Origin: Octopus vulgaris | Lineage: Eukaryota | Direction of reading: 5' to 3' | Assembly (NCBI GenBank): GCA_951406725.2 | Contig: OX597814.1 | Location: 68,696,001-68,760,000, forward strand | Length of the DNA stretch: 64,000 bases | In this document: piece by piece, positions 1 through 64,000 of the stretch | Position numbering within the stretch: the first letter of the stretch is position 1 | How the letters are laid out: every line of letters begins with the position of its first letter | Position numbers and translations under genes: made by a program | The notes under the pieces: model-generated | The model's input: the letters and a program-made list of their open reading frames with translations, nothing else | Databases searched by the model: none | What the model was told of the DNA's origin: nothing

Positions 1-143
1 TTCATCGTAGGAGGGAATTAGGACTAATGTCGATTCTGAGAATATTTTTTTTCTTGTTTTACTTCGGTTTTGTAAGGTACTTTTGACACTGGTTTGAGGA
101 TGATTTATTAAAAGGTTGGTCTTTTATTATTACATTCTTTAGA

Positions 144-320
144 TCAACTTTCATTTGGTTTTCTTCGTGTCAATATGATCAATAGGAAACAATAGATTAC
201 TAATGCCACAACTGCTAATATTGTTGCCACTAATATGACTACAAGAGATATCAGAGAGAAACGAGCATCTTCAATAAAAGTTTTAGTATAAAAAGCGTGT
301 GAATTTTCAAAGCTATGCAT
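144..320 (-). CDS. Candidate 58-aa single-pass membrane microprotein, or terminal coding exon
   Basis: Manual translation: MHSFENSHAFYTKTFIEDARFSLISLVVILVATILAVVALVIYCFLLIILTRRKPNES*. About 30 uninterrupted hydrophobic residues followed by RRK. It falls below the ORF-track cutoff and lies in non-repetitive sequence. AG acceptor-like sites occur upstream at about 379 and 406. Confidence 0.35.
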   Translation of the reverse strand: MHSFENSHAFYTKTFIEDARFSLISLVVILVATILAVVALVIYCFLLIILTRRKPNES

Positions 321-965
321 GCAAGATTTATTTCTTTTAATTCATTTCCTCGTTTATTTCCATGATCAAGTGATATAACTGAAACCGATAACATCCTTTT
401 CAAAACTGCAGACAAACCCAACCTTTTATGATAATGTCGTCAAAGCATTTACCTCATGTGTATGCATATGTAGCATACAAATATGTGTGATGTGTGTGTG
501 CGTGTGTTTGTGTGTGTTTGTATGTATTTCATCGATATATATATATAAACAACATACTCAAGAAAAAATATTTAGACATTCACAGAAAAAAACCTTCTGT
601 GAATCAATTTGTATTCTTAATCGTCTGTAAGATTCATCGAGAGTAATTTCAATGTTGTAAATAAATTGCTTGTAATTTTATCGCTAGTTAAGTATATTTC
701 AAGCCAATACTTGTAGACATATTCACAGTCCTGTTTTTTTATCCATGACGTAAAAATACTGCTAAAGTTTACACGTATATTTTTTTTTTTTTTTTAGAGA
801 ATGATTGTATAATTGCTTGCTTCTATTTTTTGTAAACATGCGCGAGACAAACTTTTGAATTTTTCTCAATAATTTGACGTGCCAGAATGCTTATTGAAAT
901 ATAATTGCACTGACAACGATGAAATCCCACGTAATCTTCATTATTTATATATAACTCCAAACCTT

Positions 966-1071
<106 letters not shown>

Positions 1072-1431
1072 CATTACGTAAAAACGTAACTCCAATTATA
1101 TATGAAATTTAGATTTGGCAGAAAGTAAAATGGGCAACTTTGTATAGAAACATTTTGTATATTCATAATTTAGTGAAATAATATATATAAAATAACACGT
1201 GCTGAAATGAAATGTTACAAATATCGAAAGCAACAATAATAATTTTCATGATACTAAATGTTAGCATGAAGTATCTGGCTTTCAACCGTCATCATTTCTT
1301 CAATGAATTAGATATAATAAGGAAATTTAGTTGATACCTGACATGGTCGTAAACGTCCAACATATTTACTAAATAACCTCACCGTGGAAAGTAAAAGACG
1401 AAAAAAGTGTCTAATGTTAATTTTAAATTTT

Positions 1432-1605
1432 GGTACAAGGCCAGTAATTTCGAGTGAGGCGGGTAAGTCGATTACATCAACCCCACCGAAAGGTTGAAAG
1501 GCAAAATCGATCTCGGCAGAATTAGAACTCTTGACGTAAATACGGATGAAATGCCACTGAGCATTTTCCCTGATGTGTTTACAATTCTGCCAGCTTACCG
1601 CCTTA
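1432..1605 (-). mobile_element. Decayed tRNA-derived SINE
   Basis: Minus strand begins AGGCGGTAAGCTGGCAGAAT (A-box-like), with GAGTTCTAATTC (B-box-like) and a GATTTTGCCTTTCAACCTTTCGG body. A related head lies at about 16079-16135. Confidence 0.65.
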
Positions 1606-2639
1606 AAAGTATCTAATAATAATATCATTCAACCTGATTTTGTAATAAGTAGTAGAGCTGAAACTTAAAATGAAATTTTGCAGAACTGTAAAGTATATTC
1701 GAGTAGTGGTGAATGTAAAAGAAACCAGAAATATCTCTGTTCACTGTGAGGTTGTACAATAAACATTACAGACGTTTACGACTGTCTTATATATCCAAGA
1801 AATTTTATAAATTTACAAAATTATTTACTGTAAATATACTCCATAATAAATCTTAATATGAAAAGTAAACACTGCATATCAGTAATTAACGTAATTCGTA
1901 TAATATACGCAAATTTCCATTTGAAAATTCTATAGTTATGGCCTTTCAAAATCGTATATGGGAACACACACACACACACTAACACGAATTTATACACATC
2001 CTCACACATATTTACACTAACACACACATATATACAAAGTAAATGATACATGCCCACAATGCCATGCCTTAGGATTCCCGAAAATGTATGATTGCCAAGA
2101 GAATTTCTTGCCCATGCAATCATTTCTATAAAGGCAGGCGCGCACGCACACACACACACACACACACACACAGAGGCACTCTTACATGCGCATGTGTGCA
2201 TATGTGGAAGTGTATGTATTGAAACTATTCTTCCAAATGCTTGTATATTATCCATGACAAAGCATTCTACTTACTTCTTTGTTTTCCATTTACTTTTGTG
2301 GTTGTTTGTTCTCCGCCAGCCAGGATGGTTATGTAACTTCAACTTTTTACTTGTAAAAAATTAAGCATACATAATAGTTTAAATACACAAATTAATGTAG
2401 CTGCATTATAGTGGAATAGTTAGAAATTCGCTTAGCCATCACAAAGTGCCATGTTCGATTCAGCAGCCTGGTATATATGTAACTGTAATTCCAAGACCAG
2501 CTATATCGCAAACAGTCACGCCGATCCTGCATGATAATTATATTTAAGTGTATACGTGTCGATGGAATAATCTCCTAACTCAAGAAACCTGAGAGTTTAG
2601 TTGATCAAACAACTGAACACACATAATCTGTATGGCAGA

Positions 2640-2952
2640 TGACACTCCGTTGGCTACGATGACAAGGGTTTCAGTTGATCCGATTAATGGAATACCCTGC
2701 CCGTGAAATTAACGTGCATGTTGCTGAGTACTCCACACTCGTACCCTTAACGTACTCCTCAAGGAGATTTAGCGTGTAACAAAGTGTGACAAGGCTGATC
2801 CTTTGAAATACAGGAACTACTCATTTTACCAGCTAAGTAACCTGGAGCAACGTGAAATAAAGTGTTTTTCTCAAGGACACAACGCATCGCCTGGAATTGA
2901 ACTCACAACTTTACGATCTTGAGCCGAATACCCTAGACCCTAAGCCACGCGT
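2640..2952 (-). mobile_element. tRNA-derived SINE (second family)
   Basis: Minus strand GCGTGGCTTAGGG...GAGTTCAATTCC (A/B boxes), followed by GTGTCCTTGAGAAAAACACTTTATTTCACGTTGCTCCAG. A related copy lies at about 31100-31310. Confidence 0.7.
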
Positions 2953-2955
2953 CTA

Positions 2956-3037
<82 letters not shown>

Positions 3038-3103
3038 GGTCCCGGGTTGAGTCGAGGTTAACCACAGTGAATAAGGTACTCAATACATAGCAGAGTAAAG
3101 TAA

Positions 3104-3202
3104 TTTATTTTATAGAAGGAGCTTCTACAGGACTAGAACTGTTTCATTCCAATGAAATCTTCAGGAAGTTCTAGTCCTGTAGAAGCTCCTTCTATAAAAT
3201 AA
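3104..3202. repeat. Perfect 36-bp inverted repeat around a 27-nt loop
   Basis: TTATTTTATAGAAGGAGCTTCTACAGGACTAGAACT / AGTTCTAGTCCTGTAGAAGCTCCTTCTATAAAATAA. The loop read on the minus strand contains CTGAAGA..GAAAC. Confidence 0.9.
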
Positions 3203-3387
3203 TATATATATATATATATATGGCAAATAAGAAAATGGAGCCTGTAAGTATTCATTTATAGCTATTTATTAATTACAATCATATGTATAAATAATCAGAA
3301 TAAACAAATGAAATAAGCAAATAAACAAGTAAATAAATAGATAAAATTAAATAAATAAATAAGAATAAACGATTGAAAAATACTTAA

Positions 3388-3531
3388 CTCTTACAGCTGT
3401 TTCCACTATGGGGTTGCCCAATCTGCCAGGTTTTCCACATCATACCAGTAATATACAGGGATTGTACAAAGGTTGAATAAACATGAGATAGGGGTTGGAC
3501 AATGATTGAGCCCCAAAGCTTCATCAGAGAG
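3388..3531 (-). ncRNA. Type I hammerhead ribozyme with long stem II, in a probable PLE pLTR
   Basis: Minus RNA: CUCU-CUGAUGA-[A GCUUUGGGG...CCCCAUAGU G]-GAAA-CAGCUG-UA-AGAG. Stem III ACAGCUGU is palindromic; the triplet is GUA. Confidence 0.7.
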
Positions 3532-4132
3532 ACAATAATGTTAGGAATCTAACATGTGAGGAAGGTAAAATAATAAAGTAAAATAAAATAAAACAGCATA
3601 ATAGAAATAGTAAGGAATTGTAAAAACGTCAATTCCAAGGTGATGTCCATAAGCTATGGGACTACATCTTATGATAAAGAAAGTCACTTCCAGGAGTAAC
3701 TTCCACAGGTTATGAGAGTTACATCCTATTTCAATTTTACTGGGGGAAGTGGCGAGGGTAAGACGTTGTGGAGTGAGTTTAAAGGGATGGTCCATATCAC
3801 AGGGGGCAAAAGTTAGGTCCCCTAATATTTGAAAACAATGGCGTTTTTCAGGGCCGTTAAATCTATCAATGAAATGCAAGACAAATAAAAACAAAAAATA
3901 AAAACATTTAAGGAATGAATTGTCTAAGGGGCCTTATTTATGGGCGATGAATAGTACTTACGGTTATGGATATAGTATTTTTTATGAATATATCTGAGAT
4001 ATATATCAAATTGTCTCAACGGAATAAATAAAGGATGAAGCAATGAATGAAAAAATAAGCGCTACTGGACTTTTGCGGAAGGAGATAGCCGATTAGTACT
4101 TTAACGTATTAAAATATAGAGAGAAATTATGC

Positions 4133-4847
4133 ACTAAAGGTGTCCAAAAAAAATTATACACACTCTAGATAATTGTAAAGTAGGTGTTTATTAAAATACA
4201 TTTCGTTTTCAAAATTTAATAGAATCTACAGATATTATTTTATTGTTTTGTCAACAACTGTTTTCAAACTGACGTCCGTTCTGGTCCAGGCACTGCTGGC
4301 AGCGCGAAGCAATGGAATTGCAAACATCATGAAACAATTCGTTTGCTGTTTGTCTATATTCTCGTTCAATGGCTGCTCTCAAATCAGCGACCGTTGCAGG
4401 TTTCATAGCATAGACTTTGTCTTTTAAGTATCCTCATAAAAAAATATAGGGGTGTGAGGTCTGGTGAAGGCAGGGTGTATTCAACAAAACCCCTTCATCC
4501 AATCCACCTGTTTAGCAAGATCTCATCAAGGAAGGATCTAAAATCGCGATGGTAGTGTGGGGGGTGCCCCATCTTGCTGAAAACAAAACTTATCTTCAAA
4601 GTCTTTTCTGATGCTTGCATTGACAGACTGTTGCAGCAAGTTCAACTAAATGTGACCAGTCACAGTAGCGTCAAAAACGAATGGTCCAATTAATCCCCTT
4701 CATGATAAGCCACACCACACTGTAACTCCTGGTAAATTAACATGGTGTTCCACCATAACATGCAGATTATCAGGTCCTCAGTAGATGCAATTGTAGCGGT
4801 TAATTGAATAATATAATTTGAATGTTGCATCCATCGCTCCACAAAAT

Positions 4848-4850
<3 letters not shown>
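4133..4850 (-). mobile_element. Truncated IS630-Tc1-mariner relic, DD41D (rosa-like) transposase C-terminus
   Basis: Minus translation FQQDGAP(fs)HYHRDF...RWIG*RG...SPDLTPLYFF..GYLKDKVYAMKP. There are 41 residues between the 2nd and 3rd catalytic positions after correcting one frameshift. Cut off at (TA)n. Confidence 0.75.
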
Positions 4851-4900
<50 letters not shown>

Positions 4901-5277
4901 TGAATATGTATGTATTTATATCGTTGCTATAATGTTAAACTGTCATATGTCTAAATTTCGCCAAATGCGATTTTTTTTTCAATATTTAATTTTGCTTGCA
5001 ATAGCCGGTTCTTTTGGTCAAACTAAGATATGAAAATTGTCAAAGTGTATTTCAGCGGTTTCGCATTTTTCAAAAACGTAGTAAGTCCCAAAAATATTTC
5101 TAACTGAAAATATCATACATGCATGGAGTACCGATTTTATGCAGCCAACAAAATATTGTTGTTAAGCTGAAACTGTTGCCAATATGAAAAGAGAATGGTG
5201 AAACTATTTTTTCACTTCTGAAAAAGCAACGTTTTGGACTTAAGACACTTTTGCATAATAGCAACGATTTCGATCTA

Positions 5278-5358
<81 letters not shown>

Positions 5359-5481
5359 TTAATAAGGGTGAGAGAATTAGATACTAATTTAATAGTATAT
5401 TTATTCCACACCAAGTGGCCTAGTGCTACGAGAAACCTGGATTATTATAATATTTTATAACATATTATAATATTTTCACAA

Positions 5482-5530
5482 AATAAATATAAGAGAGTGG
5501 TCACTATATTGATCACTCTCTTATATTTAT

Positions 5531-5531
<1 letters not shown>
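5482..5531. repeat. Hairpin with 18-bp perfect stem plus wobble extension
   Basis: AATAAATATAAGAGAGTG-GTCACTATATTGAT-CACTCTCTTATATTTATT. Confidence 0.85.
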
Positions 5532-5579
<48 letters not shown>

Positions 5580-5589
5580 CATACATACA

Positions 5590-5660
<71 letters not shown>

Positions 5661-5663
<3 letters not shown>

Positions 5664-8600
5664 AATCAAGGAACGGCCATAATAGGCCATTCACCCACTA
5701 GAAATAACAGCCAAAGCTTCAACCGCAAAATAACATTAATTCCGCAAACCAGGAGAAAATTAAAAAAAACATTTACCCTGTAATTTCTTATACGATGCAC
5801 CGTTTCATCTATTGTTTAATGGTAAACTAACCTGATTAAATTAAATCAAGCCAATCTTCCATAGGCCCTTAGATTCGTCAGTAAGAAATAGCCAGATCGG
5901 AACAGATATTTTCACGAGGCACTTCTGTCCCTGCCTCGGCAATATCTGACCTAAAATTTTCAAATCATCGCACTCGCGCCAAATTTATCGGCAGCAAATA
6001 AATATAAGCCGCCGATTCCATTACGGAATTAACCAGAAAATTCATAATTAATCAATATAGGGTGGCAAAAAATTTTGTAGAATTTTTTTGCCACCAGCGG
6101 CCTAGTGGGAAAAAATTAAATAGTCATAGACCATTTATAAGTTCAACATCACAATCAAGGAACGGCCATAATAGGCCATTCACCCACTAGAAATAACAGC
6201 CAAAGCTTCAACCGCAAAATAACATTAATTCCGCAAACCAGGAGAAAATTAAAAAAACATTTACCCTGTAATTTCTTATACGATGCACCGTTTCATCTAT
6301 TGTTTAATGGTAAACTAACCTGATTAAATTAAATCAAGCCAATCTTCCATAGGCCCTTAGATTCGTCAGTAAGAAATAGCCAGATCGGAACAGATATTTT
6401 CACGAGGCACTTCTGTCCCTGCCTCGGCAATATCTGACCTAAACTTTTCAAATCATCGCACTCGCGCCAAATTTATCGGCAGCAAATAAATATAAGCCGC
6501 CGATTCCATTACGGAATTAACCAGAAAATTCATAATTAATCAATATAGGGTGGCAAAAAATTTTGTAGAATTTTTTTGCCACCAGCGGCCTAGTGGGAAA
6601 AAATTAAATAGTCATAGACCATTTATAAGTTCAACATCACAATCAAGGAACGGCCATAATAGGCCATTCACCCACTAGAAATAACAGCCAAAGCTTCAAC
6701 CGCAAAATAACATTAATTCCGCAAACCAGGAGAAAATTAAAAAAACATTTACCCTGTAATTTCTTATACGATGCACCGTTTCATCTATTGTTTAATGGTA
6801 AACTAACCTGATTAAATTAAATCAAGCCAATCTTCCATAGGCCCTTAGATTCGTCAGTAAGAAATAGCCAGATCGGAACAGATATTTTCACGAGGCACTT
6901 CTGTCCCTGCCTCGGCAATATCTGACCTAAAATTTTCAAATCATCGCACTCGCGCCAAATTTATCGGCAGCAAATAAATATAAGCCGCCGATTCCATTAC
7001 GGAATTAACCAGAAAATTCATAATTAATCAATATAGGGTGGCAAAAAATTTTGTAGAATTTTTTTGCCACCAGCGGCCTAGTGGGAAAAAATTAAATAGT
7101 CATAGACCATTTATAAGTTCAACATCACAATCAAGGAACGGCCATAATAGGCCATTCACCCACTAGAAATAACAGCCAAAGCTTCAACCGCAAAATAACA
7201 TTAATTCCGCAAACCAGGAGAAAATTAAAAAAACATTTACCCTGTAATTTCTTATACGATGCACCGTTTCATCTATTGTTTAATGGTAAACTAACCTGAT
7301 TAAATTAAATCAAGCCAATCTTCCATAGGCCCTTAGATTCGTCAGTAAGAAATAGCCAGATCGGAACAGATATTTTCACGAGGCACTTCTGTCCCTGCCT
7401 CGGCAATATCTGACCTAAAATTTTCAAATCATCGCACTCGCGCCAAATTTATCGGCAGCAAATAAATATAAGCCGCCGATTCCATTACGGAATTAACCAG
7501 AAAATTCATAATTAATCAATATAGGGTGGCAAAAAATTTTGTAGAATTTTTTTGCCACCAGCGGCCTAGTGGGAAAAAATTAAATAGTCATAGACCATTT
7601 ATAAGTTCAACATCACAATCAAGGAACGGCCATAATAGGCCATTCACCCACTAGAAATAACAGCCAAAGCTTCAACCGCAAAATAACATTAATTCCGCAA
7701 ACCAGGAGAAAATTAAAAAAACATTTACCCTGTAATTTCTTATACGATGCACCGTTTCATCTATTGTTTAATGGTAAACTAACCTGATTAAATTAAATCA
7801 AGCCAATCTTCCATAGGCCCTTAGATTCGTCAGTAAGAAATAGCCAGATCGGAACAGATATTTTCACGAGGCACTTCTGTCCCTGCCTCGGCAATATCTG
7901 ACCTAAACTTTTCAAATCATCGCACTCGCGCCAAATTTATCGGCAGCAAATAAATATAAGCCGCCGATTCCATTACGGAATTAACCAGAAAATTCATAAT
8001 TAATCAATATAGGGTGGCAAAAAATTTTGTAGAATTTTTTTGCCACCAGCGGCCTAGTGGGAAAAAATTAAATAGTCATAGACCATTTATAAGTTCAACA
8101 TCACAATCAAGGAACGGCCATAATAGGCCATTCACCCACTAGAAATAACAGCCAAAGCTTCAACCGCAAAATAACATTAATTCCGCAAACCAGGAGAAAA
8201 TTAAAAAAACATTTACCCTGTAATTTCTTATACGATGCACCGTTTCATCTATTGTTTAATGGTAAACTAACCTGATTAAATTAAATCAAGCCAATCTTCC
8301 ATAGGCCCTTAGATTCGTCAGTAAGAAATAGCCAGATCGGAACAGATATTTTCACGAGGCACTTCTGTCCCTGCCTCGGCAATATCTGACCTAAAATTTT
8401 CAAATCATCGCACTCGCGCCAAATTTATCGGCAGCAAATAAATATAAGCCGCCGATTCCATTACGGAATTAACCAGAAAATTCATAATTAATCAATATAG
8501 GGTGGCAAAAAATTTTGTAGAATTTTTTTGCCACCAGCGGCCTAGTGGGAAAAAATTAAATAGTCATAGACCATTTATAAGTTCAACATCACAATCAAGG

Positions 8601-9181
8601 AACGGCCATAATAGGCCATTCACCCACTAGAAATAACAGCCAAAGCTTCAACCGCAAAATAACATTAATTCCGCAAACCAGGAGAAAATTAAAAAAACAT
8701 TTACCCTGTAATTTCTTATACGATGCACCGTTTCATCTATTGTTTAATGGTAAACTAACCTGATTAAATTAAATCAAGCCAATCTTCCATAGGCCCTTAG
8801 ATTCGTCAGTAAGAAATAGCCAGATCGGAACAGATATTTTCACGAGGCACTTCTGTCCCTGCCTCGGCAATATCTGACCTAAAATTTTCAAATCATCGCA
8901 CTCGCGCCAAATTTATCGGCAGCAAATAAATATAAGCCGCCGATTCCATTACGGAATTAACCAGAAAATTCATAATTAATCAATATAGGGTGGCAAAAAA
9001 TTTTGTAGAATTTTTTTGCCACCAGCGGCCTAGTGGGAAAAAATTAAATAGTCATAGACCATTTATAAGTTCAACATCACAATCAAGGAACGGCCATAAT
9101 AGGCCATTCACCCACTAGAAATAACAGCCAAAGCTTCAACCGCAAAATAACATTAATTCCGCAAACCAGGAGAAAATTAAA
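5661..9181 (-). mobile_element. Tandem array of 7 full plus 1 partial 488-bp hammerhead-bearing units (retrozyme-like / PLE pLTR array)
   Basis: Unit starts (CACAATCAAGG) at 5661, 6150, 6638, 7126, 7614, 8102, 8590 and 9078. Units are nearly identical, non-coding and flanked by (TA)n on both sides. Each full unit has one complete hammerhead. Confidence 0.9.
5783..5889 (-). ncRNA. Type I hammerhead ribozyme (unit 1; identical copies at 6271-6377, 6759-6865, 7247-7353, 7735-7841, 8223-8329, 8711-8817)
   Basis: Minus RNA: stem I AUUUCUUA, core CUGACGA, stem II AUCUA...UAGAU with nested helices, GAAA, stem III ACGGUGCAUCGU, triplet GUA, stem I' UAAGAAAU. All conserved core nucleotides are present. 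Predicted cleavage is between 5791 and 5790. Confidence 0.9.
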
Positions 9182-9386
9182 ATATATATATATATATATA
9201 TTTCGTTTTGGGATTTGGTTTGCAAGATTCTTTATGTGAGTTCGCTTGTTGAAGCATATTCTGTTGTGTCTGGGGAGAGTCATTCTCTTTTAGTGCCTTA
9301 TAATTTAACACACTCACCGGTAAAATTTCCATTTATTTCTTTTTTTATTTTTCTAAAAATGTTCGTTACGTCTTGCAATCTTTTCA

Positions 9387-9498
9387 ATGTATGTATGTAT
9401 GTATGTATGTATGTATGTATGTATGTATGTATGTATGTATGTATGTATGTATGTATGTATGTATGTATGTATGTATGTATGTATGTATGTATGTATGT
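9387..9498. repeat. (TGTA)n microsatellite
   Basis: Directly visible. Confidence 0.95.
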
Positions 9499-10776
9499 CT
9501 TCTACTCGGGATGTGACATGTAAAATAATTATGATTAAACTTTTATCAAATTGCTTATACAAGAGGATGAAATTAATGCTAATTTTCAAAAGAAAACTAT
9601 TTATTGTTTTATTTCTTATTTGTATATTTTCAATACATACGTAATTTTTCGTATTTTTATCAGCATTATCGCAATCTACTTCATCGACAACTTATCTTTG
9701 CGAGTTTTTATCGGTCATTCTGTAACATTTTGTTACTCATTGCTTGTCACAATGCTTAGTATTTTAACTCTCTGCGTCTCCTCTCTTGTTTGTCTTATAT
9801 GTTGTAAAGTGTGACTGAGAAATCAATCAACCAGCATTTATAGCGGTTATTATGCATATGTGTGTGTGCACGGACGTGTGACTGTGTATGTATTTATATA
9901 TAAATGTATAAGAGTATGTATATGTATAGATATGCGTCTGTGTGTGCATGTACGAGCATATATGCTTGAGTATGTGTGTTTTGCGTACAATATTCAATAA
10001 CGTTTATCGAATAATTATACTACAAAATTCATAGCTGCTATTCTTCTGATATCAATACTAATATTGTTAGGGCCTCAATGTACACAATCTCTTCAATTTG
10101 ACTAAACATATCAATAGACTCAAGTAATTGATCTTGTGTCCCAGGAAATGTAAATGGTATTCCAGGGAATTGCTATTCTTAGTCTTTTTTATGCGAAATA
10201 CTTTATTCATTCTTTTTGTTTCTAGTTTCTTGTTATTTTGCAATACAGATATTGATTTTATCATATCGGTAAAATCAATATATATCCTATTTTTAAAAGG
10301 TAATATCTTGTACATCTACACTGACAAACGTACGCTAGCATGCCTAGCAGACTAAACGATACAATACTAAAGTCAACATATTTAATAATCTGACCATGAG
10401 ACAAAATACTTCTGTATCAGGGCACATATACGTGTGTGTGTGTGCGTGTGTGAGTGTGTGTGTGCGTGCGCAGATACATCACCTACTTAAATTTTCAGCA
10501 GAGAAATTTGATGTTACTCCTGAAACATTTATGGTGTCACTATTTCAGTGAGAAAATATATTTTGAAATAGGGTCTCTGTACACGCACGCCTGTATGTGT
10601 GTGGGCTACACATACGCAACACCAAGTACGCGTGCGTGCACCCACACATACATGTTACCGTAATGTCAATGCCAAGCAGTGTTTAGGCATAAGAGAACTT
10701 TAGGTTAGTTAAAATATATTTATGACATATTTCAACTGCTAAAAGGCAAATTTCAGCAGTTACTGCGGATGAAATA

Positions 10777-12067
10777 CGAGGGGCGTTCAATAAGTAATGC
10801 CCCTGACCCACTTCCTATAGCAGTAGAGCAACGAAACTTGGCACAGTTATTAGTCTTTTTCTACATAGGAACCACCCAGAGTTATGCATTTCTCCCATTG
10901 TTTGATGCAGCTCTGGAGACCGTTTTTGTAGAAAACCCCAGCTTGGTCCTCCAACCTCAACGTGACTTCAGAAATCAAGGCTGCATCATCTGGGAAACGC
11001 TTTCCTTTCAAAAACAACTTCTTGACTGGGAAGAGGTGAAAATCAGAGGGTGCAAGGTCAGGAAAGTAGGGGGATGGGGGAGGAGTTCATAGTCATACGC
11101 CTGTGCTTCTGATCTGGCGACAAGCGAGTTGTGGACCGGAGCGTTTTCCTGCAGGAGGAGGATGTCTTTGCTGATCTTGCCCCGCCTCTTGATTTTGATA
11201 ACTTCTCTTAATTTCCTCAAAAGTGAAGCATAATAGGCTCCTGCAATTGTGGTACCCTTTGCCAGGAAATCTGTCATCACTACTCCGTCCTGGTCCCAGA
11301 AGACTGTGAGCATGACTTTGCCAGCGGAGGGCTGCACCCTTGCCTTCTTTGGAGGGGGTGAGTCACGGTGCTTCCACTGCATTGACTGGGCTTTGGTCTC
11401 TGGATCATCGTGATGGACCCAGGTTTCATCCTGTGTAATCAGTCTTTTGAAAAATTTTGATTCATCTTCTTGGCACATCTCCAAATTCACCCTCGAGCAC
11501 TCGACGCGTTCTTGCTTCTGGAAAGGCGTGAGCAACCTGGGAATACATCTGGCAGACACCTTTTGCATATGCAAATGGTCATGAATGATAGTTTCCACAG
11601 ACCCGGTACTAATCTTGACCTCATGGGCTATTTGGCGAATAATTATGCGTCGATCTTCCAAAATGGCAGCTTCAACTTGACGGACAGATGCCTCATCAAT
11701 GGCAGAAGGGGCGACCAGATCTGGGAGATGTTTCTACAGAGTTCCGACCATGTTTGAATTCACGATGCCAGCGTTTTACAAGGTCATATGATGGGGCATC
11801 ATCACCATAAGTTACTTTCATTTCATCAAAAGTCTCCCGTGGTGTGCGTCCTTTCAAATACAAAAACCGGATCACTGCTCGACACTCAACAGGCTCCATT
11901 TCACACTTGACTCGGTTCAAACACCTGTAAATCAGAAACCACAATTTGTTCAGAGCTGTAATTTGCCACTTACTCTATAGAGATAGAAATGATTGCACAT
12001 GCAAAATTTCAGCTAGATCCAACAAACTGCAAGTGGGTCAGAGGCATTACTTATTGAACGTCCCTCG
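10777..12067 (-). mobile_element. Full-length mariner (DD34D) element with frameshifted transposase
   Basis: TIRs CGAGGGGCGTTCAATAAGTAATGCCCCTGACCCACTT / AAGTGGGTCAGAGGCATTACTTATTGAACGTCCCTCG. TA dinucleotide on both sides; length 1291 bp. Confidence 0.93.
10850..11899 (-). pseudogene. Mariner transposase pseudogene
   Basis: MEPVECRAVIRF...RSGRP, then CIPRLL, TQDETW and HPP(fs)SPDLAPSDF motifs. Frameshifts near 11700 and 11070. Confidence 0.9.
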
Positions 12068-12803
12068 TATCTCCTTTATGTTAAAACGGTGGTAAAACGC
12101 CATATCTGTCCAGTGTCGCCACCTGTCAGATTCCCAAACATGGATGTTTCTAGCTCTTTAGCTGTTATCAATGAAAAATACCTAAGAGAGGCAGCTCCAT
12201 ATTTTTAACTAAAATACGGTCAACAACACTGACTTATTTGCGTCAGTAGACAGCTGAGGTCAAGGAAATTATCAAAATATCAGCGCCAAGCAGTGTTTAG
12301 GCATAAGGGAACTTTAGATTAGTTAAAATATATTTGTGACATACATCAAATACTGAAAGGCAAATTCACTGCAGTTACCGAGAACAATTCTCTACTATGG
12401 TAAAAATGTGTAAAAACACCTCTTTCTTTATAGCTGACAGTGGACACTAGGAGGTCCATTACCTTTCCCCCTCATTATCAAACACACTAACCCCTATTAA
12501 GGCTATAATATCTGAAATATAGTCCTGCTTTATGTGTCGTAGTGTTGTTCCCCATCAATTAAACCACTTGAAAGTACATTGCTTTGGTGAAGCTCCTTCT
12601 GCGGCAAGGCCCAGTTGTAGGATCACTAAATATGTATGTGCCGAGGATTCTGAACTATTTTAAATGTAAAACTCATGTATTCATCTGAAGAAAATGGTAT
12701 TTTATAATATAATAATGTACTCATTAATCAACCTGTCCATCAGTTGTTACTTATGCATGCATACATGAGTGTGTGTGTGTGTGTGTGTGTGTGTGCATGC
12801 CTG

Positions 12804-12858
<55 letters not shown>

Positions 12859-12904
12859 GCATATGCACACAGACACACACCCACACACATATATGCATAT
12901 ATTT

Positions 12905-14600
12905 TTTACATAAAGTTAAATATATAACATAGAGTGGTCATAGTTTTGCATCCATAAAGTGCTTAGCTTTATAGACGACTTGTTAGACTCCAATAGCCGC
13001 GGGCATATAACCTCACTTCAAACTGGAGGTAGAAAACTGTTATGATCAGCTAATCTGTAAGTAAAAGAATAATATGCAATAGCTGACCATCAAAAGAATA
13101 ATATGCAATAGCTGACCAATAGCTGACCATCAATAGCTGACCATATCGCCCTTACACCTGTTCGGTAAGCAAATCTTATGGGCTTAAAGGGCGAACGAGG
13201 TATCTCCGCCCTTAGGTTGGTTCCTGTCCTCAAGTAATCTTTACTGACCTAATCAACGAACGGAGAATTCCACACCTGCAGGAGGTGGCATTTGAAATGG
13301 AGGCAGGGGTTAGGACCTCGTATCTTAAGTTTAAGAGAGACCTGAATCCAACAAGTCTTTAAGAATCCTTGCCCGCTCTGCTATGCAAAGCTTGCATCGT
13401 CCGCTCCCGTTGGTATTGGACCCCGGCTTCTCTACAATCCTCCATTTAATTTCGTATGGAGTTTTTTCATCTTTAAGGCATCACACGTAGCTGGCCAAAG
13501 ATGTGATGTAACGTCTTTCCAGAACCCTTAACGAAGATCTGTGGTTGTACAGGTACCCTTTAAAGGCAACTACGGCCAACCTGATGTATCTCTGAATTTG
13601 AGTGCTGGTTGTGTTCTTAACTCTGGTTTATCTTCCGTTGGTTCTGGGCCTGATGTTGTTGCTGCCGCTATTTTTACTGGAGCTGTCATCGTTTATTACA
13701 GGGCATGGGTCGAGCTGTTGCCGTTTCAGTAGTCATCCCTGGCTGTAGCGTTTTGATGCTGCTGTTATTTCCGATAGTGCTGTGGCTATTGTCGCTGTTA
13801 ATTCTGAGCGTAGGAGTGGTAGCTCCGCTGGTGCTGCAGGTGCTGGTACGGCCATCATCTCCGGCCATAGCGCTGGTGCTGGTGCTGCGGTCGTTGTTGT
13901 CGGTGCTGGTGTTTCTGCCGTTTAAAGCTGTTGCTGCCGTCTCCGCTGTTGCCATTGTTGTCGTCGATGTTGTTGGATGAGCTGCTGCTGCTATTACTCT
14001 GATTCTTAGGGCTGGATACTACCACATCCTCATATGCGACTCCCTCAGTCTCGCACTCCCCCATCCTACTGGCCAGTTATTTTACTCTCTGCATGAGCAA
14101 CTGGCCTCTGCTCTCGTTTTATGGATGTTTGCCAATATTCTTTTCATGTTGGGTTCCTGTTGAACAAACGTCTGTACCTGTGTGTCTGCGTGAAGTGCTT
14201 GTCTACCAACCTTAGTTTTAAAGTTGAATGAGAAGAGTGGGGCAAACCAAACGATGTTCCAGGAGCTCTTTCTTTCGCGGGTTCCGAGGTCCGGCATATA
14301 GGAAATGCGTCCTTAAAACCATTGGACGCCAGAGCCTCGTTGTAATAGGGGGCTGCAGTGTCGAAAATTTCTTGATTCGATAACATGTTCGAGATTCTCT
14401 TGCTGACAGCTTTCACTAGGTTCCTAAACACGATAGGCAAGTAGCAGTAGGCTGCATTGATGTAGGGCAACCTCTTGTTTGGTTTGTGGTAGAGATTGTA
14501 CGAACGGGAGCCAAAGTCTAGCGGCCACTGGAGTGTGATGAGTCGTCTATAAAGCTAAGTGCTTTATGGATGTGACTGGACTTATATTTAACTTCATGTA
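12905..14600 (-). mobile_element. Penelope-like element 3' relic (RT thumb + GIY-YIG) bracketed by inverted pLTR fragments
   Basis: YINAA..KRISNMLSNQEIFDTAAPYYNEAL, WNIVWFAPLFS, CSCR, GECETEGVAY, YIR..FKGYLYNH, CKLCIAERARILK. The segments at 12905-13002 and 14520-14600 are inverted copies of each other. Confidence 0.85.
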
Positions 14601-14621
14601 AATACATTACTGATCCGCTGA

Positions 14622-14673
<52 letters not shown>

Positions 14674-14704
14674 CATGTGTATCCTTGGACCTTTCCTTTT
14701 CTAT

Positions 14705-14739
14705 GTTTCTGACGAAGAGCTCCGCCCGAAACGTTAAAT
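14705..14739 (+). ncRNA. Minimal type I hammerhead in a short PLE-type repeat
   Basis: GUUU-CUGACGA-A-GAGC-UCC-GCCC-GAAA-CG-UU-AAAU, with palindromic AACGUU. A decayed sibling (CTGATGAAGAGCTCCCTCGAAT) lies at 27824 in homologous flanks. Confidence 0.7.
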
Positions 14740-14839
14740 CCTCCTCCTTTCTTTCCTTTCCTGAGCGTCCAATAATACTATACTTGTTCCACGTCCTCGC
14801 GTTGTTGTGTTTTCTCTTTGTTCATGTTTGGATTAACTA

Positions 14840-14903
<64 letters not shown>

Positions 14904-15402
14904 ATATGTAAGTATATGTATATTTTATCTGGGGTTTGTTTGTCCCACCTTATACTTGTGTGTCTTTGTGTCTGTGTGTGTGTATGTATACGTAAATGTA
15001 TGTATACATAAATAGCTTGTAACTATTATCGTGTCAGGTATCACTGACTCACCTACATGCAAGATTACGTAATTACTCGGTAATCAGCGGAAAAGTGAGC
15101 AGACTTTTAAGAATATGTACCACAATCTTCTCCGTATATCAAGCTTTAGCCAGTGTCGTGTTACAATAGCTGATATTTTGGGAGAAGACATGCTTGTTAG
15201 TGCATTCTTAGGATCTTATAGGATCCTAGGCGTTCCTAGCTACGGATTTGATAGCAGCTCGATGATGGTTTAAGCAACGATTAACGTAATGTAAATTTTC
15301 ATTTGGGTTATGACAGGGACGATAAAGGTCTCCATTAAAGTTTCATGAAACACCTAGGAAATTCACTAATCGATGGTTAATACTCACTGTAAAAGATATT
15401 TC

Positions 15403-15796
15403 TTTTACTTGCTTCAGACATTTGACTGCGGCCATGCTGTAGCACCGCCTTTAGTCGAACAAATCGCCCCCAGGACTTATTCTTTGTAAGCCTAATACTT
15501 ATTCTATAGGTGTCTTTTGCTGAACCGCTAAGTTACGAGACGTAAACACGCCAACATGAGTTGTCAAGCGATGGTAGGGGACAAACACAGACACACAAAT
15601 ACATACATACATACATACATACATGCATATATGTATGGACTTCTTTCAGTTCCCGTCTGCTAAATCCACTCACAAGGCTTTGGTCGGCCCGAGGCTATAG
15701 TGGAAGACACTTACCCAAAGTGCTACGCAGTGGGACTGAACCTGGAGCCATGTTGTTGGGAAACAAGATTCTTATCCCGCAGCCACTCCTGTGCCT
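15403..15796 (-). mobile_element. tRNA-derived SINE (major family in window)
   Basis: Head AGGCRCAGGAGTGGCTG..GGTTCAGTCCCACTGCG, internal microsatellite, tail ..GCAGTCAAATGWCTGAARCAAGTAAAA. Multiple copies in the window. Confidence 0.9.
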
Positions 15797-16135
15797 ATAT
15801 AGTCGAAATTCCTTTAAGAAATAATTAGCTTCTTTATACATCATACTGATTCTACGTTGCTACACATACGGAAAGAGATAGAACGTCATTCTTGGATAAA
15901 TCTCTCCTAGTGCAGAAAATCCACATTTAACCTAGACAGGAACAGATTATGAGATGTCTACACTGGATTACATTTATGTTTAAACGATTTAAAGAAGTAT
16001 AACTTAGTAATTATACACGTTAAAGTAATGATTGTGATAATGATATTTATGCAAATAATACTAATTAATACAGTTATAAGGCAGTGAGCTAGCCAAGATG
16101 TTAAGCCGTCGGACAAAATCCCGCTAAGTATTTGT

Positions 16136-16420
16136 AGGCGTAGGAGTGGCTGTGTAGTAAGTAGCTTGCTTACCAACCACATGGTTCCGGGTTCACTCCT
16201 ACTGCGTGGTACCTTGGGCAAGTGTCTTCTACTATAGCCTCGGGCTGACCAAAGCCTTGTGGGTGGATTTGGTAGACGGAAACTGAAAGAAGCCCGTCGT
16301 ATATATGTGTATATATATGTATGTGTGTGTATATGTTTGTGTGTCTGTGTTTGTCCCCCCAACATCGCTTAACAACCAATGCTGGTGTGTTTACAGCCAC
16401 GTAACTTAGTGGTTCAAAAA
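16136..16420 (+). mobile_element. tRNA-derived SINE, 3'-truncated at the gypsy relic
   Basis: Same family as 15403-15796. It interrupts another SINE head at about 16079-16135. Confidence 0.88.
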
Positions 16421-18861
16421 AACGGCCTCGACCGGGGAGATGTGGCTCCTCTCTGCTATGATCTTGATGGTGCAATGATGCCTCTCTTCAACCCCAATGT
16501 CACTTGGCTGGTATGCTGCCCTGAAGAAACGGCTAACATGCCACTTGTCGAGCATTTCCCCCAGCACCTCAATTAGCTCATCCACAGGGCCTCATTCTAG
16601 GAATATCTCATTTAGTATTCTTGTGATTTCCTCCGCTGTCCCTGTCTTCATCTCCCTCCATATGGCCAACCGCCCCGGTCCGCATTCGACAATCTAGAGG
16701 TATGAGCTCTGCTGGTAGTATGTCACGTCCACTACCAATCGTTTCCAGTTGTGTTCCACTGGAATGCTTCCCGCCTCATGTAGACTTGGAGCGAGTCAAT
16801 GGACTGGCACCTGTCGCAGCTTCCAACTACTCTTTGCACACTCTGCCTGGTCACGTCAGAGTCAACTTTCCTGGCTAGGAACAGGATCCCGTTCCTATAA
16901 GGATCCCTATACCTTACTAGCTGATAACTTCACAGTCTCTTAGCCACATGCAGCTGCAGGTATGTTGACTTCAAATCGACGATTGTGAAGGACCCTGTCA
17001 TCTGCCTCCACTCTCTCAAGGTTTCGCTGCAAATGTCCGTAGCTTTACCGCCCATATGGCACAATACGTGGTTGTTCAGCTCTCGGAAATCTAATGCTGG
17101 TCTGACTTTATGCCTCGTCGGCTGCACCACTGCCATCAGCGGTAGCACTCCACTCTCTACTTCCTCCTTCCAAGGGATCAGAATACCTTCTTTGATCCAC
17201 CGTTCCTCCTCTCCCTCGAACTCGCTTCTGGCATCTCCTTTCAGAGTATGCTGATAGCAGCCTACAACTTTTTTCAGTGTCGGAGGATCTCCCTTCCAGA
17301 GCCATTCCACTGTCCACTGCCGGCCATTGAACACATCCCGAAAGTCTTTATCTGTGATGGTGTTTGCAGCAAATTTTTCTTCACAGCTCTCACCACTCTC
17401 CTGTCGCGAACTCACAGCGCATAGCGGCCTCGCATCATCGAACGCTACACCGGCTTCATCGATTGTGACACCTCCCAACCGGACAATGGCGTCCATCCCC
17501 ATCACCACATTGACTCCGTCCACCACAGGGTCGATCACGATCGCACACAACCTCAGTCTTGATCCTTGTGCCACCATCTCCACGTCGCTAGTTCCTCTGC
17601 AGCCAACTTCCGTAACGTCAACAGCCCTTACACGACTCACTCCGCTCTATTCTTCCAGCACCTCTAGAGTCATTAGGCTTGTTGAGCAGCCCGTGTCCAC
17701 GATGGCTCGTGACATCTTTCCCTTCACCATGACATCTAATACTGGCAACGCCTCTATTCTTTCGACGGGACGACTACCGGCGAAGTAGTCTCCCTTACAC
17801 CGTTTCCTGAAACGCATTCGCTAGCGATGTGACCTATTTGTCTGCATCGATAGCAAATTACTCCAGGCCTGGGTTCCTTGCAGTCTCTCACCATGTGCGA
17901 ACCCTGACACCGAAAACACTGCCCTTTGAAGAGTCGCCACGTTCCTTGTTCGACCCCTCTCCACCGCTCTTTGTTTGAACTCCTTCGCGTTGTTGGAGAC
18001 TCTGCTAAATGTGTCGTCCTACAACACGAGACGATGGCTTGATTACTAATAATGAAAGTAATACTATTATATCTCCCATCGACATGGAGTGAGTATTCGG
18101 CAGCTTTTGCAGTTCGACTGACACGTGGTCAGGAAATCCTGTCACAAAGGCTAATTGAACTGTTTGTTCCAACGACTCATCCCTGTATCACACGAGGCTA
18201 GGCAATCTCCTGATTTCGTTGGCAAACACATCGATCTGTTAACCCGTCCACTTCACTTTCCCCAGTCGACCATATGCCATAAATTACCTTTTGTAAAAGT
18301 CTCCATCAGCCGGACTTCAATTATTTCTGCGCTTAACTGGTCCTTCTCTTCCATTTCCAGGTATAGTGCCAACGCCGATCCATCGAGGTACAATGGTATG
18401 AAACTCGATAGGTCATCTATACCTTGGAGTCTTGCCACGAACTTAATTTTCTGCAGCCAAGCGGTGACACCTCCCTCGCCGCAAAATGGCCTTACCGTTT
18501 CATTCGAAACACTGACCACACTCATCATTTTCTTTTTTTGAGCTGAAAAAGCTTGTGATGTGAAGGGGGAATAAAGACGGAAGTAAAGAGAAAATTGTGG
18601 TAGTCTTACCTATCGGTCCGGAAAACGGTCACTCTCAACGTCTAAGTGCTATGTCTCGATCTGCAAGATTCGCTCAACATCCACGTGCGCTGTCCGTGGC
18701 TGTACCGTCTAACACACCTGCCCTCATGCCCTGTCGCCATCAACTGACTGCTTGCGCCTCGCTGACTTCGCATGCCCACCGCGGTCCTTCCGGTGGGACC
18801 CCTAGGCTCCACTTCCGACAGAACATGCCCACTCCCTCACTTCCGGTCTTTCCCTACAACA
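16421..18861 (-). mobile_element. Ty3/gypsy LTR retrotransposon relic (putative 5' LTR, gag, protease, partial RT, partial integrase)
   Basis: Zinc knuckles CFRCQGSHMVRDC and CYRCRQIGHIASEC (17813-17918). Protease AIVDTGCS. RT VRPALDFRELN..DLKSTYLQL. Integrase-like residues at 16500-16720. Putative LTR TGTTGTAGGG..CACATCACA at about 18554-18861. Large internal deletion. Confidence 0.85.
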
Positions 18862-20334
18862 CAGCCTAGCTCATAACACCACACGTTGCAAGACCACATA
18901 TTTGTACATGAAGGCTATAGCTGATTGATTCGACCCTATATTTTAAGGATTTGGGGAATATGAATAAGAAAATGGACTTTCATCTTCTGAACTACTTATT
19001 CTCCCATCCTAGCACACTGCCCTACGTAAAATAAGGAAAGGCTGCAATTGTTCTTCAATAATATTTCAAGATATCACATGACTATTCTGATCATCGTTAA
19101 TTACAATGGTCTAATTCCTTTTATAAAGCAGAGTTGCTGTTGTAAGCAATTCATATCTGATTGCTCACAAAACTTTGATATAACTTTAATTCATTTAATT
19201 TCTATTTGAAAATATCTTTTGACATAACTGCAAAGAAAGCATTTCAACGGATTTGTTTTATTGTTCTAAAAGGTTTTATAGATTATAGTTAACTATTTTT
19301 ACAAATACGAAATTGTAATTATACAGCGTAATAAGCTGTAATTACTAATAAAGCAAATTGCATTAGAACTCAGTGTAGCTTTTGAAAAGTGAATGGGTTA
19401 TTAGGATTTATCAATAACCATATTTCTATTCACAAAAGACAATAATCAACCGGAATAACTCAAATATTGTCTTTTTAATATAAATTTATTACTGCTGAGA
19501 AACAGAACATTTAATACTCAAAGCTTGGGCGTAATGTGCTTATTTAGAAAGGATCCTAGAGAAGAAATATTAATTTGATCACTTTAAATTTGCAATATTA
19601 TATTTAAAGAGCAACAAACTGTTCTGTATGCTCTCGCTCAGTGTCCCAATATTCCTGTCTTTTCGAGTTATGTTGAATAGTCATGCCATGTGCTCCATGG
19701 ATTCAATACGTGTGAGGAACGCCGGGAAAGGTGGATTACGACAGAATAAGGTTTTGTCCAGTAGATTTACTGGACAATAAGTTTAAATTCGTCCAGGAAA
19801 TTTATTGAAAGGTGTTTGTGCATGAGGAGTACGGACATGTGAAGGTACCTACATCGCCAATATGCCAGAGATCTCCATGTGGCTATCCGCCTATTGGAAT
19901 GTTTTAGATCAGTTTTCTATATACACTTGTTTTTTATGACTGTTTATACTTCATTCTGTAAAACACCGACTGTTTCAGTGATTTCTGATTTACTTTGTAA
20001 ATCAGAGGCAAAGGAGGAGGTGCGTCGGACAAAACACCATTTGGTATGTAGTTTCATTCTTTGATGCAGATCGTTCAAATTCTGTCGCTTTTAAATTGTT
20101 TTAAGTTCGTTTGGTCGAGTTCCCTCCCTAATACCAACCATCTATTACATTGCAAAAGCAATGATACACCTGACATTATAATCAGGTGTCAGAAGACCTC
20201 CTACGTCAATAAACCATTATTACTCCTGAAAGTTGTTCTTTATGCATTCTACGAGCTGCTCCAAGCTTACTTACATCCTATACATTGATCTTTGAATCTT
20301 AGCTTCAAACACACACACACACACACACACACAC

Positions 20335-20410
<76 letters not shown>

Positions 20411-20659
20411 ATATGTACAATTACTCAATAGTCAAGATAAAACTGAGTTTCAGATACCGAAGTGGAAATCCACAGCACCATCTCTTCGGTTATCTGGCCA
20501 TCTGAAAAAAAACGCTTTGAAAAAATACCGTTATATAAAGGGAAATTACTGTGTTATATATATATATAGGGTGGAGAATTGACAAAAAACAAAAGACGAA
20601 GACAGGTGGTGTAGACAAGAAATAGATATATTAGTTTAACGCTCGGGAAGTAAAAATAT

Positions 20660-20788
<129 letters not shown>

Positions 20789-20889
20789 TAGATAGATAGA
20801 TAGATAGATAGATGATAGATAGATAGATAGATAGATATAGATATAGATATAGATATAGATATATATGTGTGTGTGTGTGTGTGTGTGTA

Positions 20890-21475
20890 GGTAGTAAATT
20901 TTTACAAATTTCACTACCAATGGCCTAGCATGTATAGAAAGTCAATAGACGACATATTATTCAATATAAAATAGTATACATTTAAACACAAAGAGAAATT
21001 ACCTATAACAGATAATTTCTACACGCTAGGACACAGTCAAAAGGACCGAAAACCACAAAATTTAAGCAATTTCAAAGGGAATGAAAAAATAAAACTTTTA
21101 CCTTGGTTTTTGGTTTTACCTTGTTTCGAAATTTTTTAGTAAATAAAATAATTTACTAGGCAAATTCTCATCAGTAACCGAGCCATACATAGCACGTGTC
21201 CTATCTTTATATGTTATAATTTTTTTTCAAATTATATGTTAGTTTGGATGGCTCGGTTGCTGATGAGAATTTTCCTAGTAAATTATTTTATTTATTAAAA
21301 AATTTCGAAACCTATAGGTATAACCGTAAAAACAAGGTAAAAGTTTAATATTTTTTCATTCCTTTTGAAATTGCTTAAATTTTGTGGTTTCGGTCGTTTT
21401 GACTGTTTCCTAGCGTGTACAAACTGCCTGTTATAGGTAATTTCTCTTTGTGTTTAAAAGTACACTATTTTATAT
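20890..21475. repeat. Long inverted repeat (about 230-bp arms) of hammerhead-bearing pLTR-like sequence
   Basis: 20963-21190 is an imperfect reverse complement of 21245-21475. Both arms carry CTGATGA..GAAAC. Confidence 0.88.
21254..21326 (+). ncRNA. Type I hammerhead ribozyme
   Basis: CGGUUG-CUGAUGA-GAAUUUU...AAAUUUC-GAAA-CCUAUAGG-UA-UAACCG. Stem III ACCUAUAGGU is palindromic; the triplet is GUA. Confidence 0.85.
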
Positions 21476-21602
21476 ATATATATAATATATATATATGATA
21501 TGATATATTATAATATAATGTAATATATAATATATATAATATATGTAATATAATATACATAATATATATAATATAATATATATATAATTTATATAATACG
21601 TA

Positions 21603-22075
21603 TCAGGTCATCCCATAAGTTCTGTCCGATTTTACCAAATTCAAATTTGAATGAGATTTAATAGTATTTTAGAATGTCTAATGAAATTGAAAATTATTTT
21701 TAGACATATGTGTACCTTTAAACTCATTAAATATTATTTTACAGAATAATAGAATTAAAATTTCTTTCATTAAAACCCTTTCTGACATGGACATATCCAA
21801 AGAGTATTTGAGGTTCTTAATACTTTATGAGTACGAAAAAGGAAACTCTGCAGCCGAAGCGACTCGAAATATACAATAAGCTTATGAGAAATAATGCTTG
21901 AATGAAAGAATTTGCAGAAGATGGTTTGCAAAATTCAGAAGTGCAGATTTCAGCCTTGAAGATGAAGACCGTCCAGTTGAATTAGATGATAAGCTCCTTG
22001 AGGCATTACTTAAAGAAAATCCTGCATTATCAGTTGAAGAATTTGCAATAAAGTTTAGTTCAAACCATTCAACAG
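21603..22075 (+). mobile_element. Mariner 5' fragment (TIR + HTH region)
   Basis: TIR-like TCAGGTCATCCCATAAG (compare 56851). MDISKEYLRFLILYEY..RRWFAKFRSADFSLEDEDRP with in-frame stops. Confidence 0.8.
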
Positions 22076-22715
22076 AATGGTTTGCACTAACAGAAATAGA
22101 TAATATCAAGCACAACTCGGCTGTAGGCCCCGATAAGTTCCCGGCCACTGTCCTGAAGATGTGTCAATATAAAATTCCACTCCTTCTAGCTCAGCTCTGG
22201 ACAAACTTAATAGACGCTACATTCTTGATCCTTTTTCCCCAGTCTGTCGTTCAAGTCTTCAAAAATGGAGACAAATCTCCTACAGTGAACTACCGTCCAG
22301 TTTCACTCACTTCTCATATCATCAAAGTATTTGAGAGGGTGGTGAGATCGCGAATAACTCACTTCCTCGAAGACAACAATCTGCCGAACCCCAAACAGCA
22401 TGAATTCCGTGATGGCAGGGACTGCCTGTCACACCTTCTGCACCATTTTGATGAGATCTTAAAAGCGTTAGAAGAAGGCTCCAACACTGATACCTTGATT
22501 TCAGCAAGGCATTTGACAGATTGGACCACAAAATCCTGCTGAAGAGACTGTCCAGCATTAGAGTCCGTGGAAAGCTGCTGCAGTGGATAATGTGTTTCCT
22601 GACGAACAGAAACCAACACGTTCTGTTTGAGGGAATACGATCCAACGTAGCCAAAGTCAGTAGTGGTGTCTCACAAGGCACTGTGTTGAGCCAACTCATT
22701 ATTTACATCAACAAC
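22076..22715 (+). mobile_element. LINE (CR1/L2/Jockey-like) RT fragment
   Basis: SAVGPDKFP, NYRPVSLTSHIIKVFE, QHEFR, DFSKAFD (frameshifted), SGVSQGTVL. Confidence 0.85.
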
Positions 22716-22733
22716 ACACACACACACACACAG

Positions 22734-22801
<68 letters not shown>

Positions 22802-22806
<5 letters not shown>

Positions 22807-23087
22807 TCCAGACCGAAGATACAAGGAAAACAAGGACGGACCATTCGGAGTTTTCTATCCTCAGTCGAGTTCCAGATTATCTTTGCAATTTCGGCTGGTT
22901 ATACTGGAGATTGCTCCAATCTGGCCAGCCCCAAGGAAAACATCTTGACAGTTAGGTGAAACAAAAAAAGGGAAAAACAAAATATCCAGACCAACTGAAA
23001 TTGCAAAGATAATCTGGAACTCGACTGAGGATAGAAAACTCCGAATGATCCGTCCTTGTTTTCCTTGTATCGTCTGTCTGGATATTT
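22802..23087. repeat. Inverted repeat with about 97-bp arms
   Basis: 22802-22898 is a near reverse complement of 22991-23087. Confidence 0.88.
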
Positions 23088-23170
23088 TGTTCTTCCTTTT
23101 TTTTGTTTTTGATTTCGCATAACTGTCTGGATGTTTTCTGTTCTTGTGCCATTTTTGTATTTTATGTGTG

Positions 23171-23210
<40 letters not shown>

Positions 23211-23979
23211 TGGGTACGAGTGTGTATATACACAAGTGCTTCGCTATTTGTATGCACAAGTCAAATTGAGTACGTTTGCTTACTTATCTATGTGAATGTA
23301 TGTGGGCATGTATATATTCTCACATTTACAAGAGGGAATGTATATATGTGTAAAAGTGTATATGTCGATCAGTGTATGTATATGTGTATACATATGTATA
23401 CTTATGTATATGTAAGTATATATAGATGCCCAATATATATGTATATGTGTGTGTACATGAATGTATGTGTATGCATATGTGAGCGTGTCTGTTTGTATAT
23501 ACAGGCATATATATATAAGTTTTTTGTGTGGGGAAGGTTTGTGTGAATCTGTGTGTATGTATGTATGTATGTATGTATGTATGTATGTATGCATGCATGT
23601 ACGCATGTATTCGACCACTGATTGCAGATGGTCAGCTAATAAAATTTGTACGTGCAGTCAACCATGAAGAACAAGTCAGCGATCTGTCGGTACCAAAACA
23701 CCCATCCACTACACTCTGGCAGCAAACAACATGAATCTACCAATTGATACAAAATTCAAACCAAGATGATCGGATGTCATGACTTTGAAGTCGAATATTT
23801 TAAACTAACGGAGACAACACTTGAAACTCACCTGAGCATACATAACTGGATTTCATTATGTAAAAAACAGTTGCATAATCAAATACCTGTATCTTTGGAG
23901 AACCTCTATGAGTGGAAACAATTATAGTGATTAAAAATAGCTTTCCAACCGTACTCCTTCTTATCGACTCCAATTTCTT

Positions 23980-24385
23980 CACTGTTCTGAAGATGTATTG
24001 ACCTCAAATTGCACCCCCACTAGCTGGGCTCTGGGAAAACTCACTTCCTACAGGTTGCATTCCTGATACTTTTTTCCCCAGTCTGTCGTTCAAGTCTTCA
24101 AAAAGTGAAACAAATCTCCTGCAGTGAACTACCGTCCGGTATCACTCACTTCTCATATCATTAATGTATTTGAGAGGGTGGTGAGATCGCGAATAACTCA
24201 CTTCCTCGAAGACAACAATCTGCTGAACCCCAACCAGCATGAATTCCGTGATGACAGGGACTGCCTGTCACACCTTCTGCACCATTTTGATGAGATCTTA
24301 AAATCGTTAGAAGAAGGCTCCAACACTGATACCTTGATTTCAGCAAGGCATTTGACAGAGTGGACCACAAAATCCTGCTGAAGAA
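23980..24385 (+). mobile_element. Second copy of the LINE RT fragment
   Basis: Near-identical to about 22145-22545, including the same frameshifting lesion. Confidence 0.85.
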
Positions 24386-24393
24386 CTGTTGTG

Positions 24394-24511
<118 letters not shown>

Positions 24512-24547
24512 CATATATATATATATATATCTTTTACTCTTTTACAC

Positions 24548-24930
24548 TTTTACTTGTTTCAGTCATTTGACTGCGGCCATGCTGGAGCACCGCTTTTTGT
24601 CGAGCAAATTGACCCCGGGACTTATTCTTTGTAAGCCCAGTACTTATTCTATCGGCCTCTTTTGCCGAACCGCTAAGTGACGGGGACGTAAACACACCAG
24701 CATCGGTTGTCAGATAATGCTAGGGAGACAAATACAGACACACAAACACATACACACACTTATACATATATACGACAGGCTTCTTTCAGTTTCCGTCTAC
24801 CAAATTCACTCACAAGGCATTGGTCGGCCCGGGGCTATAGCAGCAGACACTTGCCCAAGATGTCATGCAGTGGGACTGAATCCGGAACCATGTGGCTGGT
24901 TAGCAAGCTACTTACCACACAGCCACTCCT
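24548..24930 (-). mobile_element. tRNA-derived SINE
   Basis: Major SINE family. Confidence 0.9.
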
Positions 24931-25146
24931 ACATATATATGTAATAGAAATATGTTACAAAATGAAAATAGAAACTACACGTGGTAGTGTAAGGGGAAAG
25001 TAAGAAAAATATACGAAAATACACATCGTAAATAAAAAAAGGTAAAGGCTTTTTATGAAAAGTAACGAAAGATATATACAATTAGATGAACTGAGGTAGG
25101 AATAAAAGTAATAAAAGTCATTATTGTGAAATTATTAAAGAGATTC

Positions 25147-25182
25147 AAGCATACCGGTTTCGTAAGTTACTAATCATTGCTT
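25147..25182 (-). ncRNA. Minimal hammerhead-like motif with variant core
   Basis: AAGCA-AUGAUUA-GUA(ACU)UAC-GAAA-CCGG-UA-UGCUU. Confidence 0.5.
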
Positions 25183-25529
25183 TCAATACATCTATTCATT
25201 GCTTTGAATGCACACCGATTAATGGACGATGTCAGGTCTAATAGTTCCTGAGAAAAAAGATTATTTGTAAGGGAGGTAAGTAGTTCTGGATTTGGTGCAA
25301 TTAGGTTAGATATAGAATTGTAATGCGAATGGTGTAAGGGATGTATGGGGCTTAGTGGTATTAATTGAAAGGTTAGTAGTGTTCTGTATTATGTTATGTG
25401 TTCATATTTGGTTGGGGAAGATATTTATTGATGAAAGTTGCCTCTTTATTCATTCTTTGTTGCATTGAGATGTTCTGTGAACATTAATAGAAGAGGAAAA
25501 TTAATAACTTCTAGCAATAGCTTTCTTTA

Positions 25530-26640
25530 TTTCGGATGTTCGGTGGATCTTAAAAGACGTCTTAACAATCCTTTTTCCTCTTTTAGGCTCAAACATAAGG
25601 CAGGTTGCACAACACTATCTAACAAAATTTGGGAACTAAAAACAAATAATATAGAATTCAACCTAAAATGGGATATAGTTAGAAGGGCGCAACCTTATAG
25701 AAATAGTAGGGATGGTTGTCAAATTTGTTCTATGGAAACTTATGAAATTTTAAAACATCAGAGTAATACAAATCTGTTGAATAATCGTCTGGAGTTGGGA
25801 TATCTTGTATGCATTGCACAACCCGAACGTTTAAATACTTTAAATAATAATTTTGTGAGTATTCCTATATTTTTCAAATTTTAATTCTTTATAATCAAAT
25901 AAGAAGACATATACTAGCTTTCAATTTAACATTCCTCGATGACTAAAAAAACTTCACTGCAAACTTGAAATTGGAATTTTTTTCTAAATTTAATCTAGCT
26001 TTAAAATTAATAAAGCTTTCCCCCAGTTAAAAAATACTATGCCTACTCATAATAATAAGTGATAGGTTTTATTTTTCTTCCCCTTTTTTTCTCTAAATTA
26101 CACTCTCTGTGAATGGGATTAGGACCATTTGACATTGACCTAGTTTCTCTCACCAAATAGCAGTAATTGGCATTTATTAGTGGCAATTGCTGTCTTCAAC
26201 ATGAATTCCTTTTATAGAGTTTCTGAAACCTCCTTTACCCCATTTCTACAATTAAAAAAATCATTATTGCTTCTAACCTTACGGCAGTTAGGAACAGCCA
26301 TATCTTAGTCAGTCAGTGGAAGGACTTCACTACCTCATATGTTCTTAAAATTTAAATCCACATCTTTGTCTGTATATCTACCTTCTCTATAATGTTGCCA
26401 CTTGATTTGAACATTTTTGTATTAATGGAAAAGCTCTATAATTGGCTGATGAGTACTCAGTATCTTAAATCTGTTGTAATACTTACAACATTTAATAAAA
26501 TGAGGTAGTACGAAACAATCGTACGAAATTACTGGAGTCATACTTGTTGCTTATTTTGATTATAATCACCCCGCGGATTTTTATGGATAACAGCATACAA
26601 AATTCTGGTGCATCTAAATTAAGTACCATATTCATTTGAA
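25530..26640 (+). mobile_element. Penelope-like GIY-YIG 3' relic plus pLTR with decayed hammerhead
   Basis: YFGCSVDLKRRLNNPFSSFR..TTLSNKIWELK..LKWDIV..CQICSMETYEIL..LLNNRLE. Hammerhead relic AATTGG-CTGATGA-GTAC...GTAC-GAAAC at about 26440-26530. Confidence 0.8.
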
Positions 26641-26657
26641 TCTAAATTTTTGCTGAA

Positions 26658-26702
<45 letters not shown>

Positions 26703-26711
26703 TCTTTACTA

Positions 26712-27060
26712 TTTTTACTTGTTTCAGTCATTTGATTGCGGCCATGCTGGAGCACCGCCTTTAGTCGACCCCGGGACTTATTCTTTGTAAGCCCAGTACT
26801 TATTCTATCGGTCTCTTTTTGCCGAACCGCTAAGTGACGGGGACGTAAACACATCAGCATCGGTTGTCAAGCAATGCTAGGGGGACAAACACAGACACAC
26901 ACACACACACATACATATATATATACGACAGGCTTCTTTCAGTTTCCGTCTACCGAGGCTATAGCAGAAGACACTTGCCCAAGATGCCACGCAGTGGGAC
27001 TGAACCCGGAACCATGTGGTTGGTTAGCAAGCTACTTACCACACAGCCACTCCCGCGCCT
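26712..27060 (-). mobile_element. tRNA-derived SINE with internal deletions
   Basis: Major SINE family. Confidence 0.9.
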
Positions 27061-27591
27061 AGATATATTTACATATGTATATATATATATATATATATAG
27101 CTTTTATATGTTTTTATTGCTTTATATATTTATGTTTACATATTTTTCCTTATATTACCTTTCACCTTGTATGTTTGTGCATGCGCGTATATAGACGTGT
27201 ATATGAACTTATTTGTGCGCGTATTGTTATATATACGTGTGTGTGTGTGTGTGCGTGTGTGCGGGTATGTATATGTGTACATGTGTATGGTTGCATATAT
27301 ATGTATACATATAGGTGTGTGTGTGTCTGTGTGTGTGCGGATATGTATATATGTACATGTGTATGGTTGCATATATATGTGCACATATAGGCGTGTGTGG
27401 GTGTGCACGTATGTGTTTCACGTGAGTGAGAGTGAGCATATGCATATAGGCACGTGTACGTGAGTGTACGTGCGCGCATGTGTATGTATGTACATGCGCG
27501 TATACTCGAATGCTATGAGCATTTTTTACTTTCTCCCCTTCGGTTTTTTCCCTATATTTAACGGTCATTTTCATGGCATTTTTGTTTGTCT

Positions 27592-27654
27592 TAATAACTG
27601 ACGAGATGCCGGAGCAGTTTTCCGCCCCGACATCCGAAATTCGGAGTTTTATTA
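27592..27654 (+). ncRNA. Type I hammerhead ribozyme
   Basis: UAAUAA-CUGACGA-GAUGCCGG...CCGACAUC-C-GAAA-UUCGGAG-UU-UUAUUA. Stem III is near-palindromic. Confidence 0.7.
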
Positions 27655-28952
27655 TGGCAACCGAATGATTGTCACATATTATATTACAGGTATATGTGTG
27701 TGTGTGTCTGTGTGTCTGTGTGTGTGTGTGCGTGTGTGTGCGTGAGAGTGTGTGTGTGACCGCGCGTGTATCGGTGGCGGTTTTCTTTCTCTGTCTTCCC
27801 TTCTTTGGACTTTTTCTATATTACTGATGAAGAGCTCCCTCGAATCGTGAAATCCTCTTTCATTTCTTTCCTTTCCTGAGCGTCCAATATCACAGTACTT
27901 GTATCACGTCCTCGCGTTTTTGTTTTTTCTTGCTTGTTCTCGTTTGGATTGACTATACATACATGTATATATATAGAAATAGATGCACATATATCACAGT
28001 ACATATAACGATATGAAAGGCCATACATATATACACACATATATACATAAACAATGAAAGGGCTACAGGAAAAAGAAAGGTCATACACTGGATTATTAAA
28101 TATTTCACCAGTGTTTTTATCACAAAAGCTACCAAACCATTACATTAAGAATACATAACTAGGGAGAATTAGCGATTTAATTTTTCATGTTAATTAATGG
28201 ATCGAGAAAGTAAATAATAGACGTAAATGACTTAGCAAGGTGCAAGTATAGATATCTAAGAAAATATTAAAGCATAAATTACTCCTAGCATTAAATAATA
28301 TCTAAATGTGCAAAGCATTTATTTAAACATATACTTTGTAATTTAGTTAAGTAAACTCGTCTCATTTCTGTACTATTTGAATATTATTTAATGCTAGGGG
28401 TAATGTTTTTAACATTCCTCTTATAAACCAATAATCCTAATATCCGTAAGTGGTTTACCCAAAACCATTATGTCTCAGTACGGGCAAGATTACTGCCTAC
28501 AATTCCTGAAGGAAATCGCACACCAACACAGTCTTACGTCTGCAACATCTTCAAGAAAGAGAACCTCTACTTTGTCACTCAACTTGCTATAAATAGCAGC
28601 TGAATATTCTCCAAATTACATATTATCCTCTTCAGAGATACATTACTTAGGTTATACAAATAGATGAGTTGGGTACAACTGTAACATATTTGTTCATACA
28701 TTTTCTCAATCAGATTTAAGGTTAAACAATAATAGCAACAGACTCTATCTGACTATTATCAGAAAAGCAGGGGATGCTTTGTGCATCGCACAGATTGCAA
28801 GTTAAGCAGAAGATATATAAGTGTTTGAACTTACTACTCTCCATCATAAAACTATATTTCTAACATTCATCTTTGGTTTTGATTTCTAAACAAAATTGAT
28901 ATTAGTTAACAATACACTTGCAAACTATATAAATTTTTCACGTTTTACTTAC

Positions 28953-29107
28953 GCCCTATGAACAGGGTTGGTATGTAAATGTATAAAACATAGAAAACAG
29001 TGACTGAAAGAGTTTGATATCTCGCCACAAATAAACAACTCAGATATTCTGTTCGGCAATTTTGTTAATAGGTGGGGAATACATAATGACCAGCTGTTTT
29101 TGCAAAC
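28953..29107 (-). other. Candidate spliced exon (155 nt)
   Basis: Acceptor ATTCTTCAG|G and donor C|GTAAGT in unique sequence. Phase-0 frame is open (VCKNSWSL..PVHR); no recognisable domain. Confidence 0.25.
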
Positions 29108-31099
29108 CTGAAGAATCTTGAGTAAACGTTTACCGTAGCGCAAAGAAAATTTATTCTTTTCTATAGCTGACGTTTGTTACAAGCTAAATAGGTCAAACAA
29201 AATTGCAGCGTACCAAGCAATGTCCAAAACATTTCAATATACACCTTCGTGGATAGCAACTAATGTTATGTTATAAATGAATATTATAAGCATTGAAGCA
29301 AACAGTTTTTTAAGAAAGCCTACAATTTCAGCGAAAAATTATAACATGAAAACTGAACAGCAAACGTTGAAACCAAAGCATAAAAGATAACAAAAAACTT
29401 TATAATGCTGCATTTGGATTAACGAACTGCGATGTATATATTGATTAGAGTATCTGTAAACATATCAGCGCTGAAATACCTGTTTCGGATAACAGATTAC
29501 TGCTAATTAAATTCATGAGCGGATAGCAGAATAATATTTTTGCTCACTTCGTCGCTATTATTGGGTATGTGGCTACTTGTCTCGTGGAAATTAAAGGCTA
29601 TGGAATGTGATAAGCGTCACAGTTTAGTCTCATCACATTTAACAATATCATGTAAATTATCACATATCTATTTCTCTGTAACATCAGAAAAAAGATTCAA
29701 GTTCTTTTTGTATTTTTACTGTTTTAACTTCCAAATATTCAATTATACAGTTTTCAACTGATAATCATTTCTTTATAATTCTGCAATTGCTTATAAAATG
29801 GCATTTGGTTTAACGATACACTAACTTTCCAACGGGACATATCTATCTCCTGTGTTTACAAGTCAAAAATATTCCTCATCATCAGCAGCATCGTCATCAT
29901 CACAATAACTACCACCAACATCGTCACTACTATCACAACCGTCGTCATCATCAGACAGTATCATGTCTAACTACAGGAGAAAGATAGAATAACAGGAATG
30001 TAGAAAGATAATAAGAACGACAAGAAGTACGTTTGAACGACTGACATATGGTCAGAACGGAGCCATATTTCTGTTAAACCTTTAACGACCGGAGAAAGAT
30101 CAAAAGGTCTACTCATTCTCATTAATCTCTAAGTGCAGACAAAAGACAACAAAAGACTTTAAATTTCTGTTGTGTCTGGGGAGAGTCATTTTCTTTTTGT
30201 CCCCAGACACAAAAGAATATGCATCAAAACACGAACTCATATAAAGAATGTTGCAAACCAAATCCAAAGACTTTAAATTTGTTTGACAATTAATAAAAAT
30301 GTAGATTCTACGGCTGGAAAAATCCGTAAATAATTTTTTTTTTCTCCAAAAAATAACATTCAAAACCGAATGTTTGCGATAACAGAAAAAATATAGTTGA
30401 TTGGGTTATAAGTTAATGAGTTTTAAAACGTTAGTAATATTGGTGTAGATATAGGCGTGGTCTCTCTGTCTACGTGAAATCCCCACAAAATTTTCACAAA
30501 AAACTGAAAAATGAAAAACTGAGGTGGGAGGTAGAATTTAAATTTCAAAATGCTGATTTTGTTGCGGTCGGAATATTCGGCTTAAAATTCTTCAAGGCGA
30601 TGCCCCAGCATGGTCGCAGTCTAATGACTGAAACAAGTAAAAAGGAAAAAAAAAAATAAATAACTGAAAAATATATCTGAGGAGGTTTTGTCTGATTTCG
30701 CACTTTGACTAAGGAGATTTTGTCCGAAGCGATTTTGTCCTAGGGGAGTTTTGTCCGGATCCCGATAAACACGTGCTACTAAACTGCTTCCAGATGATAA
30801 AAGCTTGTCTAGAACTAATCGCTAGCAAATCTAAGGAGCACACAATATTCGACTGTGATTATTTTTATAGATTGTATAAATGTATGTTTTATAGGTTATA
30901 TTCAGTTTTGTTGGCTGGTCTGAAATTGAATATGCTTACATTTAAACAAAATCAAAAGGATAGCGTTAAAATATAAAGATGGAAAACGATAAATACTTGA
31001 GTATCTGCATGCTTTCTGTGATATAGGAATTAATAGTTTTGTTGTGATGGTACTCTCTCGTAGTCTGAGAAAGGCAGTTCTTGCTGAACAACCTGCACA

Positions 31100-31310
31100 A
31101 ATAATTTGTTTATTGTGATCAAATATAAGTGTTGTGCATTAGCTCACTCTCTCCATCAAATCGACGTTGTCTGAACAGGTGACGAAGTGATCCCAGATCA
31201 ATGTGAGATGAAGTTTTTTGCTCAAGAACAAAACGCACAACCCCGTCTAGGAAATCAAACCACGATCGCAAGATCATGAGTGCAGTATTCTCACAGTCAA
31301 TCCTGCCCCC
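31100..31310 (-). mobile_element. Decayed SINE related to 2640-2952
   Basis: Minus strand GTGGTTTGATTTCC..GCGTTTTGTTCTTGAGCAAAAAACTTCATCTCAC. Confidence 0.6.
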
Positions 31311-32082
31311 AACCACAGTATTGTTGTGTCATTGCAAACTCGTTCTACAATATTAGTGATCTATAGCCTTAAAACATTGGATATGATTTCAAGTTCTACT
31401 AGATTCTCATTTTTATATTTGTCTATTTTCATTTGCATTATTCATATTTCATCCTTTTGCTTGGTTGAAATGAAAACATGAATATTCTCTTGAATTCCAG
31501 ATTAACAGACCTCAAATTTTATCAACTATACTTATCTATTTGTTATTTTTATTAAACTTCTAGCTTGTCATAACTTAAAATTTTGCATCGACAATTATAA
31601 CGATCTGTCATTTTAATGATAACTTCCAAATGAAGTTTAATTTAATGGATTTGGCCCTAACTCACAATTATCTTATGCTTCATTAGAACCACATACCCAC
31701 TCATTTACAGCACAGCTACTTGATTGCATAATTCAATTAACTACTGATAAGCTCAAATCAATCCCTCAGTCATTAAAGGCGTAACTGAAGTGAAGTGCAT
31801 ACAGTTTGAAGTCGTATTCAGTTTTGGTTCTAACAATGTTTACCTTGTGCGAATTATATCAAGAAATCTCAAACAAACATTAAAACTACAATATAGTGCG
31901 AATAGAGGTATAATTAAATTGCTATGCGATGTGTTGCAGAGAAATTAAATCCTATTCTCTGACCTCTAGCACTTTCGGCATCTTAGAACGAGAATAGGCA
32001 TCGTTGTTTGTTAAACATATCAGTGTCTGCCTATACATATACATCTATACATGTATATGCATGTGTATATATACATATATGC

Positions 32083-32114
<32 letters not shown>

Positions 32115-32131
32115 GGAGAGAGAGAGAGAGG

Positions 32132-32286
32132 AGGGTGGCTGTGTGGTAAAAGCTTGCTTTCCAAGCACATGGCTCCGAGTTCAGTCCCACTGCTTGTGAC
32201 CTTGGGCAATTGTCTTCTACTATAGCGCCGGGCCGACCAAAGCCTTGTAAGTGGATTTGGCAGGCGGAAACTGAAATAAGCCTGCC

Positions 32287-32349
<63 letters not shown>

Positions 32350-32530
32350 TCCCCCTACCATCGCTTGACAACCGATGTTGGTGTGTTTACGTCCCCGTAA
32401 CTTAGCAGTTCGGCAAAAGAAGCCGATAGAATAAGTACTAGGCTTGCTAAGAATAAGTCTTGGGATCGATTTCTTCGAGTAAAGGCGGTGCTCCGGAATG
32501 GCCGCAGTCAAATGACTGAAACAAGTAAAA
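32132..32530 (+). mobile_element. tRNA-derived SINE
   Basis: Major SINE family. An oppositely oriented partial copy follows at about 32565-32707. Confidence 0.88.
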
Positions 32531-32736
32531 TGATTTTTTTAAAAATAAAATTAAAATAATATATGCGACGGACTTCTTTCAGTTTTCGTCTACCAAATCC
32601 ACTCACACGGCTTTGGTCAACCCAAGTATATAATACAAAACACAAGGTACCATGCAGTGGAACTGAACCAAAACCATGTGGTTGGGAAGGAAGCTTCTTA
32701 CCACACAGTAATGCTTGTGTCTTTGGGTAACATATA

Positions 32737-33631
32737 CGAGGGGGTACCCAAAAGAAACCAAAATTTTGCAATATGATTTTATTCACTTAGCTTTACGTTT
32801 ACACTTTTATCGCCTTCAAAGTATTCTTCATTTGAAGTAATGCATCAGTCCAAGCGCGTTTTCCACTATTCGAAACACTACTGGAACTCTTGCGAAGTGA
32901 TTCCTTTTACCCCATCCGTCGTTTTTTTTTCTTCACCTCTTCAACATCTCCAAATTCCGTAGCGTCAGCATTCGTCGCCAGTGATGATCCTTGAAAAAAA
33001 GATCCGGATCAACTTCCAACTGTTCTCTTAGTTCACGTCACGCATTCAGTCGTGACTGCTTTTGATATTCTGTGAGCAAGTGAGGCACAAATTTTTCTGC
33101 AACTCTTTTCATTCGCAATTCCTCGCTCAAAATTCATTGAGCTCCAGGACACACCAACCATATCACCAAGTTCGTCAATCGTTCGATGACGGTCCTTCAA
33201 AATCAGTTATGAATTTTCAAGATGTTTTCATTCGTTCAGGAGGTCGGCGGTCGTCCTGAACGAGGTTGGTCTTCAAGAGACAAGTGACCGTTCCTAAAGC
33301 GTGGAAGCCACTCGTAAACTTGTGTTTTGATCATAGCAGCGTCCCTGTAAGCTGTTTGAAGCATTATAACTGTTTCGGCCGCTGTTTTCCGCAGCAGAAA
33401 ATAGAATTTCTCGGAAGCACGCTGCTTCTTTGTTTCAGCCATCGCAAACGAACAAGGGAGAAGCACTGCAAAACAAAGATGCATCACGTGGCAGTACGAC
33501 CGTAGCAGATAACACCGGTCGGCAGACTGATGCCTCAGGACAGCATCAAATGGCTTCTAGCGGCGGAAGCCTGAATTACAACGTGCTTGTCCTACAGAGA
33601 ATGTTTCTGGTTACTTTTGGGTATCCCCTCG
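32737..33631 (-). mobile_element. Internally deleted mariner
   Basis: TIRs CGAGGGGGTACCCAAAAGAAACCA / TGGTTACTTTTGGGTATCCCCTCG with TA flanks. N-terminus MAETKKQRA..VYEWLPRFRNG..RSGRP. Confidence 0.88.
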
Positions 33632-34439
33632 TATATATATACAACTTACTCTCTATTCGACCTTGCATCCAACCTAATACAATTATGAAACAAGCTGAAC
33701 CAGTAACAATCTTATTTAGATTTTTAATAAATAATTTTCCACAACTAACACTCGAAAATTTGAAAAGGGGAGAATAGCTAATCTGAAGGAATTTTCAGGC
33801 TGTTGCTGAAAAGTGAAAAAACGCTTATGTAATAAGAAGTGCGCATAGAATTAATATTAAAATAAATATACATTTATCCGATTACTCAATTACAAACATA
33901 ATGTCAGGACTGAGGGAAAGAGTTATGTGCACACAGCTGTGTTCAAATTTTAGTTCTAGATATTCCAAACTATGTTACAAACTATAAATAATGACATTAT
34001 TTTCCAATGAATGCCTCTCAGGTTTTGAATTTTATGGGCAGCAATCATGGAACGTGCTATGGGCAAACACTTTATGAATATGATCTACATATAGATAGTT
34101 ATCTACTTGTTTAACAATCACGTATTTAATCCAAATATTTCTTTGTAAATCCTTTATATAATATTCATAGCTGCTCAATATTCAAAATAGAGCTCTCCTT
34201 ATGGTAGTCAATCGAAAGTGACCCTGTTCTGTATCACGGGCACAATGGCTGTGGTCTTGAAATATTGGTATATACAAGATATATGATGCTGCATGCAAGC
34301 TTTGAAACTTAATGATAGAAGAATTTTCTAGGAATATTAAATCTTATACAGTGTTACTTCTGAACTCTACTCAACAATTCTCGTTTATAGCATGGTTGTT
34401 TGGTTGTTGGATTTTTTTATAATCAAAATGTCCAGAAAT

Positions 34440-35870
34440 GGGAGCTATTCATTGCTACATGCCATTGTAAATTGAATATTGGAGTTTATATTGTTCAGTG
34501 TAGATTTGAAGTCCAGAAGTTTATCATAGGTTTCATTCCAGGGAATAAAACAATCGTCTAGGTACCTTTTCCAGTTGTCTCTTATATACTGGTGGAATTG
34601 GGGTCCAAATTTTTGGAGCGAAAATTCATATAGGGTAGATTCAAAGAAACTCATTATTAGATTCGCAAGGACAGGCTCTGCTTTTGTTCCCGTCGCAATA
34701 CCGCATTTTTAGCGGTAGTATGTTTCATCGAATAGTAAGTAATCGTTTTGTAGGATGAACTTCAGAGGTTCAATGGCCGCACAGATCAGACTTTCGTCAA
34801 GCACACTAAGGAAAACAAAACACCACATCTCACTTTAAATCACTCCAACAGATATCACCCCACAACCCCAGAAACAAAGAAGCACACAACACAATTGTAC
34901 AAAACCTCCCCCTGCTCACTCAAGACCCGAAAAGGAACAACATTCTGAATACACATAAATTCCTATAATGCAAAAGATAACACAATTCATTTAAGAGACT
35001 CCTAACAAATGCCAAACAATACTCAACGCATATGATACCAACAGTTATAAAATGCGGACGACCTAATTGTGGTACATGCCCATACCTAACTGAAGGTTCG
35101 GAATTCACATTCCAGCAAGGAGAAAAAATTTCAATTAATATCCAACATCACTGTGCCTCTCAGAACTTAATTTATGTCCTAATCTGCTCAGGTTGTTACC
35201 ACAAATATGTAGACCAAACGAGCCTTACTTTGAAACTCAGAGTTACGTTGCATAAAGAACAGATTCGTTTTCCTCAATACAGGCAGTTAGCTCTGAGCAA
35301 ACATTGACAGGTGCGCAAAAAATAAAACACCGAATTTTCATATTTTTCCATTATATCAAAGCAAAGATTCAATGTCCTTACAAGAACGTCTAAACAAGGA
35401 AAACCTGTTCATACAAAAGTACAGACCACACCTTAATACACAAACTTGACCACCCTACATATTCCTATTTCAAAATCAAATTTATTTACCACTATTCAAT
35501 AATATTGAGGAGGTAGTTGTTCCCCTCGTCATCTATTGCCTCTCTTTATCCACTCTCTCCATTCATTCTTACTTTTCATGAAATCCAAAATGGTGTGATT
35601 CCTTTGTTTCAAAGAATGATTACTTTACGATGTCCCTTGAAAAGCTAGTTTAAATAGCGACAACTGGTTGGATATCACTACATTTTATGAGACTTTTACC
35701 ACCCATAAAATATGTATAGAGATATTTTTATAAAAAGATATTATAACCATGTGAAATGAAGGCATTTCTCTTCCCTTTTTTATATGTTTTACACATATTT
35801 TTACTTCATAACTTGGCCACGTCGTGTATACTGATTCTCCAGCATTTTTACTCCTTTATGTATGTATGTA
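34440..35870. mobile_element. Penelope-like relic with inverted RT segment (minus) joined to GIY-YIG segment (plus)
   Basis: Minus 34445-34760: GIATGTK..ANL, WKRYLDDCF, NIQFT. Plus 35030-35450: CGRPNCGTC, NLIYVLICSGCYHKYVDQT. Confidence 0.85.
35629..35676 (+). ncRNA. Hammerhead-like motif with variant or decayed core
   Basis: GAUGUCC-CUUGAAAA-GCUA(GUUUAAA)UAGC-GACAA-CUG-GUU-GGAUAUC, downstream of the PLE GIY-YIG. Confidence 0.45.
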
Positions 35871-35890
35871 TGTATAATTATATATATATA

Positions 35891-36987
35891 CTAGCATTAT
35901 GACTCGGTGTTGCCGGGTCATAGTGCTAGTGCATGTATACATGTGTATATATATGTGTACATATTACATGTACATCTATATATATACATCTACACATAAA
36001 ATACAAAATACAAAGTTATATATTGATATCGCTAGTGAATTTACTGCCTCTGGTTAGATACTTGATATCATTCATAGTCGCACCAAGACACTTTTCGATG
36101 GTGCTTTCCTCCAGGTGTTCAAATCTTTTTTTTTCTCTACATTGTATACTTTATAGACAATAGTCTTTTCTTTAATTTTATTTTTTATTTCGTTTGGTGG
36201 TGTTATCTTAGATTCACCGTCTTTGTCGGTGATCAATCCGAAATAGGTTTGTATTTCTTCCATTTTAATTTTAATGAGTTCGCGCCCGCCGACGGCTGCA
36301 GCGAAATTCATTTTGGGACTTTCATCTGTCGAAGACATTTAAACAAAAATGCTTCCGTATAAACGGTGAAAATATTGTCAACTTCTCCAAACAGACATTA
36401 CATACAGCCAAACTTCATATAGATACTTAATGCTAGCTAATTAGCAGATAATTTAATGTAAAAGCCGTGGTAAAGTGTATGTGCAAAGCTCCATCTGGAC
36501 TATTCCATTTCTGCACTTAAATTTTATTTTCTATTTATTCACATTCATGTGAAACCACTTATTCAAGTTCAAGTCATTGATGCAATTTTATACCAATTGC
36601 TATTTTTACTTTTAATTGTTATGTTACGATTTAATTATTATATTATACTTTAGTTTGATTTTAATTATTACTTACTACATATAATTCAATTGTTATTATT
36701 ACCTCTAATTTTTATTGTTAAAGTGAAAGTATCTGGCATAAAATAGAGAGATGTTTTTGTTTCATTTTTAACACGTAATACTGAAATAGTGCAGAAGATA
36801 TGATATTGCTATGGGCTCGCCCTAGTCAAGAAGTTGAACATTTTTGCCCATGAAACTACATGGACCCTAAGTAAGGCATGTGTAAAATTTGAATAAAATT
36901 GCTTGTGTAGTTCTCAAGTTTTAAGGTAACACATAGACAGACAGACAGACAGACAGGCAGACACACATTCTCAGTTTTATATATAGA
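35891..36987 (-). mobile_element. Non-autonomous Helitron
   Basis: Minus 5' end TCTATATATAAAA with (GTCT)n. 3' hairpin ATGACCCGG-CAACA-CCGAGTCAT followed by CTAG|T. Confidence 0.7.
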
Positions 36988-37100
36988 TATATAGATATAT
37001 GTATATATGCATACATGAACTATTGTACATGAACGGAGGATCAGTTTCAGTGAATGTCTGTCAAAAACCTGAAAGTCATGTGGAAGTTTTAAGGTAACAC

Positions 37101-37135
<35 letters not shown>

Positions 37136-37258
37136 CACATTCTCAGTTTTATATATAGATATATAGATATATGTATATATGCATACATGAACTATTGTAC
37201 ATGAACGGAGGATCAGTTTCAGTGAATGTCTGTCAAAAACCTGAAAGTCATGTGGAAG
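36916..37258 (+). repeat. Direct tandem duplication of about 170 bp
   Basis: Copies start at 36916 and 37084 and differ mainly in the (GACA)n tract. Confidence 0.9.
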
Positions 37259-37450
37259 ATTGAAACGGCAGATTCATAATAAACAAGCGGGAAAATGGAG
37301 TCAATACTACAATGAGACATTGCTGCTGCACATGTGATCAGCTCTTCAAAGACCTTTCAGGGCTCAAATGTCATCTACGATCTCATGCTAGGAAAGGACA
37401 ATCAAGTACAAGAAGAGGTCAAGCTCTGTATCAATGAAAACGGGCACCAC
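37200..37450 (+). mobile_element. RTE-like LINE 3' relic
   Basis: C2H2-like CCTCDQLFKDLSGLKCHLRSH, typical of RTE C-termini. Confidence 0.5.
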
Positions 37451-37737
37451 ATGATGGATGTTGGTTTCCACACTTAATTTTAACAAATGTTAATTCAATA
37501 CAAACACATTGATATCAATCAAATTTGTTTGCACCTAAAATTAATGATTTTGTAAATTTTTCGAAAACGCCCGTCCTCTCTGACCCACACTCTATTATTT
37601 CGATAGCAAGTATAACTGGCGGTGCCCTCTCATCATTAAACTATCCTTCTAACAATATTTAAAAATTAACGTTTCAAATTAAGGAAGTATTTAAGAGTAC
37701 ACTGCTTCCAGACTTATATATTGATTAACCTAATAAG

Positions 37738-37787
<50 letters not shown>

Positions 37788-37990
37788 CTTTATTTGTTTC
37801 AATCATTTGACTGCAACCACGCAGGGGAACTACCTTTAGTCGAACAAATCGACCCCAGGATTTAGTCTTTGTAAGCCTAGTATTCATTCTATTGTTGACT
37901 TTTGCCGAACCGCTACGTTACGGGGACGTAAACACACCAGCATCGGTTATCAATCGATGGTGGGTGGGCAAATACAGACGCACAAATACA
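37788..37990 (-). mobile_element. SINE 3' half
   Basis: Matches the tail half of the major SINE. Confidence 0.8.
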
Positions 37991-38234
37991 TACATACATA
38001 CATACATACATATACATACATTACGTAGATCTCAACTGCTAGTAGCTGAGATACCAACTTTCTACGTAACTCTACAATCCATGCCAACATGAAACAGACG
38101 TTAAGTGAAATGTAAAAAGAAAGTTTTCAACTCATATATGTATATAAAGTAAATATACGTTTGTCTAACTTATTTCTAAACCAAAAAACAGGTACAGATT
38201 AACAATGAAAGGCCATACGTAGAGTACACGCACG

Positions 38235-38295
<61 letters not shown>

Positions 38296-38419
38296 CGAAT
38301 ATATCACATTATTGTTTCTCTTTTATACACACAGATATACATTCACGTATGTCAGTCGAAAAGTAAAAGTGTAATAGTAATACTTTAACACTCAATGGTT
38401 TTACACTTCTGTATCTGAC

Positions 38420-40020
38420 ATGGACCTATTATTCATGTAAATGCTTCGTCATATATTGTGTTTACTGTTTTGCCATGTTTATCACTGGGAATGTAGAGGT
38501 TCTTTTAATCTCCAACTCTAGAACAGCCAACATACAGCTGACCATGTGAGAAGCAAGGCTGAATGAGTTAAGTCCCACCACCTTTAGAGATTGACCTTGT
38601 GCTTTGTTGATAGACATTGCAAAGCTAAGTTTGACATGAAACTGCAGTCTCTTGAACTGAAAGGGGAGATCATTTGAGATGAGAGGTATCCTTGGAATGA
38701 AGACATTCTCGCCCATCATGTTCCCATGATGGAGAAGAGGTTTCTCAGCTGCATAGGTGACTTGCACATTTGTGCCTCTGTCAGAGTGGCATCCCAGTGT
38801 GTATCATCTTCCAGAAGACCTCTGAGATAGCAAGCCTGATGATATGTTTGACACTGCGTTATCAACCATATGTAAGGCTGTAAATAATGTGGGTCCCTTG
38901 ACATGGTGTAATAGAAGCTTGAGATAGTAGCACTGTGAGTAGTTGGGATGGACTGCATAGACTCTGCTAAGTGTGTCTGATTTCTTGATTCCCGGATGGT
39001 GTGTGGGTGCTTCAAGTGCATTTTTTTCCATTTGTTTCGGTACCAGGTATAGAATTGTGGAACTTCATTGTATAACAGTCTTGTAGCAAATTCATCATCT
39101 TGACAGAGCTTGAAGAATGCTGTGAGTGTGGTATTTTTGTGAGCTTCCATTTTTAGTTGGACTGTGTCAGTCAGTGTGCTGTCCCTGAGATGGTGGACAA
39201 TGTCACGCTTGTCATGTTCTTACCCAACCAGAAGCACAGCTATTTCATTTGCTGTTGGCGCATTAAATCTCCCTCCATGTTGACCAGATGGTTTCTTGTC
39301 TGATCTGATAACTACCTTGTAATCCAGGGAGTCAGGTGGATTTTTTTCAAGTGCAGTCTTTAAGCTTCTGATCAGGCTGTTGTTGTCATGCAGTATCTTT
39401 TGCAGAGACACTACAATGTTCATCTTGATGCCGGAAATGTTCTTGCACCTCTCTTGTCCTTCTTGTTGAGAATCACCCATAAAATATATTTGAAGGAATT
39501 TTGGTGATTCATTTGATAGAGGTAGTAGAGAGCCAATCTGATGATAAATCTGACCTTGCGCATGGTAAGTTTGCATGAATCCTGGCTCACTTATATATTT
39601 TGTGGCTCCAAATGATGTCATCTGTAGAGCAGCATTGTACTGTCTAATTTTGTTTTGGAAGTGCTTGGAATCTTGGTCAGTTAATGACAACAGTTTCTTC
39701 AATGGCTCTGAATTTTAACCTTTCCACCTCTGCAGCACAGTGCAGGTGTCTCTCCAGACTACTTCCCGGCTCTACAATGTATGCACTCAGTTGTCATTGC
39801 ACCAATGGAAACTCTAGAGTCACCTGTATAATGAACTGCAGGATCATAATTGAATGCTGCTTCATAGAAGTTGTTTCTCTGAGCTGTTGCAACTGCTCTT
39901 CTGCAGCTCTTCTGTTCATCTCTTGGAGATGCTCTGACTTTTGTAGTGAACAGTCTGTTCGTTTCTTGGCATGCTTCCCTTTCTGCAGCTATCTCTCTTT
40001 CCCTGGACAGAAGCATTCTT
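38420..40020 (-). pseudogene. Helitron Rep/helicase relic with large internal deletions
   Basis: IRQYNAALQMTSFG..GQIYHQIGSLLP..FLQIYF; TTLTAFF..LLYNEVP..LLLHHVKGP; PIF1 C-terminus IPRIP..FKRLQF..FAMSINKAQGQSL..SHGQLYVGCSR. Confidence 0.9.
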
Positions 40021-40940
40021 TTGGCTCACCCTTGATATTGTAGACAAATTGGCATAACTACAGATTTCTGCCCACCCGACTTGGATGATCATAACTTTCA
40101 GAAAAATGGGTATTTTTAATGAAATTTTCTAGGAATATCTGTTGTGTATTGTAAATTCCGGATATAGAAAAGTTGTTGGGGAAAGTATTTTAGGAGGGGT
40201 GGGGAATTTCGGAAAATTCGCCGGAGTCCACTTCAATTTGTCTTAACTTTCAAGAAAATGGATATTTTTAATGAAATTCTCTGTAGGTGCTACAATGCAC
40301 CCTCAGAGTGGTAGAAAAACCGTAAAACATCCAATCAGAAAATTTATCCAATATTTTTCGCACATCATAAGCGTAGAGTTATGTCTGCGATATTATTTCA
40401 AAAAGACAAGTATTTGTAATAATTAAATTTATTACGTATAAAACATTGTGTTACACATAAAACATATTATTTGATAAACTAATCAATATTTTGAGTAAAT
40501 TAGCATAAAACCAGAAGTTAGTTTGATTTGATATATTTATACATCATGAAACCGCCTCTTTTGGCATGTGGGTTTGGATATTTCAGATAATATGGAGCAG
40601 AGGAAATGGTATTGTGAATACAGGAATACTCGTTTATTTCTAAAAAGTAACGACAATGCACTATATAAAGCTGTTTTCATCAAGAATCCAAACTTTGCAT
40701 AATAGGGAACAGAATGTATATAAAATGAATGCACCAAAGTTACAAGATGTAGCAACTCACATTTCAATGTAGCTACGTTCCACACCTATAGTATTGGAAT
40801 GATCATCCTTGCTAGTTGTTTTAAATTTCAAGAACCCACAAAGGAGAGGGGCGCTTGCTTAATAATTAGTTGGATTATCGTTATAGATAGACCTCTTTCT
40901 ATTCGATATATTATGTGTGTACTACCACCTCATCTATCTA

Positions 40941-41543
40941 TCTATATACTACAAAAACTCTGTGATTGCTTGCTTGCTTGCGTGCGTGCTTGTCTGTAAT
41001 TTGATACAGCCAAACTGGCGCATAACGGGAAAATACTCTAAAAGTAAGGCACCCCGGATATGTGATTACAAACGGAATAAAACAAGTTTCGCGTAAATTG
41101 GACCGAGAATCCCCGAGATACGCCGGTTTTGGGGGTACCTTCATAAATAACCAAAACGGCGCATAATGGGAAAATGCTCCGAAAGTAACATAGCCCTTAA
41201 AAGGGAATATATAATACAATGAAAAATTGTTTTGTATTAATCTTATATTTATATTATGTAACAATTACTTTTCCATTTATGTAGAAGTGTGCACATATGC
41301 CATAAATAAATGCTGTTACTGGAGTTCAAGTTTATCCCAGAAGTTCTATTTCTATTAAATGCTGTAAATAATCAATGAGACCTTAAACATGAACTTGTAA
41401 ACCAGACCTATGATGGACGAACGAATTGAAATATTTAACTGGATCATCATAAAAATAACTTTCATTTCAATGCAATATTGAAATCAGCAGCAATAGTTTA
41501 TAACCCGAGCCGTCAGTAATCCAACGGGTCACGGATAGTCTAG
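40941..41543 (+). mobile_element. Non-autonomous Helitron
   Basis: 5' TCTATATACTA with (GCTT)n. 3' ACCCG..CGGGT hairpin followed by CTAG|T. Confidence 0.65.
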
Positions 41544-42225
41544 TATGTAGTTATAATCCAATATGCGCCTCATACTACCAGAGGTATTTTCTCATTTATA
41601 TTGTTGATATTTATAATCAACGGCACTATATTCATTGTGGTTTTTCTGTAAATTATTCACTCTTACAATAAAATAGAATGCTTCATTGAGGAGAGATAAT
41701 AATACCGTTACTTTTACAAGTTACATTTGAGACCGTTCCAATCTATAATGTGTGTATTATCCAAATATTGCAATCACCCGATCTTGTTGGAATTATCAAC
41801 ATTATTAGCCGAACAGCTTGGATATTCACAATTGATCCGAATTTTTCAATTCACTATATTACATATGTCAAACACTAGTGTATTTAGATATACAAAATAT
41901 GGTACGAAAGTTATTTTTAACCTCAGCAATAATGTTGTTATTCATAATCAGCATTACTACAATCTCGCATCTATGTATATGTGCGTTTGTGCATATTTAT
42001 TTGAAGACTACAAAGAAATCTAGTTAGCTTTAACAACCAAATCGACCCCGATCTGCACAGTCTACACTATTCGAAATCCTGGTACACAGCTTTTTCTCTT
42101 TTTTTTTTTATACACCCTCTTAGAGTTTTCGTGCAATAATTCTTTCTTCATAATCAAGTGACCGAAGATATTAATTCACTGCATTGCATACATGAAGCCC
42201 CACAATATGTGTATGCAGTATGCTT

Positions 42226-42303
<78 letters not shown>

Positions 42304-42344
42304 GAGAGAGAGAGTGAGAGAGAGAGATCTAAGTGTGTATGTAT

Positions 42345-42478
42345 TCATGGTGTGGTAGTATGGCAAGAAGTTCGCTTCACAACCACGTGAATTGGAGTTC
42401 AGTTTCACTTCGTGGCACTTTTGGCAAATGTCTCCTACTATAGGACCGGGCCGACTAAAGTCTTTTGAATGGATTTCC
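42345..42478 (+). mobile_element. SINE 5' fragment
   Basis: TGGTGTGGTAG..GAGTTCAGTTTCAC..GGCAAATGTCTCCTACTATAG. Confidence 0.7.
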
Positions 42479-43374
42479 ACTGCGTTTCCCTCCGGAAACA
42501 GTTCCGCAAACATAGGATGAATTTGATCAGATAAAATGCTTACATAGTCTTGACTATTAATTCTGCCATAAAGGGAAACCATTAGGCCGGCGGATTTCCA
42601 AGATATAGCCCCCTAGATCATCACAGATCCTTCTCCGTGTTTAACAGTTGGAATAAGGCAGTCTGAGTCAAATGCTTCTTTTGGCTGTCTCCACGCGTAT
42701 ACTCTGCCGGTGGTCGGAAATAAGGTAAAGGATGAATCATTCGAGAAAATAACATTCTTCCATTGCTCTAGGGACCAATTCTGTAGGTTTTTACTCCACT
42801 CTAAACGCTTTACAACATTTGTTTTGAAAGTAATGCTTTTCTGATTTCAGCCCTCCCGTGAAATCCGGCTTGTGCAGCTCCCAGCGAACAGTTTTTGTGG
42901 AAACTGGGTTCTCGGGATGGTCATGAAGCTCTGCAGTAATTTTGGGAGCTGTACTTTTGTGATCCTTTCTAACAATTCGGCCAACAGTCCCTATCTGAAA
43001 TTTTCGGTTTTCTTCTGGAGTTTTGTTTCGACGAGAATATTTTTCCTTCTTTCTCAAAGGCTGTAATTACTTTCGAGACAGTACGTCTTGATACACCAAA
43101 CGTTTTGGCTGTTTTTCGTTACGCTAGCGCCTGCCATACGAGCACCAACAATTTGACGTGTTTGAAACTCCGATAGATCTGTCATTTTAAAGAATTTAGT
43201 TACATTTTTCTGGTGATACCTGAAAAGAAACAGCAGTTTTAGCTAAACATATTAAGCAACACTAATAATAAATAAAAAAACATAAAAATAAACAAGTTTT
43301 TTGACGATTTCATAGATATTTCAAAATTATGATTCTGTGATGCTAGGTGTTTTCATTATTTTGTCCAACCACTG
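42478..43374 (-). mobile_element. Tc1-like element, 3'-truncated
   Basis: TIR CAGTGGTTGGACAAAATAATGAAA with TA. MTDLSEFQTRQIVGAR.., WKNVIFSNDSSF, VMI*GAISW. Confidence 0.85.
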
Positions 43375-43449
43375 TATATACATACATACATACATACATA
43401 CATACATACATACATACATACATACATACATACATACATACATACATAC

Positions 43450-45745
43450 ATTCTACCGACCATATCTTATCAATTTGTACCAGCAAGCTTTCATTGGGAA
43501 CAGTAGCATACCATACTGGTTAGCTCTGGCAGAGACAGACTTAATCCCTAAATGCAGAACCACCAACATGGCAACAAACTACCGGCCAATTGCATGTCAG
43601 AACTTAATGCATAAGATATATACAGCATGTTTAAACCTCTTCCTCCAAGACCATTGTGAGACCAATAACATTATCGCAGCAGAACAAGCAGCTGAGAAGA
43701 AGGGAGTCTGGAGATGTGCCGAGCAATTGCTAATCAACAAAACTGATGTCAGAGGTGAGAGAGCATAGGAAGACCCTAGTTTCAATGTGGCTAGATTACA
43801 AGAAAGACTTTGACTCTGTTCCCCACTCATTGATGCCAGAAGCCCTTCAACTTGCTAAAAATCCAGTGAGAATAGTCAAAGCCATAGCTGACCTGACCTC
43901 ATCGTGGACCACCATCTTGAAATTAAACACAAAAAATGACTGTATTATCACCGATAGAATACAATATCGCAAAGGCATATTCCAAGGAGACAGCCTCTCT
44001 GTGATGTTGTTTATATTTTATGTAAACCCCTTGTCATTCATGATAAGGAAGTCTGAAGGATATCTCACTGGTTCATAAGGAAACAGAAATACCAAAATTA
44101 CACACTGTTTCTTTATGGATGACTTTAAACTGTATGCAGTAAATATGCATGAGATGAAATAGAGCCATGACCTAGTTACAACACTCTCAAAGGATGTAGG
44201 GTTGGAGTTTGGACAGTGTAAATGTTATATGGTTGTAAAAAAGGGGGGAATTATAAACCAGACTATTAACAGCTCCATCAATGATTTGACTGTTTCCCCT
44301 GCATCTGACGAGGAATGTTACAGGCATCTAGCAGATGGATGAAAATATATCATACAATGGCACCTGTAACAAAACACGCGTCACTAAAGAATATTACAAC
44401 CGAATAAAGAAAATGTGGACCTCAGAACTCTCTGCATTCAATAAAACAGTGACCCACAGTGTGTTTGCAGTGCCAGTACTCATACCAACATTTGGGCTGC
44501 TTGATTGGACGCTTGATGAGATCCGAGTCATTGATGTGAAAACCCGAAAAATACTAACAAGCACGCATAATTGCCACATAAACAGTGACGTAGACTGCCT
44601 CTACCTAAAACGTAAACAAGGTGGCAGATGCTTAACATCGATCCAAAATGCCTTTCAATGTTGCATCATATCCCTTCGGCAACATCTTTTAACCACCAAG
44701 TGTCAAAGTGCATCTCTTGACCAAGTTCGCATATATGAGGCTGATAGCATCATAAGACTTGGAAGGCTGCTCCAAGAACAACACTCTTTGTCTGATAATC
44801 TAGAATGCATGCCCAAAGAAGTCGCATGACTCTACTGCAGCATAACATCAGATGAAAGGATGAGTCTGTATGAGCAGAAGGCTATGCATGACAATGTTAG
44901 TAGAAAGCTCCGTGATGATAGTAACATCGAACATCAAAGCATTTTATCATGGACGAATAGCTGGATTACTACCTCCCACTTTGAAGGGTATTCGTTTGCA
45001 ATCCAGGAAATATCAACCAAGTACCTGATGCACAACAGGGATAGAGATGCGGGAAAAGCCGTCAAATGTGACAACCGATGCAGACTTTGTGGAGTCCACA
45101 CTGAAGATATCACCCACATCATAAGCAGTTGTCCGAAAATGTCATCATGGTTTATCTCCCGATGGGACATGACGTTGTAGCTAGGACACTCTATAATGAA
45201 ATCTGTCGGAAGGATAATCCCAAGGAAAAAGGAATAAAAACGCACAATGTGGTAGAAGCCATAGCCACTCATAATAAAAAAGAATACTGATGGAATGTAC
45301 CAGTGAAGACCTCAATAAAATGTAAGCACAACAGATCTCATATAATGATTTGGGATAGAGAAGATAAACTGTGCACAGTTGTGGAAATTAGTTGCCCAGT
45401 GGATGTTAACATAAAGCTGAAGATCAGTGAAAAAGAGAACACCTATGCTAAACTATTGAGAAATAATCTGCAATGACTCTATCCAGATTACAAGTTCAGG
45501 TTTATAGCTGCAATTATTTGGGCCCTAAGTACCAATCTTGAGAAATTAGGCTTCTCAAAACCAGAAAGGTGAAAGCTAAATCGAAGACTACAGATCTGGA
45601 ATTGTACAAACCTGTAAAACTTTCCAGAAGTTTATCATTTAAATATATATGAGCATGTCTAGATACATAACTATATGCATGAGAATACATACATAAAACA
45701 TACAAATCTGCTCATGTGTACATACATACAAAAATACCCTGTTGT
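43450..45745 (+). mobile_element. 5'-truncated RLE-type non-LTR retrotransposon (R4/Dong-like)
   Basis: NYRPIAC, WLDYKKDFDSVPH, GIFQGDSLS, FMDDFKLY, CRLC..H..SSC (CCHC), HNRSHIMIWD..VEISCP (RLE). Directly follows a (TACA)n tract. Confidence 0.88.
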
Positions 45746-45813
45746 TGATGTTGAAATTCCAATGAAAGGTCCTTGGATCTAGGTTAGAAACCGGTTCCTT
45801 CTCTTTTATAAAA

Positions 45814-46683
45814 CAAATAAGGAACGAGGATGTCCAGGTATCAGTGCATCACGGCCGTTTCAAGCGGCTCCATTTAATCGGCCAATGAAAACATTTCATC
45901 AATTTGAAATAAACCGCTCTCCTCGGAGCAGACGACGATACGTATTTCCAATATACAGGTTACACCATTATATTTTTTAGAACATTTTTCATCAGTACTA
46001 GAGACTTAAATAATTACATTGCTTCTCTTTGTTATTTTTGTGGCAGAATGAATTTAGGGAAAAAAATACTTAAAGTATTTTGAGTGGAAGAAGAAAATAA
46101 TAGGTGTCAAGAAAGAGTAATGGTGATATAGCTACATTCATCTTTATCCTTATTGCTTTCAGTTTACAACCCCTTGGGATTAAATCCATTGGGAATTGAC
46201 AGTTAAACCCTTGTTGGTGGTGATAAATTAATTAATGTCAGATACTCTCCCCTACCCCTATTTTACTGGAACCTTAAAACCATCCATATCCACATAAAAG
46301 AATATGTCTCAGAAGTTGCTAGTAAGATAATAGTATATAAAGAAAAGGTGATAACCAGAAAGAGGAAGGACAGGGGTGACTTAACATATCATGATTCTCA
46401 AATAAAAGGAGTCTAAATTGGAAAACAAAAGTGACCTAAGTGTAAGAATTAAAAGTACGGGGAAAATGCGTTTCCAAACTTATCAAAATTTATATATTAA
46501 AATATTAAAATTTGAAAAAGGATTTAAGAACCAAGTAAGAAGAAAAGGATATTTGTATGGTCATCTGCAACCGAGGATAGCGGTTTATTTCAAATTGACG
46601 TAATGTTTTTATTGATCGATGAAATGGAGCAGTTTGAAACCGACGTATTGCACTGATACCCGGACATCCTTGTTACTTATTTG
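45814..46683. mobile_element. Foldback/MITE-like element with about 135-bp imperfect TIRs
   Basis: 45814-45949 versus reverse complement of 46547-46683 (CAAATAAG.AAC.AGGATGTCC.GGTATCAGTGCA...AATTTGAAATAAACCGCT.TCCTCGG). No ORF; no clear TSD. Confidence 0.8.
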
Positions 46684-46768
46684 CTTCTTCACCTAACTTC
46701 GAGCTGCGCGGACCATACCGGACTGACTTGGTGCCTCAACTTAAGTACCTAATTCTGAATCTTGATTA

Positions 46769-46841
<73 letters not shown>

Positions 46842-48599
46842 AAACTTCATTTTAAAGTTAATAATTAGAAAGTTATGTAACAAAGAAAATTCGTTGCTGC
46901 ACCAAAGATTGATCCTTAACATAAATGACATTGTATTAATTATTTCCATCCTCTGACATGGGAAACCACCAGGTTATAGTACGCGATCAATTCCTCAGGA
47001 GTGTACATCTTATGATAAGATAAATTATTGATGGAGTATAAATATTAAATTTACAACTGAGATGTTGAATGTGAGAAATCTACCGGTCAGACATTGTAAA
47101 TAGAAAATGCACTGCAGCTTATAGTCGTTTATCAGTAATTTCTATCGATTTTTAGTTGATTTGTAAGCGTATGTACATAATGTTCGTGAATGCACGCATA
47201 CATTCATATACATACATTTATACATTCTAAAAGAATGATTAATGTCAACCACACCTTTTATATTTCTGCCGTTAAATTGTTTTCCGAGTAATATCTATAA
47301 CACCAAAAGACATTTAAATTGATAACATTCTCGAAGGACATAGGAAGGGAGTTTGATCAAAGGAAGTGTTCGTATTTTGTTATCAGACGAGGAAAGCTTG
47401 TCGACCAGACAAGAGATATTGATAATTTACCCTGTCTATCTTCCTAACTCTAATGAATAATAAAAATACACCAAAATTGAAAAGAGTTTAGTATATGTTG
47501 GTGCTGTGAGTAACACTTGAATGACAAAAACGTATTCGGTAGACTTCAATGGGTATCTGCAAAAAAAAAAAACACAGGGCTTTCGTTATGTCAGTGATAG
47601 TACCAACACCTGGATAGATATTTGAAGAAATCTGCAACTCGGACAACATGTCCATGAAAAGCTGCTTTTCCAGTCAATATTGTTATTCTTTAGTTTTCGA
47701 GATATGTAGCTATGCATAACTTTCTGCTGAAACATTAAGTATTTCAAAACTAAGTTTCAGCTTTAGTTTAGGTCAGTCTATATACTCTTGGTTCACATGG
47801 AAGAATTGGTTACTCAGAGTACATATTTAGTTTTACAGCTTAAACTAATAATATTACTGTATGTAATGTTTTTCGCTCTTTACTGTTCATTGGGCGTTTT
47901 CTATGTGATACAATGTCTAGATTGCTCTTATGTCTCAGCTTCTATCCTTCCGTTTAACATCAGTTATGTCAGTCTCACTGTTGATGCGAAAGTAGATATT
48001 AGTATCTTCCTAACCCTGTTGTTAGGAAGATACCTCACTTAGAAGACAACTACCCCTTGCTATCTATTAAAAGAGAACTACTAAATATAAATATTAGCAA
48101 GAGAAATAAGGGTGTCTCTAAACTTATCTTTGTGTAAGATACCGCTTGTGTCATAAGCAACATAATCGTCTGCAAAATACTACTTTCCAAAGAAGCACAT
48201 TTCGCTAAAACCATCTACAGTGCAATTCGCAGGTGGGACTGGCTTGATAACCATAGCGAAATCATATCAGGACCAACATTTATCCAGCACTTTAGAAATT
48301 AGGCAATAGCGAGTAATCACTCCCACCATTTTGTCAACATGATATCATTCAGAGTAGGATAAGTAAAAGTCATGGGCTGGCGGCCAGTTCGGAAGCAAAT
48401 TTACTTAATCAATAAACTCAGATTCCTTGATCTAGATGTTGTAGCCAATACCAATATCATAATTCCTAGTTGCAGAACCTAGAACTACTAATAGGCATCC
48501 CTGTTGAGCTGGAGCATGAGAAAGCTGCATTGGCGTAAGGATGATATTACTGTAATGGTATCAAACTGTAAAGGAATATGAGGCGATTATTGGAGTAAA

Positions 48600-49430
48600 G
48601 ATAAATCCGGAAAAACTAGAGGACTTGCAGATTAACACCTGGGGACGCTAAGGTATAAGTAGGGACGAGGTTATGAGCAGGATGGGCAGCGTCATCCAGA
48701 AATAGGCTGGCTCGAAGCTAATCCTTAAATGCCTAGCCGGAGTGGCGAATACGTTCCTTTATGTTTACCACCCGACTCTTATGCTTTGCTCTATTCCCTA
48801 TTTAACTATAGACTGAAGCGTTCGCGCTTCCGTTACTAATGGAAGGGGCACATTTCACTGTCAAGTGGTCTTGGTACCTGGTGCAAATAAGGACACTGAA
48901 AACGGCAACAGACCCTTCTACCTAAGATCCGAACGTCTCTACGATGTAGATGATTGTTCTCTCGGACACCTTTCATATTGCAGTTCCCATCCAATGCTGT
49001 TACAACCGGCAATAAGCTTTGTTTTGGGAGACGAGGTGAGAAACCAAAGAATGCATGTCCCTGAACCTCGAAGCGCGTCCAGGAAGAAACAATCATTACT
49101 GATTGGTAGTTGGAATGTCGCAATACTTATGGATAAACAGTAGGAAATAGTGGAGGGCCAAACACTACTGACCAGTATATCTTCCACAAGTTTCGTGGTT
49201 CTTTTACGTTAGACTTTGATAGAAGGTTGAAACTCCACTATTCCGGTGTGATGCCAATTATGTCAGCACAAACGTGAGTGAGGATACTTACTGGCCCCCA
49301 GCTGACAGATTGTTTTATGAAGTGAATCCTACTGAGTGGATGAGTTCGGCTCCTGAAACTTAGGCAAAATGAAGGACGACTATGACTGTTGCAAATACAA
49401 GTACTAAACAGCGAGTCCAGATACAAATCC
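48600..49430 (+). mobile_element. LINE (RTE-like) 5' relic: UTR plus start of APE endonuclease
   Basis: LLIGSWNV motif at about 49097, downstream of a GC-richer UTR-like segment. Confidence 0.5.
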
Positions 49431-49454
49431 CTGTCGTTATATGCCAGTATACAT

Positions 49455-50210
49455 ATAGAGATTGGACAAAATAATGGAAATACCTAGCATCATAATTTTG
49501 AAATATCTATAAAACCGTCAAAAGCTTGTTTATTTTTGTGTTTTTTTTATTTAGTATTTGTGTTACTTAATATGTTTATCAAAATTACTGTTACTTTTCA
49601 GATAACATCAGAAAAGTGTAATTAAAATTCATTAAAATGATAGATCTATCGGACTTTCAAAGACGTCAAATTGTTAGCGTAACGAAAAGGATCACAAAAG
49701 TACAGCTCCCAAAATTGCTGCAGGGCTTAATAACCACCTCGAGAACCCAGTTTTCACAAAAACTGTTCCCTGGGAGCTGCACAAAGCCGAATTTCACGGG
49801 AGGGCTGGAATCAGAAAAGCATTACTTTCAAAACAAATGTTGCAAAACGTTTAGAGTGGAGTAAAAACCTACAGAATTGGTCCCTAGAGCAATGGAAGAA
49901 TGTTATTTTCTTGGATGAGTCATCCTTTACCTTATTTCTGACCACCGGCAGAGTATACGCGTGGAGACAGCCAAAAGAAGCATTTGACTCAGACTGCTTT
50001 ATTCCAAATGTTAAACATTGAGGATCTGTGATGATCTGGTGGGGGCTATATCTTGGAAAACCGCCGGCTCAATGGTTTCCCTTCATGTCAGAATTAATAG
50101 TCAAGACTATGTAAGTATTTTATCTGATCAAATTCATCCTATGTTTGCGGAACTGTTTCCGGGGGGAAACGCAGTCTTTCAGGATGATAATGCACCAAAT
50201 CACACAGCTG
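49455..50210 (+). mobile_element. Tc1-like element, same family as 42478-43374, internally deleted and truncated
   Basis: TTGGACAAAATAATGGAAATACCTAGCATC TIR; VIFLDESSF, FQDDNAPNH. Confidence 0.85.
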
Positions 50211-50365
50211 AATATATATATATATAGAATATATATATATATAGAATGGGAGCAAGCGCTAATCCGAAATCCGAATGATATGATATGATATATATGTAAA
50301 AAATGTAATATATAAATAAATATCTACAAATATGAACCATCTGATCTGATTACCTCAATTTTTCT

Positions 50366-50421
<56 letters not shown>

Positions 50422-50578
50422 TGAGAAAGTTGGTGTGTGAAAGCACGTTGCTGGATGTATAAAAAATAGAAGAGTGAAAAAAACTACAGAAGGCTTGTTT
50501 TATAAGGTTAAAGGATATATTTAAGTTGTTATGTTAGAAAAATGTCATAAAAGTTTGTGTATAGTAACATAGTTTTGG

Positions 50579-50617
50579 GAGAAATAACCGGTTTCGTGTA
50601 AACTTTTCAAATTTCTC
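50579..50617 (-). ncRNA. Minimal hammerhead-like motif with variant core
   Basis: GAGAAAU-UUGAAAA-GU(UUAC)AC-GAAA-CCGG-UU-AUUUCUC. Confidence 0.55.
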
Positions 50618-51474
50618 AAATTTCTTTACCTACATCGTGTCATGTCTTCGTTATGAAATGCAAAGAAGAGTTCCAGGGGGGGGGAGTAATCAGGGATTTC
50701 TTCCGGTATAAGGGAGATAATCGCTTTATATTTTTTTCTTTTTTCAATGAGATGAGTTTCTCTGTATAAGAATGTTAGGATGGTTAAGTTTAGGCTTATA
50801 TTTTTCAATGAAGAATGTTTTCTTTTTTAATCTAATTTGTGTTGGTGTTCCAATAGCCCATTGATAGAATGGAAAGATTAAAAATTGTGGTTGTAGTTGC
50901 TTAGCGCATTTCTCAATATGCTCACTAAAGGGTATCCTTCTGTATTCTGGGAATGCAATCTGTTGTCGATGCAGTGTGCATCTGCATCTGAGTGATAATC
51001 CCGTGGACCCTACGTAGTTTTGGTGGCAGCCCGAGCATCTTATGACATAAATTATGTTTTCAGAAGCACAAGTAAAATTAGATTTGATTTTGAATTTTTG
51101 TCCCTCTTTGAAAAAGAAATTCTGATCCTTCTAGAAGGTTTGAGCATGTTGCGCAGTTTGGTCTACCACATGTTTTTAACTTTTGCATCCGTAATTTCAG
51201 AAAACAATTTTGCCTTTGTGAGAATCTTTTTTAGTGATTTAGGTTGTTTGTAGCTTTTAATGATTTTATGTATGTTTAGAATTTCCTTTAATTTAGGGTC
51301 CTTATGAAGTATTGGTAAATTCTGGGTGATGATGGTGAAGGCTCCTTTGCTCCTGGGTTTGTATGTGGATACGTAAGGCAGTATTTTCGGGGAAGGTGTG
51401 TTGTTGTGTTTAACTTTCCTCAAAGTTTCTATGTCGATTTCTGTTGCACGTCTGATCCCATCCTATATGAGTTG

Positions 51475-51602
51475 AACTGTTTTTGAGTTCTTGTAGCCTG
51501 AACTGTTTTTGAGTTCTTGTAGCCTAAACTTTTTGAGTTCTTGTAGCCTAAAATTTTGAGTTCTTGTAGCCTGAACTGTTTTTGAGTTCTTTTAGCCTAA
51601 AA
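51475..51602. repeat. Minisatellite of about 25 bp, five copies, inside the PLE ORF
   Basis: (GAACTG)TTTTTGAGTTCTTGTAGCCT repeats. Confidence 0.9.
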
Positions 51603-51876
51603 TTCCTGGTATTTTGTTCTGACACTATTGTGCATATCCTTCTTGCAAGGTTGAAAGGGATGTTTGTTTTAGTGTGTCTTGGGTGGCATGAATAAAAAAG
51701 TAGGTATTGTTTGGCGTCTGTGATTTTGTAAAATATGTCTGTTTCTATTCTTAGGTTAATTTTTTTATACAGTATATCTAAGAATGGAAGCTCCTTTTGA
51801 TTGTACTCCATTGTGAACTGTATATTTGGGCTGACGCTGTTCAATAGGTTTTTGAATTTTAGGAGTTTATCTGTGT

Positions 51877-51920
<44 letters not shown>

Positions 51921-52019
51921 GTATGTATATAAACAAATATGTTAGATGTAGTTGTGCGCGTGCGTTTGTAATACATAATAGTGGTCGTGTTGCAGTTAGG
52001 GTGAAGTAGGTGTGATAGC

Positions 52020-52056
<37 letters not shown>

Positions 52057-52443
52057 GGAGAGAGAGCGGTAACATTCATTATGTAATTGTTCGTGCGTTT
52101 GGTAAAATATCAGAAACAACGAGGAATATGACGTATTAAAAACTAATTGTTAATTACCATATCAGGGTATCGTGTCATCTATCGTGTAATAGTTATGGTC
52201 AATACAAACTATGTAAACAAAAGAAAACGTAAACGTTACCAAATCCAACTGATAATTTTATATAAAAACCTACGTTACTAAAGCTACAACTACTACAAAA
52301 CCAATACGTTTCATCTTTAACTTAGATTAATGAATTGTATAAAATATCAACGACATATTCATGAGAAACGTGCTGTATTACATCCAGAGAAACCACAGAT
52401 TATACCTGTACAGAAAAACCAATATAATCTTTAGTGTTTAATA

Positions 52444-52903
52444 AATATTTTTATATCAATATTATATCTACTAAGCATTCTTTAATCCTTATATTTACAG
52501 ATGCTAGTGTAATAAAACGAGAAGTATCGACAGATTCAAAGTTCTAGTTACTTTAATATATAATTATTTATTTATAATAGTGATATAACTGATAGCAATT
52601 TTTGAACGCCCATAAACATGCCGGAATACATGAAAGATATCAGTCTCCTTCCTCGTATTAAGATGAAATATTAATATTTAAATATTAATATCTAATATTC
52701 TATGATACCTACTAAGAATTCTTTATTCTTATAGTTACAGATGTTAGTATATTGAACATGAAAATACCGACCTATTCAAAGTACTAGTAGCTTTAAAATA
52801 TAATTAATTTTTTTAGGATAATAATATATTTAATAGTAGTTTTTGAAAACCCATTTACATGCGTGGACACATGAAAATCCAGTCTCAGTCCTCGTATTTA
52901 AGA
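52444..52903. repeat. Old diverged direct duplication with about 240-bp period
   Basis: CTACTAAG.ATTCTTTA..TTACAGATG..ATTCAAAGT.CTAGT..CAGTCTC..TCCTCGTATT occurs twice. Confidence 0.75.
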
Positions 52904-53029
52904 GGTGCCGTCTAGAATATAGGATTTGGTACAATTCAGATCGGTACAAAGCAGCTTCAGATCGTCCATATAAAACAGATGATTTATTGTCGTATTATAA
53001 ACATTGAACCCATACCTGGTATTACTCAG

Positions 53030-54010
53030 TTACTTTGAGAGTGGGATTAGTGCCATGCAAAAGAGTAATGGGGAGCGGGAGTCACCCTGAAAGGTGCCTC
53101 GTTTGATGTTGATGTTAGATTGGCTCATCCCATTACTATGATTTAGAAGGAGATGTATGTTCCACTTGGCCAGGTTACTTTTAAGAATTTGGAGACGACA
53201 GGAAAGATCTTATATATCTTAAGGGCCTTGAGTAGTCAATTATGTGGGACACTATCAAACGATTTCCTGTAGTCTCTGTATGCCATAATAAGGTTCTGTT
53301 TTGCTCTGACAATTCTCTACAATCATTTTATTTATGAGTAATTGATCTTTGCATCCACAAGAATTCCTTTTACAACCTTTTTGAGTTTGTGGAAGGATAG
53401 ATCTCTGTTCAAGGAAAGTGTATGCTCTTTCAGTTAATATCGATGTGAGGATCTTGTTGGTAATTGTTTTTGTTAATGGTTGTTAGTTATTTGGATTTTT
53501 CGCGTCTTCAGTTTTTGGTAGAAGGTATTATTATTATTATATTCTCTTTATCGCAGGTTTTGATGGAGCTCCTGGAGTTTTGCATGCATAGCATGCTTAC
53601 TACCTGCAGCCTATGGTACCATGTTATTCGTTCTTTCCTGATTATTATTATTATTTTCCTGATCATTCTGGCCATGCCAAGGAGGCAAACCTTTTGTAAC
53701 AGTTCTATTGAGCACTCTATTCCAATGTTCTCTATATTCCTCTTGATGCCTTCTGATACTGTTCCCAAGGACCCAACAATAATTGGCACTATCTTCACCT
53801 TCTTCATCTTCCATAGCCGGGTAATTTCGTACTTAAGAGGGTTGTATCTATCTATCGTTTCACCTTCCTTTTTGACTATTCATAGGTCAAAGGGGAATGC
53901 AACGTCAACTATATAGCATGTCTGGTGCACCTTGTCCACCATCACTAAGTTCGGTCTGTTAGGCTCTAGCACCTGATGTGTTTGGATTGGGAAATCCCAG
54001 AGGATTTTGC
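53030..54010 (-). mobile_element. R4/Dong-like RLE retrotransposon fragments in (TAA)n
   Basis: RT piece RGTFQGDSRSPLLF and DYRKSFDSVPH at 53030-53460. RLE end KILWDF..RPNL..IVDVAFP..VPIIVGSLG..LLQKVCLLG, ending in (ATA)n at about 53640. Confidence 0.8.
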
Positions 54011-55291
54011 TAGTCTCCAACTCTGCCACTCTCTGCGGTCTGTGCTCATTTTGAGCCCGGGCGAAATGATTTCACCTTTGGTTCCACCATTATTTGATAC
54101 ATTTCTATTAAACATTTTCACTCCATATTGAGGTATGGAGGTTAGCCACAAAACCAACTTTAAGGTTAGCTACCAACCGGTATTTTTATCGAGACACCAT
54201 CTCGGCTAAGATTGTCAACGAAGACTGCAGAGCTCTTACTACCCATAAGGCCTGTTCCCTTCGCATTTCTGTGTGTTGAGGACCATGATCTTCATTCTCA
54301 CTAGGAGACAGGTAAGAGTCAGTTGGTAGTGTATCTTCATCCAAGTATTTCTCTGGAGTTAAGTCCTGATTCGCGGTTCATCCGCCTTCATCCAAGGCAT
54401 GGAGCCGATGGACACTGACAAGTTGAAATCACTGTAACTAAGAAGTCCTATCCAAGGAGTGTTCCTTCTCCTAGACAAACTACCAATCAAGGCTCACGAG
54501 TTCTGTCTACTCCTAACCCTAATCCTAATCTGCCGTTTGCTGGGTTTTGTTTTTAATACCACAAGGTTTCGAAAATCCACCCTTCTCACCAAGTGAGGTT
54601 GCCAGTTTAGTCGTCGACGACTCGACGGTTTCACAACACTTGTTAATCATTCTGGGTAATAATTTACTCGTTCCCTATTATAATTTCACTATTACTACTA
54701 TAATCCCTATCTTATTATTTACTTGTTCACTACTATAGTTTCATTATTATTACTATACTTATATTATTATCATAAGGCCAAGGAGTCCTAATATTGCTTC
54801 CCCTGATTTCTTTAGATATCAAATAATGGTAGATTTACAGCTGTTGGTTTAGCTACTGCTGATGCTGCAGTGTTAAATAGAGAATCAGGCTAATGCAGAT
54901 TGTTTGATTTGACTGCTACATGACATGACTGGCGGTGGATTGCAGTCGGGTGGGAGGGATTATTTGAGAGAAGCATCAACATGCTGGAACTAGCATAGCT
55001 AAGATATAGAAATGTATAAACAACATCTCAAAATTTTGAAAAGCTAACGATAACTTTATCTATGGAAAATCACATCGTAGTTAAAATATAAACGTCTATA
55101 AATATCTCAAAGTTTTAGCAAACATAGAAAGTAATAGAAAAGGCTTACACATTTTTGGAGAGAGTTGTTAAATGGCCATCCTATCCTGTGAATGATTACA
55201 GCAGCACTGAGAACCCATTGGAAGAGGAAAGGGAAAAGAGAGAGGGGAAGGGAGACGAAGAGAAAGCAGGCAGGTAAGCTAGCCAAAATTC

Positions 55292-55292
<1 letters not shown>

Positions 55293-55372
<80 letters not shown>

Positions 55373-55392
55373 CATTATTATTATTATTATTC
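55293..55392. repeat. (TTA)n microsatellite
   Basis: Directly visible. Confidence 0.95.
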
Positions 55393-56850
55393 ATTTTCCT
55401 TTTTTCAGACCAAACGTTTTAGCTTCACTTAAGAATATTTTTTCATTATTTACGTTTTCTCTATTTCTACCCGAAGTGATCATTCATTGAAATAATCTCT
55501 CAAGATTTATTCATATACTTGTCAATTAATGATTTTTCTTTACTTCTAAAGTTTGTTTGGACGCCTATGTGATATACCCCATCCATATGAGGACACAAGC
55601 ATAAGTAGTACTTAAGATTACATGATTCTCAATCTGCCGAAATCAGTCAGCGATGAAACTTTTCCCTTGTAAAAAATGTTTTATGCAGTTATTGAAATAT
55701 TGAGGGCTTGAGTGTTTGATCAATTTTTTTTTTTTTGTATTAACTATTCATAAAATTCAAACACAAGTGGCCAATCAAATTACGCAAAACGATATCCAGT
55801 TTTAAGTATACAAAAAAAAAACATGTTCATGTAGAAATTATTCGTGCGAAAAACTGTAAAACTCTTTTGTTCCAAGTATAGTGGGGTTTTGGATTAAGTA
55901 TGCTATTTTGTTGTCTATAATAAGTTTAGTGATTATTTTATTGGTTTCACAATCTAAGGTGTTAGATATTTTAGCAACAGATCATTTTCAGTCTCAGCAA
56001 TGTTATTTGATAGTCGATTATATATGCTACTATGTCTTCCATAAATTTTGTCTTACCCGATGATACGTAAAAAATCTTCGAATTTTGAACAAGTGCTAAC
56101 ATCTTTGTATTTAGAACTTTGGAAATTATTGTGGATTATCACGAGTTTACCTGCGCTTTGTCGAAAGTCGTTGACCTTATATAGATTCATTTGCCCTTTG
56201 AAAGGTCCCTATTTCCCCAGGAGAGACATACATAGCTAAGCACACAAATGAGTATACATGTAATCGAAGGTGGGCTAAAAAGGTTGACTATAACAGGGTA
56301 ATGCTAGAGTTGTGAAGTCTTACATGCTTTAATTTCAATACTTCTTATTAATAAATGTATTGTCGCGTTCCAGGAAAACTGATATCTGACTGCTCAAAAA
56401 ATACTCCAATAGTAATTAATACACAAGAGTAAAGCTCTAAATTACTTAAGTCCTTAGTTGTCTATAATGGATCCAAAAATACAATTATCACTTTTTTTTT
56501 TCTTTTCTATAACAATTTCACGTGACAACATTATACCATTGAAAGCTAACCTCTTCCCCTTAAGTTTCTTAATAATCTTGGTATAATTGAAAACCATCAT
56601 AATTGCATATAACATAATTGGAGTGATTAAATTCCTTGCATTTCCTTAGACGAAATATTCTTTTTTATTTCTTATGACAAATGAATATTTAATTTTGTTA
56701 TTTCTCAGTCTTTCTTCCTTTCTTTTTTCCTTTCTCTCTTTCTCTCTCTCTCTCTCTCTCCAAACATATATGTGTGTGTGTGTGTGTGTGTATAATATAC
56801 ATATACATATATACGAGTATATGTTATATGTACATATATATTTATATATG

Positions 56851-58052
56851 TTGGGTCATCCCATAAATAACGCGGTTTATTTATACTTGTTAAAAATTAA
56901 GATAAACAAAGTTTTTTTAAATCTAAAATATACTCTCCTTTATTTTCTACAATTCTCTTTCATCTATTTCGTTAACTTGCAAGGTTCCTCTTCCAAACTT
57001 CACTTGTCCGTGACAAAAAAATACTCCCCCGGTACTGTTCTCACCTCGCCTCATACTTTTTCCGTCCAAATGATTTTGAAGAGTGCGGAATAAATAATAA
57101 TGTCCAGCGAATATAGTGGATGGAGAATTGTTTCCCATTCAGACTGCTCCAGCCTTCGGAATGGCCGAGCATTATTCTGATGGAAGAATACCTTTCGTCT
57201 TGAATCCAAAGATAGTCTTTTTCTTCTATCGCTGACTTAAGCCGCTCAAGATGCTCGCTGTAGATTTCCTTTTTATCGTTTGGTCTAGGTTTAAAAGTTC
57301 AAAGTTGACTAAATCTTCCATATCCAACCAAACAGATAGAAAAACTATATATGGGTGATGACCTTCTTTAGCCTGGGGTTCCGGTGTTTCTCCTTCCCCT
57401 ATACACTGTTTTCGGCGCTTGACATTTTTATAGAGAATCCATTTCTCGTCACCATCGGTCAAAAAAATGGTTCATTTATGAGACATGACAGCAAAGAAGA
57501 GTACACATTCATTCTCTGCGCGCGATTAGACTCGGAAAGTTTGCGAGGAACCCGCTGACCCCATTTGCTAACTTTTCTGATGGCACGTAGATATTGATGA
57601 ATGGTTGAATGACCAAATCCAAGTTTCTCTGCTAGTTCCTCAACAGTTACGATGGGATTTTGTTCCACCAGAATTTGAAGGACGTTCTCGTCGAGCTCTA
57701 CAGATCTTCCAGGAAGATGCTCCTCTCCTAGGCTGTAGTTTCCGGCTCAGAATTTCTGGAACCACCATTGACACTGGCTTAATCTTATTGTTCGATCTCT
57801 ATATAATGCATTAATATTCCTCGCACTTTCCGTTTCGTTGTTGTTTTTATTGAACTCATAAAGCAAAATATGCCGAATATGCTCAATTATAGCTTTGAAA
57901 AAATAACTGTTAAAATCGAAGTACATTCTTCAAAACTTGCACTGAGAATAAGTACAAGATAAAACTACTACCTGTTTTTATAGCAAGTTGCTGCGGGTAG
58001 TTTATCCTGTCCCCCTTCGACTGAAAAATCCTATTATTTATGGATGACCCAA
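56851..58052 (-). mobile_element. Decayed mariner (DD34D)
   Basis: TIRs TTGGGTCATCCCATAAATAA / TTATTTATGGATGACCCAA. RVPRKL, TDGDEKWILY, YYLFRTLQNHL. Confidence 0.88.
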
Positions 58053-58097
58053 TACATATATATATTTATTTATGCACGTGCACGTATATTTTATAGT

Positions 58098-58160
<63 letters not shown>

Positions 58161-58225
58161 TTAGGTAGGTAGGTAGGTAGGTAGGTAGGTAGGTAGGTAG
58201 GTAGGTAGGTAGGTAGGTAGGTAAG
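58098..58225. repeat. (GATA)n-(GGTA)n compound microsatellite
   Basis: Directly visible. Confidence 0.95.
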
Positions 58226-58326
58226 TTTAACATTTACAAATACGGCTTCATACATATAGAGTTTGATATCTATTGAGATAGATGTACATTTATGTAGGTG
58301 TGGTTGCGGAATATATGTGTGCGTGT

Positions 58327-58360
<34 letters not shown>

Positions 58361-58361
<1 letters not shown>

Positions 58362-59205
58362 TAGCTGACGTACCCGGAAATTCCCGGGAAAGCGGGGCTT
58401 ATCCCTTGGTTCTGTTCTCATAATTGCTTCGCTAATCCAATAACAGCAATAGAAAGTATGAATTTTTTAAAACGGTTTTTGTGCATTTACATAGAATACT
58501 GAACTGTCTTACACAGGATCTTGTTTTTAGGAATCCCCAATAAGTTATGAATACCCAAATTGTGAAGTCAGTTATGTAATAACATGAAATTAGTTACCCG
58601 ATAGTAAGAATTCAAATAAAGTAGCCCCGAAAAGGGCTTTAATGCATTTGCAGAGTATATAGAACATAGGAGGAAATACTAATAAGTCATGTATACTAAA
58701 ATCGCGAAGCATGTTACGTAATAACAGGCTAATCAGATATGAGATAATAACAATTCAAAGTAAATAACTCTGAAAAGGCTTTTGTGCGTTCCCAGAGAAT
58801 ATTCCCCTCAGGGGCGCTAGTGTTGGTATGTTCGTGAATAAGTTACTAACAGAAATAAGTGGATCTATTGTTTAGGAAAATACTATTTACTTCTTTAAGG
58901 GTTACACTGGATAAATTGCGAAAATAACTCTAACAGTTCAGGTACTAAAAAATAAGTATGCTCAATTTCTTTTTTACCAAGTAATTTAGGAAAATGAATG
59001 AGTTATTTCCATTGGCTATATATATGGATCCCTTCCAGGGAACCTATTATCGATTTTTCAACAATCTGAGTAAGCCATGAGGTTTCCAGACATGAGTTTT
59101 ACTCACGTGTCAAGCTTCATCAAAATCGATAAAACAATGTAGGAGGAGTTACCTAACAACTCAACAAACACACCCACAGACAGAATTTCCCACATATGTA
59201 GTATA
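58361..59205 (-). mobile_element. Non-autonomous Helitron-like element with internal diverged repeats of about 143 bp
   Basis: Plus strand TA|CTAG..CCCGG-AAATTC-CCGGG, i.e. 3' hairpin plus CTAG on minus. Internal repeats start at about 58538 and 58681. Confidence 0.55.
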
Positions 59206-59308
59206 TATATATATATATATATAATGAAAAAAAACACAGATATATATATATAAATACATATATATGCATGTATATACGCGCGCGCACACACGCATATACA
59301 TATATATA

Positions 59309-59981
59309 CAGGGTACGATGGGTAAATTGTCGCCATTTTATATTTTTAATTTCGACCATGCGCATTGTTTGCTTTTGATTTTGTCGACTATACAGTATAG
59401 TTGGGTACTGTCAGTGAGAAAAATCAGCACCGTGGCGCAATTCACACGACATGCTTAGCATTCGCGTCGGAAGCTCCAATACGAATATTTCAAAATATTC
59501 GGGAGTCAATCTGAGGACAGGGCAATCTGAGGACATGTACTGAGAGTGATAAAAATCTGGAAACAGGACTCTGCACCATGCTACACAAGCTGGAGAACCC
59601 AGTCATTGCTGTCAGGCAATTCCTGCGACTCCATCACTCCTAACATCTTCCCACCTAACTCTCCAGGTTGCAATCCCCTTCATAATTGTGTGGGGCGCAG
59701 TTGAGCGAGAGACCAATAAAACTCCTTGTAACACCAAAACTGAACTGAAGACAAGGATTATGGCAACATTCACCAACTTAAACAAGGAGTCCGTCTAAAA
59801 GAGTTGCAGGAGATTCCGAAGTCGTTGGAGGCCGTGACTAGAAACATTGACGATTTTATTGAATAAATTTACTTTTTAGTATTTCAAGATATATTTATGC
59901 AATTTTGGTAAATATATCTGTTAAAATGAGATGTCTGTTATTTTCCTTTTTGCGTAATTTAGACGATAATTCATTCACTAC

Positions 59982-59985
<4 letters not shown>
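59309..59985 (+). mobile_element. Deleted DD37D (maT-like) transposon
   Basis: TA-CAGGGT.. terminus. QDSAPC..PPNSPGCNPLH with 37 residues between the 2nd and 3rd catalytic positions. Confidence 0.65.
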
Positions 59986-60039
<54 letters not shown>

Positions 60040-60056
60040 TACATATTATATAAATA

Positions 60057-60094
<38 letters not shown>

Positions 60095-60190
60095 TATATA
60101 AATAATGTATATTATACATATTATATATATATAATGTATATTATATATTATATATATATATATATGTATGTATATATTACTCTCTTACTC

Positions 60191-60576
60191 TTTTACTTGT
60201 TTCAGTCAGTTGACTGCGGCCATGCTGGAGCACCGCCGAGCAACTTGACCACGGGACTTATTCTTTTGTAAGCCCAGTACTTATTCTATCGGTCTCTTTT
60301 GCCGAACCGCTAAGTTACGGGGACATAAACACACCAGCATCGGTTGTCAAGCAATGCTAGCGGGACAAACACAGACACACAAACATATACACACACATAA
60401 TACATATATATATACATATATACGACAGGCTTCTTTCAGTTTCAGTCTACCAAATCCACTCACAAGGGTTTGGTCGGCCCGAGGCTATAGTAGAAGACAC
60501 TTGCCCAAGATGGGACTGAACCCGGAACCATGTGGTTGGTTAGCAAGCTACTTACCACACAGCCTCTCCTGCACCT
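60191..60576 (-). mobile_element. tRNA-derived SINE
   Basis: Major SINE family. Confidence 0.9.
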
Positions 60577-60623
60577 ATATATATATATATATTTTTTTTT
60601 TTTCTTTTCTTTTTTTTTTCTTT

Positions 60624-60826
60624 TTTACTTGTTTCAGTCATTTGACTGCGGCCATGCTGGAGCACCGCCTTTAGTCGAGCAGATCGACCCCGGGACTTAT
60701 TCTTTGTAAGCCCAGTACTTATTCTATCGGTCTCTTTTGCCGAACCGCTAAGTGACGGGGACGTAAACACGCCAGCATCGGTTGTCAAGCAATGCTAGGG
60801 GGACAAACACAGACACACAAACATAT

Positions 60827-60857
<31 letters not shown>

Positions 60858-61022
60858 CATATATACGACAGTCTTCTTTAAGTTTCCGTCTACCAAATCC
60901 ACTCATTGGTCGGCCCGGGGCTATAGCAGAAGCCACTTGCCCAAGATGCCACGCAGTGGGACTGAACCCGGAACGATGTGGTTGGTAAGCAAGCTACTTA
61001 CCACACAGCCACTCCTGCGCCT
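60624..61022 (-). mobile_element. tRNA-derived SINE, tandem with the previous copy
   Basis: Major SINE family. Confidence 0.9.
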
Positions 61023-61057
61023 ATATATATATATATATGTATATCAATATATATATA

Positions 61058-62210
61058 CAGTAGTGGGGAAATAAATATTTAGAGTTGAAGAAAGTATTCG
61101 TACAAAATACTATTAAAATAATTTTTTTTTATTAGAAGTTTCCCGTTTGTTCCAATAATCTTATCAGTTGTCATTTTTAAGTGTCAAAACACTAGCTTCT
61201 TCATTCAGCATTGAGACAACATAAAGTAGTTTCGTAATAATGGCGAAATGTAAAGAACTCACAAATTCAGTGAAAAACTTAATTATTGAACAGTGGAAAG
61301 CAGGTAAATGTTACAGGAAAATATCAGAGACCCTTTGTATTCCATTTTCTGCCATATCTTCATTTATTCAAAGATATAAAATATCGGGAACTGTTGAAAA
61401 CAGAATAAGATCCGGTGCACGACGCAAAATTTCCCCTAGATCTTTAAGAAAAATGAAGCGAAGAATCGGAAAAAACGCAATGATCATCAGAAAGGAGTTG
61501 CAAGAAGATTTGTTAGCTTTAGGGACTAGTGTTACACTACGAACAATCAGCAATGAACTTCATGGGAATGAACTGAAATCACGCTCTCCTAGAAACACTT
61601 AGCTGTTGACTAAAAGGCATAGAGATACCCGTTTAAAATTTGTTTATGAGCTTAAAGATAAATCTGATACATTCTGGGAAAATGTTCTATGGACAGACGA
61701 GTCGAAAATTGAATTGTTTGGACGAAATTCGCGTAGCCATGTTCGGAGGAAAGATGGTACCACCTATTCGCAGAAAAACAATTCCTACCGTAAAGTTTGG
61801 ATGTAGCAACATCATGGTGTGGGGGTGTTCCTCTGCAAATGGTACTGGCAATTTACATGTGATAGATGGTAGAATGAATGCAGAGATGTACCAAAATGTG
61901 ATAGATGGTAGAATGAATGCAGAGATGTACCAAAATGTGATAGATGGTAGAATGAATGCAAAGATGTAACACCTGACTTAAACCCCATTGAAAATTTGTG
62001 GCATTATTTGAAAATTAAAATTCATTCAAGAGCCCCAACGTGCATTACAGATTTGAAGAAAATTTGTCAAGAAGAATGGGAAAAAATTCCTAAAGAAACA
62101 TGCGAGTCATTGATTAAGAACTACAAGAAGAAATTGGTTGAAGTGGAACTGAATAATGGTTATGCTAAATCAGAATTTTGACATGTACGGACATTTATTT
62201 CCCCCCACTG
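61058..62210 (+). mobile_element. Tc1 (DD34E) element with disrupted transposase
   Basis: TIRs CAGTAGTGGGGAAATAAAT / ATTTATTTCCCCCCACTG with TA flanks. MAKCKEL.., [23 protein letters not shown]. Confidence 0.9.
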
Positions 62211-62299
62211 TATATACATATTATATATATAATGTATATTATACATATTATATATATATAATGTATATTATATATATTATATATGTATATATGTATGTA

Positions 62300-62352
<53 letters not shown>

Positions 62353-62396
62353 CATGTATATGTATATCAAAAAATATATATATATATTATATATAT

Positions 62397-62448
<52 letters not shown>

Positions 62449-62464
62449 TGTATGTATGTATGTT

Positions 62465-63217
62465 ATGTCAGGTCACTTTCGAGTGCTACTGGTAACATGT
62501 AACCCAGTACAACCTGTTGCATGGTCGGGTCGTCGGCGACTAAACCGGCAACCTCACCAAGCAAGCTTGGTGAGGAGGGTTTTTATTGGTCACCCTGCGG
62601 GATGAAAAACAAAACCCGTCAAAGGGCGGAGGAACTCTTGAGAGTCAACGGCCATCCAATAAATGTCTTAAGGCTTTATCATGCGCGGAGACATAGAAAT
62701 AATCGGATTGAATATCCGATCGCGCGGTTAAATCATTGAGAGTGAAGGACTCCAAGCCTTTTTTAGGGCATCCTTCTAGGATATGGTAACTCAGGTAACT
62801 GGGATAACTCTGACATAAAACCTGCGGCTCAGTGGTTACCGATGATGTTGACTTGTTCTTCTTTTCGGATTATGGATGCTGTTGCTTAGTGAGTGGGATT
62901 GACTCAGTGCACAGCCTTTCCTCACTTTAAAAAAATCTTCTTGCACAGGCATAGCACGATAACAACATTGATTAAGCTTCGTGCAATGGCCATACTCGAT
63001 AACGAGGGGGCAGCCACCATGTATGTATGTATGTCAATCGTTTACGCTACTGGAACCATGTAAACCTGTACTACTTGTCGCATGGTCGAGCCGTCAGCGT
63101 CTAAACCGCTTCCCTCACCAATCCTCTTGGTGAGGAGGATCTGTATCGGACACCCTGCTGGACTAAGGACTAGACCTGTAAAAGGGTGGAAGAACTCTTA
63201 AGAGTCAACGGCCACAC
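62465..63217 (+). repeat. Unclassified interspersed repeat with a diverged direct repeat of about 170 bp
   Basis: 62487-62660 resembles 63046-63217. A reverse-complement relative lies at 54575-54627. Confidence 0.6.
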
Positions 63218-64000
63218 AATTATTATATATATATATATATGTATATAGTTGGCTGAATTGTGTATGTATGTGCTAAGTGCGTGTTTGGTGTGGTGAATGT
63301 TGGGTGTCTGTGTATATATTTTTTTTTATATATTTAGTTGCATTTTTAACTCTTGAATATATGTGTGTATACTGCGTGAACGTGTGTTTTTTTTTTGACG
63401 GAATGGATATCATATATATATATATATCTATATATATATATATATATATATATACATACATACAAATATATGTATGTGTGTATGTGTGTGTGTGTATGTA
63501 AGTAGTTTTACTTGTTTTATTGTATCTGATTTGTGTGTATTTTTGGATGTAGTTAAAGAGGTAGATGGAGCTCCTAGGTTTAATAAAGCCATGGGGAAGG
63601 CAATCTGTCTACGAGAAGGTAACTCCGAATTCAAATCCTTCATTGCTGTCTTGCAGTTAGCCTTTGTTTGGGCAAAGACTGAGAGAAGAACACTCTGATA
63701 TAATACCACTGGAGAGGTTAAACTCCGGGATAATAGAACATGCAACCTCCATAATCACCCAGTCATCTTGCCTTGGTTTGTCAATGGATATCAGATTTTG
63801 GGGGAGGAGTGGGTGCTCTACGTGTCGTAGAAGCGTGTGGCATTGATATTTAAATGTACAGATATCTCTTTAAGTCCCATGGTGATGGAATAATGGCGAC
63901 ATGTGCAGGCTTAACGGACTAGGAGTGCATTGTCACGAATCTGCACGTGGGCGGCTCAGGGCACATCTAACGTCGCTGCATTGTTGAAAGAACAGCAGCA

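Follow-up and report, generated by a model that had tools for sequence, protein, structure and literature searches.

A covarying RNA module with two junction sites in hammerhead retrozyme families of the Octopus vulgaris genome

Metazoan non-LTR retrozymes have already been described, together with a suspected link to Penelope-like elements (PLEs) (Cervera and de la Pena 2020, PMC7229834; Li, Clavereau and Pollet 2026, 10.64898/2026.07.22.740005). The way in which animal retrozymes are copied is a recognized gap in knowledge; suspicion falls on PLEs because of co-occurrence and pLTR likeness. According to a 2020 review, animal retrozymes carry no conserved motif that points to a helper (PMC7761336), and the more recent study argues from co-occurrence and pLTR homology, the words 'tail', 'stem' and 'hairpin' not occurring in its main text (10.64898/2026.07.22.740005). 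On the side of the PLEs, reverse transcription by a Poseidon protein begins at two internal sites that lie in a stem-loop downstream of the hammerhead, and the sequence between them corresponds to the genomic tail; both strands of AT-rich DNA are cut, and a dimeric form of the protein is predicted (Frangieh et al. 2024, PMC11167929). PLE insertions form tandem and inverted structures with a tail at one end only, and they target (TA)n tracts (Craig et al. 2021, PMC8557442). In the octopus, the main text of a repeat annotation mentions neither 'ribozyme' nor 'retrozyme' (PMC13282606).

Here, we describe an RNA module that is shared by hammerhead retrozyme families of Octopus vulgaris and that lies at the two places where their insertions join the host microsatellite. 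No description of this module was found in the main texts of the literature, and repeat consensus libraries could hold the families unnamed. The window that we analyzed is the whole 64,000-nt stretch at positions 68,696,001 to 68,760,000 of contig OX597814.1. A preliminary description of it had reported a terminal hairpin followed by GGCCTAG in three diverged hammerhead-associated families, and had proposed this as a signal by which a PLE reverse transcriptase (RT) and endonuclease recognizes non-autonomous ribozyme RNAs.

Retrozyme families in the window

All three motif sites and the array copies were found at the reported positions, all of them on the plus strand: GGCCTAG is present at 5417-5423, at 20922-20928 and in seven array units (6099 to 9027, period 488), each time preceded by a hairpin (5367-5412, 20890-20918 and, in the array, 6061-6095). 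At 5367, the stem pairs continuously over its first 4 bp only. The nine copies in the window compare with 2.5 expected, an excess that is inflated by the tandem arrangement of seven of them, and the case therefore rests on genome-wide counts. In this 2.8-Gb, microsatellite-rich genome, the loose motif ACCN{2,5}GGCCTAG matched 11,462 times, compared with 2,311 times for the reversed control, and the 14-mer ACCAGTGGCCTAGC matched 3,022 times, compared with 0 for its reversed control. Among 91 fetched places of the first 100 listed for the loose motif (nine with odd spacers were omitted), copies with the spacers AGT, AGC or AAGT had the hairpin in nearly all cases, plus a nearby simple repeat or tandem context, and those with other spacers were mostly chance matches within unrelated repeats.

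The three window families fit diverged, homologous, non-coding non-LTR retrozymes. F1 forms the array, which occupies 5661-9182 on the minus strand with 7.2 near-identical units of 488 bp. A type I hammerhead-like motif is present on the minus strand in 7/7 full units, one per unit (at 6271-6377 with CUGACGA / GAAAC / GUA, an 8-bp stem I and a long stem II); its fold z-score is -3.5, although the canonical core is absent from the MFE structure. The array contains no ORF of 100 aa. The copy at 5367 belongs to F3, a 534-bp tandem family with the hammerhead on the same strand in full units elsewhere (L094/L095), and the copy at 20890 belongs to F0, with units of ~470-480 bp that also form tandems. 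The hammerhead association had been claimed for all three sites and holds for all three families; the F3 copy in the window is itself too short to hold the ribozyme, and the evidence for its family comes from the 534-bp units elsewhere. Hammerhead cores were also present in F0, F2, F6 and F7. All hammerheads were called by pattern, from the core sequence plus stems I-III; Rfam returned no hammerhead match and no family matching the module; its matches were all of microRNA type, scored below the gathering threshold and were located on simple or inverted repeats.

The motif is indeed shared between the families, which are related by descent, as indicated by alignment z-scores of 9.2 (F1-F0), 6.7 (F1-F3), 3.4 (F3-F0) and 19 (F3-F6), so that the sharing reflects descent plus selection. 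Clustering of 87 distinct cores gave 21 groups, several of them truncated or chimeric singletons, and ten or more subfamilies in two groups is a fair count. Copies of F1 and F3 spread over many contigs are 99-100% identical over 181 nt, which indicates recent movement. F1 was present in four organisms, with no RNA data set among the listed sequencing runs that contain it, and the same site-B junction of F1 (sites A and B are defined below) occurred in seven contigs assembled from a sequencing run of another organism.

Like published metazoan non-LTR retrozymes, the families are built from AT-rich units that do not code for protein, contain a single type I hammerhead and follow one another in tandem as dimers to multimers, and they likewise co-occur with PLEs, by which mobilization has been proposed for metazoan retrozymes (PMC7229834, PMC7761336, 10.64898/2026.07.22.740005). 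The unit lengths of 473-535 nt (~470-535) are above the 170-400 nt of PMC7229834 and within the 51-972 nt of 10.64898/2026.07.22.740005. The earlier suggestion that non-autonomous hammerhead RNAs are the users of the motif is supported.

Some further features of the window were noted. Array units 2 and 5 share one substitution (6444, 7908), unit 1 has an extra A (at about 5762) and the others are identical, a pattern that could be due to sequencing noise or to a period of three units, produced by a trimer template or by duplication of a block. Toward their 5' side, the units contain a GCGC-rich box (5961-5970, with matching places in F0, F2, F3 and F7) that is conserved amid AT-rich sequence and is a possible promoter or protein site. 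PLE fragments of four different families, ending in or near simple repeats, lie at 12900-14620 (minus strand), 25435-26660 (plus), 34981-35850 (plus) and 50420-51880 (minus), the one at 25435 with a canonical hammerhead at 26446. Short PLE-type 3' pieces are present at 14623-14750 and 20568-20655; one of them has a minimal hammerhead, and the other matches a family (L205) whose other copies carry a minimal hammerhead core. Unrelated PLE-type RNA ends at 50420, 20568, 6060 and 20889 have ACC(C) and then UAUA as their last bases, a hint of a common preference at the start site. A 3' piece of a relative of a young 717-aa Hydra-type PLE lies at 20406-20560 (minus strand), 330 nt from the insertion at 20890. 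Broken reading frames with zinc-knuckle-like and RT-like stretches at 16930-18609 (minus strand) are probably an old LTR retrotransposon.

Fold and covariation of the module

Read on the hammerhead strand, the reported motif is part of a module of ~150 nt with a GC content of 0.30-0.37, which starts about 90-110 nt downstream of the hammerhead cleavage site and consists, in this order, of the P1 5' arm (CUAG-N4), P2, an AU linker, a small P4, the P1 3' arm (N4-CUAG), GCCRCU, P3 (GGU...ACC) and an AU tail. The signal originally described as hairpin plus 7-mer is real, but it is only a third of this three-helix module with its two junction sites, namely site A, 0-23 nt 3' of P3, and site B, about 5-25 nt 3' of P2. 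GGCCTAG is the reverse complement of a P1 arm plus linker, with CTAG as the helix arm and GCCRCU alone as the single-stranded part. In the F1 unit, all on the minus strand, P2 (6160-6181) and the P1 5' arm (6183-6190) occupy 6160-6190; the loop inside P1 (6110-6159) contains P4 (6118-6136) and the AU linker with site B (6142-6150 in unit register); the single-stranded GCCGCU and the P1 3' arm (6102-6109) follow at 6096-6109; and P3 is located at 6061-6095, with site A 10-23 nt beyond it in other copies. The F3 copy has its P3 hairpin at 5367-5412, then the linker and the P1 3' arm at 5420-5427 (5367-5427, minus strand).

P1 is an 8-bp helix whose 3' CUAG arm pairs 75-105 nt upstream, thereby enclosing P2. 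In total, 98.7% of 152 P1 cells were paired, and 30 cells, in 4/8 pairs, showed double changes; 0/500 shuffles (which ignore relatedness) scored as high, and slid controls were 13-45% paired. In the diverged copy L129, CUAG/CUAG is replaced by CCAG/CUGG. P2 folds in 15/15 representatives, weakly in three of them. P3 covaries in group A, where double changes were found at 4/8 pairs among 12 sequences, and the constant pairs in group B are the 3-4 basal ones only. The compensatory change from GGTGG/CCACC to GGTAG/CTACC, which had been read from the window, is thus real and recurrent, and stem covariation persists in the larger alignment of group A. An extension of P1 by pairing of GCC with an upstream GGC, drawn by MFE in some families, was rejected since the upstream triplet varies (GGC/GAC/AAC) without compensation.

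The hammerhead strand is weakly shown as the one that folds. On this strand, G-U outnumbered A-C by 41 to 8 cells in P1, but by only 12 to 8 when distinct events were counted (p=0.50) and by 3 to 0 among variants common to several copies, and fold z-scores favored the antisense strand in 4/7. We therefore weighed whether the conserved bases act as DNA, as an internal promoter or a PLE endonuclease site, with pairing secondary. The CTAG is a palindrome that hardly varies, the strand test did not reach significance, and tail DNA has been reported to be needed for cleavage by the D. virilis Penelope endonuclease, as cited in PMC11167929. However, the compensatory changes in P1 bridge 75-105 nt, which implies a single-stranded fold, and insertions enter (TA)n and not the motif, and we consider a role as a DNA site quite improbable.

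Insertion ends and the Penelope-type signature

Across 11 query sets, 173 of the 177 distinct RNA-3' ends at a microsatellite fell into two zones, 103 in A and 70 in B, with four elsewhere. With whole-unit queries, the F1 microsatellite junctions lay in A or B in 53/53 cases (29 of them 10-23 nt past P3, the other 24 between +81 and +89) and those of F3 in 37/37 (21 of them 7-18 nt past P3, the other 16 between +93 and +120); in each of the two families, three starts were without a microsatellite. In a held-out set (60 of 77 new places listed, two of which are one duplicated locus), a simple repeat lay within 30 nt in 42/60 motif copies, compared with 16% of random positions. Enrichment of the motif at element 3' junctions with the microsatellite, as had been predicted, is strong. 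The hairpin is one of two termini, and within tandem units it always has an internal position; the window array has its start at the second junction, site B (5661), and not at the hairpin, and its 5'-truncated end at 9182 runs into (TA)n.

Among 57 inverted insertions, 52 combined an A end with a B end, two were A+A, three were A+other and none was B+B, a combination that is impossible for most of these loci as they were found through the motif. When loci came from queries without the tail, A+B was still found in 17/19 and B+B in 0. A cruder script assigned the inverted partners in the held-out set to B in 16 cases and to A in one, with nine unassigned and 16 without a partner (of 42). Both inverted insertions in the window are A+B. 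The short fold-back F3 insertion (5354-5531, minus strand), with (TA)n on both sides and no hammerhead, joins the host at site A (5354), reverses direction within P2 and terminates at site B (about 5531). The F0 insertion at 20889-21470 consists of two arms of opposite orientation, with the A end on the left and the B end on the right: the left arm, with its RNA on the minus strand, starts at site A and contains P3 (20890-20918), the P1 arms (20925-20932 and 21022-21029), P2 (20994-21020) and a damaged hammerhead (21117-21180), and the right arm, with its RNA on the plus strand, contains a hammerhead (21254-21326) and runs to site B at 21470.

A hairpin followed by a CTRR terminus is also how Helitrons end on their 3' side. 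The arrangement of hairpin and CTAG is superficially alike, and many copies are inverted repeats, so that a Helitron-type 3' end or a MITE terminus could be imagined. This is contradicted by the junctions, since no copy examined ends at CTAG, homology extends beyond CTAG in all families and the host is joined on the side of the hairpin; moreover, the inverted copies have unequal ends (A versus B) and a variable turn point. We regard such a terminus as practically excluded.

The junctions instead show what is expected of PLEs. Retrozyme insertions prefer (TA)n targets, they occur as partial tandems with an inverted 5'-truncated copy (the 57 inverted insertions), and the tail is at one end only in 52/57, with a length of 75-125 nt compared with the published 30-40. 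Autonomous PLE families of this genome had two end zones in 3/4 tested, with tail lengths near 40, 65-70 and 100 nt, whereas only five ends, all at one place, were available for the fourth family; the inverted pairs of autonomous PLEs had one short and one long end in 8/8. One A end plus one B end per inverted insertion is the two-start-site signature of PLEs, so that PLE-type mobilization of the ribozyme RNAs, as anticipated, is well supported, and the retrozymes are very probably mobilized in PLE style.

Candidate helpers and the role of the module

We searched for an autonomous carrier of the module with four protein searches (best 150 of 7,000-17,000 candidates each) and 29 further stretches, which yielded several Neptune-type and Hydra-type families. 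In this survey of Neptune-type and Hydra-type families, neither the module nor the motif was found at the 3' end of any autonomous PLE family examined, and the expectation that the module would also be present in the pLTRs of intact PLEs failed for every PLE family examined. In a comparison of limited sensitivity, the motif was joined to a PLE ORF in 0/224 motif or family loci (these overlap, so that there are fewer insertions); in 8/224, a piece of a PLE ORF lay upstream on the same strand, always parted by a simple-repeat break. A covariance model built from group A only (R1) had no PLE pLTR match in 100 sources, a weak negative as the model missed even F3. Apparent ORF links at L284, L296, L325, L329 and L334, and model hits at L146, L129 and L223, were rejected as separate insertions or wrongly oriented. 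Homology of the F0 and F7 hammerhead regions to autonomous ones was likewise discarded, the high z-scores being likely artefacts of (TA)n in the query stretches; the F3 hammerhead region reached a z-score of only 4.9 against one Hydra-type copy.

Partnerships between SINEs and LINEs are usually argued from a shared 3' end. This argument is missing here, as no autonomous PLE with the module was found and the retrozymes had no 3' sequence in common with an autonomous family among the PLE families sampled. The survey being incomplete, the parent of the module may be unsampled or extinct. Furthermore, the 3' ends of autonomous PLE families differ widely and some are unstructured, so that the PLE RT may not need such a fold. 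Two young intact PLE ORFs were found in the same genome, one of 717 aa with the Hydra marks RWK, DKT and CxCX5C and a tail of 65-70 nt, and a Neptune-type one of 753 aa with RT and GIY-YIG. Both families have many identical ORFs (L211, L212, L218, L219, L138-L144) and are candidates for elements that still move today. The length of the tail and the long stems of the hammerheads are weak pointers to a PLE of the Hydra clade as the most likely helper.

We favor the interpretation that the module is a docking and initiation signal for a borrowed PLE RT-endonuclease, which we consider likely. Retrozyme units would be transcribed and then cut by their hammerheads, possibly with circularization. The PLE enzyme, for which a dimer is predicted, would attach to the module and introduce nicks into the two strands of a (TA)n tract. 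One cDNA would start at A and the other at B, one on each nicked strand, with 1-6 nt of AU microhomology setting the exact base; arrays would arise from copying round a tandem or circular RNA, and the inverted form, with its 75-125-nt tail on one side, would arise when the two cDNAs meet and join.

The main rival is that the PLE enzyme moves the elements while the module is kept for another RNA step, such as folding, ligation or stability of circular RNA, 3' processing or binding of a host protein, and that AU-rich stretches beside the helices set the starts. In favor of this reading, A and B are both embedded in AU-rich linkers that have short microhomology to (TA)n, and zone B of F3 extends broadly from +93 to +120; two sites are also used by autonomous PLEs, which do so without such a fold, and the module is in no PLE examined. 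However, other AU-rich stretches, for example hammerhead stem II, are unused, with 0/90 F1 and F3 junctions elsewhere, and in each of the 11 query sets A and B occupy constant places with respect to P2 and P3. We judge a role confined to another RNA step to be unlikely and retain the docking signal as the preferred reading.

A more specific and quite tentative version of the docking signal is that the module is a retrozyme-born, portable RNA signal without sequence kinship to the helper, in which P1 would bring P2 and P3 together so that each subunit of the PLE dimer initiates its own cDNA on a common RNA template, which may be circular, and each nicked strand obtains one of the two cDNAs. If this were true, Penelope-type RTs, which are the sister group of telomerase, would have in the module their first recognition element of defined structure, and grafting of the module on any RNA would make a template for (TA)n insertion.

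Compared with the retrozymes published so far, for which pLTR homology has been part of the argument (10.64898/2026.07.22.740005), the families presented here have a covarying module and a mapped A+B tail signature, and no pLTR homology to a helper was found. The families add genomic evidence of a mechanism, in which each of the two ends has its own start site, together with an RNA fold that covaries and is located at these sites. Among the PLEs, the Hydra- and Neptune-type elements (PMC8557442) resemble the retrozymes in their (TA)n target, partial tandems, inverted 5'-truncated copy and one-end tail, but they encode RT and GIY-YIG, and the CUAGGCC module was in none of those examined. The Chlamys elements, for example MRC1 (PMC8557442), are non-autonomous PLE passengers with head-to-tail copies as well, yet their 3' sequence is generally common with the autonomous family and they mostly lack hammerheads, whereas the retrozymes have hammerheads and no shared 3' end was detected in the PLE families sampled. 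The closest resemblance in the ends themselves is to the template RNA of Poseidon PAc (PMC11167929), which has two internal start sites downstream of the hammerhead, the tail between them, an AT-rich target and a start-site stem-loop in common with the retrozymes. PAc is autonomous, has a tail of 30-40 nt and a binding region known only from truncation, whereas the retrozyme RNA is non-coding, its tail measures 75-125 nt and its fold is defined by covariation across families. RNA recognition by a PLE RT is so far described from truncations of this one lizard element (PMC11167929); with a 150-nt module that has natural compensatory variants, and with young intact PLE ORFs in the same genome, such recognition is directly testable in the octopus.

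Follow-up and report, generated by a model that had tools for sequence, protein, structure and literature searches.

Fixed, paired ends in a young octopus retrozyme family suggest copying by a Penelope-like element

Non-LTR retrozymes of metazoans such as coral, mussel and axolotl (PMC7229834; bioRxiv 10.64898/2026.07.22.740005) are non-coding, low in GC and strongly self-paired, consist of tandem units with type I hammerheads, are dispersed and co-occur with Penelope-like elements (PLEs); cleavage and circles have been demonstrated there. Animal retrozymes are assumed to use Penelope-like reverse transcriptases (RTs) on the basis of this co-occurrence and of a similarity to pLTRs. According to a review, retrozyme repeats show no motif indicating a partner (PMC7761336), and the accessible parts of the metazoan retrozyme papers mention neither fixed ends nor a tail nor arms in inverted order. 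The second group of interest is that of the endonuclease-bearing PLEs, namely Penelope/Poseidon PAc, Neptune and Hydra, with internal RT starts downstream of the hammerhead, a tail, inversions, partial tandems and (TA)n targets (PMC11167929, PMC8557442, PMC3846280). In the accessible accounts, the PLE signature is an inverted 5'-truncated copy with a tail on one end, and the origin of the inverted arms and the one-sided tail is stated there as unresolved. For PAc, two internal RT starts, cutting and extension of both strands and a predicted dimer were reported; in vitro its start sites did not differ between the top and the bottom strand, and insertion did not depend on cleavage by the ribozyme (PMC11167929). 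The non-autonomous Chlamys elements (MRC1) are green-algal, and their accessible description reports no hammerhead and a 3' end similar to that of autonomous partners.

The locus described here lies in a stretch of 64,000 nucleotides of Octopus vulgaris DNA, referred to as the window. Within it, TRF detected a period of 488 with 7.2 copies and 99% matches at 5659-9182, and alignment to a unit multimer covered 3,524 bp at 99.9% identity, the whole insertion (5659..9182; ribozyme-bearing RNA on the minus strand) being 7.22 near-identical head-to-tail copies of a non-coding 488-nt retrozyme unit. A sequence-only reading had described such units between (TA)n tracts, on which both methods agree; it had placed the repeat at 5661..9181, boundaries that move to 5659 and 9182, and its terminal redundancy of about 104 bp is present but measures 106-107 bp. 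On the left the array is preceded by a (TA)n/(TACA)n tract (5522..5658) and on the right it is followed by (TA)n (9183..9201), where the RNA-5' end at 9182 corresponds to monomer position 25. A target-site duplication, which exceeds 4 bp when present in retrozymes, is masked by these flanks. Unit 1 is 489 bp long due to a single extra A within an A-run, and a single substitution is found in each of units 2 and 5 (6444, 7908). The unit has a GC content of 0.37, the longest Met-started open reading frame in its trimer is 26 aa, and a frame with RT and GIY-YIG endonuclease, as expected of an autonomous PLE, is absent from it. Folding of the monomer gave z = -5.33, with none of 100 shuffles equally stable. 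The earlier impression that the unit is unusually long does not hold, since retrozyme consensus lengths reach from 51 to 972 bp in a recent preprint (bioRxiv 10.64898/2026.07.22.740005), although 488 bp lies above the approximately 170-400 nt given in PMC7229834 and above another described range of 150-450 bp.

Each full unit contains on the minus strand a complete type I hammerhead, open at stem I, with the core CUGAnGA / GAAA / UH and stems I-III. This had been anticipated, and at the sequence level it was found in all seven units; the description of the ribozymes as intact stands for the sequence, cleavage itself being a prediction. In copy 1 (5783..5889), identified by core and fold, an 8-bp stem I (5889-5882 with 5790-5783) is followed by CUGACGA (5881-5875) and a stem II of 5 bp (5874-5870/5811-5807) plus a long extension. 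Next come GAAA (5806-5803), the near-palindromic stem III (5803-5792) and GUA, with predicted cleavage at 5791/5790 that would recur every 488 nt. Motif matches place copy 2 at 6271..6377 (predicted cleavage 6279/6278) and copies 3 to 7 at 6759..6865, 7247..7353, 7735..7841, 8223..8329 and 8711..8817. The seven sites delimit six predicted cleavage-to-cleavage monomers of 488 nt, for example 6279..6766. An A-U pair replaces the usual G10.1-C11.1 in 11/11 sequences, a pair that is highly conserved in hammerheads (PMC4209133); this exchange, the long stem II extension and a size beyond 170-400 nt distinguish the octopus unit, which is known from DNA sequence, from the tested metazoan retrozymes. 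The active ribozyme fold is less stable than the local minimum by 2.1 kcal/mol, the circular minimum-energy fold lacks stem I, and an internal loop is predicted in both the extended stem I and stem II. For orientation, 8/9 predicted retrozyme dimers of Xenopus did not cleave in vitro. A search of the unit against Rfam gave no match at gathering score and 14 weak matches at E<=10 with no hammerhead among them, for which the long stem II insertion may be responsible; the weak miRNA and sRNA matches were dismissed as low-complexity or hairpin chance matches.

Across 11 hand-picked, related sequences, the hammerhead stems of different subfamilies (see below) have 4 pairs altered on both sides with 99.5% of cells paired, and the covariation, assessed by five measures, exceeds all 500 shuffles; on one of these measures, the number of doubly altered pairs, 69 of the shuffles did as well. 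The ribozyme core shows 2 substitutions in 1,552 cells, compared with 1.05% overall, and the free core position N7 is altered in 31/136. Because of the compensatory changes and the core conservation, the ribozyme appears to be under selection.

The exact ribozyme motif occurs 1,802 times in the genome, and the anatomy was scored at the 40 best-matching of 1,168 candidate loci. Subfamilies of 485-492 nt are each dispersed as arrays, and of the second one 9 of 40 sites were inspected in sequence. The array therefore belongs to a young, dispersed non-LTR retrozyme family of a known kind: its units are tandem with a complete type I hammerhead each, non-coding, below 50% GC and strongly self-paired, and they are multi-copy and dispersed in a genome that also contains PLE families. 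Seen purely as a ribozyme or a retrozyme, it is unremarkable. Since the units are 99.9% identical, the assembly may have miscounted the 7.2 copies, which is a point in favor of an assembly artefact or an ordinary satellite. We nevertheless regard this explanation as extremely improbable, as distinct exact junctions to (TA)n number 412 (site-A type, as defined below) and 670 genome-wide with no hits for the backwards controls, and as contigs from 4/4 sequencing runs (three of them putative RNA runs; X15 may be the assembly's own sample) contain head-to-tail unit joins and have loose (TA)n ends at 6148 and 6044; the ribozyme covariation also argues against it.

The ends of the insertions follow a strict rule. 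At the 40 best-matching loci, 69/70 outer RNA-3' ends fall at monomer position 125-136 or 230-239, which defines two fixed internal sites, A (131 from the cleavage site) and B (235), approximately 104 nt apart, and only the RNA-5' ends are scattered. The sequence-only reading had assumed arbitrary start and end points and, for arrays elsewhere in the genome, permuted endpoints; dispersal is confirmed, but permutation fails at the RNA-3' end. In the window, the RNA-3' end at 5659 on the minus strand coincides exactly with site A and abuts (TA)n, and it probably marks the RT start. The tail of about 104 nt from site A (6148) to site B (6044) occupies 6044..6147 and is repeated every 488 bp. As the RNA-5' ends are scattered, we take the match in size between this tail and the 106-107-bp redundancy as coincidence. 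Hairpins are predicted just 5' of site A (5671..5692) and of site B (6061..6095) on the RNA and may serve as positioning signals. By eye, a distant relative in L115 has a hairpin-like stretch of different sequence at the same place near site A. The repeat (TA)5 lies within 16 nt of 67/70 ends, and two of the three exceptions have a TA run with interruptions. No outer end at these loci falls at the cleavage site; the arms exceed the distance to it, and 64/69 of them cross at least one cleavage site and 35 at least two. An apparent excess of RNA-5' ends immediately past the cleavage site (9 ends, 4.6 expected, P 0.043) concerned one of seven bins, was not significant when corrected and was discarded.

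Head-to-head inversions are present at 30/40 of these loci, whereas the window array is one-directional. All 29 classifiable inversions (L036 is unclassifiable) pair site A with site B (binomial P 1.9e-9). An unselected test on contigs C1-C2 yielded the same result, with 19/19 facing pairs of the A+B type and no A+A or B+B among 158 exact junctions, and further loci with both ends visible, from the second subfamily and older copies, showed A+B in 7/7, which gives 55/55 classifiable inversions in total. The arms share haplotypes (9/282 mismatches at 13 polymorphic sites, 0.30 in shuffled pairs, 0/5,000), and 7/29 loci have private variants in both arms, which indicates a common source, not one molecule. 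It has been proposed for rotifer Penelopes that inverted arms arise by fold-back self-priming on an antisense template (PMC3846280) instead of two target primings. The 5' ends lie within 20 nt of each other in 6/29 junctions, compared with 2.4 expected, as fold-back would favor, but 23/29 junctions join unrelated positions, 20/29 have overlaps of 1-4 nt, and fold-back offers no reason for A at one end and B at the other, so that we consider it unlikely here. L1 twin priming can also yield inversions. LINE priming, though, uses the RNA 3' end, with the second primer at variable internal places and no arm overlap. A microsatellite-targeting LINE with such twin priming, an option that retrozyme papers leave, is thus very unlikely, given that no outer end sits at the cleavage site, that both starts are fixed and internal, that the arms overlap, and that coding PLEs obey the same rule.

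Indeed, coding PLEs of this genome have the one-end tail in 23/23 cases, with 12/12 in the Neptune-like family N1, which has an 811-aa open frame, 10/10 in N2 (one by TA distance) and 1/1 in a Hydra-like family. Their tails in the sampled families are about 42, 48 and 67 nt long, as compared with 104 nt in the retrozyme. The two fixed internal ends, the one-sided tail, the inverted 5'-truncated copies and the (TA)n target, which Neptune, Hydra and Naiad also use, are thus common to the octopus family and PLEs, and as in endonuclease-bearing PLEs the two presumed RT starts lie downstream of the hammerhead. The octopus unit differs from the latter by the lack of an ORF, by a tail of about 104 instead of 30-40 nt and by a full-size rather than minimal ribozyme. 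The idea that retrozymes are mobilised by PLE RTs, as put forward earlier, agrees with this anatomical end signature. In sequence, the unit resembles none of the sampled PLE families: no significant similarity was found to N1 (L070-L115), to N2, N3 and older Neptune-like copies (L116-L163) or to Hydra-like H1 and older copies (L164-L193), a profile search of L070-L193 gave no partner, and 18/18 further 801-bp 3' stretches of older Hydra-like copies and the rest of the window gave no match. Several of these 801-bp stretches probably stop short of the true 3' end, and the sampling was directed at Neptune-like and Hydra-like families rather than at Penelope/Poseidon, Nematis or Naiad. The only significant matches were separate retrozyme copies in L114, L124 and L143 and the distant relative in L115. 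A same-strand match in L183 with a blastn E of 0.023 weakened to E 0.58 and was dismissed, and Pfam named none of five PLE-like fragments.

As an alternative, it has been proposed in the above preprint that such units are solo pLTR remnants of 5'-truncated coding PLE insertions, amplified as satellites by unequal crossing over (bioRxiv 10.64898/2026.07.22.740005). The PLE-type ends would fit this, the partner search covered only some PLE families, and 5/19 multi-unit arms, the window included, have variants in some units only, a mosaic that suggests local turnover. However, the aligned arms are unit sequence from end to end at all 40 loci, in 10/29 inversions each of the two arms spans a full unit or more, 14/19 multi-unit arms have no partly shared variant, the subfamilies are each dispersed as arrays, and the head-to-tail wrap-around requires a unit already closed on itself; we therefore think that this origin is improbable. 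A trimeric template, considered for the period-3 variant of units 2 and 5, was rejected, as this variant is absent from all other loci of the 40; it may be a local event or assembly noise. In L034, one arm mixes haplotypes, and together with the 5/19 arms this implies that a single monomeric circle is insufficient without later turnover or assembly noise.

The fixed, paired ends and the identical rule in coding PLEs point to two-ended priming of the Penelope type, and we consider it probable that this young, non-autonomous family of non-LTR retrozymes owes its mobility to a Penelope-like (GIY-YIG plus RT) element acting in trans. Points that speak against it are the negative partner search in the sampled families, the longer tail, the behaviour of PAc in vitro (equal start sites on the two strands, insertion independent of cleavage), the mosaic arms, and the unusual A-U pair and unfavorable folds of the ribozyme. 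In this process, the minus strand would be transcribed and would self-cleave, perhaps with the help of dimers that pair through their palindromic stem III. Both strands of (TA)n would be cut by a PLE protein, probably an asymmetric dimer, and reverse transcription would be primed by one DNA end at internal site A and by the other at site B, each cDNA reading through at least one ribozyme site. As the cDNAs cross ribozyme sites, the template would be a ligated circle, for which we see an even chance, an uncut multimer, which is quite possible, or, improbably, monomers linked by jumps between templates. The arrays may have arisen by rolling-circle copying, and an uncut multimer fits as well. The two cDNAs would meet and be joined by microhomology, and if only one end were productive, as presumably site A in the window, a one-directional array would result. 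More tentatively, and with somewhat less than even confidence, an obligately asymmetric two-ended mechanism could be general to endonuclease-bearing PLEs, in which an RT dimer would grip a single RNA at both of its fixed internal sites and allot one of them to each end of a double-strand cut. On circular retrozyme RNA both enzymes would run round the circle, and the module of about 220 nt that surrounds A and B would act as a portable signal defined by its structure, which needs no sequence similarity to the partner for its recognition and allows circular RNA to be written into (TA)n DNA.

The octopus family links two questions, namely the source of the enzyme that copies retrozymes and the formation of Penelope arms and tails. 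A protein-free passenger of 488 nt has Penelope-type ends that strictly pair A with B, and intact candidate enzymes are present in the same genome. With a small template, exactly predicted starts, a target sequence and candidate proteins in hand, a single in vitro experiment could decide on two-ended priming and between circle and multimer. The fixed, paired ends suggest that the retrozyme borrows the Penelope copying enzyme and is copied simultaneously into the two sides of a DNA break.

Tandem repeat analysis of the window places the array at 5659-9182, with a period of 488 and 7.2 copies that align at 99.9% identity to a multimer of the unit, and (TA)n tracts bound it on either side. The tandem 488-bp array proposed in the sequence-only reading is thus real, with its limits corrected from 5661 and 9181; terminal redundancy is present as well, but measures 106-107 bp instead of about 104 bp. 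The seven minus-strand type I hammerheads are also confirmed, with predicted cleavage at 5791/5790 and then every 488 nt. Unit 1 has one additional base, and units 2 and 5 have one substitution. The longest ORF of the unit is 26 aa, which makes it non-coding, and the monomer RNA folds far more stably than shuffled sequence (z -5.33). Locus-private variants common to non-adjacent units occur in window units 2 and 5 and in the long arrays of loci L037, L050, L060 and L066, and in L037 five variants are common to two units five apart; possible causes are a multimeric template, subsequent turnover and noise in the assembly. Elsewhere, the window holds broken mobile-element remnants (11008-11733, 61225-61969, 16930-18609, 21895-22955, 38462-39714 and 43316-45180), including a mariner-like transposase (PF01359), a Tc1-like HTH (PF25787) and LINE-type RT pieces (weak PF00078). 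By their motifs, two remnants are presumably an LTR-retrotransposon gag/protease/RT and a Helitron-like helicase.

Dispersed arrays exist genome-wide: in the 2.8-Gb genome the unit query returned 1,168 candidates, of which the best 40 were scored (208 matches on many contigs, identity up to 100%). For a second subfamily, about 90% identical, there were 1,095 candidates, 40 of them scored. A tight motif of the ribozyme 3' half was found 1,802 times and its backwards control 0 times. There are also older copies (77% identity, L124), and the unit, whole or partial, is present in 20 sequencing runs under four organism codes.

By the features that can be tested from DNA, in which the octopus family resembles metazoan non-LTR retrozymes (PMC7229834), the element is one of these; retrozyme units of 51-972 bp have been described (2026 preprint). 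Rfam did not recognise the hammerhead in the unit. Across all units of 40 loci, the units not being independent of one another, 0.13% of the cells at the 11 core positions are substituted (2 of 1,552), compared with 1.05% overall, and the free position N7 differs in 31 of 136. In 11 hand-picked variants of two subfamilies, 99.5% of cells are paired, both-sided changes occur at 4 pairs of stems I and II, covariation is higher than in any of the 500 shuffles or any slid control, and the count of pairs changed on both sides is reached by 69 of 500 shuffles. The ribozyme looks to be under selection. Counting against activity are the replacement of the usual G10.1-C11.1 pair by A-U, a predicted active fold 2.1 kcal/mol above the local minimum, and the absence of stem I from the circular minimum-energy fold. 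Stem III is near-palindromic in the unit, and in the second subfamily its palindrome is perfect, which fits published accounts of animal hammerheads acting as dimers (PMC4209133).

The insertion ends are not arbitrary. The 40 mapped loci (the window and 39 others) are the best matches of 1,168 and hence over-represent young loci that contain one or more full units; 30 are head-to-head inversions and 10 are one-directional. Start and end points had been thought arbitrary, which applies to the scattered RNA-5' ends alone. When position 1 of the monomer is the first base past cleavage, 69 of 70 outer RNA-3' ends fall within site A (125-136) or site B (230-239), and the remaining one belongs to a short piece in L036; (TA)n adjoins 67 of the 70. 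A is paired with B in 29/29 classifiable inversions (P 1.9e-9). The one-directional loci end at B in eight cases and at A in two, among them the window, whose insertion we infer to be a one-sided product begun at site A. Exact junction patterns number 412 for type A and 670 for type B genome-wide, with controls at 0. In an unselected test, 158 exact junctions were listed on two genome contigs, C1 and C2, and where two junctions faced each other at no more than 12 kb, the pair was A+B in 19/19 cases and never A+A or B+B; one extra A+A pair was same-strand, and the remaining 118 ends lacked an exact partner, as expected of patterns restricted to the most frequent junction types. Both ends can be seen at seven more loci (L202, L206/207, L210, L211, L212/223, L114 and L124, the two split loci being taken as continuous from the match table), and these are 7/7 A+B, which brings the total to 55/55 classifiable inversions. 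In sequencing contigs, (TA)n loose ends were seen at site A (6148) in 14 contigs of run X15, which may be the assembly's own sample, and in one of X6, and at site B (6044) in one contig of X5. A distant relative with a period of 478, matched weakly by the profile (E 0.007), lies at L115:~290-890; it stops next to (TA)n at a position resembling site A and has, at the same place, a hairpin of different sequence.

Inversion junctions show a 1-4 nt overlap in 20/29 cases and are near-palindromic in 6/29, against 2.4 expected. The two arms of an inversion come from the same source, as shown by their agreement within a locus: 282 comparisons over 13 polymorphic sites give 9 mismatches, and shuffling raises the rate to 0.30 (0/5,000). 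Private variants are present in both arms at 7/29 loci.

PLE insertions characteristically form partial tandems, carry a 5'-truncated copy in inverted orientation and have a tail of 30-40 bp, as a rule on just one end (bioRxiv 2021.04.23.441226; PMC3846280), and the end anatomy of the retrozyme family, as read from DNA, is this Penelope signature. The young coding families of the same genome were called by motifs, not by a tree (Neptune-like by the Cys linker, Hydra-like by RWK, CxCX5C and size; PMC8557442), and comprise the Neptune-like N1 (811-aa open frame), N2 (753 aa) and N3 and the Hydra-like H1 (717 aa, ~2.59-kb tandems). All four target (TA)n, and (TA)n tracts act as landing pads used in common by PLEs and retrozymes. 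The tail is on exactly one end in 12/12 N1 inversions with both ends visible (16 loci; ~42 nt), in 10/10 of N2 (18 loci, one by distance to TA; ~48 nt) and in 1/1 of H1 (~67 nt). The unit has no sequence in common with the subset of PLE families sampled. N1 (L100-L115 of genome G000, e.g. L105:3438-5873) has intact frames and a motif that by eye looks like a minimal hammerhead, its C3/G8 positions being occupied by U and A; N2 (L146-L163, e.g. L146:2209-4470) is 59% identical to N1 and has a long 3' region; H1 (L184, L188-L190) forms head-to-tail tandems and inversions, and its hammerhead-like motif has, like the retrozyme, an extended stem II, and C at core position 4. Retrozyme copies lie inside a PLE (TA)n flank or adjoin another retrozyme at L114:5420-5916, the left flank of L046 and L223:2304-2598. 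The window itself contains degenerate Hydra-like (13346-15399, 25504-25797) and Neptune-like fragments (34400-35446, 50756-51880), the last with 80-91% identity to the young 811-aa family.

Of the 69 arms, 64 cross one or more predicted cleavage sites and 35 cross two or more, which a single pass over a cleaved linear monomer could not produce; 5' ends just after a cleavage site number 9 versus 4.6 expected, which is not significant after correction. The lizard element PAc starts reverse transcription at two internal sites, and the distance between them equals the length of its tail; it cuts and extends both strands of the target, its protein is predicted to form a dimer, and its insertion does not require ribozyme cleavage (PMC11167929). 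For the retrozyme, a PLE protein may cut both strands within (TA)n, and an asymmetric complex would use A as the start of one cDNA and B as that of its counterpart, both sites lying directly 3' of a predicted hairpin; the cDNAs would extend along either a circle or a multimer left uncut, to be joined by microhomology. A circular template predicts the absence of partly shared variants, as found in 14/19 multi-unit arms; 5/19 are mosaic, and haplotypes are mixed within one arm of L034.

PLEs have been named as likely mobilisers of retrozymes, with no partner-indicating motif noted (PMC7229834; PMC7761336), and in Xenopus co-occurrence with PLEs and pLTR similarity are described (2026 preprint). 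Within the openly accessible literature searched, we found neither fixed ends, tails or inverted arms on retrozymes nor a cephalopod retrozyme, and the main text of an octopus repeat annotation (PMC13282606) contains 'ribozyme' or 'retrozyme' 0 times. The one-sided tail of PLEs is already known qualitatively; its strict form and its occurrence on a protein-free ribozyme element appear to be new, and the value of the family is mechanistic rather than that of a ribozyme find.

Follow-up and report, generated by a model that had tools for sequence, protein, structure and literature searches.

The 64,000-nt stretch of Octopus vulgaris DNA analysed here (the window) carries, at positions 5659-9182, a tandem array with a period of 488 bp, in which 7.2 copies of a unit with a G+C content of 36.7% (179/488) are 99% alike; the full units differ at one site, and an additional A occurs in the partial unit at the start. 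We found no RT + GIY-YIG reading frame within the array and no reading frame of at least 150 aa, the length range covered by our search. Array ends abut (TA)n directly, and a target-site duplication, which exceeds 4 bp in animal non-LTR retrozymes where there is one, is unreadable inside (TA)n. Unit positions are numbered along the minus-strand RNA from the predicted cut of the ribozyme described below, such that position p corresponds to window coordinate 6279-p. The array and the first of its ribozyme motifs comprise the following features:

5522..5660, no strand: (TA)n/(TACA)n microsatellite, the target site, at the fixed RNA 3' end of the array (position 131).
5659..9182, minus strand: tandem array of 7.2 488-bp units, a single-armed insertion of the family.
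9183..9200, no strand: (TA)n adjoining the truncated end of the array (RNA 5', unit position 25).
5783..5889, minus strand: type I hammerhead, the first of 7 copies, recurring every 488 bp up to 8711-8817.
5889-5882 with 5790-5783, minus strand: helix I, 8 bp.
5881-5875, minus strand: core sequence CUGACGA.
5806-5803, minus strand: sequence GAAA.
5807..5874, minus strand: stem II, 68 nt, with a 5-bp base, an internal loop, the helix AUGG/CCAU and a 14-bp extension with five G-U pairs.
5792..5803, minus strand: stem III, self-complementary, a 4-bp hairpin in a single hammerhead and a 12-bp duplex in a double one.

The 7.2 units contain 7 hammerhead cores, and all elements of a hammerhead open at helix I, namely CUGANGA, GAAA, NUH and three helices, are present in the form of CUGACGA, GAAA and GUA. 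Following the hammerhead consensus, cleavage would presumably occur after GUA, between 5791 and 5790. Position N7 of the core is unconstrained, with C, A, G and U all occurring, and internal loops are predicted adjoining helices I and II. On the plus strand, no hammerhead core was found with either CUGANGA or CNGANGA as the pattern. An Rfam search over the 64 kb returned no hits at the gathering score and, at E up to 10, nine weak unrelated hits and no hammerhead, likely because of the 68-nt stem II; ribozymes with so long a stem II slip past Rfam.

Searching the 2.8-Gb genome (227 contigs), we obtained 1,152 candidates for the unit at first look, the best 40 of which had 97-100% identity over full units. 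A 19-nt core had 806 exact matches spread over many contigs (control 0), and looser core patterns had 1,764 (control 43), 2,821 (control 2) and 3,064 (control 2) matches. The genome holds about 3,000 copies of the hammerhead, which fall into five subfamilies that are 83-100% alike; relative to subfamily A, to which the window unit belongs, E stands at about 94%, B at 92%, and C and D at 83%. An initial guess that ACGAUGCAUCGU was the main variant was dropped, with 7 matches only. The cleavage triplet GUC is present in subfamily E, helix I of subfamily C differs in sequence on both of its sides while retaining its 8 bp, and a complete core with an 8-bp helix I occurs in all of the real dimers scored (8/8). 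Simple patterns for pol III A/B boxes gave no match, and T runs are present on the RNA strand. Assembled contigs of four public runs cover the unit, carrying no information on strand, ends or level. A sequence-word search for RNA datasets holding the unit listed none; among 23 runs merely guessed to be RNA, 14 hold 46-75% of its words.

Outside the hammerhead, the minus-strand RNA of the unit holds these features:

5903..5948, minus strand: two-stem hairpin with a conserved outer stem, an inner stem broken in several subfamilies and a hypervariable loop.
5987..6016, minus strand: CGGC/GCCG hairpin, 9 bp, in which one G-U pair is A-U in C and D and one pair is A-C in B.
6016..6028, minus strand: UUCC/GGAA hairpin, nearly invariant and without covariation; in the window unit, a long-range helix competes with it.
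6061..6095, minus strand: strong hairpin in the tail, one pair of which goes from G-C to G-U to A-U across subfamilies.
6044..6147, minus strand: tail, 104 nt, between the fixed insertion ends at unit positions 235 (6044) and 131 (6148).
6102..6190, minus strand: branched domain, outside the list of the original prediction, with the helix 6190-6183/6109-6102.

The original prediction had described serial hairpins with strand-specific G-U pairs, and each of the helices that it listed was recovered. In the stem II extension, AUUGGCUUGAUU (5855-5844) and AAUCAGGUUAGU (5837-5826) pair at 12/12 positions on the minus RNA, with 4 G-U pairs, and at only 8/12 on the plus RNA; the extension lengthens to 14 bp with a pair probability of 0.99. 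The AUGG/CCAU helix lies at 5862-5859/5822-5819, the 5903-5948 helix is composed of an 8-bp and a 7-bp stem around a 4x2 internal loop (written as dashes in the prediction), CGGC..GCCG belongs to a 9-bp stem (6016-6008/5995-5987), TTCC/GGAA pairs at 6016-6019/6025-6028, and the hairpin at 6061-6095 is present. A long-range helix predicted for the window unit (6236-6224/6033-6021) is not maintained in B, C or D, where its pairing is disrupted, and the local UUCC/GGAA hairpin may therefore be the better model. In the branched domain, the helix 6190-6183/6109-6102 closes a GGCC hairpin (6181-6160) and a hairpin at 6137-6117, and the position-131 end falls in an unpaired part; neither site 131 nor site 235 has any pair above probability 0.5. 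The tail contains two hairpins, including the strongest one listed, as well as one side of the CUAGUGGG/CCCACUAG helix. Overall, the unit is predicted to adopt a branched fold with long unpaired stretches.

The span 5783-6105 folds better than its shuffled versions on both strands (z -5.78 on the minus and -4.56 on the plus strand; 0/100 shuffles as good), and so does the circular monomer, at -144.3 kcal/mol (z -5.41) on the minus and -107.6 kcal/mol (z -6.66) on the plus strand, again with 0/100 shuffles as good. As 15 ordinary 300-nt windows of the 64 kb spread from z +1.9 to z -4.1 (12 shuffles each), a z of -5 is not decisive by itself. The strand asymmetry that was proposed for the whole unit is base composition only: the minus strand has an advantage of 36.7 kcal/mol, compared to 36.1 +/- 5.2 in shuffles (z -0.11), and its fold contains fewer G-U pairs than those of shuffles (22 vs 29.6 +/- 4.1). 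Being no larger than in shuffles, this asymmetry was rejected as proof of RNA selection. Strand specificity does hold for stem II alone, with z -4.56 on the minus and -0.84 on the plus strand (asymmetry z -4.0, matched by 1/500 shuffles), but not for the rest of the unit; among 17 sliding 80-nt windows, the only two that are asymmetric both lie over stem II (z -3.0 and -3.4).

That both strands fold equally well relative to shuffles outside stem II would be expected if only the hammerhead were selected, the other hairpins being incidental or a DNA-level property of self-complementary satellite DNA, and any excess of G-U pairs reflecting a G/U-rich strand. Comparison of the subfamilies makes this an improbable account. 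With helices defined on the window unit alone, the Watson-Crick pairs of this unit showed, across lineages, 16 G-U, 3 A-C, 13 mismatch and 4 compensatory states, mismatches thus making up 13/36 of the changed states. The preference of G-U over A-C (binomial p 0.004) has no counterpart at unpaired positions, where the same transition classes occur 13 versus 16 times (Fisher p 0.008), and 11/16 of the G-U states lie outside the ribozyme. Conversely, 10/13 of the G-U pairs of the window unit are Watson-Crick pairs in another lineage, among them 3 of the 4 stem II pairs to which the original prediction had pointed, and next to the stem II G-U pairs a neighbouring U-A turns into U-G.

Tested against permutation within stems, the observed substitutions kept pairing on the minus strand in 9/15 cases in B (P 0.02), 15/26 in C (P 0.0004; L206, L213 and L219 were left out of the subfamily C tables) and 12/20 in D (P 0.0006), compared to 7/15 (P 0.06), 13/26 (P 0.55) and 9/20 (P 1.0), respectively, on the plus strand. 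C and D are related, so that these substitution events are not all independent. In subfamily E, which was collected afterwards, the 10 changed pairs comprise 8 G-U, 0 A-C, 1 mismatch and 1 change from G-U to A-U. An alignment of 26 units, drawn from 148 monomers with one of two one-copy clusters left out, had 95.3% of its cells paired (99.1% in the stem II helix) and a covariation score of 0.099, versus 0.090 +/- 0.002 in shuffles (0/500). Because helix I is not aligned correctly by MAFFT in C and D, only 3 helix I pairs enter the covariation analysis, and helix I was instead read directly in the dimers. Pairs changed on both sides amounted to 4/108, a level reached by 131/500 shuffles. In line with selection on the hammerhead only, stems are not depleted of substitutions (50/248 vs 54/240 outside, p 0.58), and the inner stem of the 5903-5948 hairpin is poorly kept, being broken in B and carrying an A-C pair in C and D.

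Taken together, selection at the RNA level, as the original prediction had it, finds support for the minus-strand fold in the comparison of subfamilies and none in the energy asymmetry on which the claim was to rest. Judging from these alignments, selection likely acts on how the minus-strand RNA folds, since the element would spread as RNA. A different origin of the G-U pairs, through A-to-I RNA editing fixed by retrotransposition, was suggested by T>C changes of the plus strand (A>G in the RNA), which led the difference tables of the public contigs. Across 408 pieces from 91 loci, A>G does not exceed U>C, with 30 vs 45 distinct changes in total and 15 vs 31 among singletons, and C>U and A>G gave rise to G-U states equally often, rendering this origin highly improbable. 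What is new here is a comparative test, using five co-existing subfamilies, for a selected fold of the ribozyme strand that includes parts outside the ribozyme; published support, in those parts of the animal retrozyme papers that we draw on (PMC7229834; 10.64898/2026.07.22.740005), consists of energy predictions, and no covariation test of the fold is given there.

The original prediction also held that stem III is self-complementary and that adjacent units might fold as dimeric hammerheads. Stem III indeed self-pairs at 12/12 positions (5803-5792), two G-U pairs included, and so does each of the versions ACGGUGCAUCGU, ACGGUAUAUCGU, ACGGUAUACCGU, ACAAUGCAUUGU and ACAAUGCGUUGU; in one lineage, stem III is ACGGUACAUCGU, with a non-palindromic loop, 10/12 pairs and a dimer gain of 2.4 kcal/mol. 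In 7/8 real dimers (L227 and L276 having no scorable dimer), the double hammerhead lies 10-14.5 kcal/mol below two single ones, and in the window dimer it coincides with the free optimum, at -193.6 vs -180.1 kcal/mol. A central GC-to-AU change in stem III involves bases that are unpairable in the hairpin, and two transitions could yield it by chance. The single hammerhead lies 2.1 kcal/mol above the local optimum, and the lowest-energy fold of the circular monomer misfolds the ribozyme, with the active form 3.3 kcal/mol higher. With the single form this close in both contexts, the dimer is favoured, and its necessity is not implied.

Dimeric folding between adjacent units is thus supported in silico, and ribozymes of this type are known for it: in the portions of the sources used here, dimeric cleavage is described for axolotl retrozymes (PMC7229834) and for Penelope hammerheads (PMC6765202), and the hammerheads of newt and axolotl satellites and of Penelope elements likewise have a palindromic stem III loop and form double hammerheads of neighbouring units (PMC7229834; PMC6765202). 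Compared to these, stem III here has 4 bp, such that a single hammerhead is feasible too. For Xenopus retrozymes, 8/9 dimers remained uncleaved in vitro (10.64898/2026.07.22.740005). The core, helix I and the stem III palindrome have been kept through coordinated changes in five subfamilies, implying that cleavage seems to matter.

We conclude, with a probability of roughly 80%, that the repeat is a multicopy, non-coding animal non-LTR retrozyme whose minus-strand fold is likely selected. The class, which is characterized by the lack of an LTR, a primer-binding site and a polypurine tract, its predicted self-paired fold and its dimeric hammerheads are already known from the available text of PMC7229834 and 10.64898/2026.07.22.740005. 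Shared with it are tandem non-coding units with one type I hammerhead each, a G+C content under 50%, thousands of copies, a predicted self-paired fold, dimer-capable hammerheads and Penelope-like elements alongside. The 488-nt unit is longer than the 150-450 bp stated in the part of PMC7229834 considered and falls within the 51-972 bp of 10.64898/2026.07.22.740005, and the octopus ribozyme differs from those of described animal retrozymes in its 68-nt stem II, which Rfam models miss. Back-to-back arms with two fixed (TA)n ends, presented below, are not described in the sections of these two papers that we cite. Our literature search, with the supplements (PMC7229834, bioRxiv) and PMC5785218 outside its scope, listed no publication that deals with retrozymes of cephalopods, with the present family, or with retrozyme arrays having two fixed ends.

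The geometry of insertion was determined at 89 loci (47 picked by similarity and 42 taken in order of position). Most of them (62/89) are back-to-back pairs of arms whose outer ends are RNA 3' ends, the remaining 27/89 being single arms, among them the window array with its end at 131. In 55/62 inverted loci, one end lies at 125-146 and the other at 228-242 (modes 131 and 235); the other 7/62 have at least one odd end, and the same site was used twice in 0/62. Subfamilies B and E have identical end sites, and 139/151 RNA 3' ends abut TA repeats. The two arms of one locus agree at 704/713 lineage-marker sites (58 loci; 0.66 with shuffled pairing, maximum 0.77), and 86/147 arms are longer than one unit, reaching up to 14 near-identical units. 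The 5' ends of arms pile up neither at the cleavage site (4/147 vs 3.0 expected) nor at the start sites (9 and 10 of 147 vs 7.5 and 7.5), and this even spread, with no excess at the cut, points to a circle or an uncut multimer as the template. Dispersed arrays with fixed RNA-sense ends are not made by unequal crossing-over, which further argues against satellite DNA in which only the hammerhead is selected.

As far as can be read from the genomic copies, two fixed ends, one per arm, in (TA)n are the footprint of Penelope-type copying. Penelope elements are characterized by inverted truncated copies, a one-sided tail of 30-40 bp and (TA)n targets (10.1101/2021.04.23.441226, as far as consulted), and a Penelope protein in purified form cleaves both strands and extends them, with synthesis starting at two internal sites on either side of the tail (PMC11167929). 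By analogy with PMC11167929, the tail at 6044-6147 would lie between two reverse-transcription start sites. The family shares with endonuclease-bearing Penelope-like elements an inverted 5'-truncated copy, a tail at one end and a (TA)n target (10.1101/2021.04.23.441226), as well as a type I hammerhead with a palindromic stem III and two internal start sites (PMC11167929; 10.1101/2021.04.23.441226), all according to those portions of the papers that we use; it differs in having no coding sequence, a structured tail of 104 nt rather than 30-40 bp, and arms that are often multimers. A strict rule of one site per arm is not stated in the same portions of these two papers. The insertion geometry found here (two fixed starts, one per arm, in multimeric arms of a single lineage) constitutes a clear-cut signature, at the genomic level, of Penelope-type copying.

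This footprint also bears on the term viroid-like in the original prediction, which suits a small, self-paired, hammerhead-bearing RNA but not a repeat that resides in chromosomes, bears the footprint of retrotransposition, has a branched fold and carries no ribozyme core on the plus strand. Hammerhead viroids (Avsunviroidae) are small, self-paired, hammerhead-bearing RNAs with ribozymes in both polarities, whereas the element described here is chromosomally encoded, has the core on one strand and displays no sign of infectivity or of RNA-to-RNA replication. With a plus strand devoid of a ribozyme core, its sequence indicates that it is not a viroid. An RNA that replicates from RNA to RNA and was integrated secondarily would share its size, self-pairing and hammerhead, and for mussel retrozymes, replication through RNA has been mentioned as a possibility (PMC7229834, in the part considered). 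We consider such an origin very unlikely, given that the plus strand has neither the CUGANGA core nor a pairing conservation of its own and that thousands of chromosomal copies carry a target-primed footprint.

Under the retrozyme reading, we propose the following cycle. The array would be transcribed into a multimer, in which neighbouring hammerheads would pair through the palindromic stem III into a double hammerhead and cut after GUA. The resulting 488-nt monomer may be ligated into a circle by a host RtcB-type ligase, by analogy with what the relevant part of PMC7229834 describes. A Penelope-like RT/GIY-YIG protein would then cut a (TA)n tract on both strands and prime reverse transcription on each, using a single RNA as the template but two start sites, 235 for one DNA strand and 131 for the other. 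Each copy would proceed around the template to a random stopping point, and the two would be joined, giving rise to back-to-back arrays or, as in the window, to a single array. Only RNAs that keep the ribozyme stems and the start-site hairpins would complete the cycle, and G-U pairs would consequently be tolerated while A-C pairs would not.

The same element might be copied by the same Penelope-type process from an uncut linear multimer, the hammerhead being slow or protein-dependent and circles a by-product, a variant that we hold to be possible though doubtful. Since arms cross the cleavage site freely, an uncut multimer explains them as well as a circle does, and variants at period 2-3 in some arrays (those of the window, L261 and L048) are what a multimeric template would give; moreover, the Penelope protein of Anolis mainly used uncut RNA, and hammerhead mutants still inserted (PMC11167929). 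Nonetheless, the core, helix I and palindrome are those maintained by coordinated changes in five subfamilies, related animal retrozymes accumulate as circles (PMC7229834, in the text drawn on), and arms of up to 14 near-identical units are most simply made on a circle.

Returning to a circular template, a tentative proposal, which we advance with less than even confidence, is that the hairpin domain at 6044-6190 acts as a docking site that places a dimer of the Penelope protein on one RNA circle, its subunits starting at 131 and 235, each on one strand of the cut (TA)n. Such a site, if true, would explain why the rule of one site per arm is never broken, and would supply a minimal co-varying substrate for the formation of Penelope tails and inversions and for determining which enzyme moves animal retrozymes. 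More generally, the insertion geometry brings two questions within reach of in vitro tests on a 488-nt RNA, namely by what means animal retrozymes are mobilized and how the tails and inversions of Penelope elements arise.

A GIY-YIG search of the genome for a potential partner gave 148 matches among 150 scored of 6,136 candidates. Against the repeats of 50 Penelope-like loci, a small and biased sample of the 6,136, the unit showed no similarity except for one nearby inserted retrozyme fragment. Descent from a Penelope terminal repeat is the origin proposed for animal non-LTR retrozymes; of the Xenopus families, 24/57 matched known elements. Apparent links between the unit and Penelope at L114 and L275 were dismissed as separate insertions in neighbouring TA tracts. 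Two Penelope-like families stand out, both young, (TA)n-flanked and with two 3' ends: the first has intact 781-aa RT + GIY-YIG frames, TA-flanked ends and a ~30-nt tail, and the second has identical terminal repeats in 40/40 scored cases and likewise a ~30-nt tail. Neither resembles the unit, and the partner is therefore proposed as a candidate class rather than an identified element. In the second family, a small hammerhead-like motif, read by eye, lies ~140 nt before the first end.

Among the full units of the 488-bp hammerhead repeat in the window, only one site varies (positions 5956, 6444, 6932, 7420, 7908, 8396 and 8884). Taken in that order, its states are A, C, A, A, C, A and A, a period of three. 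Periodic variants were also found in three further loci from the same genome (L261, L048 and L033). Such periodicity could stem from copying of a multimeric template, from duplication within the array or from the assembly. At another locus (L059:2156-3319), a single arm changes its lineage markers mid-array, at unit positions 249, 390, 410 and 411, which suggests a template switch between two RNAs. At a few loci, including the right end of L061, the terminus falls within the hammerhead and adjoins another repeat, and L101 contains two separate insertions 500 bp apart. The window also carries an unrelated 172-bp tandem repeat at 36916-37258 (two copies, 97% matches).

Across public sequencing runs X1-X20, 46-98% of the sampled words of the 488-bp unit were present; these runs bear four organism labels, implying that close relatives of the unit occur beyond the label of the source genome.

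Two Penelope-like families are also present in the genome.

L142:2245-4587 (L142 on the plus strand) and L143-L157: first family, very young
L158:4796-4850 (L158 on the plus strand) and L307-L331: second family

The first family has an intact 781-aa RT/GIY-YIG frame, with a coding-like stretch upstream of the frame and TGACGTC/CCAAT-rich repeats downstream of it, as well as two 3' ends ~30 nt apart, and targets (TA)n. A scan of this family detected no canonical hammerhead. Two old fragments related to its coding region (70-73% identity) lie at window positions 51026-51826.

The second family, with 939 candidates in the genome and identical sequence among the copies scored, carries a hammerhead-like motif in which CCGAAGA replaces CUGANGA and the stem III palindrome is a minimal GUAC, together with an AC-rich tail of ~30 nt.
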